Source of the DNA: an uncultured bacterium
Lineage (GTDB): Bacteria; Babelota; Babeliae; Babelales; JABCYS01
Assembly (NCBI GenBank): GCA_963705705.1
Contig: CAVPKK010000009.1
Location: forward strand, 1,740 to 65,739
DNA length: 64,000 nucleotides
Direction: 5' to 3'
In this document: positions 1 through 64,000 of the stretch, in pieces
Position numbering within the stretch: position 1 is the first letter of the stretch
How the letters are laid out: each line of letters begins with the position of its first letter
Position numbers and translations under genes: made by a program
Notes under the pieces: generated by a model
The model's database searches: none
Seen by the model: only the letters and a program-made list of their open reading frames with translations
What the model was told of the DNA's origin: nothing

Positions 1-427
1 AAAGCATCTAAAGACCAACACGGTCAGATGGCAGCATAGAAACTAATGTTTTTATTTTCTCTTTTGCACATTCAAGGCGATTTGGTTTACAGTCTTGCGC
101 AAGCATTGATCGAGAAATATCTAAGGCAATAAATAAATCTCTACCTTTTTGCTGCACCTGCTCTTCGCGCTTGCCCCATTGTGGATGCAATAATGCAATG
201 AATAAGAAAACCAGTGCCACAATCCAGAGTGCCAATTTAATTTTTGTACGCACGGGCGAATAGCTCTTAAAAAAGGTATCGCGCCATTGCGGTGATGCCA
301 ATTGCGCTAATTGATTATTCACCCGCTTATAACGCAGTACCAGCAAGCCGATGAGCACAAAAAGAATCGGCAAGAAAATGAGGGACTGTACTGAGTCCCA
401 AGTAACGCCTAAAAATGATAACGTCAT
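1..427 (-). CDS. batB: BatB-like von Willebrand factor A (vWA) membrane protein, C-terminus beyond the left edge
   Basis: N-terminal TM helices are followed by the vWA MIDAS motif 'DLFIALDISRSM'. I chose the ATG at 427, which forms an ATGA start/stop overlap with the upstream batA-like gene. The longest ORF would start at 508. Confidence 0.7.
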
Positions 428-1414
428 AGCACCCGCCAGACAAGCGAAGAACAAATAATTTCTAACCCAAGCAATAAAATCACTAGCCAAACAAATGGCA
501 CAAACCAATCATAAATATTTGCAAACATTGGTGTTTCATGGCGTGTCTTTTCTAATTGATCAATCATGTCATAAATCTGGCGAAGCTCACCTGCATTGCG
601 CGCCTCAAAATAATGCCCGTGTGTAAATTCGGCAATCTTTTTCAATAGTGAGCGATTGAACGATTAAAATAACTGGCACATTGCCAAAGAAAGGATCCCG
701 CATATAGGCAACATCCGCTCCAATCCCAATAGTATATACTTTAATGCCAAGCTGCTGAGCCAGTGTAACGGCAGCTTCTGGCGGGCTATCACCAGGCGTT
801 GGCGCGCCATCAGTAAGCAAAATAATAACTTTACTCTTTGCTTTTGATTTTTTTAGCCGCGCACAAGAAATCAGAATTGCTTTAGAAAGCATTGTACCAT
901 TCTCTGGTATTACCCCTATGTGAATGTCTGCAATAATTGATTTGAGTAGTTTGTGATCTAACGTAACTGGTACGCGAGAGACAGCTTCTCGCCCAAAGAT
1001 AACTAGACCCATGGGATCATCCGGCCGTCGATCAATAAATCGGATGGCTTCGCGTTTGGCAATCTCAATACGCTGTTCAGGCTTATTGGGATCATCAAAC
1101 AATTGCATGCTTCCCGAGACGTCCAAGGCCAGCACCATATCAACCCCTTCAACCGACACCTTGGATTGCATATCAACCAATTGTGGTTTGGCGAGTAAGA
1201 AGGCAAGGGTTCCGAGTGCCGTAAACCGAAGAGCGAAAAGAACCATAGGTGCTATATGGCTTGTAGTACCAATTTTCTCTTGTAACCAATGAGCCAGTGG
1301 GTATTTATAGGCAGCCGGCTTGTAATACCACATACGGTATACGGCAAGCATTATGACTGCAAATAATGATGCAATTAGAATGTAAGGGTGCGCAAATTGA
1401 AAGGTCGTTTGCAT
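424..1414 (-). CDS. batA: BatA-like vWA membrane protein, reading frame broken near 670-680 (ORF pieces 605..1414 and 424..645)
   Basis: Two N-terminal TM helices, MIDAS 'VLALDVSGSM', 'IILLTDGAPT', then in another frame 'LLKKIAEFTHGHYFEA...IYDMIDQLEKT' and a C-terminal TM helix. Together the pieces make a normal-length (~330 aa) BatA. Confidence 0.75.
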
Positions 1415-1514
1415 AGATTTCTACGTTCTGATGTTTATCTTGGTAATAAGATACACGACCTAGGCGTTTGAGTCATCAGCTCATGCAGGAAAAAAGTTGT
1501 GAAATCAAGAAAAG

Positions 1515-2249
1515 TTACTTTCTTATTAGCGGCTCGCGTTGCACAAACCAGTTGCGCAGTCGTGCCACAAACTGCTCTTCAGATTCGTTCAACTGGCAAC
1601 TCATTGGTTCACCAATTATCACTTCAATCGGATATGGATAGATCCATGCCGTACGAGGTGGATTAACAATACCAGTATTAATAAGTGCGATAGGCACTAC
1701 TGGGCGTTGCGAATCACATGAAATGATGCCAACACCGCGGAGAAATTTATGCACCGTGCCATCTACGTGTCGACCACCTTCGGGGAAAATCATCAAATCC
1801 ATGGGATATTTGTTGAGTAGCCCGATGGCTGTATCAATTGTCTGTACCGCCCGCCGCGGACTTGCCTCTACTACAATTTGCGTTCTCCGGAATACAAAGT
1901 TCATTAAGCCAAATTTTGCAATTCCAAACCAAAAAACCCAGATGTGCGGACGGGCTGGTACTGATTTACTAACAACTAAAATATCTGTGGTTGACTGGTG
2001 ATTGATGGCAAAAATTACTGGCGCATCTGGAATATTTTGACTGCCTGATACAGTAACTTTAACCCCAGCCGCTAATAAAACTAATGTGGTGAAAAACCGC
2101 TCACCCCATAATAATATGCGTGAATTATAACGGTATTTTTCTGGCAAGCAGGAAATTATTGCCGATGGAATGGCAATTACTAGCACTCCCGGGATCCAGG
2201 CTATGCAGTAAAGGAATGTGCGAAAATAAACGGAGAAATTGTTCTTCAT
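1515..2249 (-). CDS. plsC: 1-acyl-sn-glycerol-3-phosphate acyltransferase
   Basis: Acyltransferase motifs 'NHQSTTD' (HX4D) and 'FPEGGR', with an N-terminal TM segment. Confidence 0.85.
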   Translation of the reverse strand: MKNNFSVYFRTFLYCIAWIPGVLVIAIPSAIISCLPEKYRYNSRILLWGERFFTTLVLLAAGVKVTVSGSQNIPDAPVIFAINHQSTTDILVVSKSVPARPHIWVFWFGIAKFGLMNFVFRRTQIVVEASPRRAVQTIDTAIGLLNKYPMDLMIFPEGGRHVDGTVHKFLRGVGIISCDSQRPVVPIALINTGIVNPPRTAWIYPYPIEVIIGEPMSCQLNESEEQFVARLRNWFVQREPLIRK

Positions 2250-2746
2250 TTTCCAAAATATAGTTGCGATTGTTCATCAATACGTTTTGTATAAAAATTA
2301 GCGATAATGCAAAACAATAATAAATATACAACGCACACAATCCAAACCATCCAGATGGCCATAAACAGAATCATGACCACCTGGCCATAATGGTTATTTG
2401 CAAAAAATAAGAATCTGTCGACCAGAACGCCGAAAAGACTATTTAAATATATGAGACAATCGGTAAAAAGCACAAATACAACCCAAAATGGCGCATTATA
2501 GATCATCATTAATAATGAACGATATACTGAAATAATAATTGAACTGAATGAAATAGGCTCATCAAGGATAAATAAAACAAGCACGGCGAGCCAAGGATTA
2601 ATGGCCGAATCTAAAATGTCGTAATGTTTTGATTGTAAGAAGATCTTTCCAATTATAATCGGCACGAAAAGAATAATAACCACGCTATACCGCAAAAAAG
2701 TTTGCATTAAATAATGGAGATCCTTTCGCGAAACAGACGGACGCAC
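2246..2746 (-). CDS. hypothetical polytopic membrane protein
   Basis: 166-aa ORF made of hydrophobic helices. ATGA-type overlap with plsC. No family recognised. Confidence 0.45.
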   Translation of the reverse strand: MRPSVSRKDLHYLMQTFLRYSVVIILFVPIIIGKIFLQSKHYDILDSAINPWLAVLVLFILDEPISFSSIIISVYRSLLMMIYNAPFWVVFVLFTDCLIYLNSLFGVLVDRFLFFANNHYGQVVMILFMAIWMVWIVCVVYLLLFCIIANFYTKRIDEQSQLYFGK

Positions 2747-2751
2747 AATAA

Positions 2752-3024
2752 TTAATTGGGTCCATTAATCATAACCGTTACCATGGCAGTCAATAACGCA
2801 ACTATCCACCACATTCTATCGGGCGATAATTCATAATGAGAACCAATAAAATGACGCATGGCATATAAAAAACCAGGTAACAGACACACTGCTATAGCAC
2901 CGGTTCGGACAAATACCATAAATGAGTCGTACAGCGCCTTAAGTGTGACCAATGCAAAAATTTTAAATTCCCGCAGCCGAAAAACGGCTAGTGAATCGCG
3001 CCACGAGGTCAATAACTGCGACAT
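2752..3024 (-). CDS. hypothetical small membrane protein
   Basis: 90-aa ORF with two hydrophobic helices directly upstream of 2246..2746. It could be the N-terminal part of that gene. Confidence 0.35.
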   Translation of the reverse strand: MSQLLTSWRDSLAVFRLREFKIFALVTLKALYDSFMVFVRTGAIAVCLLPGFLYAMRHFIGSHYELSPDRMWWIVALLTAMVTVMINGPN

Positions 3025-3241
3025 TGAGTCTCCTAATTTATATCTACTCTCAAATGGCCTTTGTTTACTTTAGTTTATAGGAGGAGGTGCAAAAATATCA
3101 AAGCTTGCTACCATTTGCGGTCAATTTGACCGAGGGCAATTGACTTTTATGGTATATCAACCGTAGTCTGAATAGAGAGTTAGGTGAGATTGGGGCCAGG
3201 CCTTTATTGTGCAACTAGGTATTTGACGGTATAAAAAAGAC

Positions 3242-5677
3242 ATGAAAAAATTACTTATCGTAGAATCTCCCGCCAAGATTAAGACCATCTCGAAATTCCT
3301 GGGTAGGGATTTTAAGATCATGTCCACCGTAGGGCACATCATGGATTTACCTGAGCGAAAGCTTGGTGTGACCATTGATGATAAAAAGATCGAACTCGAG
3401 TATGTGCCCATCAAAGATAAAGAAAAAGTAATCGAAGGCATTGTCGCAGAAGCTAAAAAAGCCGATGAGATTTATCTGGCACCCGATCCTGATCGCGAGG
3501 GAGAGATCATAGCCTGGCATGTTGAACAAGCTATTGAAAAAGCTGATAAAAAGCATGGCGCCATCCATCGCATTACCTATAACGAAATTACCAAAAAGGC
3601 CATTGAAGATGCCATTGCACATCCTCATGATGTCGATTTGAAAATGGTCGCAGCCCAGCAAGCTCGCCGTATTCTTGACCGCTGGGTAGGCTATGAAGTA
3701 TCCCCGATTTTATGGCGCAAAATTCAAAAAGGATTGTCTGCCGGTCGTGTGCAATCAGTTGCACTAAAGATTATTTGCGACCGCGAAGAAGAAATTCGTG
3801 CGTTCAAGCCGCAAGAATATTGGACCATTGATGGTTTATTCAAGCAGCATGGCGCAGAGCTACAAGCACAATTGGCGCAAATCGATAAAAAGAAACCTGA
3901 GATTGGCAATAAAGAACAAGCTGATGCAGTAATCAAAGAGTTGGAACGGGCATCCTATTCGGTAAGCTCAATCGAAGATAAGCAGCGGTCTCGTTCGCCT
4001 CTGGCTCCATTTATGACCAGTACCCTCCAGCAAGCCTCCTATAATACCCTTGGGTTTTCAGTCAAAAAGACCATGCAGGTTGCACAAAACTTGTATGAAG
4101 GTGTGCTACTTGAAGATGGCAGCCCGGTAGCGCTTATTACCTATATGCGAACCGACTCGTTAAAACTTTCAGATACCGCTCTTGGTCAAGCGCGCTCCTA
4201 TATTCAGCAAAAAATCGGCAAAGAATACCTTCCTGAGTCTGCCAATGTGTATGAGCGAAAAGGGAAAGCCGTTGCTGCGCAAGAGGCTCACGAAGCGATT
4301 CGCCCGATTGATATTTCAATCACGCCAGACTACGTCCGCCGGCACGTTGAGCCAGACCAGGCAAAGTTGTATGAGCTTATTTGGAAGCGAACCGTTGCTT
4401 CGCAAATGAAGCCGGCATTATATGCACAACGACAAGTAACCATTACAGGCGCAGGCAAAACTCAAGAATTTATTTTCAAGGTAACTGGCTCCACTTTAAT
4501 CTTCGATGGTTTCTTAAAAGTCTACAACGCTGAAGAAGATGAGAAGAGCGAAGAAGGCAAAGTAGTTATTCCAAAAGAGTTTAAGGCAAAAGCTTCGTGC
4601 GATCTAAAAAAGATACTGCCGAAGCAACATTTTACCCAACCGCCGCCAAGGTTTACTGAAGCATCATTAGTTAAAGATTTGGAAAAAGAAGGCATTGGCC
4701 GCCCGAGTACCTATGCAACTATTTTGAATACTATCCGAGCCAGATCGTATACCACGTTGGATGCCAAAAAACGGTTTGTGCCAACTGAGCTTGGTATGAC
4801 TGTATCCAAAATGCTTACAGAGCATTTGCCCAAGATCATGAATGTGAAGTTCACGGCAGAAATGGAAGAACATTTGGATAAAATCGCTGAGGGAGAAATC
4901 AAACGCGACCAATTATTGCGCAATTTCCATACTGAATTTGAAAAAGAATTGGATACTTTCCGCGGCGAGGCAAAGCGACCAACTGAAAAAACTGATGTTA
5001 CCTGTCCGCTGTGTCATAAAGGAAAATTACTTATCCGATTCGGCAAAGCAGGAAGTTTTTTAGGTTGCGAACGTTATCCGGAATGTAGCTTCACCACCAA
5101 TTTCAAACGTGATGAGGCTGGTAATATCGAACTCGTTAAAGCCGCGGCGCCAGAGATTCTCGATATCATGTGCGAGCTATGCGGTAAGCCATTACGCAAA
5201 TTGGTTGGCAAATATGGACCATTTATTGCCTGCTCAGGGTACCCTGAATGCAAATTTATCCATCAGGAAAAAGCTCCCTTTAAATGCCCGCTCGATGGCG
5301 GTGATGTGGTAAAACGCCGTTGGCGCGGTGGTAGTTTTTGGGGCTGCAGTAACTATCCTAAGTGCAACTTTGCCATCTTTGGTGAAATGGAACAAACCCC
5401 GTGCCCGCGCTGCAATTCGCCTTATTTGATAAAAAAGATAGCAAAAGACGGTTCAGTTATCTTACAATGTGGTAATAAAATGTGCGGCTACCAGCAGATA
5501 ACCGGCCCTGATGGTGAAGTAACGGAAAGTACCATTGTTGCACCAAGCGCTGTGGCAAAATCTGCTTCCGCCAAAGCGAAGGCGGGAAAGGTAACTGAGA
5601 AAAAGAAACCAGTTGCGGCTAAGAAAATTATTAAGGAAACTGCAACCAAAAAAGCGACGAAACCAAAGAAAAGTTAG
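3242..5677 (+). CDS. topA: DNA topoisomerase I
   Basis: TOPRIM N-terminus 'LLIVESPAKIKTISKFLG' and 'DPDREGE'. Active-site tyrosine region 'ITYMRTDS'. Four C-terminal CxxC...CxxC zinc ribbons and a Lys/Ala-rich tail. Confidence 0.97.
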   Translation: MKKLLIVESPAKIKTISKFLGRDFKIMSTVGHIMDLPERKLGVTIDDKKIELEYVPIKDKEKVIEGIVAEAKKADEIYLAPDPDREGEIIAWHVEQAIEKADKKHGAIHRITYNEITKKAIEDAIAHPHDVDLKMVAAQQARRILDRWVGYEVSPILWRKIQKGLSAGRVQSVALKIICDREEEIRAFKPQEYWTIDGLFKQHGAELQAQLAQIDKKKPEIGNKEQADAVIKELERASYSVSSIEDKQRSRSPLAPFMTSTLQQASYNTLGFSVKKTMQVAQNLYEGVLLEDGSPVALITYMRTDSLKLSDTALGQARSYIQQKIGKEYLPESANVYERKGKAVAAQEAHEAIRPIDISITPDYVRRHVEPDQAKLYELIWKRTVASQMKPALYAQRQVTITGAGKTQEFIFKVTGSTLIFDGFLKVYNAEEDEKSEEGKVVIPKEFKAKASCDLKKILPKQHFTQPPPRFTEASLVKDLEKEGIGRPSTYATILNTIRARSYTTLDAKKRFVPTELGMTVSKMLTEHLPKIMNVKFTAEMEEHLDKIAEGEIKRDQLLRNFHTEFEKELDTFRGEAKRPTEKTDVTCPLCHKGKLLIRFGKAGSFLGCERYPECSFTTNFKRDEAGNIELVKAAAPEILDIMCELCGKPLRKLVGKYGPFIACSGYPECKFIHQEKAPFKCPLDGGDVVKRRWRGGSFWGCSNYPKCNFAIFGEMEQTPCPRCNSPYLIKKIAKDGSVILQCGNKMCGYQQITGPDGEVTESTIVAPSAVAKSASAKAKAGKVTEKKKPVAAKKIIKETATKKATKPKKS

Positions 5678-5686
5678 GGTGTTAAT

Positions 5687-6154
5687 ATGAGTAGTAATAA
5701 TCCAAAATCAATCAATCACCGGCTCCAAGTTCAACTTGCAGCCCTTCGCCATGATCTTGAGCAAGCAAAAAATCATGGTTTGAATGGTGAATTCGTAACT
5801 AATCGAAATGAACTATTTCGCCATTTTGTACAATGCGCACGCGAATTTATGGCTTTCATTCCTGCATATTTGCAAAATCGTACTACCGCAACTGATTCTA
5901 TGTCGGAACCAGAACTTATACGCCAATTAGAGCTTGCGGGATTAATCACCCATGAGCAGCATCGCCTGCTATTAACGATGCTCGATGATCAAATTAAAGT
6001 GAAATCTGAACCAAGTAAGTCTCTTGCAGACGATATAGAAAAACGGGTTCGTGAATATTTTCGTTTGATGCTGGAGACGAGCCAGAAAATTGCCAAGGCA
6101 TTAGGTATATCTGAAAAAGGTGAACCTCAGCCAGACATACATGATTTGGTTTAG
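5687..6154 (+). CDS. hypothetical protein (helical)
   Basis: 155-aa ORF 9 nt after topA. No motif recognised with confidence. Confidence 0.45.
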   Translation: MSSNNPKSINHRLQVQLAALRHDLEQAKNHGLNGEFVTNRNELFRHFVQCAREFMAFIPAYLQNRTTATDSMSEPELIRQLELAGLITHEQHRLLLTMLDDQIKVKSEPSKSLADDIEKRVREYFRLMLETSQKIAKALGISEKGEPQPDIHDLV

Positions 6155-8067
6155 TTCAACACAATATGAATGAGCACATCCTCATCAACCTGCAGCGGCC
6201 GTTCTGCGCGCAATTGCATGCAACGTTTTTTTACGCCATAGGCCGGAGACATCCAGCCGTGATGAGCTGTAAAGCGTAGCTGTTCAGACCCAATGCGAGC
6301 AATTAATTCTTTAGAGGTAGCATCAAACAATTCCGCCCATTCGTCACGTATAACAACTGCAATATCTGGCGCCAGGGTAAAATTCCATTGGGTTATGAGA
6401 CCATCGGGATGATCGGTGTGGAGGCTGCTCCACCAATCATGAATTTCAATACCATCATCTTCTACAACCAATGCTCGATGCGCTTTCAAACCAAAACGTG
6501 CATACAAACTGTGATGACTAATTAATGGTGCCGGCAAACCGTTTGTATTAGGCACAAGCCAGGTCACCTTATTTTCTGGTACCGCTAAAGAAAATATCCC
6601 TTCATCAAGAGGAACGGGCTCATATCCTTTAATATAAAAGGAGTTGTGATTGGCTATTGATCTGAAATAATTGCGCCAGGTTTCGGATGGCGTATATACA
6701 TAGCTGCCAGGATCAATGATAAGAGGACGCTGTGTTGCTACTGTAATGCTGCCAGCATCGTTATGCATATGCGAGGCCGGTTGATTTTTGCGTCGGGCAT
6801 GATGGCGCAGGCTCACCCGCCAGGAAGCTTGTACGGCCAATGATAAGCCAAATGATGGATAGTGCCGTATACCTTGTGTGGCAGTTTCTCCAATCAAAAC
6901 TTTATTGATCATATCCTCAGTCAAACCGTGATATAACACACGGCCGCTATCATCATCTCCAATTTTAATATCAGCGAACCAGCGACTGGCGATCATCATG
7001 CCATAAAGTTGTGGCTGGACCCGTGATGCTTCGGCTTCATGGCCAAGTGCTTCGCACAATTTCCAACCATGGTAAACCAATTCAGTAACTAATCGATGGT
7101 AGCTAGTAGTTGATTCATAATCAGTTCCGTCGGCAAATACCTGCTTTTTTACCTCATGCTCAAACTCGGCGGCTGGGGCTTGCGTGTTAAAAAACCAACA
7201 CAGCGACAAATACCCAACTAAATCAGACATGTAATGGTTATTGGTAATGCCATCATATATCTCCCAATTGTTCTCCAAATATTCCATATGGTCATATAAG
7301 GAAACAGTTAGTCGCTCCCAAAAGGGTAAGGGAATTTCTTGATCGCTGCGCATATAACAGATTGCATAAACCAAATTCAATGCACGAATACCCACTTCCA
7401 TTGGGCACACCCAATTTGGCCCCAGCATGTAAGGATTGTTATCAAGCCAATCAGAAACGTGTTCGACGAATGCTTGGGTATATTTTTTATTGCCCGTGAT
7501 GTGGTAGGCATGCGATAATGCGCCGGCATGATAAAACCGAGAAAGCTCCCACGGGCCTTTAATATCTTTTTCTAATGAGTCGGTTGCGCCAACTTCGATG
7601 GGAATATCTTTGTAAAAAAGCCGCGCATTGAATGTAGCTCGTTGCATTGCCGCAAGCTCAGAAATACCTTCCCTGAGAAGTTGCTGATACAAACGCATAT
7701 CCACATGCCAGGGAATATTTTTGAATGAGAATGATCCAGAACCTAATAGATCAAATGTTTTATTAGCAGCTGCATCAGCAATAACTATGGCATCTGCGGC
7801 TGCCGTTGTACCTTCTTTAGGTACTAGATCCGCTAAATAAGAAAGAGATCGTTGAGATTGGAGATGCCAAAAAGTAGAAAATTCGGTGGGAAGAACATGC
7901 TTGGCCGCAATATCATGCCAACTATGGCTGAGTTGACCCTTTTTCGCTTTTGCTCGGATAGTGCGATCCGCCCAAGCCGTTTGCAGGCGCTTGGAAATAA
8001 TTTGCGCAGTTTTACGCGGGCCCAGTGCAACCAGCTTTTTGCTGATTTGCCGAATATGGCCAATCAT
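6151..8067 (-). CDS. heparinase II/III-like family protein
   Basis: Blocks typical of the family: 'WLDNNPYMLGPNWVCPMEVGIRALNLVY', 'ITNNHYMSDLVGYL', 'HMHNDAGSITV...IIDPGSYVYT', 'ANHNSFYIKG'. ATGA overlap with the metG stop. Confidence 0.7.
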   Translation of the reverse strand: MIGHIRQISKKLVALGPRKTAQIISKRLQTAWADRTIRAKAKKGQLSHSWHDIAAKHVLPTEFSTFWHLQSQRSLSYLADLVPKEGTTAAADAIVIADAAANKTFDLLGSGSFSFKNIPWHVDMRLYQQLLREGISELAAMQRATFNARLFYKDIPIEVGATDSLEKDIKGPWELSRFYHAGALSHAYHITGNKKYTQAFVEHVSDWLDNNPYMLGPNWVCPMEVGIRALNLVYAICYMRSDQEIPLPFWERLTVSLYDHMEYLENNWEIYDGITNNHYMSDLVGYLSLCWFFNTQAPAAEFEHEVKKQVFADGTDYESTTSYHRLVTELVYHGWKLCEALGHEAEASRVQPQLYGMMIASRWFADIKIGDDDSGRVLYHGLTEDMINKVLIGETATQGIRHYPSFGLSLAVQASWRVSLRHHARRKNQPASHMHNDAGSITVATQRPLIIDPGSYVYTPSETWRNYFRSIANHNSFYIKGYEPVPLDEGIFSLAVPENKVTWLVPNTNGLPAPLISHHSLYARFGLKAHRALVVEDDGIEIHDWWSSLHTDHPDGLITQWNFTLAPDIAVVIRDEWAELFDATSKELIARIGSEQLRFTAHHGWMSPAYGVKKRCMQLRAERPLQVDEDVLIHIVLN

Positions 8068-10064
8068 GACACACGTGTTCCATCAGGTACACGCTCGGCA
8101 ACGGTCAATGGCTTTACTTTGCCCTCACTATTCTTGGCAAATAACATCATCCCTTCAGACGAAAGGCCAAGCATTGGCCGTGGCGCCAAGTTAAATACAA
8201 ATACGCCCTGCTTTTCAAGAAGATCTTCGGCCGCCAAATCTTTGCGGACTCCGGAAAGGATCACTCGCTTACCATGTGGCCCGAAATCAACCTCAAGGCG
8301 ATACATCTTTTCTGATTTTTCAATCGGATCGCACGCGCGAACGGTACCCACCAGCAGCTCCACCTTGTTAAACTCATTAATGGAAATGATATTATCATTA
8401 GCCTTTGGCGCTTCCGGCTGAGGCACTGCTGGCTGCTCAGAAGGTTCAAATTTAGTAAATAATGGTTCAATTAACTTGAGCATAAACGTTTGACTCCAAG
8501 GTTCGGTTTGCAACTGCTTAATTAAATCATCTGATGATAATGTAAATGAATGTCCAAGTGCTGCAAGCAATGCTTCCATTTTTTTGGGTAGCACAGGCCA
8601 GAGCAAGAATGCAGCTGCTCTTAGGCTATGGCACGTGGCTGATATAATTTCTGCAAATTTTGCTGGATCTGATTTAGCTATCTTCCAGGGCTCTTGCGAG
8701 TGGAAATAGGCATTTGAATGTCCAATAAATTTCCACAATTCGCCTAGAGCCAGATGAAATTGATATTCGCGCATATGTGCTTGGTATAATTCTATGGTAT
8801 TGCGCAGTGAATTTTGGAGTTCACCCGCAGGAACACTCCAATTACCGCAGGCCTTTATTTCTTGCAACCCAAATTTTTGCGCCAAGACCAGCATACGATT
8901 GAGCAAGTTCCCCAGATCATTAGCAAGATCGGTAGAAATTTTTTGTTCTAAATCAGCATCGCTGAACGAACTATCATGCGTAATAGCCATGTAGCGCGTT
9001 AGATAATAGCGCACGGGTTCGGCGCCATAGCGATCAAATAGCAATTGCGGATCGACTACATTGCCCAGCGATTTAGACATTTTTTGCTCGCCAACTTTAA
9101 TCCAGCCGTGGACCAACAAATGCTTTGGCAGTTCTACCCCGGTCGCCATTAAAAATGCAGGCCAATAGACTGCATGAAATCGCACAATATCTTTGCCAAG
9201 CACGTGAAGATCAGGTGGCCACCAGCGCATGTAGGAATTATTCGGCCAGCCCACAGCCGTCAGATAGTTATTGAGCGCGTCAGCCCAAACGTAGACCACA
9301 TGCTTCGGATCGCCGGGAAATGGAATGCCCCAGGAAATAGTGGTGCGCGAGATGCTCAGATCTTTTAATCCCGCCTCCACAAACCGGATGACCTCTGCCG
9401 CTCGTTCCTTGGGTAAAATGAAATTGGCATGTTCACGATAAAATTGTAATAACTGATCTTGGTATTTGGATAATCTAAAAAAGTATGATTCTTCGGAAAC
9501 CCAGTGCGTCGGCCTATTACAAGTGGGGCATGCGGGATCAGTGTCACCCGGCTTGGGTTTATTTGCCGCGACAGAACCATCCCCACCCCGCTCATCAAGG
9601 GAATCCGCTCGTCCTGAGCCTGTCGAAGGATGCGAGCGCGTATTCTCTTCGATCGTCACAAAAGCCTCATCCGGCGTACAATACCATCCCTCATAGAAGC
9701 TCTTATAAATATCGCCCTTCTTCTGAAGCTGCTCGATCCACTGCTGAACTGCTTTTACGTGCTCAGGATCGGTAGTGCGTATAAAATGATCGTACGCTAT
9801 CTCATAAGTATCCCACATACCCTTATATGCCGGGATAAATTGATCAACAAACTTCTTAACTGGCATGCCTGCCTGCTCAGCCGCCTGAGCGATCTTCTGA
9901 CCATGTTCATCAGTGCCGGTCAAAAGAAAGGTGCGGTAACCCATAAGCTTATGCCACCGGGCAGCAACATCGGCTAATACGGTTGAATATAACGATCCAA
10001 GATGCGGCTTGGCAGTTACATAGTAGATGGGAGTGGTTATATAAAATTTTTTGTCGTTAGGCAT
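8064..10064 (-). CDS. metG: methionine--tRNA ligase with a C-terminal EMAP/Trbp111-like tRNA-binding domain
   Basis: 'TTPIYYVTAKPHLGSLY' (HIGH-type), 'KMSKSLGN' (KMSKS), a CPTC zinc knuckle, and a C-terminal 'LLVGTV...LEVDFG...ILSGV' OB-fold domain. Confidence 0.97.
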   Translation of the reverse strand: MPNDKKFYITTPIYYVTAKPHLGSLYSTVLADVAARWHKLMGYRTFLLTGTDEHGQKIAQAAEQAGMPVKKFVDQFIPAYKGMWDTYEIAYDHFIRTTDPEHVKAVQQWIEQLQKKGDIYKSFYEGWYCTPDEAFVTIEENTRSHPSTGSGRADSLDERGGDGSVAANKPKPGDTDPACPTCNRPTHWVSEESYFFRLSKYQDQLLQFYREHANFILPKERAAEVIRFVEAGLKDLSISRTTISWGIPFPGDPKHVVYVWADALNNYLTAVGWPNNSYMRWWPPDLHVLGKDIVRFHAVYWPAFLMATGVELPKHLLVHGWIKVGEQKMSKSLGNVVDPQLLFDRYGAEPVRYYLTRYMAITHDSSFSDADLEQKISTDLANDLGNLLNRMLVLAQKFGLQEIKACGNWSVPAGELQNSLRNTIELYQAHMREYQFHLALGELWKFIGHSNAYFHSQEPWKIAKSDPAKFAEIISATCHSLRAAAFLLWPVLPKKMEALLAALGHSFTLSSDDLIKQLQTEPWSQTFMLKLIEPLFTKFEPSEQPAVPQPEAPKANDNIISINEFNKVELLVGTVRACDPIEKSEKMYRLEVDFGPHGKRVILSGVRKDLAAEDLLEKQGVFVFNLAPRPMLGLSSEGMMLFAKNSEGKVKPLTVAERVPDGTRVS
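9601..9640 (-). repeat. GC-rich interspersed repeat (core CTCAGGA(C/T)GAGCG), in frame inside metG
   Basis: The reverse complement reads cgcatccttcgacaggctcaggacgagcggattccc. A 22-nt stretch 'ggctcaggacgagcggattccc' is identical to 60383-60404. Confidence 0.7.
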
Positions 10065-10176
10065 AGTTTCGCTTCAAATACAGGATAAAAAACTAGAAAT
10101 AGGGGGCTTTTGTTTTTTCACTAATAGCACTTATTCTTAACATTACTAATATTAACGTACATCAAGAGGTAATGCT

Positions 10177-11169
10177 ATGAAATTGCTAGTTATATTTCTT
10201 TCTATCATCAGCTCGATAAGCATCTTAGCAACTAGCGCAACAGCCGAAGATGAAAAGAGCCAAAATTCTGCTATTGCCCGTCCAATTTATGATTCTCGGA
10301 TAGATCATAAGGCTTTTACAGATCCGCAATATTCATTTATAGATTTTCCCGGCCGCGTACCCGGCCGAATTCGAGAGTTATTGCTTCGGTTTACTGGCAA
10401 GCATAAATCTCCCGAATTAACGAACAGTATTTTATTGTATGGACATACAGGCAATGGCATGGCCAGATTGGCAGAGGCTTTTGCGGGCGAAGCCCAAGCG
10501 GCATATTTACACATTCCTACTTCGCGATTTGAAAGCTCTTGGGACGTTGATCGTACCTTTAATAGCTTGCTAGCATACTCCCATAAGTTCAATAAAAAGG
10601 TAGTACTCTGTTTAAGATATCTTGATGCTGCTGGCACAGAGTGTTCCCGATATCCTGCTTGGCATGACGCCCAGCAAGCATTAATTACTAGGCTTATCGA
10701 ATTAAAAAACAACAAATCAATTTTTACCATTGCAACTAGCCATAAGCCGCAAATGTTAATTCCTGCATTTCGAGACTGTTCGATTTTGGCGGAAAACATT
10801 GAACTGCCTTTTCCAAATTTTGAAAATCGTAAAGATATAATTGAGTATTACTTACATACCCGACCACTATCAATCTCGCAACAACAACTAGCAACAGAAA
10901 TCGCGCTTGCCGCCCAAAAAACAAAAGGACTAGCTAGGTGCGATCTTAGGTCGATGGTAATGATGGAAGTTACAAGATCTTCTGACTTTCGGAATAAAAA
11001 TGACGGCCCACCAACAATAACGTCATCAGATATTGAAAATGGGGTCAAGAAAATAGTTGAAGATCCGATCCGAACATATTTCATCGAAAAAAACAAAAAC
11101 GAGGAAAGAAAAAATGATGCTGAAGGTAAAGTAGTACCTCTTAAGATTCATATGGAGCCAGAAGATTAG
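10177..11169 (+). CDS. signal-peptide protein with a degenerate AAA+ module
   Basis: Signal peptide 'MKLLVIFLSIISSISILATSATA'. The AAA-like core 'ILLYGHTGNGMARLAEAFAGEAQAAYLHIP' has a degenerate Walker A and 'VVLCLRYLDAAG' in place of Walker B. It is clearly related to module 2 of 14672..18316 ('LAEAFAGSAFAKFVCVS'). Confidence 0.6.
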   Translation: MKLLVIFLSIISSISILATSATAEDEKSQNSAIARPIYDSRIDHKAFTDPQYSFIDFPGRVPGRIRELLLRFTGKHKSPELTNSILLYGHTGNGMARLAEAFAGEAQAAYLHIPTSRFESSWDVDRTFNSLLAYSHKFNKKVVLCLRYLDAAGTECSRYPAWHDAQQALITRLIELKNNKSIFTIATSHKPQMLIPAFRDCSILAENIELPFPNFENRKDIIEYYLHTRPLSISQQQLATEIALAAQKTKGLARCDLRSMVMMEVTRSSDFRNKNDGPPTITSSDIENGVKKIVEDPIRTYFIEKNKNEERKNDAEGKVVPLKIHMEPED

Positions 11170-11364
11170 ATCATGCTACCTCAACAACCGTAGCTGCTGG
11201 ACAATCTTATAGAAATGCTCATCTAACAACGAGAAGCTGAGCATATGTTACCAAGCGAGCAACATTAGCCAAGACAATCGAATGAAGGGAAGCAAATTCG
11301 GCTTGATCATCACATAGAATTTTTTGTCCTATGAAAGTGTCATAGACTGGTATTATTCGTCCGA

Positions 11365-12192
11365 TTAACATTGCCCTGTCGAACGGTCGAAGCCGGTTGT
11401 TTCTACGAGCCAAAGCGATTTACCATTCTGGCAAAATTTAAGCACTATTAAGAAATAAAAAGCCAAATCTAGTGCTAATTCACCGTCATAATTTTTCATT
11501 TGGTATGGGCGCTGCGGGATAAAAAAGAAACAGCTGCTGGATGCACCCGAAATTAACTCAAGACGAGCCGGTCCTTTTTGCAAGAGCATTGTTTTGTCAT
11601 TATTAATAAACTCAACGAATGCCTCTTCATTCAAACGCCTGTCACCAGATTCATCAAAGATTTCAAAGCCGGCTTGTTTTATATTATGAAAGAACAAATT
11701 TGTTTGTTCCTTCATATTTTCATCACGCCAAACCCATGCAACATTGATTGACGGGCCTTCCACTGCGGGTGTGAGTGTGGGTTCTAGATCATTATCTTCT
11801 ATTCTGATTGTGCTTATTTTAAATACGTCCAATAATGGCAAAAGCTCATCAAAATACTTAGAAGCTTTCCCCCATCGATAGCTATAATAGGACTTTGATA
11901 ACTTAATCAGACCTGATTTCTCGTCAGGGCGAATGTACATGACTAAAGATATATTCTGAACTAGATTCCTTACAGTAAGCGGCTCTGAGTGAACTTGCGT
12001 AAGACCGAATTTATGACCCCTAATTATAAAATCCGCAGCTTCTTCCACTGAAAAATGTTGTTTTTCAATAGGTGAAGCGTAATAAATTTCGCAAGAAAAC
12101 ACATAGCCCAGATCAGCAATATGCTTAAGCAAGCGCAATATATTTAACTTGTTGAAACTCAAATCAAGGGTCAATGAAAAATTAACCTCCAT
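11365..12192 (-). CDS. hypothetical protein, coupled partner (immunity/antitoxin-like) of the upstream nuclease-like protein
   Basis: Its start overlaps the stop of 12182..14662 by 11 nt (ATGGAGGTTAA). It is a paralog of 26574..27350, sharing blocks 'NILRLLKHIADLGYVF'/'NIIKILEHGAKLGYSF', 'KQAGFEIFDESG'/'SAAGFKILDKPHG' and 'DLAFYF'/'DTAFYL'. Confidence 0.55.
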   Translation of the reverse strand: MEVNFSLTLDLSFNKLNILRLLKHIADLGYVFSCEIYYASPIEKQHFSVEEAADFIIRGHKFGLTQVHSEPLTVRNLVQNISLVMYIRPDEKSGLIKLSKSYYSYRWGKASKYFDELLPLLDVFKISTIRIEDNDLEPTLTPAVEGPSINVAWVWRDENMKEQTNLFFHNIKQAGFEIFDESGDRRLNEEAFVEFINNDKTMLLQKGPARLELISGASSSCFFFIPQRPYQMKNYDGELALDLAFYFLIVLKFCQNGKSLWLVETTGFDRSTGQC

Positions 12193-14662
12193 TAATTAAC
12201 CTCCATGCTAATTCATCTAAACTTAAAAATTGAATACCCTCTCCACGAGCCTCGTTTAGCAATGAAATAACTTCCTCTCTCAATGCAGCATCAGGGATAT
12301 GGTCCAAAGTCAATTTTTCCGGCGTTACAACAGCGAAAGATCGCCGCCCTTCAAATAAACGTTTTATTGATTCGCTCCGGGTAATGAATTGGTCTAGCTC
12401 GGTCTTTATTTTTTCAGGCGATAACATTTTCCAATCCCATGATTTACATTCAATCGCATAGCGTCTTCCATGCTTATCCGTAGCCAAAATATCAATTTCG
12501 AACTCTTGCTCACCAATTCTAGATATTCGATTCATTCCTTCAATTTCTCCCTCGGCCCGCTTTATAGTGCAGCCGACCTCTAACTCATAAATCTTGCCCT
12601 GGTTAGAATTCAACTTCCCATTCTTTCTAGTTTTTATATTATCCAAGGCGGCTGCAACTGTCTCATCTAATCCTGGAAATGGCCTTTCTGAAAGTTCGGT
12701 CTTTGCATTCTCTATCACTTCACGTGCAATTTCTTCTGTGCGATACCGTGCGCGAAAAACAAGTTCGCCGTTAGATGGCTCTTTCGGACCGGGTGGTTTT
12801 AAGCTAGTTCCCGGGCCGCTGGGCGATGGAGGTGGCGGCTTTTGTAACTGATATTCGCCGCATTCATTCAGATCCATTTCAAAAATATTATCTTCTAGGC
12901 ATGTATCTGGTATTGGATTAGTTTCAACCTCTGGCTTCGGCTCGACGTCATCAACATCAGATTCAGCTGATCCATTACTCGGCTTAGTCGCCGGCTCATC
13001 TGTTTCAGGTTTAATCCCCGGTTGAATTTCCGGACCAGCAGGTCCTGGATTTTCAGTAGGCGCTGGATCTTGTTTGGCAACATTAATATCACGCTGCTCA
13101 AGCCCTGTACGCTGCATTAAACCTTTATAGAAACCATTCTTATCAAGGAAAATTTCTTTAGTTGATCTGCCTGCGACTATTGGATGCTTATTAATAAAAT
13201 CATTGACCATCTCCTGCAATTTTATTTCTGGCAATGGTTTCTGATGCCGATCTGACGGACGTTGAGCCTCTACAAGTTCATACAAGAAATCATTTAGTTC
13301 AACGGCTGCAGCAGAATCATGTCGAATACCAAGTTTTTCCTCGAGAAGAAATTTTCTCTGGCCTCGAAGAATAACACTCATGGGCAATTTTATACTGTTA
13401 TCCGACCATTGATGACCTTCATACGGCGATTCTTCTATCCAGGGATCACGTGAGCACAGTGTCTCAGCAACTTCGTGCAATGCCGCGCGGAGACCATTAT
13501 GAGACCAATTCCATCCATCATTTTTATCAAAGCTGATTGCGCGAAGATCATTATTATCGTATGCATTGATAAGCATACGAACTGCTCCATTAAACTTATT
13601 ATTGCGAATAGCCTCTGAAGAAATCCTTCTTTTGGTATGAACGCAACCTTTTGGCCCTTTGCCATCACCTGTATAGCTGATTCCAAGCTGTTCTATTTTC
13701 TCTCGCCACCAATCCGCCCTGATTTCAGAATTCACCCGTGTAAGAAATTTATTTATATCGCGGGTTAATTTTGCAAGAATTGCCGATGCACATCCATTTG
13801 TTTTTATTAATTTTCCATTTTGGTGCCATCTAAAATCTTTAAGCGAGCCGTCCTCATTGAAGAAATGGGGAAGAAGCCACGCCTGAGTTTCAGCAAATTC
13901 TGCTGGCCATTCACTAACCGATTGCGGAATTAATAACTCAGCCAGCTCTAGTCGAGCGCGCAATGTATCTAACGAGGAAGCGCCCTTCCTATTAGGATTT
14001 GCCAGTTGCTGCATTACCGATCCAGGCTGTGCTGGCCCGGGCATAGCACCAAAAAGAGCCAGCGTGCTAAGATCAACAAAACGCATCATTTTAGCGATAT
14101 TGTATTGGCGAATTCTCGCTTCATATGCATCGGCCGGCGTTCCGATCTCAACCTTCGCTGATCCTCTTGGAGCTGGCATTGCGGGCTTTACTGCCTTGGT
14201 CTTGCCTGGTATAGCATGCTGTCGCCGTGAATTATTATTGGATACTGGAGCGAGGGTAGCCTCGGGTATTTGAGTAGGCGTCGGTTGCTTTGCAATTTCA
14301 CCTGAAGAATCGGCTACTGAGGAGGATGCCTCAGTGTATTTTTGCGCCCCTGGGACATCCTCGCGAACACCCTTCATGCGGAAATATTCTTCAGCAGATA
14401 CTGCCTCACAACGAATGCCGTTGACTGGTTTCGTTTGTTCAGCTATCCAATTCAGAGCAACAGCTAAACCAGGAACTGCAGCAACAAGCTTGTCGACTTG
14501 AACGGCGACCTGCGGATTATTTGCAAGGACTGTGCCTACCGTTGTTCCTACCTGATTTATAAGTTGGGCAACGGCAAACCCCAGAGATTTACGACAAGGT
14601 ACAAATATTAGCGCTAAAGCTACCAAACAAATCAGTAACCGTCGTCTGAGGCGAACTTGCAT
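12182..14662 (-). CDS. large membrane-anchored protein with a C-terminal PD-(D/E)xK (restriction-endonuclease-fold) nuclease-like domain
   Basis: N-terminal hydrophobic anchor 'LLICLVALALIFVPC', a long unique middle, a Pro/Glu-rich linker, then 'GKIYELEVG...EQEFEIDILATDKHGRRYAIECKSWDW' (E...D...ExK order). Confidence 0.6.
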   Translation of the reverse strand: MQVRLRRRLLICLVALALIFVPCRKSLGFAVAQLINQVGTTVGTVLANNPQVAVQVDKLVAAVPGLAVALNWIAEQTKPVNGIRCEAVSAEEYFRMKGVREDVPGAQKYTEASSSVADSSGEIAKQPTPTQIPEATLAPVSNNNSRRQHAIPGKTKAVKPAMPAPRGSAKVEIGTPADAYEARIRQYNIAKMMRFVDLSTLALFGAMPGPAQPGSVMQQLANPNRKGASSLDTLRARLELAELLIPQSVSEWPAEFAETQAWLLPHFFNEDGSLKDFRWHQNGKLIKTNGCASAILAKLTRDINKFLTRVNSEIRADWWREKIEQLGISYTGDGKGPKGCVHTKRRISSEAIRNNKFNGAVRMLINAYDNNDLRAISFDKNDGWNWSHNGLRAALHEVAETLCSRDPWIEESPYEGHQWSDNSIKLPMSVILRGQRKFLLEEKLGIRHDSAAAVELNDFLYELVEAQRPSDRHQKPLPEIKLQEMVNDFINKHPIVAGRSTKEIFLDKNGFYKGLMQRTGLEQRDINVAKQDPAPTENPGPAGPEIQPGIKPETDEPATKPSNGSAESDVDDVEPKPEVETNPIPDTCLEDNIFEMDLNECGEYQLQKPPPPSPSGPGTSLKPPGPKEPSNGELVFRARYRTEEIAREVIENAKTELSERPFPGLDETVAAALDNIKTRKNGKLNSNQGKIYELEVGCTIKRAEGEIEGMNRISRIGEQEFEIDILATDKHGRRYAIECKSWDWKMLSPEKIKTELDQFITRSESIKRLFEGRRSFAVVTPEKLTLDHIPDAALREEVISLLNEARGEGIQFLSLDELAWRLINGG

Positions 14663-14671
14663 GGTTTGCCT

Positions 14672-17600
14672 TTATTGTTTCTTTTCTTCTTCGCGTAGTC
14701 GTTCACGCTGTTTTTTTATGAATTCTTTTTGTTCCCTATCGGTTGCAACATCCTCGTCCATGGTTTCTATAACATTAAATGCACCAAACACCCATGCTGC
14801 TGGATTAGAGGATGATGCCGCCGAAGTAGCTGCAGATCGCAGATTCATCATGCGATCTTTTCGCTGTTGGTATTGCTGCTGTTCAAGTAGATCGAGTTGA
14901 AATTCTCGGTTTTTTATGGCCTCTCGTTCCTGAGAAGATTTACCCCATTTTATGCGATAGTCCACTAGTTTCCTAATAATCAGCACAGCATTTTGCAGAT
15001 CTTGCAATGTTACTTTTAGTCCTGTTTTTACTTGTTCCAAATATGTCTGTGAAACGGGAGTCCCGGCCAATACTGCATAACTTCTATCTATTGCAATATC
15101 CTCGGCTGTTACAACTAAATTTTCAAGGTCACGGCAGGCGAAGCCCCGTGTATCCTTCAAAACTTGATCGAGGGTTTCCGCCCTATGTTTCTCTTCCACA
15201 GCGCTATCAAAAATAGTGTGTTTGGTTTGAGCAAGATAATGCTCAAGAATCATCCGCCTGTTATATAGATCTGGTACATCCATCATAATATGAGCATCGA
15301 ATCGAGCATGAACTGCTTCATCCAGATCTTCCCGTCTATTGGTCGCTGCAATATAAAATATTAAATTGCAGTATTCTTTGCGCAATGAATTAAATTGACT
15401 AAGCAAAGCGTCATTCATTCTTGTTTCTTCTTTGTGAGAGTCGTTATTCCGTTTACCGCCAAGTCCTTCAAACTCATCAAAGAAAATAACAACTTTTTGC
15501 CCAGTAACATTCACAAATGTTTTAATGCGCTCGAAGAATTCATTTATTTTTCTTGGGCCCTCTCCAGCCCATTTATCTGCAAAGGCACCGCCATGACACA
15601 TGATAAATTTTGCGCCAGCTTGATGCGCGAAGATTTCCGCAATTGTTGTTTTCCCCGTGCCGGGAGGTCCGTATAATAAAATGCCCTTTTTCCGTTTGTT
15701 TCCAAGATCCCTAATTCCTGTTCCGAATTCGCGGCATAGACGTGGGATATCGGATGCTATGTCGCCTACAAATATTTTTGCTTCTGGAGCCATGATGGTA
15801 ATACCGTTATCTCGTAATTTATTTATTTCGCGATCATCTCGTTCACGGCACCAATCAGAAACAACCGTGGAACAGTGACGAAACACATCTAAGCGAGGCT
15901 CGCGCATAAGACCATCACGCACTTCATGGATCATATCTCTCATAGCACGACAATTAAAATTTTTGGTTGCTTTTACCAACATCATTATCTGATCTTCACG
16001 CAAATTAAAGCCAGTGGTTTCATGCTTCAGGATAGATTGTCTCGCTTGATCATTAGGAAATGTAATTTCAACCTGCTTAACAAATTTTCCTTGCTGACCT
16101 AACTCAAACTTAGCCGACAGACTATTGCAGATACCTATAACCGTTATAAATTTATTTTTGGTGTTGTGCGTTTCTGCTAAAATAAATTGTGCAGCTTGGG
16201 CGCGCAGTGGATCAAAATTATGTTGATCATTTTGGATCAGCTTCTCAATCCAATCAATTATGAGAACCGAAGGCCGATTGATCGATCGCAATGCAGAAAA
16301 TATTTTTTCAACTTGCTCCGGCCGCGTAATATGGCGAGCGTCAATGAAGACCATTTCGGCACCGACTTCTTGAGCAACACAGCGCGCAATATGCCCTTTT
16401 TCATCTGAATCACCGTAGAATATTGCATGGGCCCAGAGGCGATCTGCCTGTCTAAGTCTATTTAGATAATCCGTAATTTGGCCAGGTATGACAGGCGCCG
16501 CTCTACCTACTTGTTGATTTTCACCATTTGGATACACACCAAATGCTTCATATAAATTTAATGATGGATCGGGATTAATGAGCTGAGGAATCATCTGCTT
16601 GAGCCGTTCGCGATATTGAGCATGAACATCATTAAAACCTTGCTCTACATGTGTCTGCTCCAATCTTACTGCGCGGCCGCGTGCTTCATGAGCTTTTTCA
16701 GTCACAATCGCCTTGAGCTCGGCTATATTAAAACCTTCCGCTCTTTGCGCTAGATGTTCGATGAGTTGATCAAGGTTTTGAATATTGTGCTGTTGTTGTC
16801 GCAAATAATAAGTAAGAATTGCCCGACGCATTTCCAAACTTGGCAAATCCAAACGAATCTGAGCACCAAACCGCCCTGCGCGCATCAAGTTTTTATCAAG
16901 TTCGTCCTCATGATTCGTTGCACCAATCACAATTACTGATCTGCCAAATGGGGTTCTTGCAAGTTCCGATAGCTCAACCTTTAATTGGTTAATTGTATTA
17001 TCACCTTGATGATGGCCGCCGCGGCGCGCAAGCGAATCAAATTCATCGAAAAAGATAACAATACGTTCCTCTGGATTTTGTTCCAAATAGGTTTTGACTT
17101 GCCTAAAAATTGAACTTATACGTTCGGCGCCGCTTCCGATGAGGGCTCCGTTAACCATGCTTGCAGATACGCATACAAATTTTGCGAAAGCAGAACCTGC
17201 AAATGCCTCAGCCAAGAACGATTTGCCTGTACCACCAGGACCATATAACAACATGCCGGGCGACACTTCATGAGCTCGCCCATCTTGATTTCCTTGTTGC
17301 ATAAAACGATCCAATGTTGCCCGCGCTCTTTCGGGCACTTCCCCAGCAAAATCATCCAATGTGCACAGTGGGGCTTGGAACTTAATAGAATTTTCACGTT
17401 CTTGCTCTCTGAAAACGCGCTCAAGATCTTCATTTCTTCTTTGGCGTAGTTCATTTAATTGTTGGATCAGGCGGTGATGTTCAAAATTTGCTCGTGGCAT
17501 ATGGTCAATAGCACTGCATACATCCTTGGCGCTTAAGCAATGGGATCGAGTGATAAGTAGCTGTAATATTGCATCATCAACATTAACTTGCTGTTTCTCG

Positions 17601-18316
17601 AGATATGAACGAATAATTGCTGCACGAGCCTCAGCATTTGGCAATTCAAATTTTATATTTGCAGATTCAAGTTCGCCATTTTCTAGGAATGATCGCGAAA
17701 TAAGGCTAAGGTCTCGGATTGTACCTATTACAAAAATATTGCGATTAAGCGGATCGACAAGCTGTTCCATGAATGTACCAGCGGTATTCAAATATTCAGG
17801 ATGTTCGCCTTCTGGCTTTCGACCGAGCAGCATTTCAATTTGATCAACAATTAATAGCGTGGGCTTGTTTGATGCACGCAATTCTTTGAAAAGTTCTCTA
17901 ATTTTGTCAGCGCCTACACCAATATGCTTATCATTAAATGCAGCACCTATAATGCGCTTTTTATGGAAGCCAAGTTCGTCGGCAATAATAGAAGCAGAAA
18001 AACTTTTGCCCGTGCCAGAAGGTCCGTGAAAAAATACCAACCTTGGCGTATTGGCATGTCTCTGGTCCAAATGACGATATTGAGCTGCAAGATCATGGGC
18101 CTGCTGTGGCAAACCATGAACTTCGTCTAATCTAACTTTTTTGGCAACTGACTCATCGTCAAATTGTTCTTTTTCAAGGGTTCCGGTCAACCGTTGGAAG
18201 GAATAATAGAGAAGTGCTCTATTTCGCTCATTGTAGGATGTCCATTGAGTGAAGAGATCATTGGCTTGGACAAAGCCAGGGATTAAGAGAAGCAGTAGAA
18301 GCAGTAAGCGACACAT
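14672..18316 (-). CDS. signal-peptide protein with four tandem AAA+ ATPase modules
   Basis: 'MCRLLLLLLLLIPGFVQA' signal peptide. Walker A 'GPSGTGKS' (~18000-18040), 'GPGGTGKS' (~17220-17255), degenerate 'GDSDEKGH', and 'GPPGTGKT' (~15650-15690). Walker B 'LLIVDQIE', 'VIFFDEFDSL', 'VLIIDWIE', 'VIFFDEFEGL'. Sensor/Arg-finger 'GATN...MRAGRF' and 'AATN...HARFD'. Confidence 0.8.
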   Translation of the reverse strand: MCRLLLLLLLLIPGFVQANDLFTQWTSYNERNRALLYYSFQRLTGTLEKEQFDDESVAKKVRLDEVHGLPQQAHDLAAQYRHLDQRHANTPRLVFFHGPSGTGKSFSASIIADELGFHKKRIIGAAFNDKHIGVGADKIRELFKELRASNKPTLLIVDQIEMLLGRKPEGEHPEYLNTAGTFMEQLVDPLNRNIFVIGTIRDLSLISRSFLENGELESANIKFELPNAEARAAIIRSYLEKQQVNVDDAILQLLITRSHCLSAKDVCSAIDHMPRANFEHHRLIQQLNELRQRRNEDLERVFREQERENSIKFQAPLCTLDDFAGEVPERARATLDRFMQQGNQDGRAHEVSPGMLLYGPGGTGKSFLAEAFAGSAFAKFVCVSASMVNGALIGSGAERISSIFRQVKTYLEQNPEERIVIFFDEFDSLARRGGHHQGDNTINQLKVELSELARTPFGRSVIVIGATNHEDELDKNLMRAGRFGAQIRLDLPSLEMRRAILTYYLRQQQHNIQNLDQLIEHLAQRAEGFNIAELKAIVTEKAHEARGRAVRLEQTHVEQGFNDVHAQYRERLKQMIPQLINPDPSLNLYEAFGVYPNGENQQVGRAAPVIPGQITDYLNRLRQADRLWAHAIFYGDSDEKGHIARCVAQEVGAEMVFIDARHITRPEQVEKIFSALRSINRPSVLIIDWIEKLIQNDQHNFDPLRAQAAQFILAETHNTKNKFITVIGICNSLSAKFELGQQGKFVKQVEITFPNDQARQSILKHETTGFNLREDQIMMLVKATKNFNCRAMRDMIHEVRDGLMREPRLDVFRHCSTVVSDWCRERDDREINKLRDNGITIMAPEAKIFVGDIASDIPRLCREFGTGIRDLGNKRKKGILLYGPPGTGKTTIAEIFAHQAGAKFIMCHGGAFADKWAGEGPRKINEFFERIKTFVNVTGQKVVIFFDEFEGLGGKRNNDSHKEETRMNDALLSQFNSLRKEYCNLIFYIAATNRREDLDEAVHARFDAHIMMDVPDLYNRRMILEHYLAQTKHTIFDSAVEEKHRAETLDQVLKDTRGFACRDLENLVVTAEDIAIDRSYAVLAGTPVSQTYLEQVKTGLKVTLQDLQNAVLIIRKLVDYRIKWGKSSQEREAIKNREFQLDLLEQQQYQQRKDRMMNLRSAATSAASSSNPAAWVFGAFNVIETMDEDVATDREQKEFIKKQRERLREEEKKQ

Positions 18317-18437
18317 AAGATGCCCTTTAACTTAGAAGATTTGCTTGTCAACGAACTGCGCGCTACTATATGTTCAAACTTTGAAAAAAGCAAAGCCAGT
18401 AAGCAAAAAAGCCATCAAGCCACAACGAGGTTTACTC

Positions 18438-19106
18438 ATGATGCTTAAACGTGAAATTCTTTACATCGTTGCATTACTATCGCTTTTTAGTCATCCAGAT
18501 TGTTATGGTGCTACATCTGAGCAGTTGCCACAACTTCATCCCAATTCTTCATTCTATCAAAAGCAGCGATCTATCACCTGTAAAGTGCAGGCCTTATCAG
18601 CACGCGAAAGTGGTATGCTTTTCGGAACCAATATAATTAAAAAAGGTTTCCGCCCATTAATCCTAGCTATTGAAAATCACGGCTTGCGATCATATCTCCT
18701 GCCGGCACATGACATTCAGTATCAAGCACCATCCCAGATAATGCTCGACTTAGTATCAGCAGATATCATCATCAAAGCGTTATCGCTAAACACCTCTGGT
18801 TTTCTTATGGCAGGCGCCTCTGCGGCATATTATTTTAATTGGTCCATGCTCGTACCAGCTGGATTAATTGGATACGGTTTTTATCGTTTTAACAAGCGCG
18901 TTAGATCGCTCATCAATGACAACATTTTAGAGCAAACGCTGGAGATAGGGCCTCTTAAAACCATAAAGAGATTATTCTTTATTGCTGAAAACAAATTTTC
19001 AGCCCAGTTCAGTATTACGCTGTACGATCAAGTAGCAGAAGATTCCTTTACATTCGATGTCGATTTACTAAAAGGGCCGCACATACGTGGTCTAACATTG
19101 GAGTAA
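18438..19106 (+). CDS. hypothetical exported/membrane protein
   Basis: I chose the ATG at 18438 (GAGG 8 nt upstream). It has the N-terminal signal-like segment 'MMLKREILYIVALLSLFSHPDCYG' and an internal hydrophobic segment. No family recognised. Confidence 0.45.
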   Translation: MMLKREILYIVALLSLFSHPDCYGATSEQLPQLHPNSSFYQKQRSITCKVQALSARESGMLFGTNIIKKGFRPLILAIENHGLRSYLLPAHDIQYQAPSQIMLDLVSADIIIKALSLNTSGFLMAGASAAYYFNWSMLVPAGLIGYGFYRFNKRVRSLINDNILEQTLEIGPLKTIKRLFFIAENKFSAQFSITLYDQVAEDSFTFDVDLLKGPHIRGLTLE

Positions 19107-19113
19107 AAACAAC

Positions 19114-19728
19114 ATGAAATCAAAAATGATGCGTCAACTTTATTTGAGTTTTATTATTGGTTTAGGATTCCCAGCATTAACCTATGGTCAAACCGAAGCA
19201 CCGGGCTTAAGCAAGGCAGAGATACGCGCTTATGCCGAAGCCAACTTCAAAAGCTTGCTCGTTACCCAGGTTCTAATGCTTAGTTATGCAAGCTACAGTG
19301 TTTATACCTTTATTCAGTACATGTCTCGCCTTTTCCGCATGCGACCCTTCGACTACGTGACTGACTACAACTATTACTCAGCTTATGCCGCACCATTAAG
19401 CAAGTCATGTCAGCAGAACTTTGCACAATTGGAGACTCACCAGTTTCAGGAATTGATAGATGAACTCTTGGAAAATGCACACAACCAAACAGAAATGAAA
19501 TCAACATTAATTCATTCGTATAACTTGTATCAATTCCCAAATTTTTTGGCGTGCATCAGACAGTGGCCTGAGTACCAAAAGGATATGGAGATTCTGCTCA
19601 TCGTCGCGAAGACTGATCCAGAATTCCGAAAATTTTTTAATAAAATACCAGGGTTTAAAAAAGGTGAATTTCTGAAGTTAATTAAGCATGAAGCAAATGC
19701 AGCCGAGGCTTTTGATTCGCACGCTTGA
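19114..19728 (+). CDS. hypothetical secreted protein
   Basis: Signal peptide 'MKSKMMRQLYLSFIIGLGFPALTYG'. 204-aa ORF 8 nt after the previous gene. Confidence 0.45.
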   Translation: MKSKMMRQLYLSFIIGLGFPALTYGQTEAPGLSKAEIRAYAEANFKSLLVTQVLMLSYASYSVYTFIQYMSRLFRMRPFDYVTDYNYYSAYAAPLSKSCQQNFAQLETHQFQELIDELLENAHNQTEMKSTLIHSYNLYQFPNFLACIRQWPEYQKDMEILLIVAKTDPEFRKFFNKIPGFKKGEFLKLIKHEANAAEAFDSHA

Positions 19729-19757
19729 TCCTTCGAGCGGCCTCAGGATGAGCGTGA
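19727..19757 (+). repeat. GC-rich interspersed repeat copy
   Basis: atccttcgagcggcctcaggatgagcgtg, directly after the stop of 19114..19728. Confidence 0.6.
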
Positions 19758-19975
19758 ACCTTTTGCGATCAATAATAATATGTTCGACTGTAAACCTATA
19801 CCTGTACCTTTGATGATAAAAATTTACTTTTCCGTTTCTTTTTTTAATACTTAGCGCACTCGCTACATTGAATTAGTACATAATCGCCGCAATTGGTGCT
19901 TCCATCCCACGCCAAAGCTAGTTACTTACAGAGTTGTTAAAAGTAGGTATCGGCCCGGCAGAAGGAGAGTATCTC

Positions 19976-21538
19976 ATGATCGACCCGCAAAAAGATTCGG
20001 TCACTTACCACGAAACCACTCCCATCCCAGGGAGCGGGCAGCCAGTTCTTAATGAAATCCAAAATATTCCCAAGCAAGAAAAATTACTGAAAAGTTTTTG
20101 GGGTGGCCTCAAAGATTTTACCAATGGCGAATCCTATGCAAACATTTTCGGCTATTTCTGGCCGGAACTGATCTCGGCCATGATGTTCACCGCCTTCCTG
20201 CCAATGATCGATTCCCTTTTCGTAGCAGGCCTTAAATCCACCACGGCGTATGCAACGCTAAGTGTGGTATCCAACTTTGTTCATTTTATGAAGAAACTCG
20301 CCGAGGGGCTGACCATTGGGGCGATTGTTCTCTGTGGGCAATATAATGGCATAGGCCGCTATGCAGTGGCTGGCCAGACCTTGCGTGACATCTTTTGGAT
20401 AACAGTGGCAGTGGGTGGCACATTTTCTGCGCTTTTTGTCGCTGGCGCTCCCTATATTTGTGCCTGGTACGGAATGCCTGATAGCATGCTTGCTCTGGGA
20501 GTACCATTATTGCGACTCAAGGCAATCGGCGCCTTTTTTATGTTTATTTCCGTTGCCCTTTCCAGCTTTTTGCGTGGTATAAAAAATCCGCGGCCGCTTA
20601 TGATGATATTTATGGTCAGCGGTTCCTGCTTTGTATTTTTTGATTATGTATTGCTATATGGCAAATGGGGCTTTCCTTGCTTGGGTGTGTACGCTTCAGC
20701 GGCGGGCGATGCCATTCAATACGGCATCATGTCGTGTATTACTATGTGCTACATTTTGTTTCATCGAGACAATGAAAAGTTTCATATTTCACTCAAGCCA
20801 CAACTGCCGGATTGGCATACCATTAAACTAGTTTTTAAGCTCAGCTGGCCCCCGATTTTGGATAAAGCTTCATTTGCAGCTTCTTACATTTGGCTTGGCT
20901 CCATGGTCACCTCTATGGGCGAGAATGTCATTGCCAGCTTTGGGGTGATCAAGGATCTTGAAAGGTTCGCCTTTTTACCGGCAATTGCGTTTGCCAGCGT
21001 TATTACTTTCCTGGTCAGCAACTCGTATAGTCGTCGCGACTGGCAAGGCATTAAAAGCAATATAAAAAAGATTCTATTCCTGGCGATTATTGTGGTCATG
21101 GGCATTTTAATGAGCTGTTGCCTATTCTCGCAGCAGATTTTGCCTTGGTTTGATCATAATCATGAGTTTACTGCTTTTGCTGCACGCGCATTACCATATG
21201 TGAGTGTATTGGCTTTCTTCGATGTTGGGCAAATCATTTTGTCGGGTGCCTTGCGCGGTTCCACCAACGTGCGCACGGTCATGATAACTCGTATCTCAGT
21301 ATTCTTTGGTTTCGTATTCCCCGTAACTTATTTCATTTCAACCTCTTCAGCCGTTCAGGGCATGATGAAATTCTTTTTAATCTACAGCACCTTCTACTTC
21401 GGCCACCTCATCATGATTGGCGTATATATTTGGCGGTTCAGGGGCGAGGCTTGGAAAGGTGCAATTTTAGAAACAAGCTCATCTGAGCAGCTGGCACGAA
21501 AAACTACGATGCCAACTGAAAAGCAACCCCAAATCTAA
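19976..21538 (+). CDS. MATE-family efflux transporter
   Basis: About 12 predicted TM helices with a two-fold internal repeat and a MATE-like N-terminal region 'FWPELISAMMFTAFLPMIDSLFVAGL'. The start was moved to ATG 19976 behind GGAGAG. Confidence 0.6.
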   Translation: MIDPQKDSVTYHETTPIPGSGQPVLNEIQNIPKQEKLLKSFWGGLKDFTNGESYANIFGYFWPELISAMMFTAFLPMIDSLFVAGLKSTTAYATLSVVSNFVHFMKKLAEGLTIGAIVLCGQYNGIGRYAVAGQTLRDIFWITVAVGGTFSALFVAGAPYICAWYGMPDSMLALGVPLLRLKAIGAFFMFISVALSSFLRGIKNPRPLMMIFMVSGSCFVFFDYVLLYGKWGFPCLGVYASAAGDAIQYGIMSCITMCYILFHRDNEKFHISLKPQLPDWHTIKLVFKLSWPPILDKASFAASYIWLGSMVTSMGENVIASFGVIKDLERFAFLPAIAFASVITFLVSNSYSRRDWQGIKSNIKKILFLAIIVVMGILMSCCLFSQQILPWFDHNHEFTAFAARALPYVSVLAFFDVGQIILSGALRGSTNVRTVMITRISVFFGFVFPVTYFISTSSAVQGMMKFFLIYSTFYFGHLIMIGVYIWRFRGEAWKGAILETSSSEQLARKTTMPTEKQPQI

Positions 21539-21875
21539 GATTATTGCTGATCCTTTATATTCTATTTAGCCAGCCGAAGTATCGGCTTTCTTGGTTGGTG
21601 CAACTCTAATATCAATCTTCAATTTTAAGGGACCAGTAAGGCTACCGCTTTCTCATGAGGAAGCTCAACAGCTTGTACTACTTATGGAAACGTTGGGATC
21701 ATGTGGTATTGCGGGAATATAAGAAGATCGCATCCTGCTCGATATGATTAATGATTTGGATTGGAAACTGGTTCACATGATTTGGATAAGATTAAGCGTG
21801 CGGCAAAAAGGTAGGAGGTAACGGCAGCACACTAAGATGTTTTAACTGTGAAATTAACATGTATGGCAAGCGCAC

Positions 21876-21915
21876 AAAAAGAGATGCCCGCTCTTTCGAA
21901 CGGGCATCTCTTTTT
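21876..21915. terminator. bidirectional rho-independent terminator
   Basis: Perfect 10-bp stem gagatgcccg/cgggcatctc (21881-21890 and 21901-21910) flanked by A5 and T5. It lies between the convergent MATE gene and 21936..22784. Confidence 0.85.
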
Positions 21916-21935
21916 ATCCAAACTAATTTAAAGTT

Positions 21936-22784
21936 TTAGCAAGGGAAGTTTGGACCGCAACATGCTACTGGTTCTCCACCAATGATTGATAGCATACAGA
22001 TGATTTGCTTCAATAGGGTATTGTTCTCGTTAACAACATTAAAGACGAGGTCAACATCGCCATCGATATCGCCAAGTTGGCAAGTTACTTCTCTAAGCAC
22101 TGTGAATGTGCCGTTGAACTCTTCAACCAATTCAACCTTAATATCTCTTAGAGCTGTGAACACGCCTGATAGATCACATGCTGAACCTTCACAAGGACAA
22201 GCTAATAGATTCGCAAGCAGAGTGAATGTACCATTGAAACCAGCATCGATATCTGCATCAATGTCGATTACACGGCTTATAATGAAATCAAGATCAGATT
22301 CAATTTCTTCAAGTACTGTGAATGTACCGTTGAAACCAGCAACTAACTCAACTTTAATATCTACAAGGGCAGTAAATACACCTGAAAGATCGCAACCTGC
22401 AGCTTCGCAAGGGCAAGCTAATAGATTAGCAAGTAGAGTGAATGTACCATTGAAACCAGCATCGATATCTTCATCAAGATCGAGTACGCGGCTTATGATG
22501 AAATCAACGTCTTCATCGATTTCGTTCACTACGGTTAGGATTTCGCTAAGTACCGTGAATGTACCATTGAAATCAGCGATGAGTTCGCTGCAGCATTCCA
22601 TGCCTGGGCGGATACAGCTAGCTCTGTCATCTACGTCAGCCCGAACAACCGGCGCTGGCATAGACTTAGCTACTGTTCTACCCATAGGGGCAGCTGATTT
22701 GGTTAGTAGCGGGGCAGGAACAACCATGCCGAGGGCTACTAAAAATGATAGTTTGTGTAGGCTCGAATGAAGGTTTGACTTCAT
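21936..22784 (-). CDS. secreted Cys-containing 'FNGTF'-repeat protein (small paralog of 35717..40213)
   Basis: Signal peptide, five 'FNGTFT(V/L)L' units, and a twice-repeated block '...DIDAGFNGTFTLLANLLACPCE..CDLSGVFTAL.DIKVELV..FNGTFTVL'. It shares 'CDLSGVFT.LVDIK.ELV' with the giant protein. Confidence 0.7.
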   Translation of the reverse strand: MKSNLHSSLHKLSFLVALGMVVPAPLLTKSAAPMGRTVAKSMPAPVVRADVDDRASCIRPGMECCSELIADFNGTFTVLSEILTVVNEIDEDVDFIISRVLDLDEDIDAGFNGTFTLLANLLACPCEAAGCDLSGVFTALVDIKVELVAGFNGTFTVLEEIESDLDFIISRVIDIDADIDAGFNGTFTLLANLLACPCEGSACDLSGVFTALRDIKVELVEEFNGTFTVLREVTCQLGDIDGDVDLVFNVVNENNTLLKQIICMLSIIGGEPVACCGPNFPC

Positions 22785-23201
22785 GACCTCTCCTTATGAT
22801 ATGAATGGTTAATAAAACAACAACAACTCAGCAATAATTTCTGAAAAACTTTTGGATGTCAAGAATTTTTTTGAGTTCAGGATCACTCCAAAAACCGCAA
22901 TACGAGAGAAATCGCAGCAGATAAACAAAAAATCATTTTTGTTTTTAAACCCAATTATAATTCCCTGACATTTCATAGTTTCTAACACACCCTACATGCG
23001 AATCGTATTCAATCCCGATACCTATATGCAATAATTTTTAAACAATATAAGACTATTGTGCGCTCCAACAGCAAAATCAAATACAACCATCGCTTTAGTT
23101 CCGCTATTCGTTTCAATTAGTCAGTAGTTTTAGACGGTCACCCTTATGCCTAATCACAAATTTTCGCTAGAATATTCAGAGTTGCTAAAACCGAGGTACG
23201 C

Positions 23202-23906
23202 ATGATCCCTACAACAAAAGCCACAATATTATTCCTTACATTCTCTTTTTTCTCTGCACTCGCAGTTCCATTCACGCCCACTGATAAAGAGACATGGAGC
23301 GAGCATGAACGTGAGCTCAGCTCAATTATCCAGGATCAGCATTTAGAGCCTACCAATCGACTCCTCAACAAGGCACTTGCCTATGCCAAGGAGGCGATGG
23401 CCAATGATGGTTTGGCGCCGGAAATCCGCCGCTTTGCCTTTGATTTAAGTATCATCGCCACCAATGCAACTGCATATAAAAAATATAGAGATACAATTAA
23501 AGCATTCGAACAATTTCCCGAGCTAACTCTCCCGGCAGTAGCTTCCTTGCAGCAAAAAATATTCCGCGGTGATGTGATCATGATCGCCCGCGCCATTATC
23601 TGCAAAATGCTCAATGTGCCCTTATCCCTCGAGCGCCTAACCGGCCCCGGCCTGTGGGTAATTGAGCAAGAAAATAACATGTTTAAGGATCATCATTTTG
23701 CACAACGCCAGCCGATCATCGATGCGCTTACCGATACCGAATGCGCCGAGATTATTAAACTTGCCAGCCAAGCGCATGAACTTAATAAACGCGGCAACAT
23801 TCAAAACGCCATGGTTCAGCTCATGCAGATATTCAACCACCTCTTCAACATGCCACCAACTGCTATGGAAGTATCCAAGCAATATCGATCATTATCGCGG
23901 GTGTAG
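23202..23906 (+). CDS. secreted hypothetical protein, paralog of 27383..28117
   Basis: Signal peptide 'ILFLTFSFFSALA'. Shared blocks 'FAFDLSIIATNA'/'FAYDLSVLAKNK' and 'GPGLWVIEQE'/'GPGLWMIEFE'. Confidence 0.55.
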   Translation: MIPTTKATILFLTFSFFSALAVPFTPTDKETWSEHERELSSIIQDQHLEPTNRLLNKALAYAKEAMANDGLAPEIRRFAFDLSIIATNATAYKKYRDTIKAFEQFPELTLPAVASLQQKIFRGDVIMIARAIICKMLNVPLSLERLTGPGLWVIEQENNMFKDHHFAQRQPIIDALTDTECAEIIKLASQAHELNKRGNIQNAMVQLMQIFNHLFNMPPTAMEVSKQYRSLSRV

Positions 23907-23975
23907 GTTATTGCAACATTTAGCTGATAACAGTAATGTATTGGCCCATGTAGCAACTTGCAACGTGGAAGCTCA

Positions 23976-26573
23976 ATGCAAAACTCTTCAAAATTCGCAC
24001 GCATCAGAAAAAAATTAACTCCATTTTTCCTTGCCATTCTGATTGGCGTCCAAACACTTCTTTCCGCTATCGCTGCCCCCGCAGCCGCTATTTTTGGATT
24101 AGGCACAGCCATTGGCTTGGGTACCGTGGCCACGGTTGCCGCTCCGGTTGCACTCACCGTTGGCGTAGCCTACTTTTTTTATACGTTGCAAGGTTCAGGT
24201 TCCAAGACTTTTGCGACCCCCTATGCAGCAAGCAAAGCTGCCCCAACAAACCATACGGCTCAAGCCGCGGAAGCTGCACGAAATATTCATCAGTGGTTTG
24301 CCGGCGGCATGAATCCGGCCACGTCCCCGTTATCGCCAACCGAAAAATCAATCTTAGACAAAGTTTTAGATGCAAATGCTGGAAAAAAAGTAGATATTCA
24401 CTCAGCATTCCAAACTCAGATCAAAAAGGAAGTTAATGAGCGAATAAAAAATTTAAAAAGTGCCACGACTCGTAACTGCTTTCGTGACCAGCTTGAATTT
24501 CTTCAAACATTAATTGAAACCCTCGATTTGGCAGCAGCTCAGCCAGATAAAGCAATATTTACTGTATTCCATCATCTCGTTGGAGCCGATGGCAACTTTA
24601 TTCCCAATAAGAGCAAATGCCTTGATTCAATTCTTTATTTTGCATTGCAGTATTGCCCACTAAAGCCCGGCTTCTCTTTAGATGGTTTATTCCTAAATTC
24701 AGGTCTTTCGTATTCCAAAGATTGCGTTGATAATAAAAATACCAATTTAGGCGGGCAAAAGATTTTTGCTCCATGTGAACCCTGCATACAGAAATTGGCA
24801 GAGGCTATGCTGGTGCCTAGGGAGCAAATCGAACCGCTTGTCACTGACTTACGAAAAATTATCTATGCCCATACTGCTCAAGATCCTCGACAGCTGGAGC
24901 TTTCATCAAATGACCTTTTTCTCGCCAATCCATTTTGCACACACATTTTTGATATGTTCCTGCGAATGGGCTATTGCGGAAAAGACCCATTGCTCAAGCA
25001 AAAGGATCCCGATTTATCGCAAGTCCTCAAACGAGGGCAACAGCGAAAAGAAATTGATGTGCAATTAGGGCTTACTTCATCCCAATCCGCGGATCTGGCT
25101 ACATTAAATTATCGGCTCATATCAAAAGCAGGCGATCCAAAAGCGCAGGCCGATATATTACTTGCATATGTAAGCGGCTCAAAAGCAAAACCTGTAGACG
25201 GAATTGCGCCTCGCGAAATTTATTTTAATAAAGATGGCCGTTGTAAATTGGTTGAATTGGCTGCCATGGAAAACTTTTTACTTGAGGTATATCAAGGCAG
25301 ATCTAACAAACTAAACGCCCTTGCGTATTCATTTGCTAAAGATGCGTTAGTAAATGAAGAATTGTGCCAGCCTCTTATGACTGCAGCCCGCCAATTATCA
25401 AAATTCGCTTCTTCTGATTCAGTTCAGGACTTCCCAGAAACTGCCGCAGCCATTGGCAGCATCCAGGAATTTTCTCTGCCCGCTTCAGCCAACGATCAGC
25501 AAAAATCAATATATGAAGATACGGTGGCAATCATTAATGATATCGTCAATCTTTGTTGCATTAACCCGGGCACTGATTTACCACCAATTGGCGGTTCCAG
25601 CCCGATTGGAGAAACTGCGGATCCAAAAGGAACTTGCGGCTCCAGCAAGCTTGATCAACATCTAGCAAATTTGATCAAAAACCTTGCCTGCGGCCACGAT
25701 CTTAATAAAACTGGAAACATTGATTCGGCGTTAGACATTGTGAGAACCTGCGGCAAAGGATTAGGCGCCATCGAAGAGACGCCTAAATGGCGCTGCAATT
25801 GGAGCAAAGAACGAGGTAGCCGAATTGCCCCACCGAAGATAACCTGCAACGACGCCCAACAAATTGGGGAGCGGCTCAAGACCTCAGACCTGACTCTAGC
25901 CGCTATTGCTCGGGAGACGTTAGAACTAAAACCTGGCATCGGGCGCCTCAGTGAAAAATCATTTAATATTCCCGATCGACGGTATACGATCCCTGAAGCA
26001 GAAAAAATTATCGAGGATGCTAAGAATGTCTTTGGAAATAAAGGAATACCCGGTTTTGAAGAATTAATTCGAAACGCAGAGGCCCAACTCAAAAAAGCGA
26101 AAGAAGATATTGCCAAGGGTAATTCAGGGACGAACTTGGGTCATATTACCGAATTGGAAACGGCCCTATTCCTCAACACAAAAGGAATTAACATCGCGGC
26201 AATTAATTTGAAAATAAAAGAAGGCGGGAAATTGATAGCCGAATTTGACATGATTATTGAAATCGAAGGGAAATTATTTGCTGTAGAATGTAAATCTTTT
26301 GATTGGACGGTGCATTCCGAAGAAGGCTTACGAAAGGTCGTGACGCAAATTGAAAGACATATTAAAGCGATTAAGGATTATAAAGGTCTCTTAGACTCCA
26401 CTCTAAAATTGGCAGGCAGGACTCTCGGTTATCTTGTAATTACGCCAAATGCATTTCCCTCAGCTGAGCGGATTGCAACTCTTCCAACAAAAGAACAACT
26501 TTGGGCGATAATTTCTCATGCTAAAGAAAATTGTTATGAAATTTTGGGTCTTAGCAATTGGGGAGAAAAATAA
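23976..26573 (+). CDS. large membrane-anchored protein with a C-terminal PD-(D/E)xK nuclease-like domain (copy 2)
   Basis: A ~55-aa Gly/Ala/Val-rich hydrophobic region 'FFLAILIGVQTLLSAIAAPAAAIFGLGTAIGLGTVATVAAPVALTVGVAYFFY'. C-terminus 'GHITELETALFL...IAEFDMIIEIEGKLFAVECKSFDW'. I preferred the ATG at 23976; the longest ORF starts at 23958. Confidence 0.6.
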   Translation: MQNSSKFARIRKKLTPFFLAILIGVQTLLSAIAAPAAAIFGLGTAIGLGTVATVAAPVALTVGVAYFFYTLQGSGSKTFATPYAASKAAPTNHTAQAAEAARNIHQWFAGGMNPATSPLSPTEKSILDKVLDANAGKKVDIHSAFQTQIKKEVNERIKNLKSATTRNCFRDQLEFLQTLIETLDLAAAQPDKAIFTVFHHLVGADGNFIPNKSKCLDSILYFALQYCPLKPGFSLDGLFLNSGLSYSKDCVDNKNTNLGGQKIFAPCEPCIQKLAEAMLVPREQIEPLVTDLRKIIYAHTAQDPRQLELSSNDLFLANPFCTHIFDMFLRMGYCGKDPLLKQKDPDLSQVLKRGQQRKEIDVQLGLTSSQSADLATLNYRLISKAGDPKAQADILLAYVSGSKAKPVDGIAPREIYFNKDGRCKLVELAAMENFLLEVYQGRSNKLNALAYSFAKDALVNEELCQPLMTAARQLSKFASSDSVQDFPETAAAIGSIQEFSLPASANDQQKSIYEDTVAIINDIVNLCCINPGTDLPPIGGSSPIGETADPKGTCGSSKLDQHLANLIKNLACGHDLNKTGNIDSALDIVRTCGKGLGAIEETPKWRCNWSKERGSRIAPPKITCNDAQQIGERLKTSDLTLAAIARETLELKPGIGRLSEKSFNIPDRRYTIPEAEKIIEDAKNVFGNKGIPGFEELIRNAEAQLKKAKEDIAKGNSGTNLGHITELETALFLNTKGINIAAINLKIKEGGKLIAEFDMIIEIEGKLFAVECKSFDWTVHSEEGLRKVVTQIERHIKAIKDYKGLLDSTLKLAGRTLGYLVITPNAFPSAERIATLPTKEQLWAIISHAKENCYEILGLSNWGEK

Positions 26574-27350
26574 ATGGATTTTTATTATTTCTTTTTAACA
26601 GATTGCCGCTACACAGATAAAAATATCATTAAGATATTGGAACATGGCGCAAAATTAGGCTACTCATTTCGAATCCCTACTTATATTAGCGGTAATTCGG
26701 GTAACCCAGAATCTTTGGATATTGAAACGGCTACTAAATTTTTAATAAAAGAACACCCACTGTCGCGTTGGTATAGCGGGATTGAAGCCCACAAAAACAA
26801 TGGAAATACCTTAGAATTTGATGCTATCGATAAAAATGATTTTCTCCAAATAGATGGCGGCGGATATTTTGAGACCTACTCAGATATAGTTGGCTACATG
26901 CCGAATATGATTGAAATTCTACGACCCTTCAAAATTAACAACTTCCAAATGCAGGAAGAATATTTCATTGACACAAAAATTCCCACACCTGGATATCACG
27001 GCCCAATCATTTATTGCAATCGCTTTGGCATTTGGCCAGTATTAAAACAAAATATTTCTGCCGCCGGCTTTAAAATTTTAGATAAACCCCATGGCTCTGA
27101 GATTGATGTGGCTCTCTCCGATAAAGGAAAAGAGTACCGCTATGAATTAACGGCATTCCTACAAAAAGACGAAATCATTATCAAAGCCCAGATAAGCGGA
27201 TCTGATTTATGCTTAATGCCGTTCCCACCCTATGTTCAACATAAATATGAAAGCGGAGCTGATATTGATACCGCCTTTTATCTAGATTTTCTATTTAAAC
27301 TAGCCAAGGGGGCCGAGGCGCTTGATTTCATAGAAGCAAAGAATTTCTAA
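26574..27350 (+). CDS. hypothetical protein, coupled partner (immunity/antitoxin-like), paralog of 11365..12192
   Basis: Its ATG immediately follows the TAA of 23976..26573. Paralogy blocks are listed under 11365..12192. Confidence 0.55.
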   Translation: MDFYYFFLTDCRYTDKNIIKILEHGAKLGYSFRIPTYISGNSGNPESLDIETATKFLIKEHPLSRWYSGIEAHKNNGNTLEFDAIDKNDFLQIDGGGYFETYSDIVGYMPNMIEILRPFKINNFQMQEEYFIDTKIPTPGYHGPIIYCNRFGIWPVLKQNISAAGFKILDKPHGSEIDVALSDKGKEYRYELTAFLQKDEIIIKAQISGSDLCLMPFPPYVQHKYESGADIDTAFYLDFLFKLAKGAEALDFIEAKNF

Positions 27351-27382
27351 CAACAAACAACAACACAAACAAAGAGGCATCT

Positions 27383-28117
27383 ATGTTCAATACATCTACC
27401 ATCAAACTAATTTTTCTAATACTCGCATCAGTACAATTTAGTAATGCATCCAATCTCCCTGGAAATACGGATGCACAGACTCAGTATATTTTTGAATTAT
27501 GCTCGATTGTGGGAGATCAAATGCAAGATCAGAACAATCTATTGCTAGCAAAGGCAGCAGGTTACGCAGCTGAATCAACCAACGAAGAAAATCTTGATAT
27601 ATTTCTTTGCCACTTTGCATATGATCTGAGTGTGTTGGCAAAAAACAAAGAAGTTTGTAAACGGTATCCGAATACTGCAAAAGCATATGAGCAACTTACA
27701 ACACTTTCACGGCCTGCTACTGTATCAATTGTTCAGGGCATGCTTCAAAAAGATATCATAACATTGTTACGCGTGATTATTTGTGAAACTCTCACAATTC
27801 CTGTATCAGCAGATCGCATATTCGGTCCAGGCCTTTGGATGATTGAATTTGAAAAGTCTGTAAATATGCAAGAACATAGTTATAGAAATGAACCCATTAC
27901 TCTTCCCAAATTAACGGATAATGATTATGCAGGAATTATTAAGACTGCTAGCAAGGCATATGAGTTAAGCAAGTCTGGCGATGCCACAGCTGCAATGGCT
28001 GAATTAAAGGAACCATATATCAGATTATTCAATGCAGAGCCAAGCTCATTAAAGCTGGCCCACATCTTTGAGGAAGCAGGAAATCCTTCATATGTAATGC
28101 AGCCACGGGGCAAATAA
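27383..28117 (+). CDS. secreted hypothetical protein, paralog of 23202..23906
   Basis: Signal peptide 'IKLIFLILASVQFSNA'. It shares blocks with 23202..23906. Confidence 0.55.
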   Translation: MFNTSTIKLIFLILASVQFSNASNLPGNTDAQTQYIFELCSIVGDQMQDQNNLLLAKAAGYAAESTNEENLDIFLCHFAYDLSVLAKNKEVCKRYPNTAKAYEQLTTLSRPATVSIVQGMLQKDIITLLRVIICETLTIPVSADRIFGPGLWMIEFEKSVNMQEHSYRNEPITLPKLTDNDYAGIIKTASKAYELSKSGDATAAMAELKEPYIRLFNAEPSSLKLAHIFEEAGNPSYVMQPRGK

Positions 28118-28335
28118 TCGTTCTCCCCACTTTTCCTATGCTTCTAATCGAATGAGGAAAATTTTTCTGTATGGGCGTATATCTTGTTTTGAGCGATTTG
28201 AGTTGGATAAAAGGGAGATTGGTCATTTGAGTCCTGGCCCGACCGTCCCGTATGTATTTGCGCAGCAAAAACCAACGAAGTAAATCTGCATTCAAATGCA
28301 AGTGAACGCAGTACAGTTTAGACCCATAGGATCAA

Positions 28336-28370
28336 ATGTATCGAAGGGCGACAGGCTCAGGACGAGCGGT
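28336..28370 (+). repeat. GC-rich interspersed repeat copy
   Basis: atgtatcgaagggcgacaggctcaggacgagcgg, in an intergenic region. Confidence 0.65.
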
Positions 28371-28406
28371 TTTCATTTAAACCAAAATTTAGTTCTGCAA
28401 TTCAAT

Positions 28407-28438
28407 AAAAAGACCCGCCTTTTGAGCGGGTCTTTTTA
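28407..28438. terminator. bidirectional rho-independent terminator
   Basis: Stem agacccgc/gcgggtct with a 7-nt loop, flanked by A5 and T5. It lies between convergent 27383..28117 and 28443..30793. Confidence 0.8.
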
Positions 28439-28442
28439 TAAA

Positions 28443-30793
28443 TTAAACCAAATCAGCTTCATCCGGCGGTGGAGGTGGCGGGGTTTCGCTACGCCTACTT
28501 GGTGGCGTATCATTTATGCCAGGTTGGCTTTTAGAGGCCTCTGAATCTCGCGGAGGCGTGTTCCGGTCTGTAGTTGCCGCAGATGGGCGTCTTTCCGGTG
28601 ATTGTGGCGCCTCGAGGCTAAAATTCATGAATTTTGGCGTTCTAGGCGATGCAGCAATGGGTGACAGGAATTGCGATTCAGGATCTCCAATTGATAAGCG
28701 AATCCTTGATTGTGGTGATCGGGAACCCAATTCTATACTATCTTGAATCGATTGCTGTCTTGGAGTAGGCGCATCCAAATAAAGGCTATTGAAATTAGCC
28801 GATTCGCCCAGGCTTATCCGCGCAGGATTAATATTCATGTCGGATTGACAGCTATTAAGAATCTCGTCGTATACCTTTTTGGGAATGTTAAAAACTATAG
28901 CATCGGTGACTACTTGCAGATCTTCCCGTATCTTTTCATTTAAGGTAATACGCTGTTTGATAAAGATGTTTTTAAGTTGGCGTTTTGTTAAGCCAACTAA
29001 GTTCTTCTGCTTTAATGTAGTTGCAAAGGCATCTGCGATGCGATCTGTTTGATCATTATCGCATTCACCGATTGAAAACCTCACACGTTTCTCACTAAAG
29101 TGCGCAGCAAGAGATTTAAGTAGCTCATCAACCATTTCACAGAAATCTCGGCCTTCGCCCGCGGAGAAATCCCAGCAGTTTAGATCCAGTTTCTTGCGCA
29201 GAAGATCATGAAACTTCTTAGTTTCACGGTACTTGCTTCCTTTATGCCGTATCCATGCATAACGTGCTGCACCGGTTGCCACGGCACTACCAGCGCCATA
29301 AAGAATCTTGGTTATTACATCAGAAAAAAGGCTTCCGCCTGAACTCATATTAATGGGATCAGGTGGGTTGGAAGAAGTAGATCCCGTGCTAGAAGCTGTA
29401 GAATTATTTCCGTTGCTGCCGGTAGATCCGGTTAGTGTTGGCGCAGGTGGAGTCTCCAGTGACTGCAGGTATGCCGCAGTAAGCGCAATACCATAAATTT
29501 GATAATGGCCATTCTGGTTACCTTGCCATGCAACGAAGACGTCGCCATTGGGTAAGGCTGTGGCAACGGCATCTTGCTGATTGCCACCCTGAATCTGATT
29601 AATCATAAACGGCCCATAAATAATATTGCCGTTGCTATCTATTATCGTTCCATAGATATCATAATTAGTGCTGGTTGAAGACGCTTGGGCTGAAAAAACA
29701 ATCAACGCATTGTTACCGTTATTAAATATAGCCACATTATTGCCGTGGACTGCCGTAAATGCTTGATATAGATTCCCCTGTAAATTAAGTGAGCCCTTTA
29801 ATAAGCTGCCATTTGCGCCATTAAACAGGGCACCTGTCATACCAGATAAAGTGCTTGGCTTCACTGACCATACTGAGAGAACCTTATCATTGGCAAAGGC
29901 CCCTAATCCAATGCCGCCAGATATACCATATTGCCCACCGCCATCATTATATTGGGAGGTAAAACGCTGACCAAGCGTTTTATTAAATGAAGATAATCTT
30001 AAATAACCATTATGGTCAGCAAAAAAGATGTTCCCATTAGGGTCTGAGGCTGCAATAAAATAGGCCCGTCCACTAATACTATCCAGTTTGTGCGATACGG
30101 TAGTTTGAGGCTGCCCCCTTGATTAATTTCTTGACCAAAAAATTGGTTAGATGAGCCAATATTTTCAAAAGACAAAAGGACATTACCATTTACTAATGGC
30201 ACTGCATTAATCGAAGGATTGTTATAACTACCTTGACCCCCAGCAGCAATCTGCAAATCCGATGATTCGCCAATTCCATTTCTATTAAAAAGGCGAGCTT
30301 TAAAATTATTATTGCTATCTACCCATGCCACAGCTGCAGAGCTATCATTAAATGAAGAGATGGTGGGCCAAAGCTGGGAAGTTAAATTAGATACCGGGAT
30401 TTCACTCGTTAATAATGATCCATCTTCATTTATTGCACGAAATGACGAGATACTGCCCTGTTGCCAAACCGCGTATAGATGCCCATCTGGCCATCCGACA
30501 ATGCCTGGGTTGGTCAGATCACTAGCGCTAGGATCATTGAGCATAAATTCGGTGCCAACCTGAGATTCAATTTTTGGAACATGGGTTGCCAAAAGGCCTA
30601 AAATCAAGGTTTTTTTTGAGGTATTGGCAAACCATCTGACGCTATTGCGCCAGGCATTGCATACCTTTTTTATTGTGGAAGGATCTGAATGATCTTGCGA
30701 TGGGAAGTTACCCGCTTGAAGAGCAGGCATTAAACAAAAGCCGATAGCCAAAAATAAGGTTAATTTGCGTGTCATGATGGTCGCCAAATGCAT
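28443..30793 (-). CDS. single-pass membrane protein (signal peptide, repeat-rich ectodomain, S/T linker, TM, cytoplasmic domain with a poly-Pro tail), split by a frameshift in a G5 run (ORFs 29999..30793 and 28443..29864)
   Basis: Both pieces carry the same type of strand-like repeats ('HLYAVWQQG', 'SAAVAWVDSNNNFKARLF', 'AYFIAASDPNGNIFFAD', 'GDVFVAWQGNQNGHYQIYG'). The downstream frame is open from just after the G5 run. A TM segment 'ILYGAGSAVATGAARYAWI' is present, and the protein ends 'ETPPPPPPDEADLV'. Confidence 0.6.
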
Positions 30794-30867
30794 ATTTTAC
30801 CTTCCATTAATTCTGCACTATGAGACCAATATAAGGGCTATGATCAGGATTGCAAATGGTAAATAGG

Positions 30868-30911
30868 CAAAAAAATGGCCCCGCAAGCTATTTTTAACCT
30901 GCGAGGGCCAT
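30868..30911 (-). terminator. rho-independent terminator ending the beta-helix gene array
   Basis: Hairpin atggccc-cgcaag...ctgcg-a-gggccat (~12 bp with bulges), followed on the minus strand by T7. It lies 26 nt past the stop at 30937. Confidence 0.75.
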
Positions 30912-30936
30912 ATTTTAGACTAAATTTGAGGCATAA

Positions 30937-31836
30937 TTACGCCGCTGGGCGTATAGAAATATTATCAATCACAGGATCAATTACTAACCCTGCCGCCTGC
31001 TGGGTCCCATTTACAACTGGAGTATATCCAAGGACTAAGAGGAAAGAGAGATTATAATTATTATCAGCTTCGAGGGGAACAAATCCAAGTGCTGCGATAC
31101 CATTATTTCCGAATGCAATATTGCCCCGGAGTTGGCTATCGGTATTGGCAACCGAGAAGCCCCAGTTACCATTTTCTTCCGCACTTGAATTCTTAATAGT
31201 TACGACACTAGTACCCTCGACGTTGAACCCTACTCCACCATTGCTATTTGCCACGCAATTACTCACGAAAGAAGAGTAGCTGCTCATGAAATCAAATCCG
31301 ACGTTCGCGTTAAAGCTACATTCACAATTGGTTATCCATCCTTTATCGCCGCTGTTAAATATGATCCCATTCCCCGATGTAAGGACCTGACATCCATCAA
31401 TCCGTACAGCTGTGTTATTAGATTGCACATTGATCCCGATCCCCGGGGGGTTAAGGAAGTTGACTAGATTTAGGCCACTTAACAAGATGTTATTGATTGC
31501 TATAGGTTCTGTTACAATGCCGGTTAACGCCCCAGTAAGGCCGCCACCATCAAGCACCCCATTCTTTATAACAGTATTGCTACTGGTCACAACAACTAAG
31601 AAAGTTAACGCGGATCCCGCAGTAACGGTCTTTCCATTCAAATCAAATATCACATTAGTGCCAGTAATGTTAAGAGCTCCGGTTACTGTCGCATCATCAG
31701 TCAAAATATACTTGCCCGGCTGAGAAAAGGTTGCGCCCGAGGCAATTTCTTGCGGGCTCACGTAAAAAAGAGGTGTGGCCGTGGCGCTGCCGATACCTAG
31801 CAGGCAGCCCAGTGATAGTAGTTTTTTTAAATTCAT
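30937..31836 (-). CDS. secreted right-handed parallel beta-helix (PbH1-repeat) protein, paralog 1
   Basis: Signal peptide 'MNLKKLLSLGCLLGIGSATA'. 'NITGTNVIFDLNGKTVTA', then ~22-aa beta-helix coils ('CVANSNGGVGFNVEGTSVVTIKNSSAEENGNWGFSV'). It ends 'IDNISIRPAA'. Confidence 0.7.
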   Translation of the reverse strand: MNLKKLLSLGCLLGIGSATATPLFYVSPQEIASGATFSQPGKYILTDDATVTGALNITGTNVIFDLNGKTVTAGSALTFLVVVTSSNTVIKNGVLDGGGLTGALTGIVTEPIAINNILLSGLNLVNFLNPPGIGINVQSNNTAVRIDGCQVLTSGNGIIFNSGDKGWITNCECSFNANVGFDFMSSYSSFVSNCVANSNGGVGFNVEGTSVVTIKNSSAEENGNWGFSVANTDSQLRGNIAFGNNGIAALGFVPLEADNNYNLSFLLVLGYTPVVNGTQQAAGLVIDPVIDNISIRPAA

Positions 31837-31868
31837 TTTTAATCCTCTCTAATCATTACAATACATAA

Positions 31869-32759
31869 TTATGTTATAGAAATATTATTGAAGCCGAGAT
31901 TAAGTGTCTCATTTTCCGGAATCACTGATGTATTAGATACAGCGATAAAGCCAATTGATCCAGAATAATTTTTATCTGCACCAGTACCACCATTCCCATA
32001 AGCAATATTGCCACGAAACTGAGAAGTAGTATTAGCGGCGGATAACTGGAAGCCCCAAGAGGAATTGTCTTCCGCACTGCAGTTTTTAACAGATACGATG
32101 CTGTTGAATAAGATATTAAACCCTATTGCGATATTTCCATTTGCCACGCAATTGCTCACAAAACAGCGCCCAGTACTGCCTCCTGCCCTTCCAAAATCAA
32201 ACCCGTCGGCCATATTGAAGCTACATTCGGTATTGGTTACCCAGCAACTGTCGGTATTGCCAACGACTAAACCCGAAAATGAATTAATGACCTCGCATGC
32301 ATCAATCCGCACGCCTGTGCTACCACTACCACTTACAAAGATCCCAATGCTTTTGTTGTTAGTCGAGACGTTAACAACAGTCACTCCACTTACCGAAGCA
32401 TTTATAATACCGCCAGCTGTTTCGACCCCAAACATTGCATATGATGTAGGATTACCGCCATCAAGCAGGCCATTCTTGACAGCAGTGTTATTACCATTCA
32501 AAAGAACTAACGCGGTGGCAGGTGTGAAAGTTGAATCTGCAGTAAGTGTCTTTCCATTAAGATCAAAAATTACATCCGCAGAAAGAGAAATACTGCTCGT
32601 TACTATTGCATCATCAGTCAAAACATAGGTGCCTGGGTTCGAGAATGTATAGCCGCCCGAAATCTGACTTGGATTTACATAGAATACCTTGGGGGAAGTA
32701 GCCAGGGCGATGGTGCTCGCACTCAAGGCAAAAAATTGAACTATTCTTTTAATTTGCAT
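31869..32759 (-). CDS. secreted parallel beta-helix protein, paralog 2
   Basis: Start moved to ATG 32759 ('MQIKRIVQFFALSASTIALA', AGGAG upstream). Same coil pattern. It ends 'GFNNISIT'. Confidence 0.7.
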   Translation of the reverse strand: MQIKRIVQFFALSASTIALATSPKVFYVNPSQISGGYTFSNPGTYVLTDDAIVTSSISLSADVIFDLNGKTLTADSTFTPATALVLLNGNNTAVKNGLLDGGNPTSYAMFGVETAGGIINASVSGVTVVNVSTNNKSIGIFVSGSGSTGVRIDACEVINSFSGLVVGNTDSCWVTNTECSFNMADGFDFGRAGGSTGRCFVSNCVANGNIAIGFNILFNSIVSVKNCSAEDNSSWGFQLSAANTTSQFRGNIAYGNGGTGADKNYSGSIGFIAVSNTSVIPENETLNLGFNNISIT

Positions 32760-32842
32760 TATCACTCCTAGGATATTTAATTTCTCAGTTAGACCTAACT
32801 TAGTTTGTGTTCGTCCACGCTTTGGCCCGAATCGTATAATCA

Positions 32843-33691
32843 TCAGGAGATTATACTATAATTAACCAACCCTTGGTCAAAAGTCGATGTTCCTACCGGA
32901 AATGATGTGTTGGTTATTGAATAAAAAGGCGGAACATTCATGCCTGCATAATTGCCCGCATCAGTAGCGTTAAAGGCAATATTTCCCAAGAATAAGGCAC
33001 TAGAGTAAGATGCATCGCTTTGAAAGTTAACCGAACTATTCATATAAGCCTTACAATTCTGAACCACTACAGATGACGAAGCATTAACAAAAAAGCCAGT
33101 AATGCCAAAATTGGCTACGCAATTATTTACCCATGCTTTTGTGCTTGAGGCAAAAGTGAACCCATTGGCGCAAGAGTCTACAGAACATGCTTCGATTCGT
33201 GCTTCTGTATCACTGTTAAGATAGAATGCATTCTCACAACTATCTGCAGTACAATTTCTGATTGTTACTTCTGTAGCTCCTGTAACTCCCGAAACGTTTA
33301 CGCCATAGAAGCAGTTAATGAAATCAATCCCATTAATTGAGGCAACTGGGCCGTGAGTTATTAATACCCCAATCGTTGTACCACCATTTGGAGCCATACC
33401 GCTGATAGTTCCATTTTGAACTGTTATATTCTTCCCAGTTAAGCTGAAAACCGTGACGCCCGTATTATCAGTAATGGTCTTTCCATTCATATCAAATATC
33501 ACATTAGTGCCAGTAATGTTAAGGGCTCCAGTTATTGTCGCATCATCAGTCAAAACATAGGTACCCGGGTTTGACATTGTAAAACCATTCACAATCTGTT
33601 TTTGGCATAAATAATATACCGGGTTGACCTCGGCCAGAACGATTGTGGTCGCGCTCAAGGCAATCAATTGAACTATTTTTTTAATTTTCAT
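32843..33691 (-). CDS. secreted parallel beta-helix protein, paralog 3
   Basis: Signal peptide 'MKIKKIVQLIALSATTIVLA', 'NITGTNVIFDMNGKTITD', beta-helix coils. It ends 'LVNYSIIS'. Confidence 0.7.
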   Translation of the reverse strand: MKIKKIVQLIALSATTIVLAEVNPVYYLCQKQIVNGFTMSNPGTYVLTDDATITGALNITGTNVIFDMNGKTITDNTGVTVFSLTGKNITVQNGTISGMAPNGGTTIGVLITHGPVASINGIDFINCFYGVNVSGVTGATEVTIRNCTADSCENAFYLNSDTEARIEACSVDSCANGFTFASSTKAWVNNCVANFGITGFFVNASSSVVVQNCKAYMNSSVNFQSDASYSSALFLGNIAFNATDAGNYAGMNVPPFYSITNTSFPVGTSTFDQGLVNYSIIS

Positions 33692-33738
33692 ATTACTCCT
33701 TGGATAGTTAAATATCTGGATGCAGGTTATTGGATCGC

Positions 33739-34779
33739 TTAATTAATAGAAATATTATCAACTACATGGTCAAGGCTTGTAGCCAATTGTAGACCATTAG
33801 TTACTGGGACGAATCCGCCTACTGTATCCCAGTCATAATTGTTGTCAGATCCAGCACTGCCGCCGACTCCACCATTTAAGGAAGCAACATTGCCACGTAG
33901 TTGAGCATTAGTGCCTGACAGAGCCTTGAACCCCCAACTGGTATTAGATTCCGCTTTTGAATGACTAAATACCGACTTACCCGTCACAATCATAGAATTA
34001 AAGCCTACGCCACCATTACCGTTTGCAACAGAGTTATATACCAAAACTGTAGAAGTATCTGAAACATCCAAACCATCGGCTGAATTGAAGTTTAATTCAC
34101 AGTTAGTAACCGTAGCGGATGTACCGGTACCGAAAGAAATTCCTGTCGTTCCAAAAATGGCTTCACAGTCAGTAACCGTACCGTATGTACCATTATCGAA
34201 AAGAATTCCGTTTGAGCAAAATTTTGCAGTACATCCTTTCAACGATGCATTGAAGAAGGCGTTATGGAACCCAGCGAACCCACAACTTACTGCGGTACAA
34301 TCTTGGATTTCTAATCCTATGCTGTCATTCCAAAATCCTTCTGAACAATTATATGCAGAGCATCTTTCGAATCGCGATGACCCCCCAGAGAATCCAGTTT
34401 GCATCCCCCTGAAACCGTTGAAAAAAACTATATCGCTGACTACAGTCTGTCCATCAACAGATAGTCCAGTTGTGAACCCTTGGCCAATGATGGTTCCATT
34501 TTTAACTACAGAATTATTAGCCGATACTTCGATAACTGGTCTAATTCCTGCAATATCTGTAATTGTTTTCCCGTTCAAATCAAACACCACATTAGGGGCA
34601 CTGATAAGGATTTGATGAGTTACAGATGCATCCTCGGTTACGATATACAGCCCTTGTACTGCCGCAGTATAACCTGCAGGGTCTTGCAATTGCGCTTTGC
34701 TCACATAGTAGACTGGGCTACCTAGAGCAATTGTGCTCGCACTTAGGGCGAACATTTGCACTATTTTTTTAATTTCCAT
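33739..34779 (-). CDS. secreted parallel beta-helix protein, paralog 4
   Basis: ATG 34779 ('MEIKKIVQMFALSASTIALG', AAGGAG upstream), 'VVFDLNGKTITD', beta-helix coils. It ends 'VVDNISIN'. Confidence 0.7.
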   Translation of the reverse strand: MEIKKIVQMFALSASTIALGSPVYYVSKAQLQDPAGYTAAVQGLYIVTEDASVTHQILISAPNVVFDLNGKTITDIAGIRPVIEVSANNSVVKNGTIIGQGFTTGLSVDGQTVVSDIVFFNGFRGMQTGFSGGSSRFERCSAYNCSEGFWNDSIGLEIQDCTAVSCGFAGFHNAFFNASLKGCTAKFCSNGILFDNGTYGTVTDCEAIFGTTGISFGTGTSATVTNCELNFNSADGLDVSDTSTVLVYNSVANGNGGVGFNSMIVTGKSVFSHSKAESNTSWGFKALSGTNAQLRGNVASLNGGVGGSAGSDNNYDWDTVGGFVPVTNGLQLATSLDHVVDNISIN

Positions 34780-34794
34780 TATCACTCCTTATAG

Positions 34795-35697
34795 TTAAAC
34801 AATCTCAATATTATCAATTGGGCTTATACGAATACCAGGTGGTAATTGAGCACCATTGTCAATTACAATCGAACCTACAGGTCCAGGACCACTATAATTC
34901 CCACCGGCATTATTATAGGCAAAGTTACCAGTCAGAACTGCGCCGGTATTGTTATAAAAACCTGAACCGGTATTGCCAACTGCTCTGCAGTTTTGAACAA
35001 TAATGTTACTGGTACCATTCAAGTAAAACCCTTCCACAACATTTTTTATAGCAGCGCATTTGCGTAGCAAAACCGATCTAGCGCCGGAATCTACATAGAA
35101 GCCATACCCGCTGCCACCATTACCACTACATTCTCCGATAAAATAATCGATTGCGGTAGGACGGATATAGAAACCAATACCTGAGTCATCAGCTTGGATA
35201 TTTCGGGCGACCACATGTGACGCACCGTTATCAAGACCCGTAGAAAAATTAGTGATACGGCCATTAGAAACTGTCACATAACTAAATCCACCAGCCACAT
35301 CTATACCTACGCCATTACTATTATTATTCGTTTGATTGACAGAGAAACCAGCCAGATCAAGCTCAACGCTTGAAGTAAATATCCTAATTGCCGGAGTTGT
35401 AAGGGTATAATTGCCAGAAACGTCGCCGCACAATATATAGCTACCCGGTACAGTTATTGTAATGGTTGTATTAGCAGGAAATATAGAAGGCGGAGTTCCG
35501 TCAGCATAAATAATCTCATACCCTGCACCACCTGGCAGCGGCTTAATGATATTCGTGCATGCAAAGCTATCATTGTCTTCATCCGATTCGAAAGACTCTG
35601 CATCAAAAAATGATCGCGTAGCAAACATTGGTGGGGAGGCCAGGGTGATCCCCCAGCCTCCCATGATCAAGATTGCTATTAAGCGTTTGATAACCAT
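34795..35697 (-). CDS. secreted parallel beta-helix protein, paralog 5
   Basis: Signal peptide 'MVIKRLIAILIMGGWGITLA'. The domain is collinear with the C-terminal domain of 35717..40213 ('YEIIYADGT...ITVPGSYILCGD', '...SVELDLAGFSV'). It ends 'PIDNIEIV'. Confidence 0.7.
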   Translation of the reverse strand: MVIKRLIAILIMGGWGITLASPPMFATRSFFDAESFESDEDNDSFACTNIIKPLPGGAGYEIIYADGTPPSIFPANTTITITVPGSYILCGDVSGNYTLTTPAIRIFTSSVELDLAGFSVNQTNNNSNGVGIDVAGGFSYVTVSNGRITNFSTGLDNGASHVVARNIQADDSGIGFYIRPTAIDYFIGECSGNGGSGYGFYVDSGARSVLLRKCAAIKNVVEGFYLNGTSNIIVQNCRAVGNTGSGFYNNTGAVLTGNFAYNNAGGNYSGPGPVGSIVIDNGAQLPPGIRISPIDNIEIV

Positions 35698-35716
35698 CGT
35701 TATTCCTTACGGACAG

Positions 35717-38700
35717 TTATGCTACTTGGATTTCAATATTATCAATTGAACGATCAATGCACATTCCTGGCGGCACTTGAGCACCATTGCCAATTACAAT
35801 TGAACCGAATGGTCCAGTTCCGCCATAGTTGGCAGTTGTATTATTGAATGCAAAGTTACCAAGCAATACACCCGTTGAGCTATCATTTTCGAATCCAAGC
35901 GTGCCATTGTTCGTAGCTTTGCTAGATTGAATGATTACATTGACTGCAGAAGATCCAATCGAGAAACCAGCACTTCCATTCTGAGTTGCTGAACATTCCT
36001 TCATATAAACATCTGTAGTTGATGGACCGTTAATAAAGAACCCGATACTACCATTGTTTGATGCATGGCTTCGCTCAATGAACACAAACGAAGATCCAGG
36101 TTGGATAAACATGCCCACAGTAAATGCATCCTCAACTTGGATGTCCTTTATAACTACATGGCTAGCGCTATCTATCACAATGTTCGTACCAAACTTAACC
36201 ACGCGGCCGTTATACATCGTTATATACGAAACAGGGGCTAAACTGGTATTTATACCAACACTGCTACCTGGAGCTCCATTTTGAATAACGGAGAAGCCAC
36301 CTAAATTAAGTTCGACACTTGAAGCAACTATATCAATACCATCGGTACCAGCAGCATCGATATCGCCGCATAGTTGATAACTGCCAGGCACGGTTATTAA
36401 CACAGGCGCTGGCGCACAAGGTCCGACTGTTCCGTCAGCATAGATAATCTGGTATCCACCAGGGCAAGCTACGATGAAGTTTGTGCAATCCACATCCTCA
36501 TCGGCAAGGCTTTCGAGCACCGTGAATGTGCCATTGAAGCCAGCTACCAGCTCAGCTTTGATATCGATTAATTCGCTGAAGGTTCCATTGAAGTCTGCAA
36601 CCAACTCAGTCTTGATATCAATCAACTCACTGAATGTGCCGTTAAAGTCATCAACGATAAGTGACTCGAGATCCGCTAGGATTGAGAACGTACCATTGAA
36701 GTCGGCCACAAGCTCATCTTTGATATCAATTAATTCAGTGAAGGTACCGTTGAAGAAAGCAACCAATTCAGTCTTGATATCGATCAACTCACTAAATGTG
36801 CCATTGAAGTCATCAACGATAAGTGACTCGAGGTCCGCTAGGATTGAGAACGTACCATTGAAATCGGCTACAAGTTCAGTCTTGATATCTATCAATTCAC
36901 TGAAGGTTCCGTTGAAGTCTGCAATGAGTGTTACCAAGATATCTTCAAGCACTGTGAAGGTGCCGTTGAATTCGGATTCAATGTCGTCATTGAGGCTTTC
37001 CAAAATGTTATTCAACATTGTGAACGTGCCATTGAAATCGGCTACGAGCTCCGTCTTGATATCGATCAACTCGCTGAACGTACCATTGAACTCTTCAATG
37101 ATAAGCACTTCGAGATCCTCTAGGAATGAGAATGTGCCGTTGAAGTCTGCAACTAGCTCTGTTTTGATATCAATTAATTCACTGAACGTACCATTGAAGT
37201 CAGCAATGATTAACGCTTCAATATCTGCTAGAACCGTGAATGTGCCATTGAAATCAGAAACAATATCATCCTCAATAGCATTCAACATTGTGAACGTGCC
37301 GTTGAAGTAAGCGACCAACTCAGTCTTGATATCGATCAACTCGCTGAAGGTTCCATTGAACTCTTCAATGATAAGCGCTTCGAGATCCGCTAAGATTGTG
37401 AACGTGCCATTGAAGTCTGAAACAATGTCATCCTCAATAGCATTCAACATAGTGAAGGTGCCATTGAAGTCGGCGACCAACTCAGTCTTGATATCGATCA
37501 ATTCACTGAAGGTACCGTTGAACTCCTCAATGATGAGAGCCTCGAGATCCTCTAGGAATGAGAACGTGCCATTGAAATCAGCTACGAGCTCAGTCTTAAT
37601 ATCAATCAATTCAGTGAAGGTACCGTTGAAGAAAGCGACTAATTCAGTCTTGATATCGATCAATTCGCTGAAGGTTCCATTGAACTCTTCAATGATAAGC
37701 GCTTCGAGATCCGCTAAGACTGTGAACGTGCCATTGAAGTCTGAAACAATGTCATCCTCAATAGCATTCAACATGGTAAACGTACCGTTGAAGTCAGCAA
37801 CTAACTCAGTCTTGATATCAATTAATTCAGTGAAGGTACCGTTGAAGAAAGCGACCAATTCCGTCTTGATATCGATCAACTCGCTGAAAGTTCCATTGAA
37901 CTCTTCAATGATAAGCGCTTCGAGATCCGCTAAGACTGTGAATGTGCCATTGAAGTCAGAAATAATATCATCCTCAATAGCATTCAACATAGTGAACGTA
38001 CCGTTGAAGTCGGCGACCAACTCAGTCTTGATATCGATCAATTCACTGAAGGTACCGTTGAACTCTTCAATGATAAGCACCTCTAGATCCTCTAAGACCG
38101 AGAATGTGCCATTGAAGTCTGCAACTAACTCAGTCTTGATATCAATTAATTCGCTGAACGTGCCATTGAACTCAGCAATGATTAACGCTTCGATATCTGC
38201 TAGGACTGTGAACGTACCATTGAAGTCTGAAATAATATCATCTTCGATAGCATTCAACATGGTGAATGTGCCGTTGAAGCCAGCAACTAACTCCGTCTTG
38301 ATATCAATCAACTCACTGAAGGTACCATTGAACTCTTCAATGATTAACGCTTCGATGTCTGCGAGCACTGAGAAGGTGCCATTAAATTCGCAAACTAAGA
38401 AGCAGCCAATCGCCTCGACTTCTGACAGGATTTCATCAACATCACAGTCAATCTCTTGCACAATGCTTAGGATAGAATCTATATCACTTTCAATCTCTTC
38501 TAGCACCGAGAACGTGCCGTTGAAATCAGCTACGAGTTCAGTCTTAATATCGATCAACTCACTGAAAGTGCCGTTGAATTCGCAAAGCAGGAAGCAGCCA
38601 AGCGCCTCGACTTCTGACAGAATTGCATCAACATCACAATCAATATCTTTCACAATGCTTAGAACCGAGTCTATATCACTTTCAATCTCGGCAAGTGTTG

Positions 38701-40213
38701 TGAATGTGCCATTGTTATTAGCTACTAGCTCAGTCTTAATATCGATCAACTCGCTGAAAGTGCCGTTGAATTCGCAAAGCAGGAAGCAGCCAAGCGCCTC
38801 GACTTCTGACAGAATTGCATCAACATCACAATCGATGTCTTTCACAATGCTTAAGATAGAATCTATATCACTTTCAATATCTTCTAGCACCGAGAACGTG
38901 CCATTGAAATCAGCTACGAGTTCTATCTTAATATCAATCAACTCGCTGAACGTACCGTTAAAGTCAGCATCAATTGTTACCAAGATATCTTCAAGCACGG
39001 TAAATGTGCCATTAAAGCCTTCTTCGATATCACTTTCAATTGATGCAAGACGAGAATTAACCTCGCACTCAAAGTTCAGAAGCTCATCAAATATTGCATC
39101 AACATCACACTCAATTCTTTCAACGGTGCTCTCAATTGATTCAACTTCACTGAGGATCTCAGATAGCACTGTGAATGTGCCATTGGAATTAGCCACAAGT
39201 TCAACTTTGATATCGATCAATTCACTGAACGTGCCGTTGAAATCAGTCACAAGCTCAATTTTAATATCAATCAACTCGGTGAATGTACCGTTAAAGCCAG
39301 CATTAATATCGCTTTCTAGACTTTCGATTTCAGACAATATTTGATCAACGCCACATTCAATATCGAAAACAACTTCTTCGATAACGTCCAGTTCGCAAAG
39401 AATATCATCAACTTTAGAATTTATGCTGTTAATTTCAGATGTAAGATCCTCGAGCACTGAAAATGTACCATTGAAGTCGACCACAAGCTCGGTCTTAATA
39501 TCGACAAGCTCAGTGAATACACCGGAAAGATCGCAGGCCGCTTGATCACATGCGCATGCCGCGATGGCTTCTAGCATTGAGAATGTGCCGTTGAACTCAG
39601 TAATGATTAGACTTTCTAGGCTCTCAACCTCAGACAATATTTGATCAACATCGCAATCAATATCGAAAACGACTTCTTGGATGACGTCCAATTCGCAAAG
39701 AATTTCATCGACTTTTGAATTTATGCTTTCAACTACATCACAACAATCGCCTTCAGCAGCACAGCAAGCGGATATTGTGTTTAGAATGTCATTTAGAACG
39801 GTGAACGTACCAGCTGCTATAGTGCCCAGTTCCACTTCAAGGGTATTAAAGCCATTATTTAATGTAGTAAATACACCGGAAAGATCGCAAGTTCCACGAT
39901 TCTCGCAACATGATTCGAGACTCTCGATTTCACAGAGAATATTATCAAGCTTGGCATTTACGCGAGCCAATGATGAGTTAATTGGTGTAAGGTCACAGTT
40001 GCCCGGGGGAGGCACTGGTTGATTGCCTTGGTCGGGGCCAAGCGGCGTCGCAGTATTTGCATTAGGCCGCGGCGCTCGATCATCAGCAAGCTTCCTCGTC
40101 GTTTCCTCATCCGATAATTTGCGGACTTCATTGCCCTGATCTAATGGCTGGTCAGCAACTGCTATAGTAGCAGGCAAACCAAAGGCCATTGCCAATGTTA
40201 ATAATATCCTCAT
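35717..40213 (-). CDS. giant secreted acidic protein: Cys-rich N-region, ~47 x 18-aa 'FNGTF' repeats, C-terminal parallel beta-helix domain
   Basis: One uninterrupted minus-strand ORF. Start set to ATG 40213 ('MRILLTLAMAFGLPATIAVA', GAGGAG upstream); the longest ORF begins at 40270. The last ~270 aa are homologous to 34795..35697 and end 'SIDNIEIQVA'. Confidence 0.8.
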   Translation of the reverse strand: MRILLTLAMAFGLPATIAVADQPLDQGNEVRKLSDEETTRKLADDRAPRPNANTATPLGPDQGNQPVPPPGNCDLTPINSSLARVNAKLDNILCEIESLESCCENRGTCDLSGVFTTLNNGFNTLEVELGTIAAGTFTVLNDILNTISACCAAEGDCCDVVESINSKVDEILCELDVIQEVVFDIDCDVDQILSEVESLESLIITEFNGTFSMLEAIAACACDQAACDLSGVFTELVDIKTELVVDFNGTFSVLEDLTSEINSINSKVDDILCELDVIEEVVFDIECGVDQILSEIESLESDINAGFNGTFTELIDIKIELVTDFNGTFSELIDIKVELVANSNGTFTVLSEILSEVESIESTVERIECDVDAIFDELLNFECEVNSRLASIESDIEEGFNGTFTVLEDILVTIDADFNGTFSELIDIKIELVADFNGTFSVLEDIESDIDSILSIVKDIDCDVDAILSEVEALGCFLLCEFNGTFSELIDIKTELVANNNGTFTTLAEIESDIDSVLSIVKDIDCDVDAILSEVEALGCFLLCEFNGTFSELIDIKTELVADFNGTFSVLEEIESDIDSILSIVQEIDCDVDEILSEVEAIGCFLVCEFNGTFSVLADIEALIIEEFNGTFSELIDIKTELVAGFNGTFTMLNAIEDDIISDFNGTFTVLADIEALIIAEFNGTFSELIDIKTELVADFNGTFSVLEDLEVLIIEEFNGTFSELIDIKTELVADFNGTFTMLNAIEDDIISDFNGTFTVLADLEALIIEEFNGTFSELIDIKTELVAFFNGTFTELIDIKTELVADFNGTFTMLNAIEDDIVSDFNGTFTVLADLEALIIEEFNGTFSELIDIKTELVAFFNGTFTELIDIKTELVADFNGTFSFLEDLEALIIEEFNGTFSELIDIKTELVADFNGTFTMLNAIEDDIVSDFNGTFTILADLEALIIEEFNGTFSELIDIKTELVAYFNGTFTMLNAIEDDIVSDFNGTFTVLADIEALIIADFNGTFSELIDIKTELVADFNGTFSFLEDLEVLIIEEFNGTFSELIDIKTELVADFNGTFTMLNNILESLNDDIESEFNGTFTVLEDILVTLIADFNGTFSELIDIKTELVADFNGTFSILADLESLIVDDFNGTFSELIDIKTELVAFFNGTFTELIDIKDELVADFNGTFSILADLESLIVDDFNGTFSELIDIKTELVADFNGTFSELIDIKAELVAGFNGTFTVLESLADEDVDCTNFIVACPGGYQIIYADGTVGPCAPAPVLITVPGSYQLCGDIDAAGTDGIDIVASSVELNLGGFSVIQNGAPGSSVGINTSLAPVSYITMYNGRVVKFGTNIVIDSASHVVIKDIQVEDAFTVGMFIQPGSSFVFIERSHASNNGSIGFFINGPSTTDVYMKECSATQNGSAGFSIGSSAVNVIIQSSKATNNGTLGFENDSSTGVLLGNFAFNNTTANYGGTGPFGSIVIGNGAQVPPGMCIDRSIDNIEIQVA
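36500..39620 (-). repeat. in-frame tandem coding repeat, unit 54 nt (18 aa), organised in higher-order blocks
   Basis: 'ccattgaa' recurs at 37353, 37407 and 37461 (exact 54-nt spacing). The peptide units are 'FNGTFSELIDIKTELVAD', 'FNGTFTMLNAIEDDI(I/V)SD' and 'FNGTFTVLAD(I/L)EALIIEE'. Confidence 0.9.
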
Positions 40214-40273
40214 TTCCACTGTCGCTCCTCGCTTAAAAGAAACCATTGCCAAGCATTCACCCAATGCCAACTA

Positions 40274-40349
40274 CTAATACTGAGTGGCTTAATGCCACTA
40301 ATACTGGGCGGCTGTCGCCACCTATCAATACTGAGCGGCTAACGCCGCC
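40274..40349 (-). repeat. three tandem ~24-28-nt stem-loop repeats in the spacer between the OMP gene and the giant repeat gene
   Basis: ctaatactgagtggcttaatgcca / ctaatactgggcggctgtcgccac / ctatcaatactgagcggctaacgccgcc. Two units contain a perfect 5-bp hairpin (gtggc-ttaat-gccac, gcggc-taac-gccgc); the middle unit has only an imperfect one (ggcggc-tgtc-gccacc, 5/6 pairs). Confidence 0.7.
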
Positions 40350-40396
40350 CATACCGCGCTTCGCTCGCCGGAGAATAAATTCTCCGACTCACTTCG

Positions 40397-42328
40397 CTAA
40401 TATTGAACCACCATACCTATATGCCATGATGTCTCACGCATCACTTCCTTACCTCCAACCACATGCGTCCAACCCAAGAAGAGGTCGCCTGAGTTCCAAT
40501 GATGGAAAAATTCAAGGCGCATTTTATGAGAAAGACGTTGTGTCTGACGTTCCAACACTCGCGGATCGAGCGTTTGTAGATTGCCAAAAAGATCAGGTGC
40601 CATAGTGCGGACTGATTCATTGCTGTTGCTGCACACGTTGCTCTTTTGGCCACATGATGCATTTTCAATTTCAGGATTTACAAATTCAATTCTATCCTTG
40701 CTCTTGCCATAGAATTCATAACCGACAAGGAAACCAAGGCCAGGATTGTTTGGATGGTAGAAGTTAAGATCGAATTTTACCAAGCCGTAATCCCACTGAA
40801 CTTCAGCGTCTACAGTTGGGTTAATATTCTTAATAGTGGCGCCAACAAATGATGCAGCTACTTTCTCGCGGCGTTTACATACATGGAAGTAATCACCTTC
40901 GAAATTCATACCAAACCAACAAACAGGCATGTAATACCATTGGGTTCCAACGCGGACCTCATAATGGCCATCATTGCCGGTTGCCATGCGATATACTTCA
41001 CCAGGATTTTTATCGCGCTTATCTGTTGGCCAACGAACACCAAATCGGCCTTCGCCATACATATTTTTATCACACAAGAAGTCATAGCCTAGGTAAATCG
41101 TGGTATCAAGATTACCTACACCACGTTCTTTTTCCGTATCAAAAGTAATGCCATTATTCGCTAAAAATTCTGATGGCGTTACGAATGTACCAGCAGTGTT
41201 AATCAACGATTCAATTTCACTCTCAGCAGTTATCCACTCTGATGATGGACCAATATCACCTGCAGCATCTGAGTAGAATGTCGGTACAAACCAAAATTTT
41301 GATTTCGCGGCATTGCTGTCGCTCAAGACAGTGTAATCAACACCCTGTCCGAATACCCAACGGCTACCTGGAACGCCACCAACAGCGGCACCGGCGCCAT
41401 CTAGCACTGGATAAGCAAATGCCCCTGGCGCACCAGGAACACCATTAACACCCACTTGAAATTCTCCCGCTGCAAAACGATCAACTGGCGGTATACCAGG
41501 TGTTTCTTGCAAGAGATGCGCGGGCACTGCAATCATTCCATTTCCACCGGTGTAAAAATCTGAAACACCCAACGGCACATGGCCAGCATCGGTTACATCA
41601 ATTGGCCCTGGTTGGAAAGCTTGATTTAAAATGGCTGTACCCCAAGTGATTCCGGGCAAAAGACCATTACTTTCAGCGAGCGCATCAAGGAAGTCTAGGC
41701 GGTAGGTACATTCATATTGCTTAAGAGTTCCAGAACCGAAACTGTTACCAAGCGGATCTGTAGGGTATGTATCATAGAAATCAGAGGAACAACGACGTAC
41801 CTCTGCAAGCCCTTCTTCACCTAAACCGCAATCACAGTTACGGCGATGCATTTCAACCACGCGGAATGGCAAGTTCACCCGCAAGCCAACATGCATTCTG
41901 TCGTCTAGGAAACGACGGGCTACATTTAAACCAACTACAATACCTTCTTCGTTATATTCAACACGCGGTTTAACGGTAGAAAATGAAAGAAAAATGGTAG
42001 ATGGCGAAACAGTGGAAACTGTATTGTTAGCAAAAACTTCCGAAACGGTAAAATCTGACAAACCAAATAACAATTGTGTTATTGGTACACGATGGTTGTC
42101 GCATGGGCCAAAGGCATCAGCAGCATTTTGCGCATAGCCAGCACCCCATACATCAAAGTCCCAACACGGGATACTTTTTTCATCCTCTTCCCATTCGATA
42201 GGAATGTGGAAATGCCCTAACGGCTCATTTTGCAGATTGAGCGGTGTACGAATGTCACGCGCTGTCAATGCGCCTAACCCAAACGCACTTAAGAGTGCTG
42301 CCTGAATTAATATGTTCCTCTTAACCAT
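40397..42328 (-). CDS. putative outer-membrane beta-barrel protein
   Basis: Signal peptide 'MVKRNILIQAALLSAFGLGALTA'. Gly/aromatic-rich alternating segments and a C-terminal aromatic residue ('HIGMVVQY'). No named family recognised. Confidence 0.4.
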   Translation of the reverse strand: MVKRNILIQAALLSAFGLGALTARDIRTPLNLQNEPLGHFHIPIEWEEDEKSIPCWDFDVWGAGYAQNAADAFGPCDNHRVPITQLLFGLSDFTVSEVFANNTVSTVSPSTIFLSFSTVKPRVEYNEEGIVVGLNVARRFLDDRMHVGLRVNLPFRVVEMHRRNCDCGLGEEGLAEVRRCSSDFYDTYPTDPLGNSFGSGTLKQYECTYRLDFLDALAESNGLLPGITWGTAILNQAFQPGPIDVTDAGHVPLGVSDFYTGGNGMIAVPAHLLQETPGIPPVDRFAAGEFQVGVNGVPGAPGAFAYPVLDGAGAAVGGVPGSRWVFGQGVDYTVLSDSNAAKSKFWFVPTFYSDAAGDIGPSSEWITAESEIESLINTAGTFVTPSEFLANNGITFDTEKERGVGNLDTTIYLGYDFLCDKNMYGEGRFGVRWPTDKRDKNPGEVYRMATGNDGHYEVRVGTQWYYMPVCWFGMNFEGDYFHVCKRREKVAASFVGATIKNINPTVDAEVQWDYGLVKFDLNFYHPNNPGLGFLVGYEFYGKSKDRIEFVNPEIENASCGQKSNVCSNSNESVRTMAPDLFGNLQTLDPRVLERQTQRLSHKMRLEFFHHWNSGDLFLGWTHVVGGKEVMRETSWHIGMVVQY

Positions 42329-42393
42329 CTGATTCCCTTTTGCTTAAGGCACGCGCTTATATTTGAATTAAAGCGCGTGCCCACTATTTGCTA

Positions 42394-45300
42394 TTAAATT
42401 GATACGTTTATCGAAGCTATCGAATTATTTGAATTCAAGAGCAATGAAATAGATCCAATATCTAATGAGTGTGTGAAGTCAACCACTGGAATACCACCCG
42501 GTCCAGTAGCACCTGTAACTATTTTACGGAATATAGTTGCGTCATTTTCGTAAACGAGAATATTTGTATCGATCGTGCTCTTAGCGAATGGTACGCGTGG
42601 GAAGCTGTATGATGGGAATGGTTCATCCCGTAATGCTAAGTAGGTAAATAATTGGTCAGCCGATACATTAATTTGACTAGAACCAAACATTTTGATGGTA
42701 GCATTATCAAGCAGCATCGCAGCCGAACTCATAATACCTACACGAGCGAGGCCACCTGGCACCGCAATCGTTCCATTAAAGTCGGTAACCGTTATCGAAG
42801 CATCCGTAATTGTCGGATCAAGCTTCACGAGATTACCGCCACCTCGAATGAGGGCATCAACGCTGTCAAATACGAAGCTGAATTTACCGTCAGCGTTGCC
42901 GCCGATTGCAAACAAGGTTGAACGAAGGTCATTTCCATCTACGATTGAGTTATAGCTAAATGCACCCATTGCAATATTGATAGTGATGCTGTTAACGTTA
43001 AACAATGATGACACAGTCCATTGATTTGCCGGCGCTCCTGCTGGTTTTGAAACAACACCTACGCCAAGACCAAAGAAGCCACGATATTGAGTTACAAAGT
43101 TTGCACTCACACCGTCAAGCTCAAGGCTGAAGGTCACTGAACGATCTTCGCTTGGTACCGTATCACCCACTTGGAATGCACCACCTGGAGTAGAGAAATC
43201 ACCTACGGCGATTCGTGCTCCATCCTGCACATGGAATAATAGATTCGTAGACACATCGCACTCTGCCATGGTTTCAATACCAACAACGGCATTCTCATGA
43301 ACAAACATTTGCGAAGCATCGGTAAAGCGTACTTCACCGGTACCAATAAATCGTGCACGAACAACCTGATCGGCCGATGTAGGGACGCTCATTGGATCTG
43401 ACGTTTGTACTATGATTCCTGAATCTTCACTAAACAGAAGAAGGCCGCCGCCTAGTCGTACGGTTGAACCAACTTCAAGAACCAATTTCAATTGACCAGT
43501 AAACTCAACTACTTGGCTTGGCTTGGTCATAGATGATAGATCTAATACGCCGCCATTACGTACACGGATTTCCTTTTCAATTTCTGAACGGAAAACCAAT
43601 GTATCGGTATTAGCAAGACCAAATTCAGGCCCTGCAGCAATTTGGCATACGTTATTAATGATAAGGCTATCGTTAACTTCGATAATACCGCCACCATTAT
43701 TTGGAATAATAGTTACGCCATTTGCTCCAAGAACAACAGCTGCATCAACAGAATCTACGTTGCGGCTTGCGCTGCCGAGACCAACACGGCCACCGTCTTC
43801 AACCACCACCACGCCTGTTGGCGCTTCAGCAGAATCATAACCGCTCAAGAATACGAGTTCGCGAACATAGCCGCCATCGCCTACCTTAAGGTGAGCCATA
43901 TCACCAATACGTGAGCGCTTGATTTGGAATTGGTACACCTCGCCATGCACTTCAGGCAAGCTGATTAAATTATTATCGCTTACTGGCGGATATTCACACG
44001 GGAATGCATTGCAGAATTCGTACGGCATCCAACCACATAATGGAATGAATGGTCTGCCATTGCGAACGCATGGAACCGCATAGTTTTTCTTGGTTGCAAT
44101 CCAATCAAGTGTGTAATCAGTAATGAGACTGCCCGCTGGCACAATATCAAGTTGCGATGGATCGGTAAGATTAAGTTGCCAGTTGGTAATACCTACGCGC
44201 AAGTTGAAGAATATTTGCGATGCAGGAAGATCCACGCGACCATTATGACTCTTGACCACCATCGTTGAGATATTGGCGCGACGGTATGGTTTAACATCAA
44301 AGAGACCATTAGTATCAACAAAAATAGCACCCTCGCCCGTTACACCACTTTCTTCTGGATAGCTAATATCGCCACCACGAGTGTCAAAGGAGAAATAACA
44401 ACCATCAATAGTAAGGGTTGGCGTTGTGGTTAGAAGGAATGTACCACTACAATCAGATGTTGTACCAACCGTATCCTGTACACCCAAAGAGATGTTGCTT
44501 GCATGGCCAAGATAGATGGTATGCACAGAAGCTTGACGACGCAGTTCATGCGGTGGGATTAAAGGATTGATTTCATCATTAATCGAGCTGTCACTTGCAG
44601 CCGTTCTTAGATGTACATGATGCGTGCCTGGCCTTGGGTCAGGAAGTTCTTGAATCACATCGAAATGCGCATTGCGATCAATGAGTTTGCCATCGCATGC
44701 AAATGAACCAACATCAGTACCTAATACCATTTGACGTCCTACGCCATTATCAACTGCGCGACCGTTGGTATAGAAAATGAACGGCTGGTTATTGCCCGGG
44801 CAACCGAGCCCACCACATGGATTATTTGGTACAAGAATATCAACACCAGTAAATGCCACATCACTGAGCAAGTGGAATGGCGCATTAACAAAGCTTATCT
44901 TTGGTCGACCCTCAAAGGCGGTATCTCGGGAACAGTCTGTTCTTGGGCAGATACCGATTTCGGTTAAGAAGTGATGCTCACCACCGACATATGTTGGTTC
45001 GGAAGTGGTATCATTTTTCTCAAGCACCTCGTGATTTTCATCATCGTGTACTAATGAGACCCCATTTAAATTAAGCCGTCCATTGATTAAGAAATAGGCT
45101 TTATCATAGCGTAGTAAATGACCATGCTTATCTGTGGCAAAGGTACGCGCAGGGAAGTATGGTAAGCCTTCACGAACAACTGCAAAGCCGCCGGTAGGAG
45201 TTACCTGTAATGATAAGACGCGTATACCTTCCAGATGCTTATCAGCTCCTTGAATATCAAGTGCACCTTCGACATCAAGCACCACATTGCCGGCGCTAGG

Positions 45301-46728
45301 CCCTCTATCATGATCGAAGTCGTGGTGGGAGAATGTAGAGAGATGATCAAAATCAAATAGTTCCGAACGGAAATAAAGGCCCGAATTGCCGGTCATAATA
45401 ATTAGTGGCGATGGCGCCCCTGGCGTTGCATCAGCTATAAATGCAGATGCGTTTCGCGGTTTTGTAATTGAATCTTCATCAAAGCCAAGCTCGGTGAGCG
45501 CTTCTGGCAGCTTACAGCATGCTTTTGGACAGTGATTGAATCTGGTGCCAATGTAATCAAAATAGGTGCGATCGGTGATATCAATTACGCCGTTACTACC
45601 CAAAATAAAGCCATATTGCATACCACCCGCAGTGATAAAGGCGTTATCACAGAACGGATTATTCATATAGGTGGTTACAACATCGTTACGATTAACCACT
45701 ACTAATGAAGCAGGGAAATCAGGCAACGAATTGATAACATCAAAAGATGCGGTGCCACCACCGAGAACTTCAGGATCTACGTCACTAATCAAATAATCAT
45801 TAAACGAACCAGTTGTTAGCCAACGCGGAGAAATAAGCACATTCCCTTTAGGCGAGACGTGCAATACCAAGCGACCGGTACCAGTGTTAGCGGCATCAAA
45901 AGTAATGTTTGCCAGCGGGCCAGTTGCCGGTGATTGAACTGGAGAGACATAGCCCATTATTGAATTAGGGCCAACCTTAATTTCTGCATCATCGGCCACG
46001 ACGCCATCGCGTTTAAAAAGCAATTTAGGATTATCAGCACTCATATCCATAAACAGCTTAACGCCACCCGTACCATGAGCTCCCGTGAATGAAACTTTTT
46101 CACCGCCAAAAACATCGAAAATCACCGTGCCTGGGCCGGAGATAGATACTAATAGATCGATAAGCGTAGATCCGTTATTAGTTCCTTGGAAGGTAAGTGA
46201 GTTTTCTAATGAGAAGGTAATTGTTTGATCCGTATTTGCCCAGAGGTATAAACGTGGTTGGGTTAAATTACAACCAGTTATTACCGCATCGCCAGAGTTT
46301 ACGGTTACGAGAACATTGCAAGTATTTGCTATTACATGAATTGGACCAACGATTTGGTTGGTACCTGAGACATCGATATTTTGATCGACCACATCAGTGT
46401 TAACGCCAGTGGCACAGCTATTTAGATTGTGCCAGAGTACAGTGGTGCCGCATGCAGGGTCAGCGACTATCCTGTCTTGAACTACTTCTGATTTCTTAGG
46501 TACTGCGGCTGTTACTGTTTTTATTTGTTGATTAACCGCTGGTTTTTTTGCTTTATCGGTTGCTACCTTTTTAACCGTTGCAGCTGCAGGAGCCTTAGAT
46601 GCAGAGGCATCAGACTTACGAACAGTATCTTTTGCAACGGTAGGGGAACCATACAGCGGAAGCACCAAACTAAAAACTACTGCGCCTAAGACAGCAAAAA
46701 TCTTAGGCCGAGCTACAACAAATTGCAT
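42394..46728 (-). CDS. 1444-aa secreted protein, probable beta-solenoid surface protein
   Basis: Signal/anchor 'IFAVLGAVVFSLVLPLYG' and a Lys/Ala-rich linker, followed by long G/N/T/V-rich strand-like sequence. It ends 'SIASINVSI'. Confidence 0.55.
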   Translation of the reverse strand: MQFVVARPKIFAVLGAVVFSLVLPLYGSPTVAKDTVRKSDASASKAPAAATVKKVATDKAKKPAVNQQIKTVTAAVPKKSEVVQDRIVADPACGTTVLWHNLNSCATGVNTDVVDQNIDVSGTNQIVGPIHVIANTCNVLVTVNSGDAVITGCNLTQPRLYLWANTDQTITFSLENSLTFQGTNNGSTLIDLLVSISGPGTVIFDVFGGEKVSFTGAHGTGGVKLFMDMSADNPKLLFKRDGVVADDAEIKVGPNSIMGYVSPVQSPATGPLANITFDAANTGTGRLVLHVSPKGNVLISPRWLTTGSFNDYLISDVDPEVLGGGTASFDVINSLPDFPASLVVVNRNDVVTTYMNNPFCDNAFITAGGMQYGFILGSNGVIDITDRTYFDYIGTRFNHCPKACCKLPEALTELGFDEDSITKPRNASAFIADATPGAPSPLIIMTGNSGLYFRSELFDFDHLSTFSHHDFDHDRGPSAGNVVLDVEGALDIQGADKHLEGIRVLSLQVTPTGGFAVVREGLPYFPARTFATDKHGHLLRYDKAYFLINGRLNLNGVSLVHDDENHEVLEKNDTTSEPTYVGGEHHFLTEIGICPRTDCSRDTAFEGRPKISFVNAPFHLLSDVAFTGVDILVPNNPCGGLGCPGNNQPFIFYTNGRAVDNGVGRQMVLGTDVGSFACDGKLIDRNAHFDVIQELPDPRPGTHHVHLRTAASDSSINDEINPLIPPHELRRQASVHTIYLGHASNISLGVQDTVGTTSDCSGTFLLTTTPTLTIDGCYFSFDTRGGDISYPEESGVTGEGAIFVDTNGLFDVKPYRRANISTMVVKSHNGRVDLPASQIFFNLRVGITNWQLNLTDPSQLDIVPAGSLITDYTLDWIATKKNYAVPCVRNGRPFIPLCGWMPYEFCNAFPCEYPPVSDNNLISLPEVHGEVYQFQIKRSRIGDMAHLKVGDGGYVRELVFLSGYDSAEAPTGVVVVEDGGRVGLGSASRNVDSVDAAVVLGANGVTIIPNNGGGIIEVNDSLIINNVCQIAAGPEFGLANTDTLVFRSEIEKEIRVRNGGVLDLSSMTKPSQVVEFTGQLKLVLEVGSTVRLGGGLLLFSEDSGIIVQTSDPMSVPTSADQVVRARFIGTGEVRFTDASQMFVHENAVVGIETMAECDVSTNLLFHVQDGARIAVGDFSTPGGAFQVGDTVPSEDRSVTFSLELDGVSANFVTQYRGFFGLGVGVVSKPAGAPANQWTVSSLFNVNSITINIAMGAFSYNSIVDGNDLRSTLFAIGGNADGKFSFVFDSVDALIRGGGNLVKLDPTITDASITVTDFNGTIAVPGGLARVGIMSSAAMLLDNATIKMFGSSQINVSADQLFTYLALRDEPFPSYSFPRVPFAKSTIDTNILVYENDATIFRKIVTGATGPGGIPVVDFTHSLDIGSISLLLNSNNSIASINVSI

Positions 46729-47077
46729 ATGCTCATCCTTGTCCTGTAAAGGAGGTTTAATTATTGCGAGATCAAAAGATATAAATGTATGACGCGCGCT
46801 CGCGCTGTATTACTCAGATGTGAATTCTTGGAACGGAGTGTCAGCCATTCTCCTCTTTTTTCGTTCTCACTTTTGTCAAATATTCTGGAGCTAATAATTA
46901 CACCGAGCTGATCGTGCTGTCAAGGGTTTATTTTTTTAATTTTTTGCAGATATTAAGAAACGTTGTCCAGTCAGCATTTCATATTTATTTTTTGTTTCAT
47001 CCTTTTTGAACGAACACAAAGGTATAGTTCATTTTCAGGAAAACAGTGCATAAAACTTGCGCCAAAAATACAATTTT

Positions 47078-48124
47078 TTATGCAGATTTAAGCAATAACC
47101 AAAATTCGTTCACCATTTCTTCGGGAACAATATTGCGGAAGAATTGAAAATTTTGATATTTTTCATACGCCATATCTGGCGCAGGAACATCTTGACGAGA
47201 AGGAAAGAAGCAGGTTTTATCGGCATGATACTGCATCACTTCAGGCTCGTATAAGAAATTAATAAATTCGTATACCAAATCCTGTTTGGTTGATGCTGCT
47301 GGAATAACAAAGGATTCAATCATAGCGAATGTTCCCTCATCGGGAAGTATGAATGAAAGATCATCGTTCTCAGGCAGGATGCGCAAGATATACGGTGTCG
47401 CAACTAGTGCGAGTGCAACTTGGCCCGAAGCTAATACATAGGGTGCCGTATAATCACCATAGGCCAATACATATTTTTTTTGATCAACAAGTAATTTTGT
47501 GATCGCCTGCATTTTTTGTTCATTAATATTTTGATCAGAGCCAAATAGGTAAAAGGCTGCTACCAAAATAAGTTCTCTCGGATCTTCGAGCATGGTACGC
47601 GGGCCGGTTGATATAGTTGGATCAAATATCGCGCGCCAACTTTCAGGTATTTGACTACCAGGGGCAAAGAACGATTTATTTACGCCGATACCATACATGC
47701 TCCACAAATATGGTATTGAGTATTGGTTTTTTGGATCCGCATACAAATCTAATAGTCGAGGATCTAGTTTGTTCCAAAAAGGTAATTTTTTACGATCAAT
47801 TTTTTGTAATAGTTTTTCTTGAATGAGGGTATCAACCATATATTCGGTTGGCATCAATAAATCATACCCTTCACCGTTAGTTATTTTTACTTTGGCATAA
47901 AGTTCTTCATTATTCTCGTAATATCCAATGTTTACATTGATGCCAGTTCGTTCTTCAAACTCTGCAATTTTTTTGCCATCGATGAGCTCTGTCCATGAAA
48001 AGACATTAATAGTCCGCGTGGCTGATTTTGTTGGCCACCAGCCTGGCAGTATCAAGAAAGCCGCAATTATTGCGAGCCAAAAAAAGATAATGAAGGCGCG
48101 TAGTGCAATTTGGGTTCTATTCAT
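47078..48124 (-). CDS. potD: spermidine/putrescine ABC transporter substrate-binding protein
   Basis: PotD-like blocks 'INVFSWTELID...FEERTGINVNIGYYENNEELYAK', 'YDLLMPTEYMV' and 'YSIPYLWSMYGIGVN'. I preferred the ATG at 48124, which overlaps the potC stop; the longest ORF starts at 48148. Confidence 0.85.
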   Translation of the reverse strand: MNRTQIALRAFIIFFWLAIIAAFLILPGWWPTKSATRTINVFSWTELIDGKKIAEFEERTGINVNIGYYENNEELYAKVKITNGEGYDLLMPTEYMVDTLIQEKLLQKIDRKKLPFWNKLDPRLLDLYADPKNQYSIPYLWSMYGIGVNKSFFAPGSQIPESWRAIFDPTISTGPRTMLEDPRELILVAAFYLFGSDQNINEQKMQAITKLLVDQKKYVLAYGDYTAPYVLASGQVALALVATPYILRILPENDDLSFILPDEGTFAMIESFVIPAASTKQDLVYEFINFLYEPEVMQYHADKTCFFPSRQDVPAPDMAYEKYQNFQFFRNIVPEEMVNEFWLLLKSA

Positions 48125-48904
48125 TGGTGCCCTTACCGCCAACACCATCCAATTTTATCGAGCAAAACCCGAGCACTAGTAAACTGCTAACGGCCAATAT
48201 AATAGTTGATAAGGCATTAATAATTGGCGAAGAGCCAAGCCGAAGTAGCCCAAAGATATACAGAGAAAGTGTTTGTGCAGAGGCGCCTGAACAAAAGAAT
48301 GAGATGAGAAAATCGTCCATAGATAAGATAAATACCAACAATCCGCTGGCAATAATAGCCGGCATCATCAGCGGCAACGTGATCTTAATAAAGGTTTGAA
48401 ATTCCGAAGCCCCAAGATCTGCTGATGCCTCCATAATGCGCGGATCAATTTCCAAAAAGCGTGTGCGTAACATCGGCATTACAAAACCCATGCTCAACAA
48501 AATATGACCGGTAATTAAGGTGGGCAGACCCAATGGTACCGAAAAAAGCTAAAAAAACTCAATAAACTGACGGCCATAACAATTTCAGGAATTGCTATAC
48601 CAGCTAAAAATATAGGCATTAATTTTGCCATGCGTGAATGCACACCAAAACAGATATAAGACAGACCCATTGAAATAGTAAGCACTGCGGTTGAGGTTGC
48701 CACAATAAGACTATTCTTGAGCGAAACCAATAGCTCGGGTTCATCCAATAAAGCCCCATACCATTTAGTGGTAAAACCGCCCCACTTAAAAGGCATTGCT
48801 GAATCATTGAACGAAAATAGTACCAGCACAATAATAGGCAAGTACAAAAACAGGTAGGTAACACCTGCAAGCAAAGGTAATGCGCTTGGCAATCGTCTAG
48901 TCAT
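48117..48904 (-). CDS. potC: spermidine/putrescine ABC transporter permease, frame broken in an A6/T6 run at 48542-48547 (ORF pieces 48515..48952 and 48117..48533)
   Basis: The N-terminal piece has TM helices. The C-terminal piece has the permease EAA loop 'EASADLGASEFQTFIKITLPL'. Together they make a normal ~260-aa PotC. Confidence 0.8.
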
Positions 48905-48908
48905 ATTA

Positions 48909-49766
48909 TTATTCTTCAATCTGCATGGTCTTGGGGGAACGTAATAGTTCATAGATCACGCGCACTGCAATCAGGATCGCAATCCCGCTCAAAACGGTAA
49001 ATGCGGCGCTCACCATTGGATTACGAGCACGCAGGTAATAGCCACCTATAAGCGTGCCCACATTTAAATATTTATCGCCACCAACCAGTGATGGTATGGC
49101 ATACTCACCAAAAACTGGCACCATAACTAAAAAAAATCCATTGCGAATGCCGGAAAGCGTCAACGGCAATGTCACCTTAAAAAAAGTTTGTGTGGGCGTG
49201 GCACCGAGATCCAATGAAGCTTCGACCAACGTTGTATTAAATTTTTCGAGCACTGAAAATAATGGCAACATCATGAATGGCAAATAACAATAAATCATTA
49301 CCAGCTGAATCGCACCCTGCGTATATAATAATGATAGTGGTTCACTAATAATGCCAAGCTTAAGCAACAGCGAGTTTATAAGCCCATGCCGTTCAAGGAT
49401 ATAAAACCAGGCATATATATGTACGAGAAAATTGGTCCAAAAAGGCAGTAGTAGAAAAAATAAAAAAAATGTTCGCCATCGTCGCATACTCACGGCAAAC
49501 AGGTAGGCAACGGGATAAGCGATAAGCAAACAGGTAGTTGCGATAAAGATCGATTGCACCAACGACTTGAAAATAATTTTCAGATGAATGGAATTTGCTA
49601 CTGCCTTAAAATTTGCCAAGGTAAGATGCGTAAGGCTAATTACATCCCAATGCGAAAAAAAGCTGGCAGCAAGTACAAAGGTCAACGGTATATAAAGGAA
49701 AAGGATTTGCCAGATGATTGCTGGCACCGTGAGGAAGTAATTAATCTGTTGTCGAAAAATTTTCAT
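48909..49766 (-). CDS. potB: spermidine/putrescine ABC transporter permease
   Basis: Six TM helices and the EAA loop 'EASLDLGATPTQTFFKVTLPL'. The ATG at 49766 overlaps the potA stop (TAATG). Confidence 0.85.
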   Translation of the reverse strand: MKIFRQQINYFLTVPAIIWQILFLYIPLTFVLAASFFSHWDVISLTHLTLANFKAVANSIHLKIIFKSLVQSIFIATTCLLIAYPVAYLFAVSMRRWRTFFLFFLLLPFWTNFLVHIYAWFYILERHGLINSLLLKLGIISEPLSLLYTQGAIQLVMIYCYLPFMMLPLFSVLEKFNTTLVEASLDLGATPTQTFFKVTLPLTLSGIRNGFFLVMVPVFGEYAIPSLVGGDKYLNVGTLIGGYYLRARNPMVSAAFTVLSGIAILIAVRVIYELLRSPKTMQIEE

Positions 49767-50857
49767 TACCTCTCCAATAAAACGGCATTTTCCTTTTGCC
49801 AATACAAATGAACCTCGTCATAGTAATCAATCACTTCCTCCGGAAAGTGTTCCTCATTTTGTTGGAACACCTGGACCGAAGAATCATTCTTTAAACGAAT
49901 TTTGTATAACGTGGAACGCCCCTGGTATACAATCGCATCCACAATACCGGTTAAATGATTACTAAAATTTTCCAACGGTTTTTTTGAAATCTCAATTTTT
50001 TCCGGTCGCACACTCAGGGCTACTAGGGCACCATCGCGCACCCATCTTTTTTCACTTGGTACTTCGATAGCAATATCAGGTAATCCATTAACCTGCAGAT
50101 GCATGATTCCATGCTGCGTGCGAATAATACCTTTTAATATATTGGTGGTACCAACAAACTGCGCAACAAATGAAGATACGGGAAATTCATACACCCGCTT
50201 TGGCGTATCAAGCTGCTCGATTTGACCTTCGGTATTCATAATTGCCATATGATCAGCAACCGCAAGCGCCTCAGCCTGATCATGCGTTACATATATGAAG
50301 GTAGTACGAAATTTTTCCTGCAAATCAACCAACTCAACCAACATTCGTTCACGCAATGTAGGATCAAGGGCTGCTAGTGGTTCATCCAAAAGTAAAACAT
50401 CAGGCTCGGTAACCATTGCACGCGCAAGCGCCACTCGCTGTTGCTGCCCACCAGAAAGTTGATAAATATTGCGATACATATAAGGCTCAAGCCGAACCGC
50501 TTTGAGCATGCGTTGCACTTTTTCATCAATAAGATGTTTGTTGAGCTTCTTGATACGCAGACCATAGGCAACATTGTCGTACACATTCATGTGCGGGAAT
50601 AATGCGTAATTTTGGAAAACGGTTTTAATCGGTCGTTCATAAATTGGCAGATTAGTAATGTCTTGGTCATTGAGATAAATACTGCCACCATCTACAGATT
50701 CAAAACCGGCAATCATGCGCAAAACGGTGGTTTTTCCGCTCCCGCTTGGCCCAAGCAACGCAAAAAAGGTGCCCTCTTTCACGGTCAGATTCAGATTTTC
50801 GATGATCAACTCACCGCGATAATATTTAGTTATATTCTGCAGACGAATACCGCTCAT
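49766..50857 (-). CDS. potA: spermidine/putrescine ABC transporter ATP-binding protein
   Basis: Walker A 'GPSGSGKTT', signature 'LSGGQQQRVALARA', Walker B 'LLLDEPL', and a C-terminal TOBE-like domain. Start set at ATG 50857 ('MSGIRLQNI'). Confidence 0.92.
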   Translation of the reverse strand: MSGIRLQNITKYYRGELIIENLNLTVKEGTFFALLGPSGSGKTTVLRMIAGFESVDGGSIYLNDQDITNLPIYERPIKTVFQNYALFPHMNVYDNVAYGLRIKKLNKHLIDEKVQRMLKAVRLEPYMYRNIYQLSGGQQQRVALARAMVTEPDVLLLDEPLAALDPTLRERMLVELVDLQEKFRTTFIYVTHDQAEALAVADHMAIMNTEGQIEQLDTPKRVYEFPVSSFVAQFVGTTNILKGIIRTQHGIMHLQVNGLPDIAIEVPSEKRWVRDGALVALSVRPEKIEISKKPLENFSNHLTGIVDAIVYQGRSTLYKIRLKNDSSVQVFQQNEEHFPEEVIDYYDEVHLYWQKENAVLLER

Positions 50858-50870
50858 TATTACTCGCTTT

Positions 50871-51575
50871 TTATTTATTGATTCTCTTTGCAAAAATCAT
50901 TGGTACGACAACATCAGATACCGTGCATGGAATGAGTACGGCAACTATTAAGAATAAAAATACATAGCCAATTTGATGCGACCATTCAAAAAAGCCATTG
51001 GCTAGTAGATACAAACTTGCTGCCACTGAACTTATAAGTATATGGACAAAATGAGATCCAACTGAAAAGCTACCGAGCTTGTTGTAATGATGATGCCCCA
51101 TCACAAAACCAGTTAAAATACCAGTAAATAAGAATGGCAAAATATTCGGAAGCTCTGAATAAAAGCAGATATGCCAATCCATTGGGACGCCGAGCAGACG
51201 ACCACCGTAATACGGTATGACTGCGTCGGACAAGGTGCAAAAGATAGCCGGGGAAAAAATACCCATCAACAAACCAGGTAGTATCATCCTGCTAAAACGT
51301 AGGTAGGTCACTACAGTACCAGTAGCGGCAAAAATGATGTGCAGAAAGTGAAAATTATGAAACAGGGCATCCGCTCTATCGGTGACTGCCTCTAAAGATT
51401 CATTACTAGTCCCACCGTACGTTAGCAAACTGAGAATGCACAGGGCAAACGCTACTGAAAAAATAGCGTACGGTAGGTGATGCATAAGTTCATGCCATAA
51501 TGAAGCATCATGTGCCTCATGTTCATGCCGATTATCCGGACTATGATTATGTGATATATCGTGATGTGAAGCCAT
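50871..51575 (-). CDS. polytopic membrane protein with a His-rich N-terminus (possible metal-ion transporter)
   Basis: 'MASHHDISHNHSPDNRHEHEAHD' followed by ~6 hydrophobic helices. The function is a guess from the His-rich tail only. Confidence 0.4.
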   Translation of the reverse strand: MASHHDISHNHSPDNRHEHEAHDASLWHELMHHLPYAIFSVAFALCILSLLTYGGTSNESLEAVTDRADALFHNFHFLHIIFAATGTVVTYLRFSRMILPGLLMGIFSPAIFCTLSDAVIPYYGGRLLGVPMDWHICFYSELPNILPFLFTGILTGFVMGHHHYNKLGSFSVGSHFVHILISSVAASLYLLANGFFEWSHQIGYVFLFLIVAVLIPCTVSDVVVPMIFAKRINK

Positions 51576-51653
51576 ATATTCCTTAGCTGGATGTATTATA
51601 GTGCGGTGAATATACAGCTTTTTACAGGCAGCGCAAAAGTGGCAATTTCTAAC

Positions 51654-54600
51654 CTAGAACGCATTGCCCAACGCCAGATACCATGCAACTCGATGTTCAT
51701 TCTCGTGCGGCGCTCGCCACTTGATGCCTACATCTAAGCGCAGCGGCCCAATTGGGGTATTGTATCGTACTCCACAGCCAGTTGTAGTTACAAATCGATC
51801 CTTAATAAAGGCGGCAAAATCGTCGCCGAACAGTCCCCCCGCATCTTGAAAGATGGCGCCTGAGAATTTTTGGTAAATGGGAAAACGGATTTCCGCATTT
51901 AGGTTAACCATCGTGCGGCCGCCTTGCGGTACATATATACACCGCCCTTTTTCCTCATATCTACCCAGGGGCGGTACAAAATCGAGTTGATAACCACGAA
52001 TCGTTTGGGCACCGCCGAGAAAGAAGCGTTCCGGGGGCATGATTTGACTAAACTTTTGATTGAAGACGTGGCCACCCCGAATACGAAATGCCAAGATGGT
52101 TTGATAGCATGGCACAAACCATGAGTGCTTGTGCTAAAAATTTTACAAATGAGGTCGAACTTGTTTCACGGCCATCTACTTTGTTGCGCAGCGACGCTAC
52201 ACATTTAAGAGTAGCAACGGTGAAGGTACCACGTGTCGGATTCAGTTTATTATCTAAGCGATCAAGCACAATCGTAGGCTCAATGTAAAAATATGGAATT
52301 TTTACCCCATCAAGGGCGGGTGCAAAATTAATCGCGCGTGCTGCCTGCACATACCGTGCCCGGGCCTCATCGTCGCCCGCAAAATCGGGTAAGGTAGTTT
52401 TTACCCATTCGAAACCAATGTTAGTACCAAGGGTTGATACTGCTCGTTGCCCCCATTGAATCCAAGGGATTTGAATATCATGCTTATGCGTCAAACCGAC
52501 TAGACCACCCTGCTGAGTAACAAAATACAGCGGCAGACGCCGCCCCACCATAACTGGTTGTGTAAATTTATTGTTGTATCCTTTAATGAGTGTGCTGACG
52601 TGTTTGCCAAACAGCCATGGATGGCGGTAAAAACCAGCAATTCGCTGTTCATAGATAAAAAAATCACAATCCATACCTAAAATACCGCCTTGATTCCCAA
52701 CATTTTTATATAAAAATGAGCCGCCCACTTTGTAGGTTACCCCATCACGCCAGATAAAATTGTTGGCAATACCAAGCGCACCTGCTCGTAACCGGAATTC
52801 AAATGGATCATCAGGCACTAGATTCAGCATGATCGGCTTTTCCCCTGCAGGCAGTGCCACATCTTCAGGATATAAGTGAATGTGAGAAAAAAGTTGTAAA
52901 TCGCGTAACCGTGAAACGGATTGCTCCATTTTCTCCTTACTCCATACATCACCTTCCTGAAATGCCAACTCTGTTTGTAAATGCTGAAAAGGAATCGGAC
53001 AAATACCAGGTACAATCGTTTTTCCAAACCGCACCGGTTCCGCGATGCCGCCAATACTCCAGGTAAGATTAACGTTGATTCTGCGCGGATGCAGTAGCCC
53101 GGGCTCACCATGCAATGCAATTGATGGTCGAGCATCGGCATACATATACCCATTGCGATGCAAATAAGTCGTAAACCACATCCGCTGCCTTTGGATTACA
53201 GCGTAATCGAGTGGCTCATCAATTTTTACACAGGCGAATGGTTCCTCTTCCAATAATTGAGGGAATTGGGGAATGGTCAACGATTGCAAGTAATAACGAG
53301 GGCCTACGTCAATGGAAAGATTTAATATGCCGGTTTTGGCATCAAATTGCTGGGAAATAACTGCGACATCCCAATGGCCTAACGCACGGAACTGGGCCTT
53401 AATTGATTCAATGCCTCGTGCAACCAACTCTGTTTCATAATATGAATTGGGTGGAATCACGTTTGTGTTAATTGAATATGTTTCAATAAGATCTGCCTTT
53501 TGAACATTAACCTCACGAATGATAACGCGCTCTCCTTCTTGGATATTAACGAGGGCGTGTTCCGAGCCTTGCGAAGTCCGACAAAGCTCATGTTCGCGCT
53601 TCGATCCTTCGATTAACTCAGGATGAGCGCATTCAAGTCGACCTGGTTCAGTAAGAGCGTCGGCGGAGAGTTCAATGTCGACATGCACATCGGTAAAACC
53701 ATGAGCACGATAAAGGCGTTCAATTTCGGCAGCAAGCAAAGCTGGTGGTGGCTCATTCATAACGCCGAACGCATTGAGCAGTTTGAGCAATCGTTCATTG
53801 GTGAAAAATTGATTGCCGGAGAAAACAAATTGATGATGTGAAGATAATTGGACAAGAAAATCGAGTGCTACTTCATACTCCTTATCATCTTGCCGGAGTG
53901 ATAAATGTATGACCGGATGTAGGTAGCCAAATAGTTGCAGCTGCTGCTTGAGTTGTTTGGTGCATTCAGCAATCCGCTCAGCCGAATATTTTTTCCCATC
54001 AAGGTTGTTGAGCCGTTCAATAATTGGTGCAAAGGATTCATTTGATGAAATATCTTTTCCGTGCTGATCGCGAATAACGACATTAACTTCCTCAATTTTA
54101 TAATGCCTACCCCGATCTACGCGCAGAACCACTGTAATAGTTTTATTCTTTTCATCTTCAAGAAGCTGATCTGTTATTGTGGCACCCAAATATCCTTGAT
54201 CATACAGTTCGGCAATAATTTTTTTGTTCGATTCTGCATGCCTTTGCTCATCAAACGGCGCGCCTGGTTCTTGTTGATATAAATGGGTAAGCCGATCCTT
54301 ATGCTTACTGATTCCCTTGATATGTAATTTGTCAAAGGTCCAATAGCTTTCGAGCGCGATATGTAGAGATGCCTGCTCTTCGACGGGTGTTACTGTTAAC
54401 ACGGCCCGTTTGAACTTTTTTTTGCGCGCAAGATTTATTAATGTAGGTGCCACTTTGCCAACAAGTAATGGCTGCCCTATTGGCAGATCGCACAAATAAT
54501 AAAATTCGGGCGGGTCTAATTTTGTGTCAGCTTCATAGGTTAACGCAGCTAGCTGCGGCTCGGCAATTAATAAGGCATCCAACGGATCCAAGTTTGGTTT

Positions 54601-54693
54601 GCCCCCGATTGGAAACTCAATAATAGCCATCTGCCCAAACGTCGGCAGGCAAAAATTAAGAAGGAATATTGATAAAATGAGGCGAGACAACAT
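51654..54693 (-). CDS. bamA: outer membrane protein assembly factor BamA, frame broken near 52100-52135 (ORF pieces 52048..54705 and 51654..52115)
   Basis: Signal peptide, POTRA-like repeats and a barrel. The C-terminal piece carries 'PPERFFLGGAQTIRGY' and ends 'LALGNAF'. Confidence 0.9.
53604..53630 (+). repeat. GC-rich interspersed repeat copy, antisense and in frame inside bamA
   Basis: atccttcgattaactcaggatgagcgc. The adjacent 'cgaagtccgacaaagc' also matches 62481-62496 ('cgaagtccgacatagc'). Confidence 0.6.
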
Positions 54694-54759
54694 CGAAAAT
54701 ACCACACTGGTGCTAGTTCATTAGTTAGCATAGTGTAGCATGTTTTACATCGTTTCTGA

Positions 54760-55044
54760 CTATTCAATAATGCGGAAAACGCCTCGATAATCTTTGGGCT
54801 TGAAAACTGGCTCTACCGCAACGTCTACCAACTCTTGCTTGCGCTCGCGCATATGAATTTGATCCAAAAACTGGTCCAGCTGTTCCCGTGGCCCGCAAGC
54901 GATAACATAAATCTCTTCACCCTGTAATGCCGGTTGCACAAATCCTTCGATTGCACAATCATGGGCGGCTTGCTTTATATATGTTGCGAGTTGTTGCTTG
55001 CAACCAGTTTCCGCTGTTACCGAAATCTTCAAACAGTAGCTCAT
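54760..55044 (-). CDS. acylphosphatase-like small protein (catalytic motifs degenerate)
   Basis: 94 aa with a beta-alpha-beta-beta-alpha-beta pattern resembling acylphosphatase ('...IEGFVQPALQGEEIYVIACGPREQLDQFLDQI...VFRII'), but the 'VQGVGFR' motif is absent. Confidence 0.3.
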   Translation of the reverse strand: MSYCLKISVTAETGCKQQLATYIKQAAHDCAIEGFVQPALQGEEIYVIACGPREQLDQFLDQIHMRERKQELVDVAVEPVFKPKDYRGVFRIIE

Positions 55045-55057
55045 CTACTCTCCCCCT

Positions 55058-55076
55058 CAGGGCTCGCCCTGGACCC
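55058..55076. repeat. GC-rich CAGGG-N4-6-CCCTG hairpin element
   Basis: cagggctcgccctggaccc. Its reverse complement resembles 60456-60477. Confidence 0.45.
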
Positions 55077-55281
55077 AATTAGCACTTACCTTACCTAGAA
55101 GGCAGCCAATGGTCCTCGGTGGTCCTTTTTAGTAAAATTAATTTAACGCTCAGAAATATACCAATCCGGCTATAAAGATTTCAAAGCATTCGCCTTAAAA
55201 GGGGAGTTAAGCTATATTCCTACGCTACTTTCCGTTGCAGAGAAGATAGGTGGCCCAGCCACGCAAATTTTAGGTCCCATA

Positions 55282-56733
55282 ATGAAACACAATCCTATCC
55301 CAGAACATGTACGCGTACGATTTGCACCGGCGCCCACGGGCTTGATGCATCTTGGCAATGTCCGCACGGCACTGCTAAATTATGTTTTCGCTCGCCGTTA
55401 CAACGGCAGCTTTGTTTTGCGCATTGAAGATACTGATCCAGAACGGAATATTGATCCGCAAGCCAAGGGGATTATGGAGATGCTTCATTGGCTCGGCTTG
55501 AAGTTTGATGAAGGGCCTGAGGTCGGCGGAAAGTATGGACCCTATTTTCAGTCACAGCGCTCCTCTTTTTATACAGAGAAGCTAGAACAACTTATAAAAA
55601 GTAATCATGTATACCGCTGCTTTTGTACGCCAGAAGAGCTGGAGAAAAAGCGGCAGCGGCAAATTGCACTCAAGCAACCACCACGATATGACCGCACATG
55701 TCTAAAATTAACGCACGATGAAATTGTAGAAAAATTAGCGGTTAAGACGCCATTTATTTGGCGACTTAAAATAACCGAAGAACGTCATATCAATATTAAT
55801 GATTTGGCGCACGGCACCATCACGTTCAACTTAGCAGATATTGCAGATTTGCCGCTCACCCGTGCCGATGGCAGCTTTACATTTGTATTTGCAAATGGCG
55901 TCGATGATATTTTGATGAAGATTACCTACGTGATTCGCGGCGAAGATCATATTACAAATACCGCCGCGCAAATTGTATTATACGAAGCTTTAGGCGCACC
56001 AATTCCAGCTTTTTGGCACTTGCCCATCATATGTAATATCGACGGTAAAAAACTATCCAAACGCGATTTTGGATTCTCATTACTCGATTTACAGAACGCT
56101 GGTTATTTGCATGAAGCAATTGATAATTATCTTTCTATCATCGGCGGCGGCACCTATGAAAATGAAATCATGTCACTTGATGAGATTGTGCAGCAATTTG
56201 ATATCAATCAAGTGAGCTCAACCGGCCAGATCAAATATGACGTTGAGAAATTGCGTTGGGTTAATCATCGATGGATTGCAAAATTGGCTATTGCTGATTT
56301 AACTAAGCGCTGCTTGCCATGGCTCGAGAAGGCATATCCTGATGTTGCAAACATGTCGCAGAATGAATTACAAGCGTTGATTGAATTAGTTCGCACTGAT
56401 TTAGTCACACTTGGCGATTGCACTGAGCTATTAAAATTTTATTTTGTGAAGCCAATCGAAACGAAAAAAGATCTGCATACATTAGTTGGGCACGAAAAAG
56501 AGAATCTCATTGTTTCGATTATTCAGAAACATCTAAATTTATTAAATGAACCTGATCAGTTCTTAAATGCCATCAGAGCTGATGCAAAAGCACACAATAT
56601 CGGCAAAGAATTGTATTGGGCTTTGCGACTCATGCTTACTGGCTTTCCTGAGGGATTAGGTGTCAAGGAGTTGCTCGCTGCTTTGGGTGAGAAGCGAGCG
56701 AGGGAGCGTATTGAGGCCGGGTTAAGAAACTGA
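55282..56733 (+). CDS. gltX: glutamate--tRNA ligase
   Basis: 'RVRFAPAPTGLMHLGNVRTAL' (HIGH-type), 'RIEDTD' and 'KLSKRD' (KMSKS-type). Confidence 0.96.
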   Translation: MKHNPIPEHVRVRFAPAPTGLMHLGNVRTALLNYVFARRYNGSFVLRIEDTDPERNIDPQAKGIMEMLHWLGLKFDEGPEVGGKYGPYFQSQRSSFYTEKLEQLIKSNHVYRCFCTPEELEKKRQRQIALKQPPRYDRTCLKLTHDEIVEKLAVKTPFIWRLKITEERHININDLAHGTITFNLADIADLPLTRADGSFTFVFANGVDDILMKITYVIRGEDHITNTAAQIVLYEALGAPIPAFWHLPIICNIDGKKLSKRDFGFSLLDLQNAGYLHEAIDNYLSIIGGGTYENEIMSLDEIVQQFDINQVSSTGQIKYDVEKLRWVNHRWIAKLAIADLTKRCLPWLEKAYPDVANMSQNELQALIELVRTDLVTLGDCTELLKFYFVKPIETKKDLHTLVGHEKENLIVSIIQKHLNLLNEPDQFLNAIRADAKAHNIGKELYWALRLMLTGFPEGLGVKELLAALGEKRARERIEAGLRN

Positions 56734-56770
56734 TTAGGTGGCCTCATGATGATATTTCCTCGCTCCCTAT

Positions 56771-56889
56771 GAGATGAAACTCAAACGGTCGCTGCGGAAC
56801 ACCATCATTTCGGCCCAATAACTTGCCCCGTGAAAATCTTTTTACGAGATGCAGCTCAAATGATCGCTGCAGATGCCATCATTTTTTCG
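56771..56889 (+). repeat. two ~42-nt direct repeats downstream of gltX
   Basis: gagatgaaactcaaacggtcgctgcggaacaccatcatttcg (56771-56812) versus gagatgcagctcaaatgatcgctgcagatgccatcattttttcg (56846-56889). Confidence 0.6.
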
Positions 56890-57044
56890 CTATCCCCAAA
56901 TTCAGCACTGAGCTGTCTGAAAAATCAAGGCAAATATTAATTGTGTATACCATCATTTGCTTTCCCCTTTTTGGACTCATAAAAGATCCTACCCAAAAAC
57001 TAAGCACTTAGCGCCTATGCGAGAAAGCTCACATTCGCTACGAA

Positions 57045-57087
57045 CAAATACAAGCTCATTCGCCGAGGCGATGAGTTTGATATTTTG
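57045..57087. repeat. AT-rich long palindromic element, copy 1 (terminator-like)
   Basis: The arms caaatacaagctcattcgcc / ggcgatgagtttgatattttg pair over ~18 bp. The element lies just downstream of 57102..57365. Confidence 0.6.
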
Positions 57088-57101
57088 AGAACATGAAATT
57101 A

Positions 57102-57365
57102 TTAAACTTTCTCGTTTGGATCCAACAATCTATTTTGCATTTTCTGCAAGTCACACACAATTCCTTCTTTTTCAAAATAACGCATGATCTCTTCAAATGA
57201 GCCTTCAAGTGAAGGTGGCACATAAAACTCGAATACGCTATGCTCTTTATCGATGGTGCGATCAAAGCACAAATGTTCAAACGAGCGTAGTATGCCAGTC
57301 ACGAACCAACAATGCTTTGGAACTACGTGAGCTTGGTAGTACGAACAAAATTTAAGGGTTTGCAT
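57102..57365 (-). CDS. hypothetical small protein
   Basis: 87-aa ORF followed by a long palindromic hairpin at 57045..57087. Its ATG overlaps the ATG of the divergent permease gene. Confidence 0.4.
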   Translation of the reverse strand: MQTLKFCSYYQAHVVPKHCWFVTGILRSFEHLCFDRTIDKEHSVFEFYVPPSLEGSFEEIMRYFEKEGIVCDLQKMQNRLLDPNEKV

Positions 57366-58533
57366 GCAATCTCAACTAGTGCAAAAAAAGTTTGGTATTT
57401 TCACAGCGACTCTCATTGGCATGAACGCCATGATTGGAGCTGGTATTTTTACTTCTCCAGCAAAATTAGCAACTGCCGTCGGACCAGCCGCATTGCTGAC
57501 ATATCTTTTTGTAATCGTTGCCGTGTGGTGCATGGCACAGTCATTCGGCCGATTAGGTGAGCTATTTCCAGGTGTTGGATCCTTTTGGCAATTCACGCGC
57601 CCATGGGCTGGCGATTTTGTTGGCAAGCTTGTTACATGGTCATATATTATTGGTTTAGCGGTAGCGATGGGTTTCTTAACTGAACGTGCTGGTATCTATC
57701 TGCAAGAATATTTTCCTACCATTGCAAATACCTATTTATCGTTCATGGTGCTATTGGCAATCATGATCCTGCAATTTATTGGTGGCAAAGCAATCGCAGT
57801 GTCGCAATACATTTCGATTTGCTGCACCATTTTCCCTCTGATCACAATCGTTGGCTTGTGCATTACAAAGGCGTCGTGGCACAATCTCATTCCATTCGCT
57901 CCGTTTGGTTATGCTGCGGCAATCAGAGAAATTCCTGCAGTCATTTTTGGATTTATGGGATTTGAAACAATCACAACACTCTATGCTGTTGTAGAGGATC
58001 CGAAAAAAACATTGCCGCGCGCATTAAATTATGCAGTTCTTGCCGTTGGCACGATCTATCTAATCTTTATCGGCACCATTTTTGCCACAATCCCTGCAGA
58101 ATTATTTGCAAATGCCAGTGTGCCATTGTCACAACCGTTCAAGCAACTATTTCCTGAGTACCATTGGCTCGTCAATTTGATTCATGCTTCGATGACCATT
58201 GCGTTTATAAGTGTGATTAATGCGGTATCGTATGCGATGAGTCAACTTATACTGCCATTGCGCCCGTTTGGTCTTTCACGCATTAAAGATTATGCGCGAC
58301 TAACTTCGATTATTGATGTACTTCTTTTGATCTATTTAGCATTTCGATTACTCAAAACGCCCGATCTATTCTTTGCAGTCGCATCTATGCTACTTATGAT
58401 TCCATTTTTAACTTCATTTATTACTCTGCTAACCTTGCCACGTGAACGAACCGTGGTAACCTACATAACATGTGCAACGACTGTAATTGTTTTTTGTTCC
58501 GCGGTATATAATGTCGCACAGCAGTTGCTCTAA
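57364..58533 (+). CDS. amino acid permease (APC superfamily)
   Basis: 'LIGMNAMIGAGIFTSPAKLA' consensus in TM1 and about 11-12 TM helices. Confidence 0.8.
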   Translation: MQSQLVQKKFGIFTATLIGMNAMIGAGIFTSPAKLATAVGPAALLTYLFVIVAVWCMAQSFGRLGELFPGVGSFWQFTRPWAGDFVGKLVTWSYIIGLAVAMGFLTERAGIYLQEYFPTIANTYLSFMVLLAIMILQFIGGKAIAVSQYISICCTIFPLITIVGLCITKASWHNLIPFAPFGYAAAIREIPAVIFGFMGFETITTLYAVVEDPKKTLPRALNYAVLAVGTIYLIFIGTIFATIPAELFANASVPLSQPFKQLFPEYHWLVNLIHASMTIAFISVINAVSYAMSQLILPLRPFGLSRIKDYARLTSIIDVLLLIYLAFRLLKTPDLFFAVASMLLMIPFLTSFITLLTLPRERTVVTYITCATTVIVFCSAVYNVAQQLL

Positions 58534-58555
58534 AAATTTGAAAAAGGGTGTTCGA

Positions 58556-60031
58556 ATGCTTCAGTTCAAGGTAATGCGATACGCATTAGGGGTGTTAGTA
58601 ATCGGCTGTTTGTATCATGTCCCATTGAGCGGCATGGCATCATTCAATGCCTATGATCCACTTCCTTTATTCACTGCTTATGATCCTCATGAATTTTTAC
58701 AGACATCACAGATAGAGCGCAGGCTTGGCTATGAGCCAGAGATCAGAAGTGAGCGTATTAATTTAACCGTGTCTCCCTTTGGCCAATGGGCTAATTTTGC
58801 TGAAACGGAGCAGAAAGAGCATGTCCAACTCGGTGATATTCATGGAACATGGAATATGCTCGGCATGCTATACAATTCGCGCGATTGTGTAGTTCCATGT
58901 GCTCCAGACAATACGAGAGCGCAGAATCTGTACACAGAACTATTTAATATTCCCTATTGCCAAGCTCCATTCACTTTTGGCCAGGAATTAGCTTTATCAG
59001 ATACCTTTGTTCAAAGCACCATTGGTCCAAATTTCGGTCACATATCTGTACCATTACGTTATCGCAAAACTGGTGTACGCGGCGAATTTGCAATACGTGT
59101 ATTGGGTGACCTATGCATAAAGCTACAAGTTGGGTTTGCTGATATTCAGCAATTATTAACACCGGCCAAATATGTAGATCTTGCTCATACTGATACAGTC
59201 AATATTTATGGCTGTCCAATTACTCTTTGCGCGCCGGACAATACGGCTTGTTTTTATCAAAATGTGTCCAATTTGATGGCACATGTAACGGACGAGATTT
59301 CTGTACCACGAGTTACCCGATTGTTTGGCCTCGATGTCCATAATTTTAAAAAGGCAGGCATCGAAGATCTTAAGCTGTGGGCATATGTACGGCATGCCTT
59401 CGTATTTAATGAGGGTAGCTCGGGCGATCCAAATGATTGGCCACGATTCTTATTGACCCCTTTTGCGCAGGTCATCGGCTGTATTGGCGTGGCTGAATTT
59501 AAAGATATAAATAGGGCATTGGCCGTGGCGTTTAATAATGATGGGCATGATGCGATTGGCTTTAATACTGGCGTATGCCTCGACTTCCTTGATACTATTC
59601 AAGCAACGGTAGAAGGTGGCGGCAGTTTCTTCTCGCAAGAATGTCGTCAGCTACGGGTACCAACTGCTCATTTACAGCAGGGTATTTTCCCCTGTGTAGC
59701 CCAGGTTAATTACAAACCAGGTAATACGTGGCATCTAATCGGTACCCTTCTTGCCCGAAGATTTTTAGGGAAACTTTCAGCCTTCGTGCAATTTGCTCTC
59801 TTAAACCACGAAGAAGACGACTTTAAGATCAGACAGGGGCCCTGCCCGCCACGGTTCTATCCTGAAATTCTGCATAACCAATCCAAGTGGAGCATGTCAC
59901 TCTTTAATGCGGCCTTTTATTATGATATTTCCCCTAATATTACCCTTGGCGCCCTCTGGCAAGTACCACTCAAGCGCCGCAACACGCCAAAATGCAAGAC
60001 TCTTATTGGTTCTATAATCGCTAATTTCTAA
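58556..60031 (+). CDS. putative outer-membrane/secreted protein
   Basis: ATG 58556 behind AAGGGTG. Signal peptide 'MRYALGVLVIGCLYHVPLSGMA' and a C-terminal 'GSIIANF' (terminal Phe). No family recognised. Confidence 0.4.
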   Translation: MLQFKVMRYALGVLVIGCLYHVPLSGMASFNAYDPLPLFTAYDPHEFLQTSQIERRLGYEPEIRSERINLTVSPFGQWANFAETEQKEHVQLGDIHGTWNMLGMLYNSRDCVVPCAPDNTRAQNLYTELFNIPYCQAPFTFGQELALSDTFVQSTIGPNFGHISVPLRYRKTGVRGEFAIRVLGDLCIKLQVGFADIQQLLTPAKYVDLAHTDTVNIYGCPITLCAPDNTACFYQNVSNLMAHVTDEISVPRVTRLFGLDVHNFKKAGIEDLKLWAYVRHAFVFNEGSSGDPNDWPRFLLTPFAQVIGCIGVAEFKDINRALAVAFNNDGHDAIGFNTGVCLDFLDTIQATVEGGGSFFSQECRQLRVPTAHLQQGIFPCVAQVNYKPGNTWHLIGTLLARRFLGKLSAFVQFALLNHEEDDFKIRQGPCPPRFYPEILHNQSKWSMSLFNAAFYYDISPNITLGALWQVPLKRRNTPKCKTLIGSIIANF

Positions 60032-60077
60032 CCAGGGCCACAACCCCACGTGGTAATGTTCAAATAGGCAACTGCTT

Positions 60078-60145
60078 ACAAATATCAAACTCATCACCTC
60101 CTCGAGCTCAAAGGCTCTATGTCGTCGAGTGAGTTTGTATTTTGT
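60078..60145. repeat. AT-rich long palindromic element, copy 2
   Basis: Arms acaaatatcaaactcatcacc / gtcgagtgagtttgtattttgt with a 25-nt loop. The arms are near-identical to copy 1. It lies just downstream of 58556..60031. Confidence 0.55.
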
Positions 60146-60367
60146 CGCGCGGGGAACAGCATCACCCTAAGAAAACGTCTCGAGCAAATAACTTAACGGA
60201 GGCAGGAGGCGGTAGCCTCCTGATGAAGTGGGGAGGGGTTATAGGGGAGGGAACGGACCCTACGCTAGAATTATGGCCTGACTGCGGTTACTAACATTGT
60301 TATATTCACCTTGCCGCTCGCATCCTTTTACCCCAAACCGATCACCCTGAGTGTTTTGCGAAGCAAA

Positions 60368-60404
60368 ATGTATCGAAGGGCAGGCTCAGGACGAGCGGAT
60401 TCCC
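60368..60404 (+). repeat. GC-rich interspersed repeat copy
   Basis: atgtatcgaagggcaggctcaggacgagcggattccc, in the long rpsU upstream region. Confidence 0.7.
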
Positions 60405-60455
60405 AGCCAGAGACCGCACTCATGCTGACTGCCTACCTGCCCGTGGCTGCTAACC

Positions 60456-60477
60456 GGGTCCAGGGTTGCGACCCTGG
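60456..60477. repeat. GC-rich CAGGG-N4-6-CCCTG hairpin element
   Basis: gggtccagggttgcgaccctgg. Confidence 0.45.
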
Positions 60478-60559
60478 TTGCTATAAGTCACAAAACCGCC
60501 TAAAATTAGCAGCTCTTAATAGGTATAACCCTTTACAGTTAAGGATGGTTACGAACTTT

Positions 60560-60802
60560 ATGAATCGAAATAGAAAAGCCAACATCGTTATCCCAGTTCA
60601 TGACAATGTTGATCGTGCATTACGCCAACTGAAGAAGAAAATTGAACGCGAAGGCGTATCACGCGATATGAAGCGCTCGGTCTACTTTGAACCAGCATCA
60701 CAAAAGAAGCGCAAACGCCTTATCCGCGCTGTAAAACAAAATCTTCTGCGTATGGCAACACAAGGCCTTATCGATATCTCTAAGCACACCCTCCCATCGT
60801 AA
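60560..60802 (+). CDS. rpsU: 30S ribosomal protein S21
   Basis: 'NIVIPVHDNVDRALRQLKKKIEREGVSRDMKRSVYFEPASQKKRKR' matches the S21 pattern. The start is uncertain (ATG 60545 or 60560). The upstream part of the 163-aa ORF reads through GC-rich repeats and is not coding. Confidence 0.85.
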   Translation: MNRNRKANIVIPVHDNVDRALRQLKKKIEREGVSRDMKRSVYFEPASQKKRKRLIRAVKQNLLRMATQGLIDISKHTLPS

Positions 60803-60808
60803 TTCAAT

Positions 60809-61180
60809 ATGACATCACCCCGCAGCCAATATCGTTCGGTTCGCCAAGCACAAAAAGAGTCATTGCTCTATCGCGAGGTCGCCGAACTTTTCCGGCAACA
60901 TGCGCAAGATGAACCTGCCTTACAGGATTTGTATGTTACGCGGGTTGATCTTGCCCCTGATCTGAGCATGTGCATAGTTTTTTTCTTTTCCCCTAAGGGT
61001 GAGGAATATTTCAAACAACAGCTCAGACAACTTATTTTATATAAACCGTCTTTGCGTCGCGCTATAGCTCATAAAGTGGCTTTGCGCCGAACACCAGATT
61101 TTGTTTTCCGGTTTGATGAAACAGTAGAAAAGCAGCAGCGTCTCGAGTCATTATTTGAGAAGATCAAAAGCGATTCATGA
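60809..61180 (+). CDS. rbfA: ribosome-binding factor A
   Basis: RbfA-like 'RQAQKESLLYREVAELF...LYVTRVDLAPDLSMCIVFF...LRRTPDFVFRFDE'. Confidence 0.85.
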   Translation: MTSPRSQYRSVRQAQKESLLYREVAELFRQHAQDEPALQDLYVTRVDLAPDLSMCIVFFFSPKGEEYFKQQLRQLILYKPSLRRAIAHKVALRRTPDFVFRFDETVEKQQRLESLFEKIKSDS

Positions 61181-61923
61181 TTGCCATCTTCCTATTCTTT
61201 ATCTTTCTTTGCTGGGGCTCATTTCTGAATGTGGTTGGCTACCGCCTCATGCACCGAGTGCCGATGGATAAACGCTCGCATTGTCCGTCATGTGGCCATC
61301 AATTAGCTTGGTATGATCTTATTCCGATTGCTTCCTGGCTCTGGCTGCGTGGTCATTGCCGTACATGTCATGAACCGATTTCCATACTTTATCCATTTAT
61401 TGAGCTCTATACGGCGATTTTGCTCATTATTCTCTGGCACCTAAGTGACCCGCGTTTTTTTATCTCTTATTTTTGGCTCTTTTCCGCGCTGATTGTGGTT
61501 ACACGCACTGATCTAGAAAAAATGCTCATTTCTCGCGCCACCACCCTTTTCTTAATTCCCTTGGGAACATTTCTTGCCACGATTGGTCTTCTGCCAATGT
61601 CGCCCTGGGGTAGCCTATATGGCGCTGGCTTTGGCTATGGTGTTCTTTGGCTAGTTCGCACGCTCTTTTTTCTGGCCACGGGCAAAGAGGGCCTTGGATT
61701 GGGTGATGTAGAGTTGCTTGCAATGATCGGCGCTTTTGTTGGCATTATTGGCGCATGGTTTTCATTATTAGTTGGTTCGGTTCTCGGTAGCATTTTCGGG
61801 ATTGCGTATTTGCTTATTACCAAAAATCGTAAAATCCCATTCGGTCCATTTTTGGCCCTTGGCGCCATGGTTTATGTTTTAACACATCCTTTTCTTACAA
61901 CCTTTTTCTTTCAATATACGTAA
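61177..61923 (+). CDS. pilD: type IV prepilin peptidase (A24 family)
   Basis: 'CPSCGHQLAWYDLIPIASWLWLRGHCRTCHEPIS' zinc motif, 'GLGLGDVELLAMIGAFVG', and a polytopic architecture. Confidence 0.9.
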   Translation: MIAIFLFFIFLCWGSFLNVVGYRLMHRVPMDKRSHCPSCGHQLAWYDLIPIASWLWLRGHCRTCHEPISILYPFIELYTAILLIILWHLSDPRFFISYFWLFSALIVVTRTDLEKMLISRATTLFLIPLGTFLATIGLLPMSPWGSLYGAGFGYGVLWLVRTLFFLATGKEGLGLGDVELLAMIGAFVGIIGAWFSLLVGSVLGSIFGIAYLLITKNRKIPFGPFLALGAMVYVLTHPFLTTFFFQYT

Positions 61924-61979
61924 AATTGTTGACGCGAGATTATGCTCTGTGTTCTGCTATATAGAACATAGGAGTTTTC

Positions 61980-62465
61980 ATGATTAACATTAAACGAACG
62001 CGTAGAGAATCTGCTCGTGCCATATCCGGCTTTACCCTTTTCGAGCTTATGGTGGTTGTGGCCATCATTGCCTTTATATCCCTCATCGCCATACCAAATG
62101 TAATGCGATACCTAGCCAAATCGAAACGGGCAGAGGCCTACATCCATCTCGGATCTATTTATACTGCAGAAAAAATTTACTGGTCAGAACACGGAACATA
62201 CACCAATAAATTACGTGGCAAAGATGGTGCCGGTTGGTCGGCTGAAGGGACAACCCATTACACCTACGGCTTCCCTGGAACTGACGGAGAAAATTTTGTG
62301 ATGGGCAAACTCGGTGCCGGGCAAGATCAATTACAAAAAGGTTACGCTAATAAGAGCGGCTTCCTGGTACTCGCGGTTGCAGACATTGATGGCGATGGCA
62401 AATGCGACATTATCGGTATTAACGAAAAGCACGAGATTATTATTCTCGAGGATGATTTGGATTAG
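61980..62465 (+). CDS. type IV pilin-like protein
   Basis: Prepilin leader ending in Gly, followed by 'FTLFELMVVVAIIAFISLIAIPN' (Glu at +5). Confidence 0.85.
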   Translation: MINIKRTRRESARAISGFTLFELMVVVAIIAFISLIAIPNVMRYLAKSKRAEAYIHLGSIYTAEKIYWSEHGTYTNKLRGKDGAGWSAEGTTHYTYGFPGTDGENFVMGKLGAGQDQLQKGYANKSGFLVLAVADIDGDGKCDIIGINEKHEIIILEDDLD

Positions 62466-62510
62466 CAGGGCCCGCCCTGCCGAAGTCCGACATAGCCTTG
62501 GCGTCGGCGG
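62465..62510. repeat. GC-rich hairpin element between the convergent pilin and tsaC genes (possible terminator)
   Basis: gcagggcccgccctgc followed by cgaagtccgacatagccttggcgtcggcgg (stem ccgac/gtcgg). Confidence 0.45.
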
Positions 62511-62552
62511 AACCCGCTATGCAATCTTTCTCTTTGTAGGCAGAACTACTGA

Positions 62553-63140
62553 TCATTTGGTTCGATTTACTTCGTCTGCTGGTATAGCACCTGCGCGAAT
62601 AACTTTTACCTCTTTACCCGAACAATCAACAATCGTTGATGGCACAATGGGATAATGAGCCGCATCGTTATCTATTACCGCAGCAACCGATGCAAGAATT
62701 GACGGATCGATATCAGTTAATCGTTCAGGAACTGGTTGACCAGTGATATTAGCACTCGTTGAATACAATAGGCCCGTTTCAGCAAGTAACTTTAATAGAC
62801 CTGAATGATTAGGCACCCTCACTGCCAGTCCACTAGGCAATACAATCGTCAATGGTCCCGGCCAGAACTGTGCCATCAATCCTTTTGTAGTCTTTTCCAT
62901 TTGTGTGGATTTAAAGTCGCCTGCCATGCTCAAAGCTTTCTGATTGGAAACTGCCAAGATTAGATATGGTTTTTCATTTCTTTGTTTCACATGGTCAAGA
63001 GCTATTCGTCCTTGCTCATTCGCGATTGCTAACAATCCGAGCACTGTATCTGAGCTTCCTAAAACCACTTTATTCTGCCCAATTAGAGCTGCGATCAACG
63101 TAATATCGGAATCTGATTTCCAGCTCAATATGTCATCCAT
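62553..63140 (-). CDS. tsaC: L-threonylcarbamoyladenylate synthase (YrdC/TsaC)
   Basis: YrdC-domain blocks 'SSDTVLGLLA', 'RNEKPYLIL', 'WPGPLTIVLP' and 'LYSTSANITGQP'. I chose the ATG at 63140 behind AAAGGA; the longest ORF starts with TTG at 63161. Confidence 0.85.
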   Translation of the reverse strand: MDDILSWKSDSDITLIAALIGQNKVVLGSSDTVLGLLAIANEQGRIALDHVKQRNEKPYLILAVSNQKALSMAGDFKSTQMEKTTKGLMAQFWPGPLTIVLPSGLAVRVPNHSGLLKLLAETGLLYSTSANITGQPVPERLTDIDPSILASVAAVIDNDAAHYPIVPSTIVDCSGKEVKVIRAGAIPADEVNRTK

Positions 63141-63383
63141 ATAGATCCTTTTACTTTCCAAAACAATGGTTAAGCTAGGCTACATTCTAAATGAAATTAA
63201 ATTTGCGTTTGATATGCTGATGCAATTTCAAACCATACATGCTTAACTACTTCCAAGCTTATGCAAAGTATACGAGCTCAAGCAATCCCATGGAAGGAAA
63301 TGTTTATGTCCCACGGTGTTCTAATATAACGCCTACGGAAGTTAAATATTTATAAAAACTCTTTTAATTATGGGGTTAATAGA

Positions 63384-64000
63384 ATGTTACAGAATCAACA
63401 ACAGAATGCTACTAATAACGCAATGTCCAGTGGTATACCATGCTCATACCCGGATATTGTTACTTGGTTAGATAAAAATTGGTCCAAGGACGGATCGTTG
63501 GACCGGATAAAGGCGCTTGATGCAGCAGCCGGCTCACCATCAAAATCAATTAACGCAATTTTTGTTGCTGGAACTAATGGCAAGAGTTTAACCTTGTCAT
63601 TTGCCACACGATTGCTCCACGCTGAAGGCCTCAAAGTAGGTTCATTTTATAGCCCACACATAACATCGTATCAAGAGCGAATCGCAATTAATCGCGAAAC
63701 AATATCACAGAATTCATTTACCGATTTAGCCAATCAGTTATTAATGTCAGCCAACACGCATGCTATTCCAGTAACTAGTGGCGACTTATTAACTATGATT
63801 GCTTTGCTTTATTTTAAACAGCAAAACATAGATGTGGCTGTTCTTGAAGTCGGAGAACTCGGCATTCAGGATCCAGTAACCATCTGCAATCCAAAAATTC
63901 TTGCCATTACTCGCGTGACTGATAAGGCATGCGCACTACCATCTAATGGTAATAAGACAGATGATTCATCTGCAATTAATAATGACCTCGAATCGAAATG
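63384..64000 (+). CDS. folC: folylpolyglutamate synthase/dihydrofolate synthase, C-terminus beyond the right edge
   Basis: My own translation from ATG 63384 is open to the window end (not in the ORF track): '...AIFVAGTNGKSLTLSFATRLLHAEGLKVGSFYSPHITSYQERI', a Mur-ligase P-loop in FolC context. Confidence 0.8.
   Translation, partial: MLQNQQQNATNNAMSSGIPCSYPDIVTWLDKNWSKDGSLDRIKALDAAAGSPSKSINAIFVAGTNGKSLTLSFATRLLHAEGLKVGSFYSPHITSYQERIAINRETISQNSFTDLANQLLMSANTHAIPVTSGDLLTMIALLYFKQQNIDVAVLEVGELGIQDPVTICNPKILAITRVTDKACALPSNGNKTDDSSAINNDLESK

Follow-up and report, generated by a model that had tools for sequence, protein, structure and literature searches.

A giant FNGTF-repeat protein with a beta-helix head and a putative coiled-coil stalk from an uncultured bacterium

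The 64,000-nucleotide stretch of DNA analysed here (the window) encodes a giant FNGTF-repeat/beta-helix protein (Table 1), and its MetRS has its best named matches in Candidatus Dependentiae (56-58% identity), the window being part of a Dependentiae (TM6) genome. Members of this phylum live as parasites inside protist cells. The longest open reading frame of the giant-protein gene covers 35717..40270(-), starting with a TTG at 40270. Taking into account that the ATG at 40213, with a GAGGAG located 11 nt upstream, opens a typical Sec signal peptide, the likely coding sequence is the shorter reading, with the coordinates and strand given in the initial annotation. A giant, acidic, secreted protein with a signal peptide and a Cys-rich N-region had been described there, and all these traits, together with the Cys-rich strings quoted, are present. 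The calculated pI is ~4.05 (D+E 19%, K+R 3%), and the signal peptide, assigned to the Sec type by inspection, lacks a lipobox Cys.

The linker that follows carries an RAPRP motif, which aligns with the conserved N-terminal motif of the family, APRP...CD(L/F)S, and its modelled part (aa 43-73) has an AlphaFold pLDDT below 50. The Cys-rich N-region holds CC pairs, 12 FNGTF units at irregular spacings (40, 60, 57 and 46 aa) and three long units of 64 aa, which TRF detects as a 192-nt period at 38366-38959; helix-loop-helix pairs are predicted by AlphaFold in its spacers. In the regular array all units measure 18 aa, bar one of 22 aa, and three unit types are ordered as C-A-(A)-(B) blocks.

Table 1. 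Features of the giant-protein gene and its paralogues in the window
Feature	Position	Strand	Basis
Whole CDS, giant FNGTF-repeat/beta-helix protein, 1,498 aa plus stop	35717..40213	(-)	ORF list, ATG at 40213, Dependentiae/Babeliales homologues
Signal peptide, aa 1-20, MRILLTLAMAFGLPATIAVA|DQ	40154..40213	(-)	Sequence inspection; typical Sec type
Pro/Asn-rich low-complexity linker, aa 21-72, with RAPRP	39998..40153	(-)	Sequence, family N-termini, AlphaFold
Cys-rich N-region, aa 73-609	38387..39997	(-)	Cys positions, spacings, TRF, Pfam, AlphaFold
Regular array, aa 610-1243, 35 FNGTF units	36485..38386	(-)	TRF, motif scan, unit alignment
C-terminal right-handed parallel beta-helix head (PbH1/CASH-like), aa 1244-1498	35720..36484	(-)	Pfam PF13229, AlphaFold, Foldseek
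Head-only paralogue 1 of five consecutive	34795-35697	(-)	Signal peptide + beta-helix, Pfam PF13229
Head-only paralogue 2 of five consecutive	33739-34785	(-)	Signal peptide + beta-helix, Pfam PF13229
Head-only paralogue 3 of five consecutive	32843-33691	(-)	Signal peptide + beta-helix, Pfam PF13229
Head-only paralogue 4 of five consecutive	31869-32843	(-)	Signal peptide + beta-helix, Pfam PF13229
Head-only paralogue 5 of five consecutive	30937-31836	(-)	Signal peptide + beta-helix, Pfam PF13229
Stalk-only paralogue, 282 aa	21936..22784	(-)	Exact match to P0151, six-frame motif scan

The protein contains exactly 47 NGTF motifs; 40 of the units measure exactly 18 aa, and the spacing from one motif to the next is 18 in 38 cases. 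TRF assigns to the array a 54-nt period, together with higher-order ones of 162, 216 and 192 nt; the hand count of the initial annotation (about 47 units with an exact 54-nt period) was thus accurate. Its estimate that roughly three quarters of the units carry Asp or Glu at position -2, the extended sequon form, likewise agrees with the 37 of 47 motifs (79%) found. Positions F1, N2, G3, T4, F5 and L8 are invariant in the regular array and are written with mixed synonymous codons. The DNA of 39 of the 40 18-aa units is distinct, and eight units with identical amino acids differ on average at 9 of 54 nt (~17%), all changes being synonymous. The higher-order blocks, initially described as nearly identical, are so at the protein level but not at the DNA level, where the best block identities are 85-91%. 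Such a stalk would have arisen through repeated duplication of blocks of 3-4 units.

Long tandem arrays are liable to mis-assembly, and the giant protein itself is absent from the public indexes searched, so that the array could be taken for an error of assembly or for a repeat expansion that has lost its function and is decaying. We regard this as very improbable. Repeat copies reach at most 85% identity over 300 nt (91% over 216 nt), the reading frame stays open across 4.5 kb, and independent assemblies contain homologues with up to 34 motifs. Since the units are distinct in their DNA and their differences are synonymous, the array is old and under purifying selection rather than an artefact; the motif is under selection.

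An exhaustive HMMER search of 1.84 billion sequences gave a family of 114 representatives at E<=1e-3, whose named members are Babeliales/Dependentiae "right-handed parallel beta-helix repeat-containing proteins". An FxGTF-type motif is common to all members and the C-terminal heads vary, some relatives bearing WD40 propellers or a ~400-aa domain ending in GWEERF. Elsewhere in the family the motif count reaches a maximum of 34, and the 47-unit stalk is therefore the largest array in its family. Dependentiae relatives (for example HEX2978622.1, or P0002, and P0019-21 on JAMCTG010000005.1) share with the giant protein the signal peptide followed by APRP...CD(L/F)S, CC pairs, FxGTF(T/S)xL units, a C-terminal beta-helix and tandem paralogues, of which three occur in locus L002 and two in L001. 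Their stalks, however, are T/N-rich and near-neutral, with 11-, 18- and 25-residue units, many CC pairs and up to 34 motifs, whereas the regular array of the giant protein is acidic and nearly devoid of Cys, with an invariant N-G-T. The closest relatives, P0151, P0157 and P0161, retain FNGTF; P0157 (674 aa) and P0161 (403 aa) have the same architecture, with 5 motifs each by motif scan. In the window, the five head-only paralogues are 22-40% identical to the giant-protein head, and the stalk-only paralogue has a signal peptide, a CC pair, five FNGTF and two LSGVF units and a Cys-rich C-terminus, without a beta-helix. These neighbours indicate that stalk and head modules evolve independently.

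Pfam Beta_helix (PF13229) matches the last 255 aa, which AlphaFold models as a beta-helix with pLDDT above 90, and this bears out the parallel beta-helix domain initially described. Foldseek relates this head to tailspikes, to the epimerases AlgG and AlgE4 and, at E=1.5e-5, to beta-helix proteins of giant viruses and phages. Its probable task is to bind or cleave a glycan, either on a host cell or in the bacterial envelope, which would make the protein an adhesin or spike. We infer a surface location and a glycan-binding function for the protein; neither an anchor domain nor a dedicated secretion partner was identified for it.

Taken as a whole, the protein is read, with moderate confidence, as a Sec-exported stalk-and-head fibre, in which a coiled-coil FNGTF stalk presents a glycan-binding beta-helix head as a surface adhesin or spike. 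The FNGTF unit would be a structural stalk module and not primarily a modification site. Its 18 residues would correspond to a hendecad plus a heptad, equal to five helical turns, and F1, F5, L8, I/L11, L/I15 and V/I16 would form one hydrophobic stripe with a periodicity of ~3.6 residues, with N-G-T opening each helical segment on the polar flank. It is on this stripe and this unit length that a segmented, nearly straight alpha-helical coiled coil appears the most likely stalk. The recurrent CC pairs and single Cys probably form interchain disulfides that would join the stalk into a homo-oligomer, of which a trimer would be the likely form. If fully helical, the 47-unit stalk would be ~130 nm long.

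The motif spacings are helically phased: across the family, 995 unique inter-motif spacings cluster at 11, 14, 18, 22, 25, 29, 32, 36, 39 and 43, with a phase coherence R of 0.69-0.70 at periods 3.5-3.6 (uniform null: mean 0.038, maximum 0.107). A harmonic near 3.6 dominates binary hydrophobicity in the unit classes of 11, 14, 18, 25, 29, 36 and 43 residues, and the 100-degree hydrophobic moment gives permutation p values from 0.02 to <0.0002, the 180-degree moment being significant in none of the classes tested. Compared with the PDB, the family profile matches alpha-helical coiled coils only, namely coronavirus HR1 (7zr2, E=1.9e-6; 7wxz, E=1.3e-5), a fragment of the adhesin SadA, reovirus sigma-1, HA2, TRIM25 and dynactin; the giant protein as sole query matches nothing in the PDB, HR1 included. 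Sub-threshold Pfam matches are all to coiled-coil families. Against a helix stand position 12 (K/E), located on the hydrophobic face of the helical wheel, and the Gly (sometimes Pro) at motif position 3, which is unfavourable inside a continuous helix.

The alternative is a stalk of beta structure, in which the 18-residue unit would be either a coil of a narrow two-sheet beta-solenoid or one long strand of a hairpin that turns at N-G. The rod would then measure ~23 nm, and its acidic surface would possibly bind Ca2+. We hold this to be possible but rather unlikely. N-G is a classic, favoured tight-turn dipeptide, beta-branched residues abound in the units, and the Kyte-Doolittle power of the 18-residue unit is 0.39-0.44 at period 2.0 versus 0.20-0.26 at 3.6. 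Two independent AlphaFold2 jobs produced strands broken only at N-G, with pLDDT 70-87 in the regular array, but as monomers, from shallow alignments of 15-23 sequences and with pTM 0.46-0.58; in Foldseek, the second model has only solenoids as neighbours (tailspikes, curli CsgA, antigen 43), none of them significant (E>0.6). In contrast, the spacings show neither parity nor coherence at period 2.0 (R=0.04), a solenoid coil is impossible for units of 11 and 14 residues, the invariant L8 and V/I16 would face outward, and neither RTX nor any other Ca-binding Pfam family is matched. Structure prediction and HMM comparison of the repeats, both suggested in the initial annotation, thus diverge, the AlphaFold monomers giving beta strands and the family profile coiled coils. 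The fallback offered there, a structural element between amphipathic acidic helices, lies closer to the comparative data, which read as coiled-coil segments.

The main proposal had been that a PglB-type oligosaccharyltransferase or an HMW1C-type N-glycosyltransferase modifies the 47 N-G-T motifs, which would make the stalk a heavily N-glycosylated rod. Purifying selection has indeed kept the motif unchanged in each of the 47 units, most copies have the extended sequon, the closest relatives keep FNGTF, and the protein, being exported, would pass a periplasmic oligosaccharyltransferase. Nevertheless, among 130 family members N-x-T is kept in only 441 of 1,309 equivalent motifs (34%), with D, E, Q, A or S commonly in place of the Asn and often V in place of the Thr. 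Asp or Glu at -2 is missing throughout several relatives (P0002, 0/22 motifs; P0019-21), and equally acidic family stalks have 0-1 sequons. Moreover, a sequon does not account for F1, T4, F5 and L8, whose invariance equals that of the Asn. No oligosaccharyltransferase or glycosyltransferase family (STT3/PglB and GT41 included) appears among the matches in the window, in line with the initial annotation, which saw no glycosyltransferase there. A two-partner-secretion domain or TpsB partner is likewise absent from these matches; five otherwise unassigned ORFs of at least 500 aa match no Pfam-A model at the thresholds used. No glycosyltransferase adjoins the homologues in locus L002, and no paper was found that ties Dependentiae to PglB or N-glycosylation. 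Given the low family conservation and the lack of such enzymes in the window, the sequon reading is unsupported and we consider it improbable; the repeat probably looks like a glycosylation site only as a by-product of its structural role.

Regarding known systems, the giant protein resembles PglB substrates and the HMW1 adhesin with HMW1C in being secreted and rich in N-x-T (here mostly D/E-x-N-x-T), and HMW1 also has a beta-helical domain; it differs from them in its family-wide unconserved sequon and in the absence of the transferase and secretion components from the window. The initial annotation recognised no described family in the repeat, and no paper describing FNGTF was found, but part of the protein (aa 490-602) matches Baculo_PEP_C (PF04513) above the gathering threshold (43.3 vs 38 bits). 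Relatives score up to 66 bits, and the match is confined to the 64-aa long units, the 18-aa array lying outside it. Coiled-coil convergence is documented to make certain Pfam families, PF04513 among them, match proteins to which they are unrelated (PMC3695513).

The best PDB profile matches are to the HR1 trimeric coiled coil of coronavirus spike S2, a local likeness (SNFGAISSVLNDILSRLD versus NEFNGTFTVLNDIKNTLT) that includes a Gly within the core-forming segment and almost certainly reflects convergence of polar coiled-coil sequence, not homology. Trimeric autotransporter adhesins such as YadA and SadA (fragment 2wpr, E=0.064 in the profile search) share the head-and-stalk logic, and their coiled-coil stalk is likewise polar, rich in Asn/Thr and non-heptad in its periodicities. 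Their stalks, however, have VxxNTxx "N@d" layers in place of FNGTF, their heads are N-terminal whereas that of the giant protein is C-terminal, and no YadA-type membrane anchor was detected by Pfam at its C-terminus. As to phage fibres, tblastn against phage records and IMG/VR revealed no viral relative, with no sequence similarity to any record or contig searched, and there are no phage genes near the giant-protein gene, which, unlike phage fibres, encodes a Sec signal peptide and a small head (~255 aa). Still, phage tailspikes and tail fibres (heads of CBA120 TSP2 and Dettilon gp208) likewise join a fibrous shaft to a right-handed beta-helix head, and tailspikes are the nearest folds to the giant-protein head by Foldseek probability, although not by E-value (prob 0.99-1.0, E ~2e-3). 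T4 fibritin has a segmented coiled-coil shaft, and the shaft of the giant protein is similarly predicted to consist of coiled-coil segments broken at Gly/Asn motifs.

The longest open reading frame (ORF) of the region in the ORF listing lies on the minus strand at 35717..40270. The ATG at 40213 is preceded, 11 nt upstream, by GAGGAG, and translation from it starts with MRILLTLAMAFGLPATIAVA/DQ, which reads as a canonical Sec signal peptide; taking both features into account, the coordinates proposed in the initial annotation, 35717-40213, are the likely coding sequence, encoding a giant protein of 1,498 aa. It contains exactly 47 NGTF motifs and 40 units of exactly 18 aa, and the array shows in Tandem Repeats Finder a period of 54 nt and higher-order periods of 162, 216, and 192 nt. 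D or E is found at position -2 in 37 of the 47 FNGT motifs. The protein is acidic (calculated pI ~4.05; D+E 19%, K+R 3%), 27 of its 33 Cys are located within aa 73-608, and its last ~255 aa match the Pfam family Beta_helix PF13229 (28.8 bits versus a cutoff of 25.9). Motif counts, composition, and Pfam therefore confirm the initial annotation of a giant secreted acidic FNGTF-repeat ORF with a beta-helix; the peptide strings quoted there are all present in the protein, and its figures of ~47 units with a 54-nt period and of roughly three quarters carrying D/E at -2 agree with these counts. In the upstream intergenic region (40271-40396), three copies of a CAGTATT(G/A)(A/G)T(A/G)G-like 13-mer may be a regulatory site, and a scan of this interval for a consensus sigma-70 promoter revealed nothing convincing.

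The FNGTF array is real. At the nucleotide level, 39 of the 40 regular units are distinct, and their codons are mixed for Asn (AAT 22, AAC 18), Gly (GGC 20, GGT 15, GGA 5), and Thr (ACG 14, ACC 13, ACA 10, ACT 3). Eight units identical in amino acids differ, on average, at 9 of 54 nt, every change being synonymous, and the best copy-to-copy DNA identity is at most 85% over 300 nt and at most 91% over 216 nt. Distinct units, mixed codons, and exclusively synonymous differences point to an old array, kept by purifying selection and easily assembled. Two antisense ORFs inside it, stop-free because the sequence is periodic, are almost certainly not genes, only a by-product of the repeat.

For the methionyl-tRNA synthetase encoded in the window, the top named matches come from Candidatus Dependentiae (56-58% identity), and the top unnamed one reaches 77%. 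A word-indexed search retrieved 27 homologues of the giant protein, those with names being Babeliales/Dependentiae "right-handed parallel beta-helix repeat-containing proteins", and an exhaustive HMMER search with aa 61-1245 over 1.84 billion cluster representatives found 114 proteins at E<=1e-3, 13 of them at E<=1e-30. The giant protein thus belongs to an unnamed family whose named members are Dependentiae. Common to this family are a signal peptide, an N-terminal APRP...CD(L/F)S, CC pairs, F-x-G-T-F-(T/S)-x-L unit starts, and a variable C-terminal head, which is either a beta-helix, alone or combined with WD40, or an unrelated ~400-aa domain. Members stand side by side amid housekeeping genes in two other Dependentiae genomes, three of them (P0019, P0021, and P0020) at 10001-18862 of locus L002, and two (P0018 and P0016) at 9599-16942 of locus L001. 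Outside the window, the nearest relatives are P0161 (403 aa) and P0157 (674 aa), both encoded on one 160,667-bp contig; they have the acidic unit type of the giant protein (DFNGTFSELIDIKTELVQD), with 5 motifs each by scan before the beta-helix. Since no other family member has more than 34 motifs, the 47 motifs of the giant protein represent an extreme stalk expansion. No relative appeared when JGI metagenome contigs were scanned with the giant protein, and literature searches on "FNGTF" and on Dependentiae beta-helix or surface repeats returned nothing relevant; within the searchable literature, the unit is undescribed. A viral origin of the stalk (baculovirus, giant virus, or phage) was rejected, because neither an IMG/VR scan with the family protein P0012 nor a tblastn search of phage genomes with aa 400-700 produced any match.

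Stalk and head also occur separately in the window. The giant gene heads a row in which five head-only paralogues stand directly downstream, the nearest being 40% identical to its head (aa 1244-1498) and having in common with it a CTN(F/I)I..PGG.Y(Q/E)IIYADGT junction. In the stalk-only paralogue, a signal peptide and a CC pair accompany five FNGTF and two LSGVF units; the C-terminus is Cys-rich (ACCGPNFPC), and there is no beta-helix. By analogy with adhesins and tailspikes, these paralogues would indicate modular diversification.

Features of the window other than the giant gene
Feature	Position	Strand	Description
Five consecutive head-only paralogues	30937-35697	-	signal peptide + right-handed beta-helix, 282-348 aa
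Stalk-only paralogue, 282 aa, identical to family protein P0151	21936-22784	-	FNGTF-repeat protein
Cys-rich exported protein, 643 aa, 11 Cys	40397-42328	-	no Pfam/NCBIfam match
Cys-rich exported protein, 1,444 aa, 21 Cys	42394-46728	-	no Pfam/NCBIfam match
Cys-rich exported protein, 514 aa, 15 Cys	58487-60031	+	no Pfam/NCBIfam match
Antisense ORF inside array, 278 aa	36474-37310	+	
Antisense ORF inside array, 672 aa	37326-39344	+	
BamA-like gene, apparently split	51654-54705	-	ORF 52048-54705, POTRA; overlapping ORF 51654-52115, C-terminal Omp85 barrel
Heparinase II/III-like protein	6151-8067	-	N- and C-terminal Pfam domains
826-aa protein	12182-14662		no family match; adjoins the 1,214-aa protein
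1,214-aa protein	14672-18316	-	four AAA ATPase stretches
Prepilin peptidase, then pilin-like protein	61177-62465	+	Peptidase_A24; N-terminal methylation motif in the pilin-like protein

Two of the three Cys-rich exported proteins end in an aromatic residue, as outer-membrane barrels do, and it may be speculated that the three are parts of a disulfide-cross-linked envelope, at which the two putative outer-membrane proteins neighbouring the giant gene (40397-42328 and 42394-46728) would hint. The sole Omp85-family gene of the window, with BamA-like POTRA domains, is located 12 kb from the giant gene, beside potABCD; its split may stem from a frameshift or a sequencing error, or the gene may be a pseudogene. 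The prepilin peptidase and the pilin-like protein represent machinery of a type IV pilus or of type II secretion, which could be relevant to export. The heparinase II/III-like protein, encoded by an organism presumed to be an intracellular parasite, may be a further glycan-active factor.

The initial annotation had proposed the FNGTF repeat as an array of N-glycosylation sequons. If a gene elsewhere in the genome supplied an oligosaccharyltransferase or N-glycosyltransferase that truly N-glycosylated the 47 FNGT sites, mostly D/E-F-N-G-T, the stalk would be a dense glycan rod, and protein N-glycosylation would be revealed in a phylum where none is known. This proposal can draw on an exported protein with a signal peptide presenting the extended sequon D/E-X-N-X-S/T in 37 of 47 motifs, as well as on the Asn itself, invariant in the giant-protein subfamily versus D/E/Q/A elsewhere, the sole observation that a structural explanation leaves unaccounted for. 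However, N-x-T is kept in just 441 of 1,309 (34%) equivalent motifs across 130 family proteins, in which FNGT (212) is accompanied by FDGT (70), FEQT (54), CNGT (51), LSGV (50), FEGT (42), FQQT (41), FNNT (37), FAGT (35), and more variants, LNGV also being common. D/E at -2 is missing from whole proteins (0 of 22 motifs in P0002, HEX2978622.1), equally acidic stalks occur in other members with 0-1 sequons, and F1, T4, F5, and L8 are as invariant as Asn, an invariance for which a sequon gives no reason. Scans with Pfam and NCBIfam, covering practically all window ORFs of at least 150 aa, including all those of at least 500 aa, found no STT3/PglB, GT41, or other glycosyltransferase, as the initial annotation had stated, nor does any flank the family members in L002. 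As for HMW1-type features, neither a TPS nor a haemagglutination-activity domain was found in the giant protein, and neither a TPS domain, a TpsB partner, nor GT41 in the window. A literature search found no paper tying Dependentiae to PglB or N-glycosylation, and the description of Chromulinavorax reports the absence of LPS genes and does not mention glycosylation (PMC6561590). Thus, with N-x-T at 34% in the family and no glycosyltransferase in the window, the proposal is unsupported and glycosylation of these sites is very improbable, the sequon array being most likely the by-product of a structural motif. That a perfect-looking bacterial sequon array can come from a structural repeat is a caution for sequon-based glycoprotein prediction.

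With respect to the structure built by this motif, family-wide sequence comparison favours a segmented, nearly straight alpha-helical coiled coil, in which 18 = 11 + 7 residues would make 5 turns and each helical segment would begin at the (N/S/D)-(G/P) dipeptide. The 995 unique inter-motif spacings of the family cluster at 11, 14, 18, 22, 25, 29, 32, 36, 39, and 43, all sums of 7 and 11, and their phase coherence R is 0.69-0.70 at periods 3.5-3.6 versus 0.04 at 2.0 (uniform null: mean 0.038, maximum 0.107). When hydrophobicity is coded as binary, the harmonic near 3.6 dominates in the 11-, 14-, 18-, 25-, 29-, 36-, and 43-residue classes, reaching 0.39 versus 0.23 at period 2 in the giant protein's own units; the 100-degree moment gives permutation p values from 0.02 to <0.0002, and the 180-degree moment does not reach significance in any case. 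On a helical wheel, the six hydrophobic positions that are nearly invariant (1, 5, 8, 11, 15, and 16) occupy a 140-degree arc; in a strand, they would be divided four versus two between faces. A PDB sequence search with the giant protein alone yielded 0 hits; the family profile retrieved alpha-helical coiled coils only, mostly trimeric fibres, the best being coronavirus HR1 (E=1.9e-6 and 1.3e-5), together with other HR1s, a SadA adhesin fragment, reovirus sigma-1, HA2, TRIM25, dynactin p50, and myosin. Every sub-threshold Pfam match was likewise a coiled-coil family, and the sole above-threshold match on the stalk side was PF04513 Baculo_PEP_C on aa 490-602 (43.3 bits versus a cutoff of 38). 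This family is among those drawing convergent coiled-coil matches (PMC3695513), and true homology to baculovirus PEP is considered unlikely; tblastn against phage genomes and the IMG/VR scan gave no viral relatives. A beta rod is instead what the AlphaFold2 monomer jobs (15-23 aligned sequences) would suggest, since prediction on repeat units, which the initial annotation had recommended, returned strands at pLDDT 60-87. In aa 1006-1498 the units are beta strands broken only at N-G (pLDDT 70-84 over units, pTM 0.58); in aa 43-717 they are again strands (mean pLDDT 58.8, 60-87 in the regular part), helices being confined to the long Cys-containing spacers, which form helix-loop-helix pairs. On the Kyte-Doolittle scale, moreover, the 18-mer has more power at period 2. 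Hydrophobicity covariation between unit positions, by separation, gave neither an alpha nor a beta signal, and a Foldseek search of the aa 43-717 model against PDB found solenoid neighbours only, non-significant (E>0.6) and too weak for topology. A beta rod is hard to reconcile with spacings and binary hydrophobicity phased at 3.5-3.6 without period-2 coherence, or with profile matches that are all coiled coils, and is considered rather unlikely; the coiled coil is favoured because this comparative evidence outweighs a shallow monomer prediction of a probably oligomeric fibre. An RTX-like Ca2+-binding roll was also rejected, since there is no GGxGxD/HemolysinCabind match at E<=0.1 and only a single Gly per unit. 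The copies of this Gly-containing, Asn/Thr-rich unit are spaced on a lattice that is strictly alpha-helical, but AlphaFold renders the unit confidently as beta; with this conflict, the unit should be useful for testing fibre prediction and the design of straight (18/5) coiled coils.

Intrachain bonds are not readily made by recurrent CC pairs, which in collagen III and other homotrimers build cystine knots between chains; by analogy, the CC pairs of the giant protein suggest a disulfide-locked oligomer. AlphaFold predicts the head as a right-handed beta-helix with stacked short strands (pLDDT >90). Its nearest PDB folds by Foldseek (probability 0.99-1.0, E ~2e-3 or worse) are the tailspikes Dettilon gp208 and CBA120 TSP2, the epimerases AlgG and AlgE4, and pectate lyases, and the best matches in BFVD (E=1.5e-5) are beta-helix proteins of Klosneuvirinae-type giant viruses and phage depolymerases. 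Right-handed beta-helices typically bind or cleave polysaccharides.

Taken together, these features allow a mechanism to be proposed. The giant protein would be exported by Sec and would oligomerise through its Cys-rich N-region and stalk, forming an acidic rod that would hold the predicted glycan-recognising head away from the cell; the rod would measure ~130 nm if fully helical (846 residues x 0.15 nm), or ~23 nm as a solenoid. The head could then mediate contact with the surface of a protist host or remodel a glycan layer. No anchor or dedicated secretion partner of the giant protein was identified. As obligate parasites of protists, Dependentiae (TM6) are widespread, and, to our knowledge, their attachment to and entry into hosts have hardly been described. 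Taking into account that this is a small family whose named members are all Dependentiae, with paralogue arrays and a modular stalk carrying swappable heads, it offers a concrete candidate for the host-contact apparatus of these parasites. Its probable role in host contact and the conflicting structural signals of its stalk merit experimental follow-up.

It has to be noted that a trimeric autotransporter adhesin was considered and rejected, since Pfam and NCBIfam reveal no YadA-like anchor and the C-terminus is a soluble beta-helix. Because it has no anchor, phage context, or sequence similarity, the giant protein is not a member of the tailspike or trimeric autotransporter families; its likeness to both would lie in a coiled-coil shaft bearing a beta-helix head, that is, in the logic of a fibre or adhesin.
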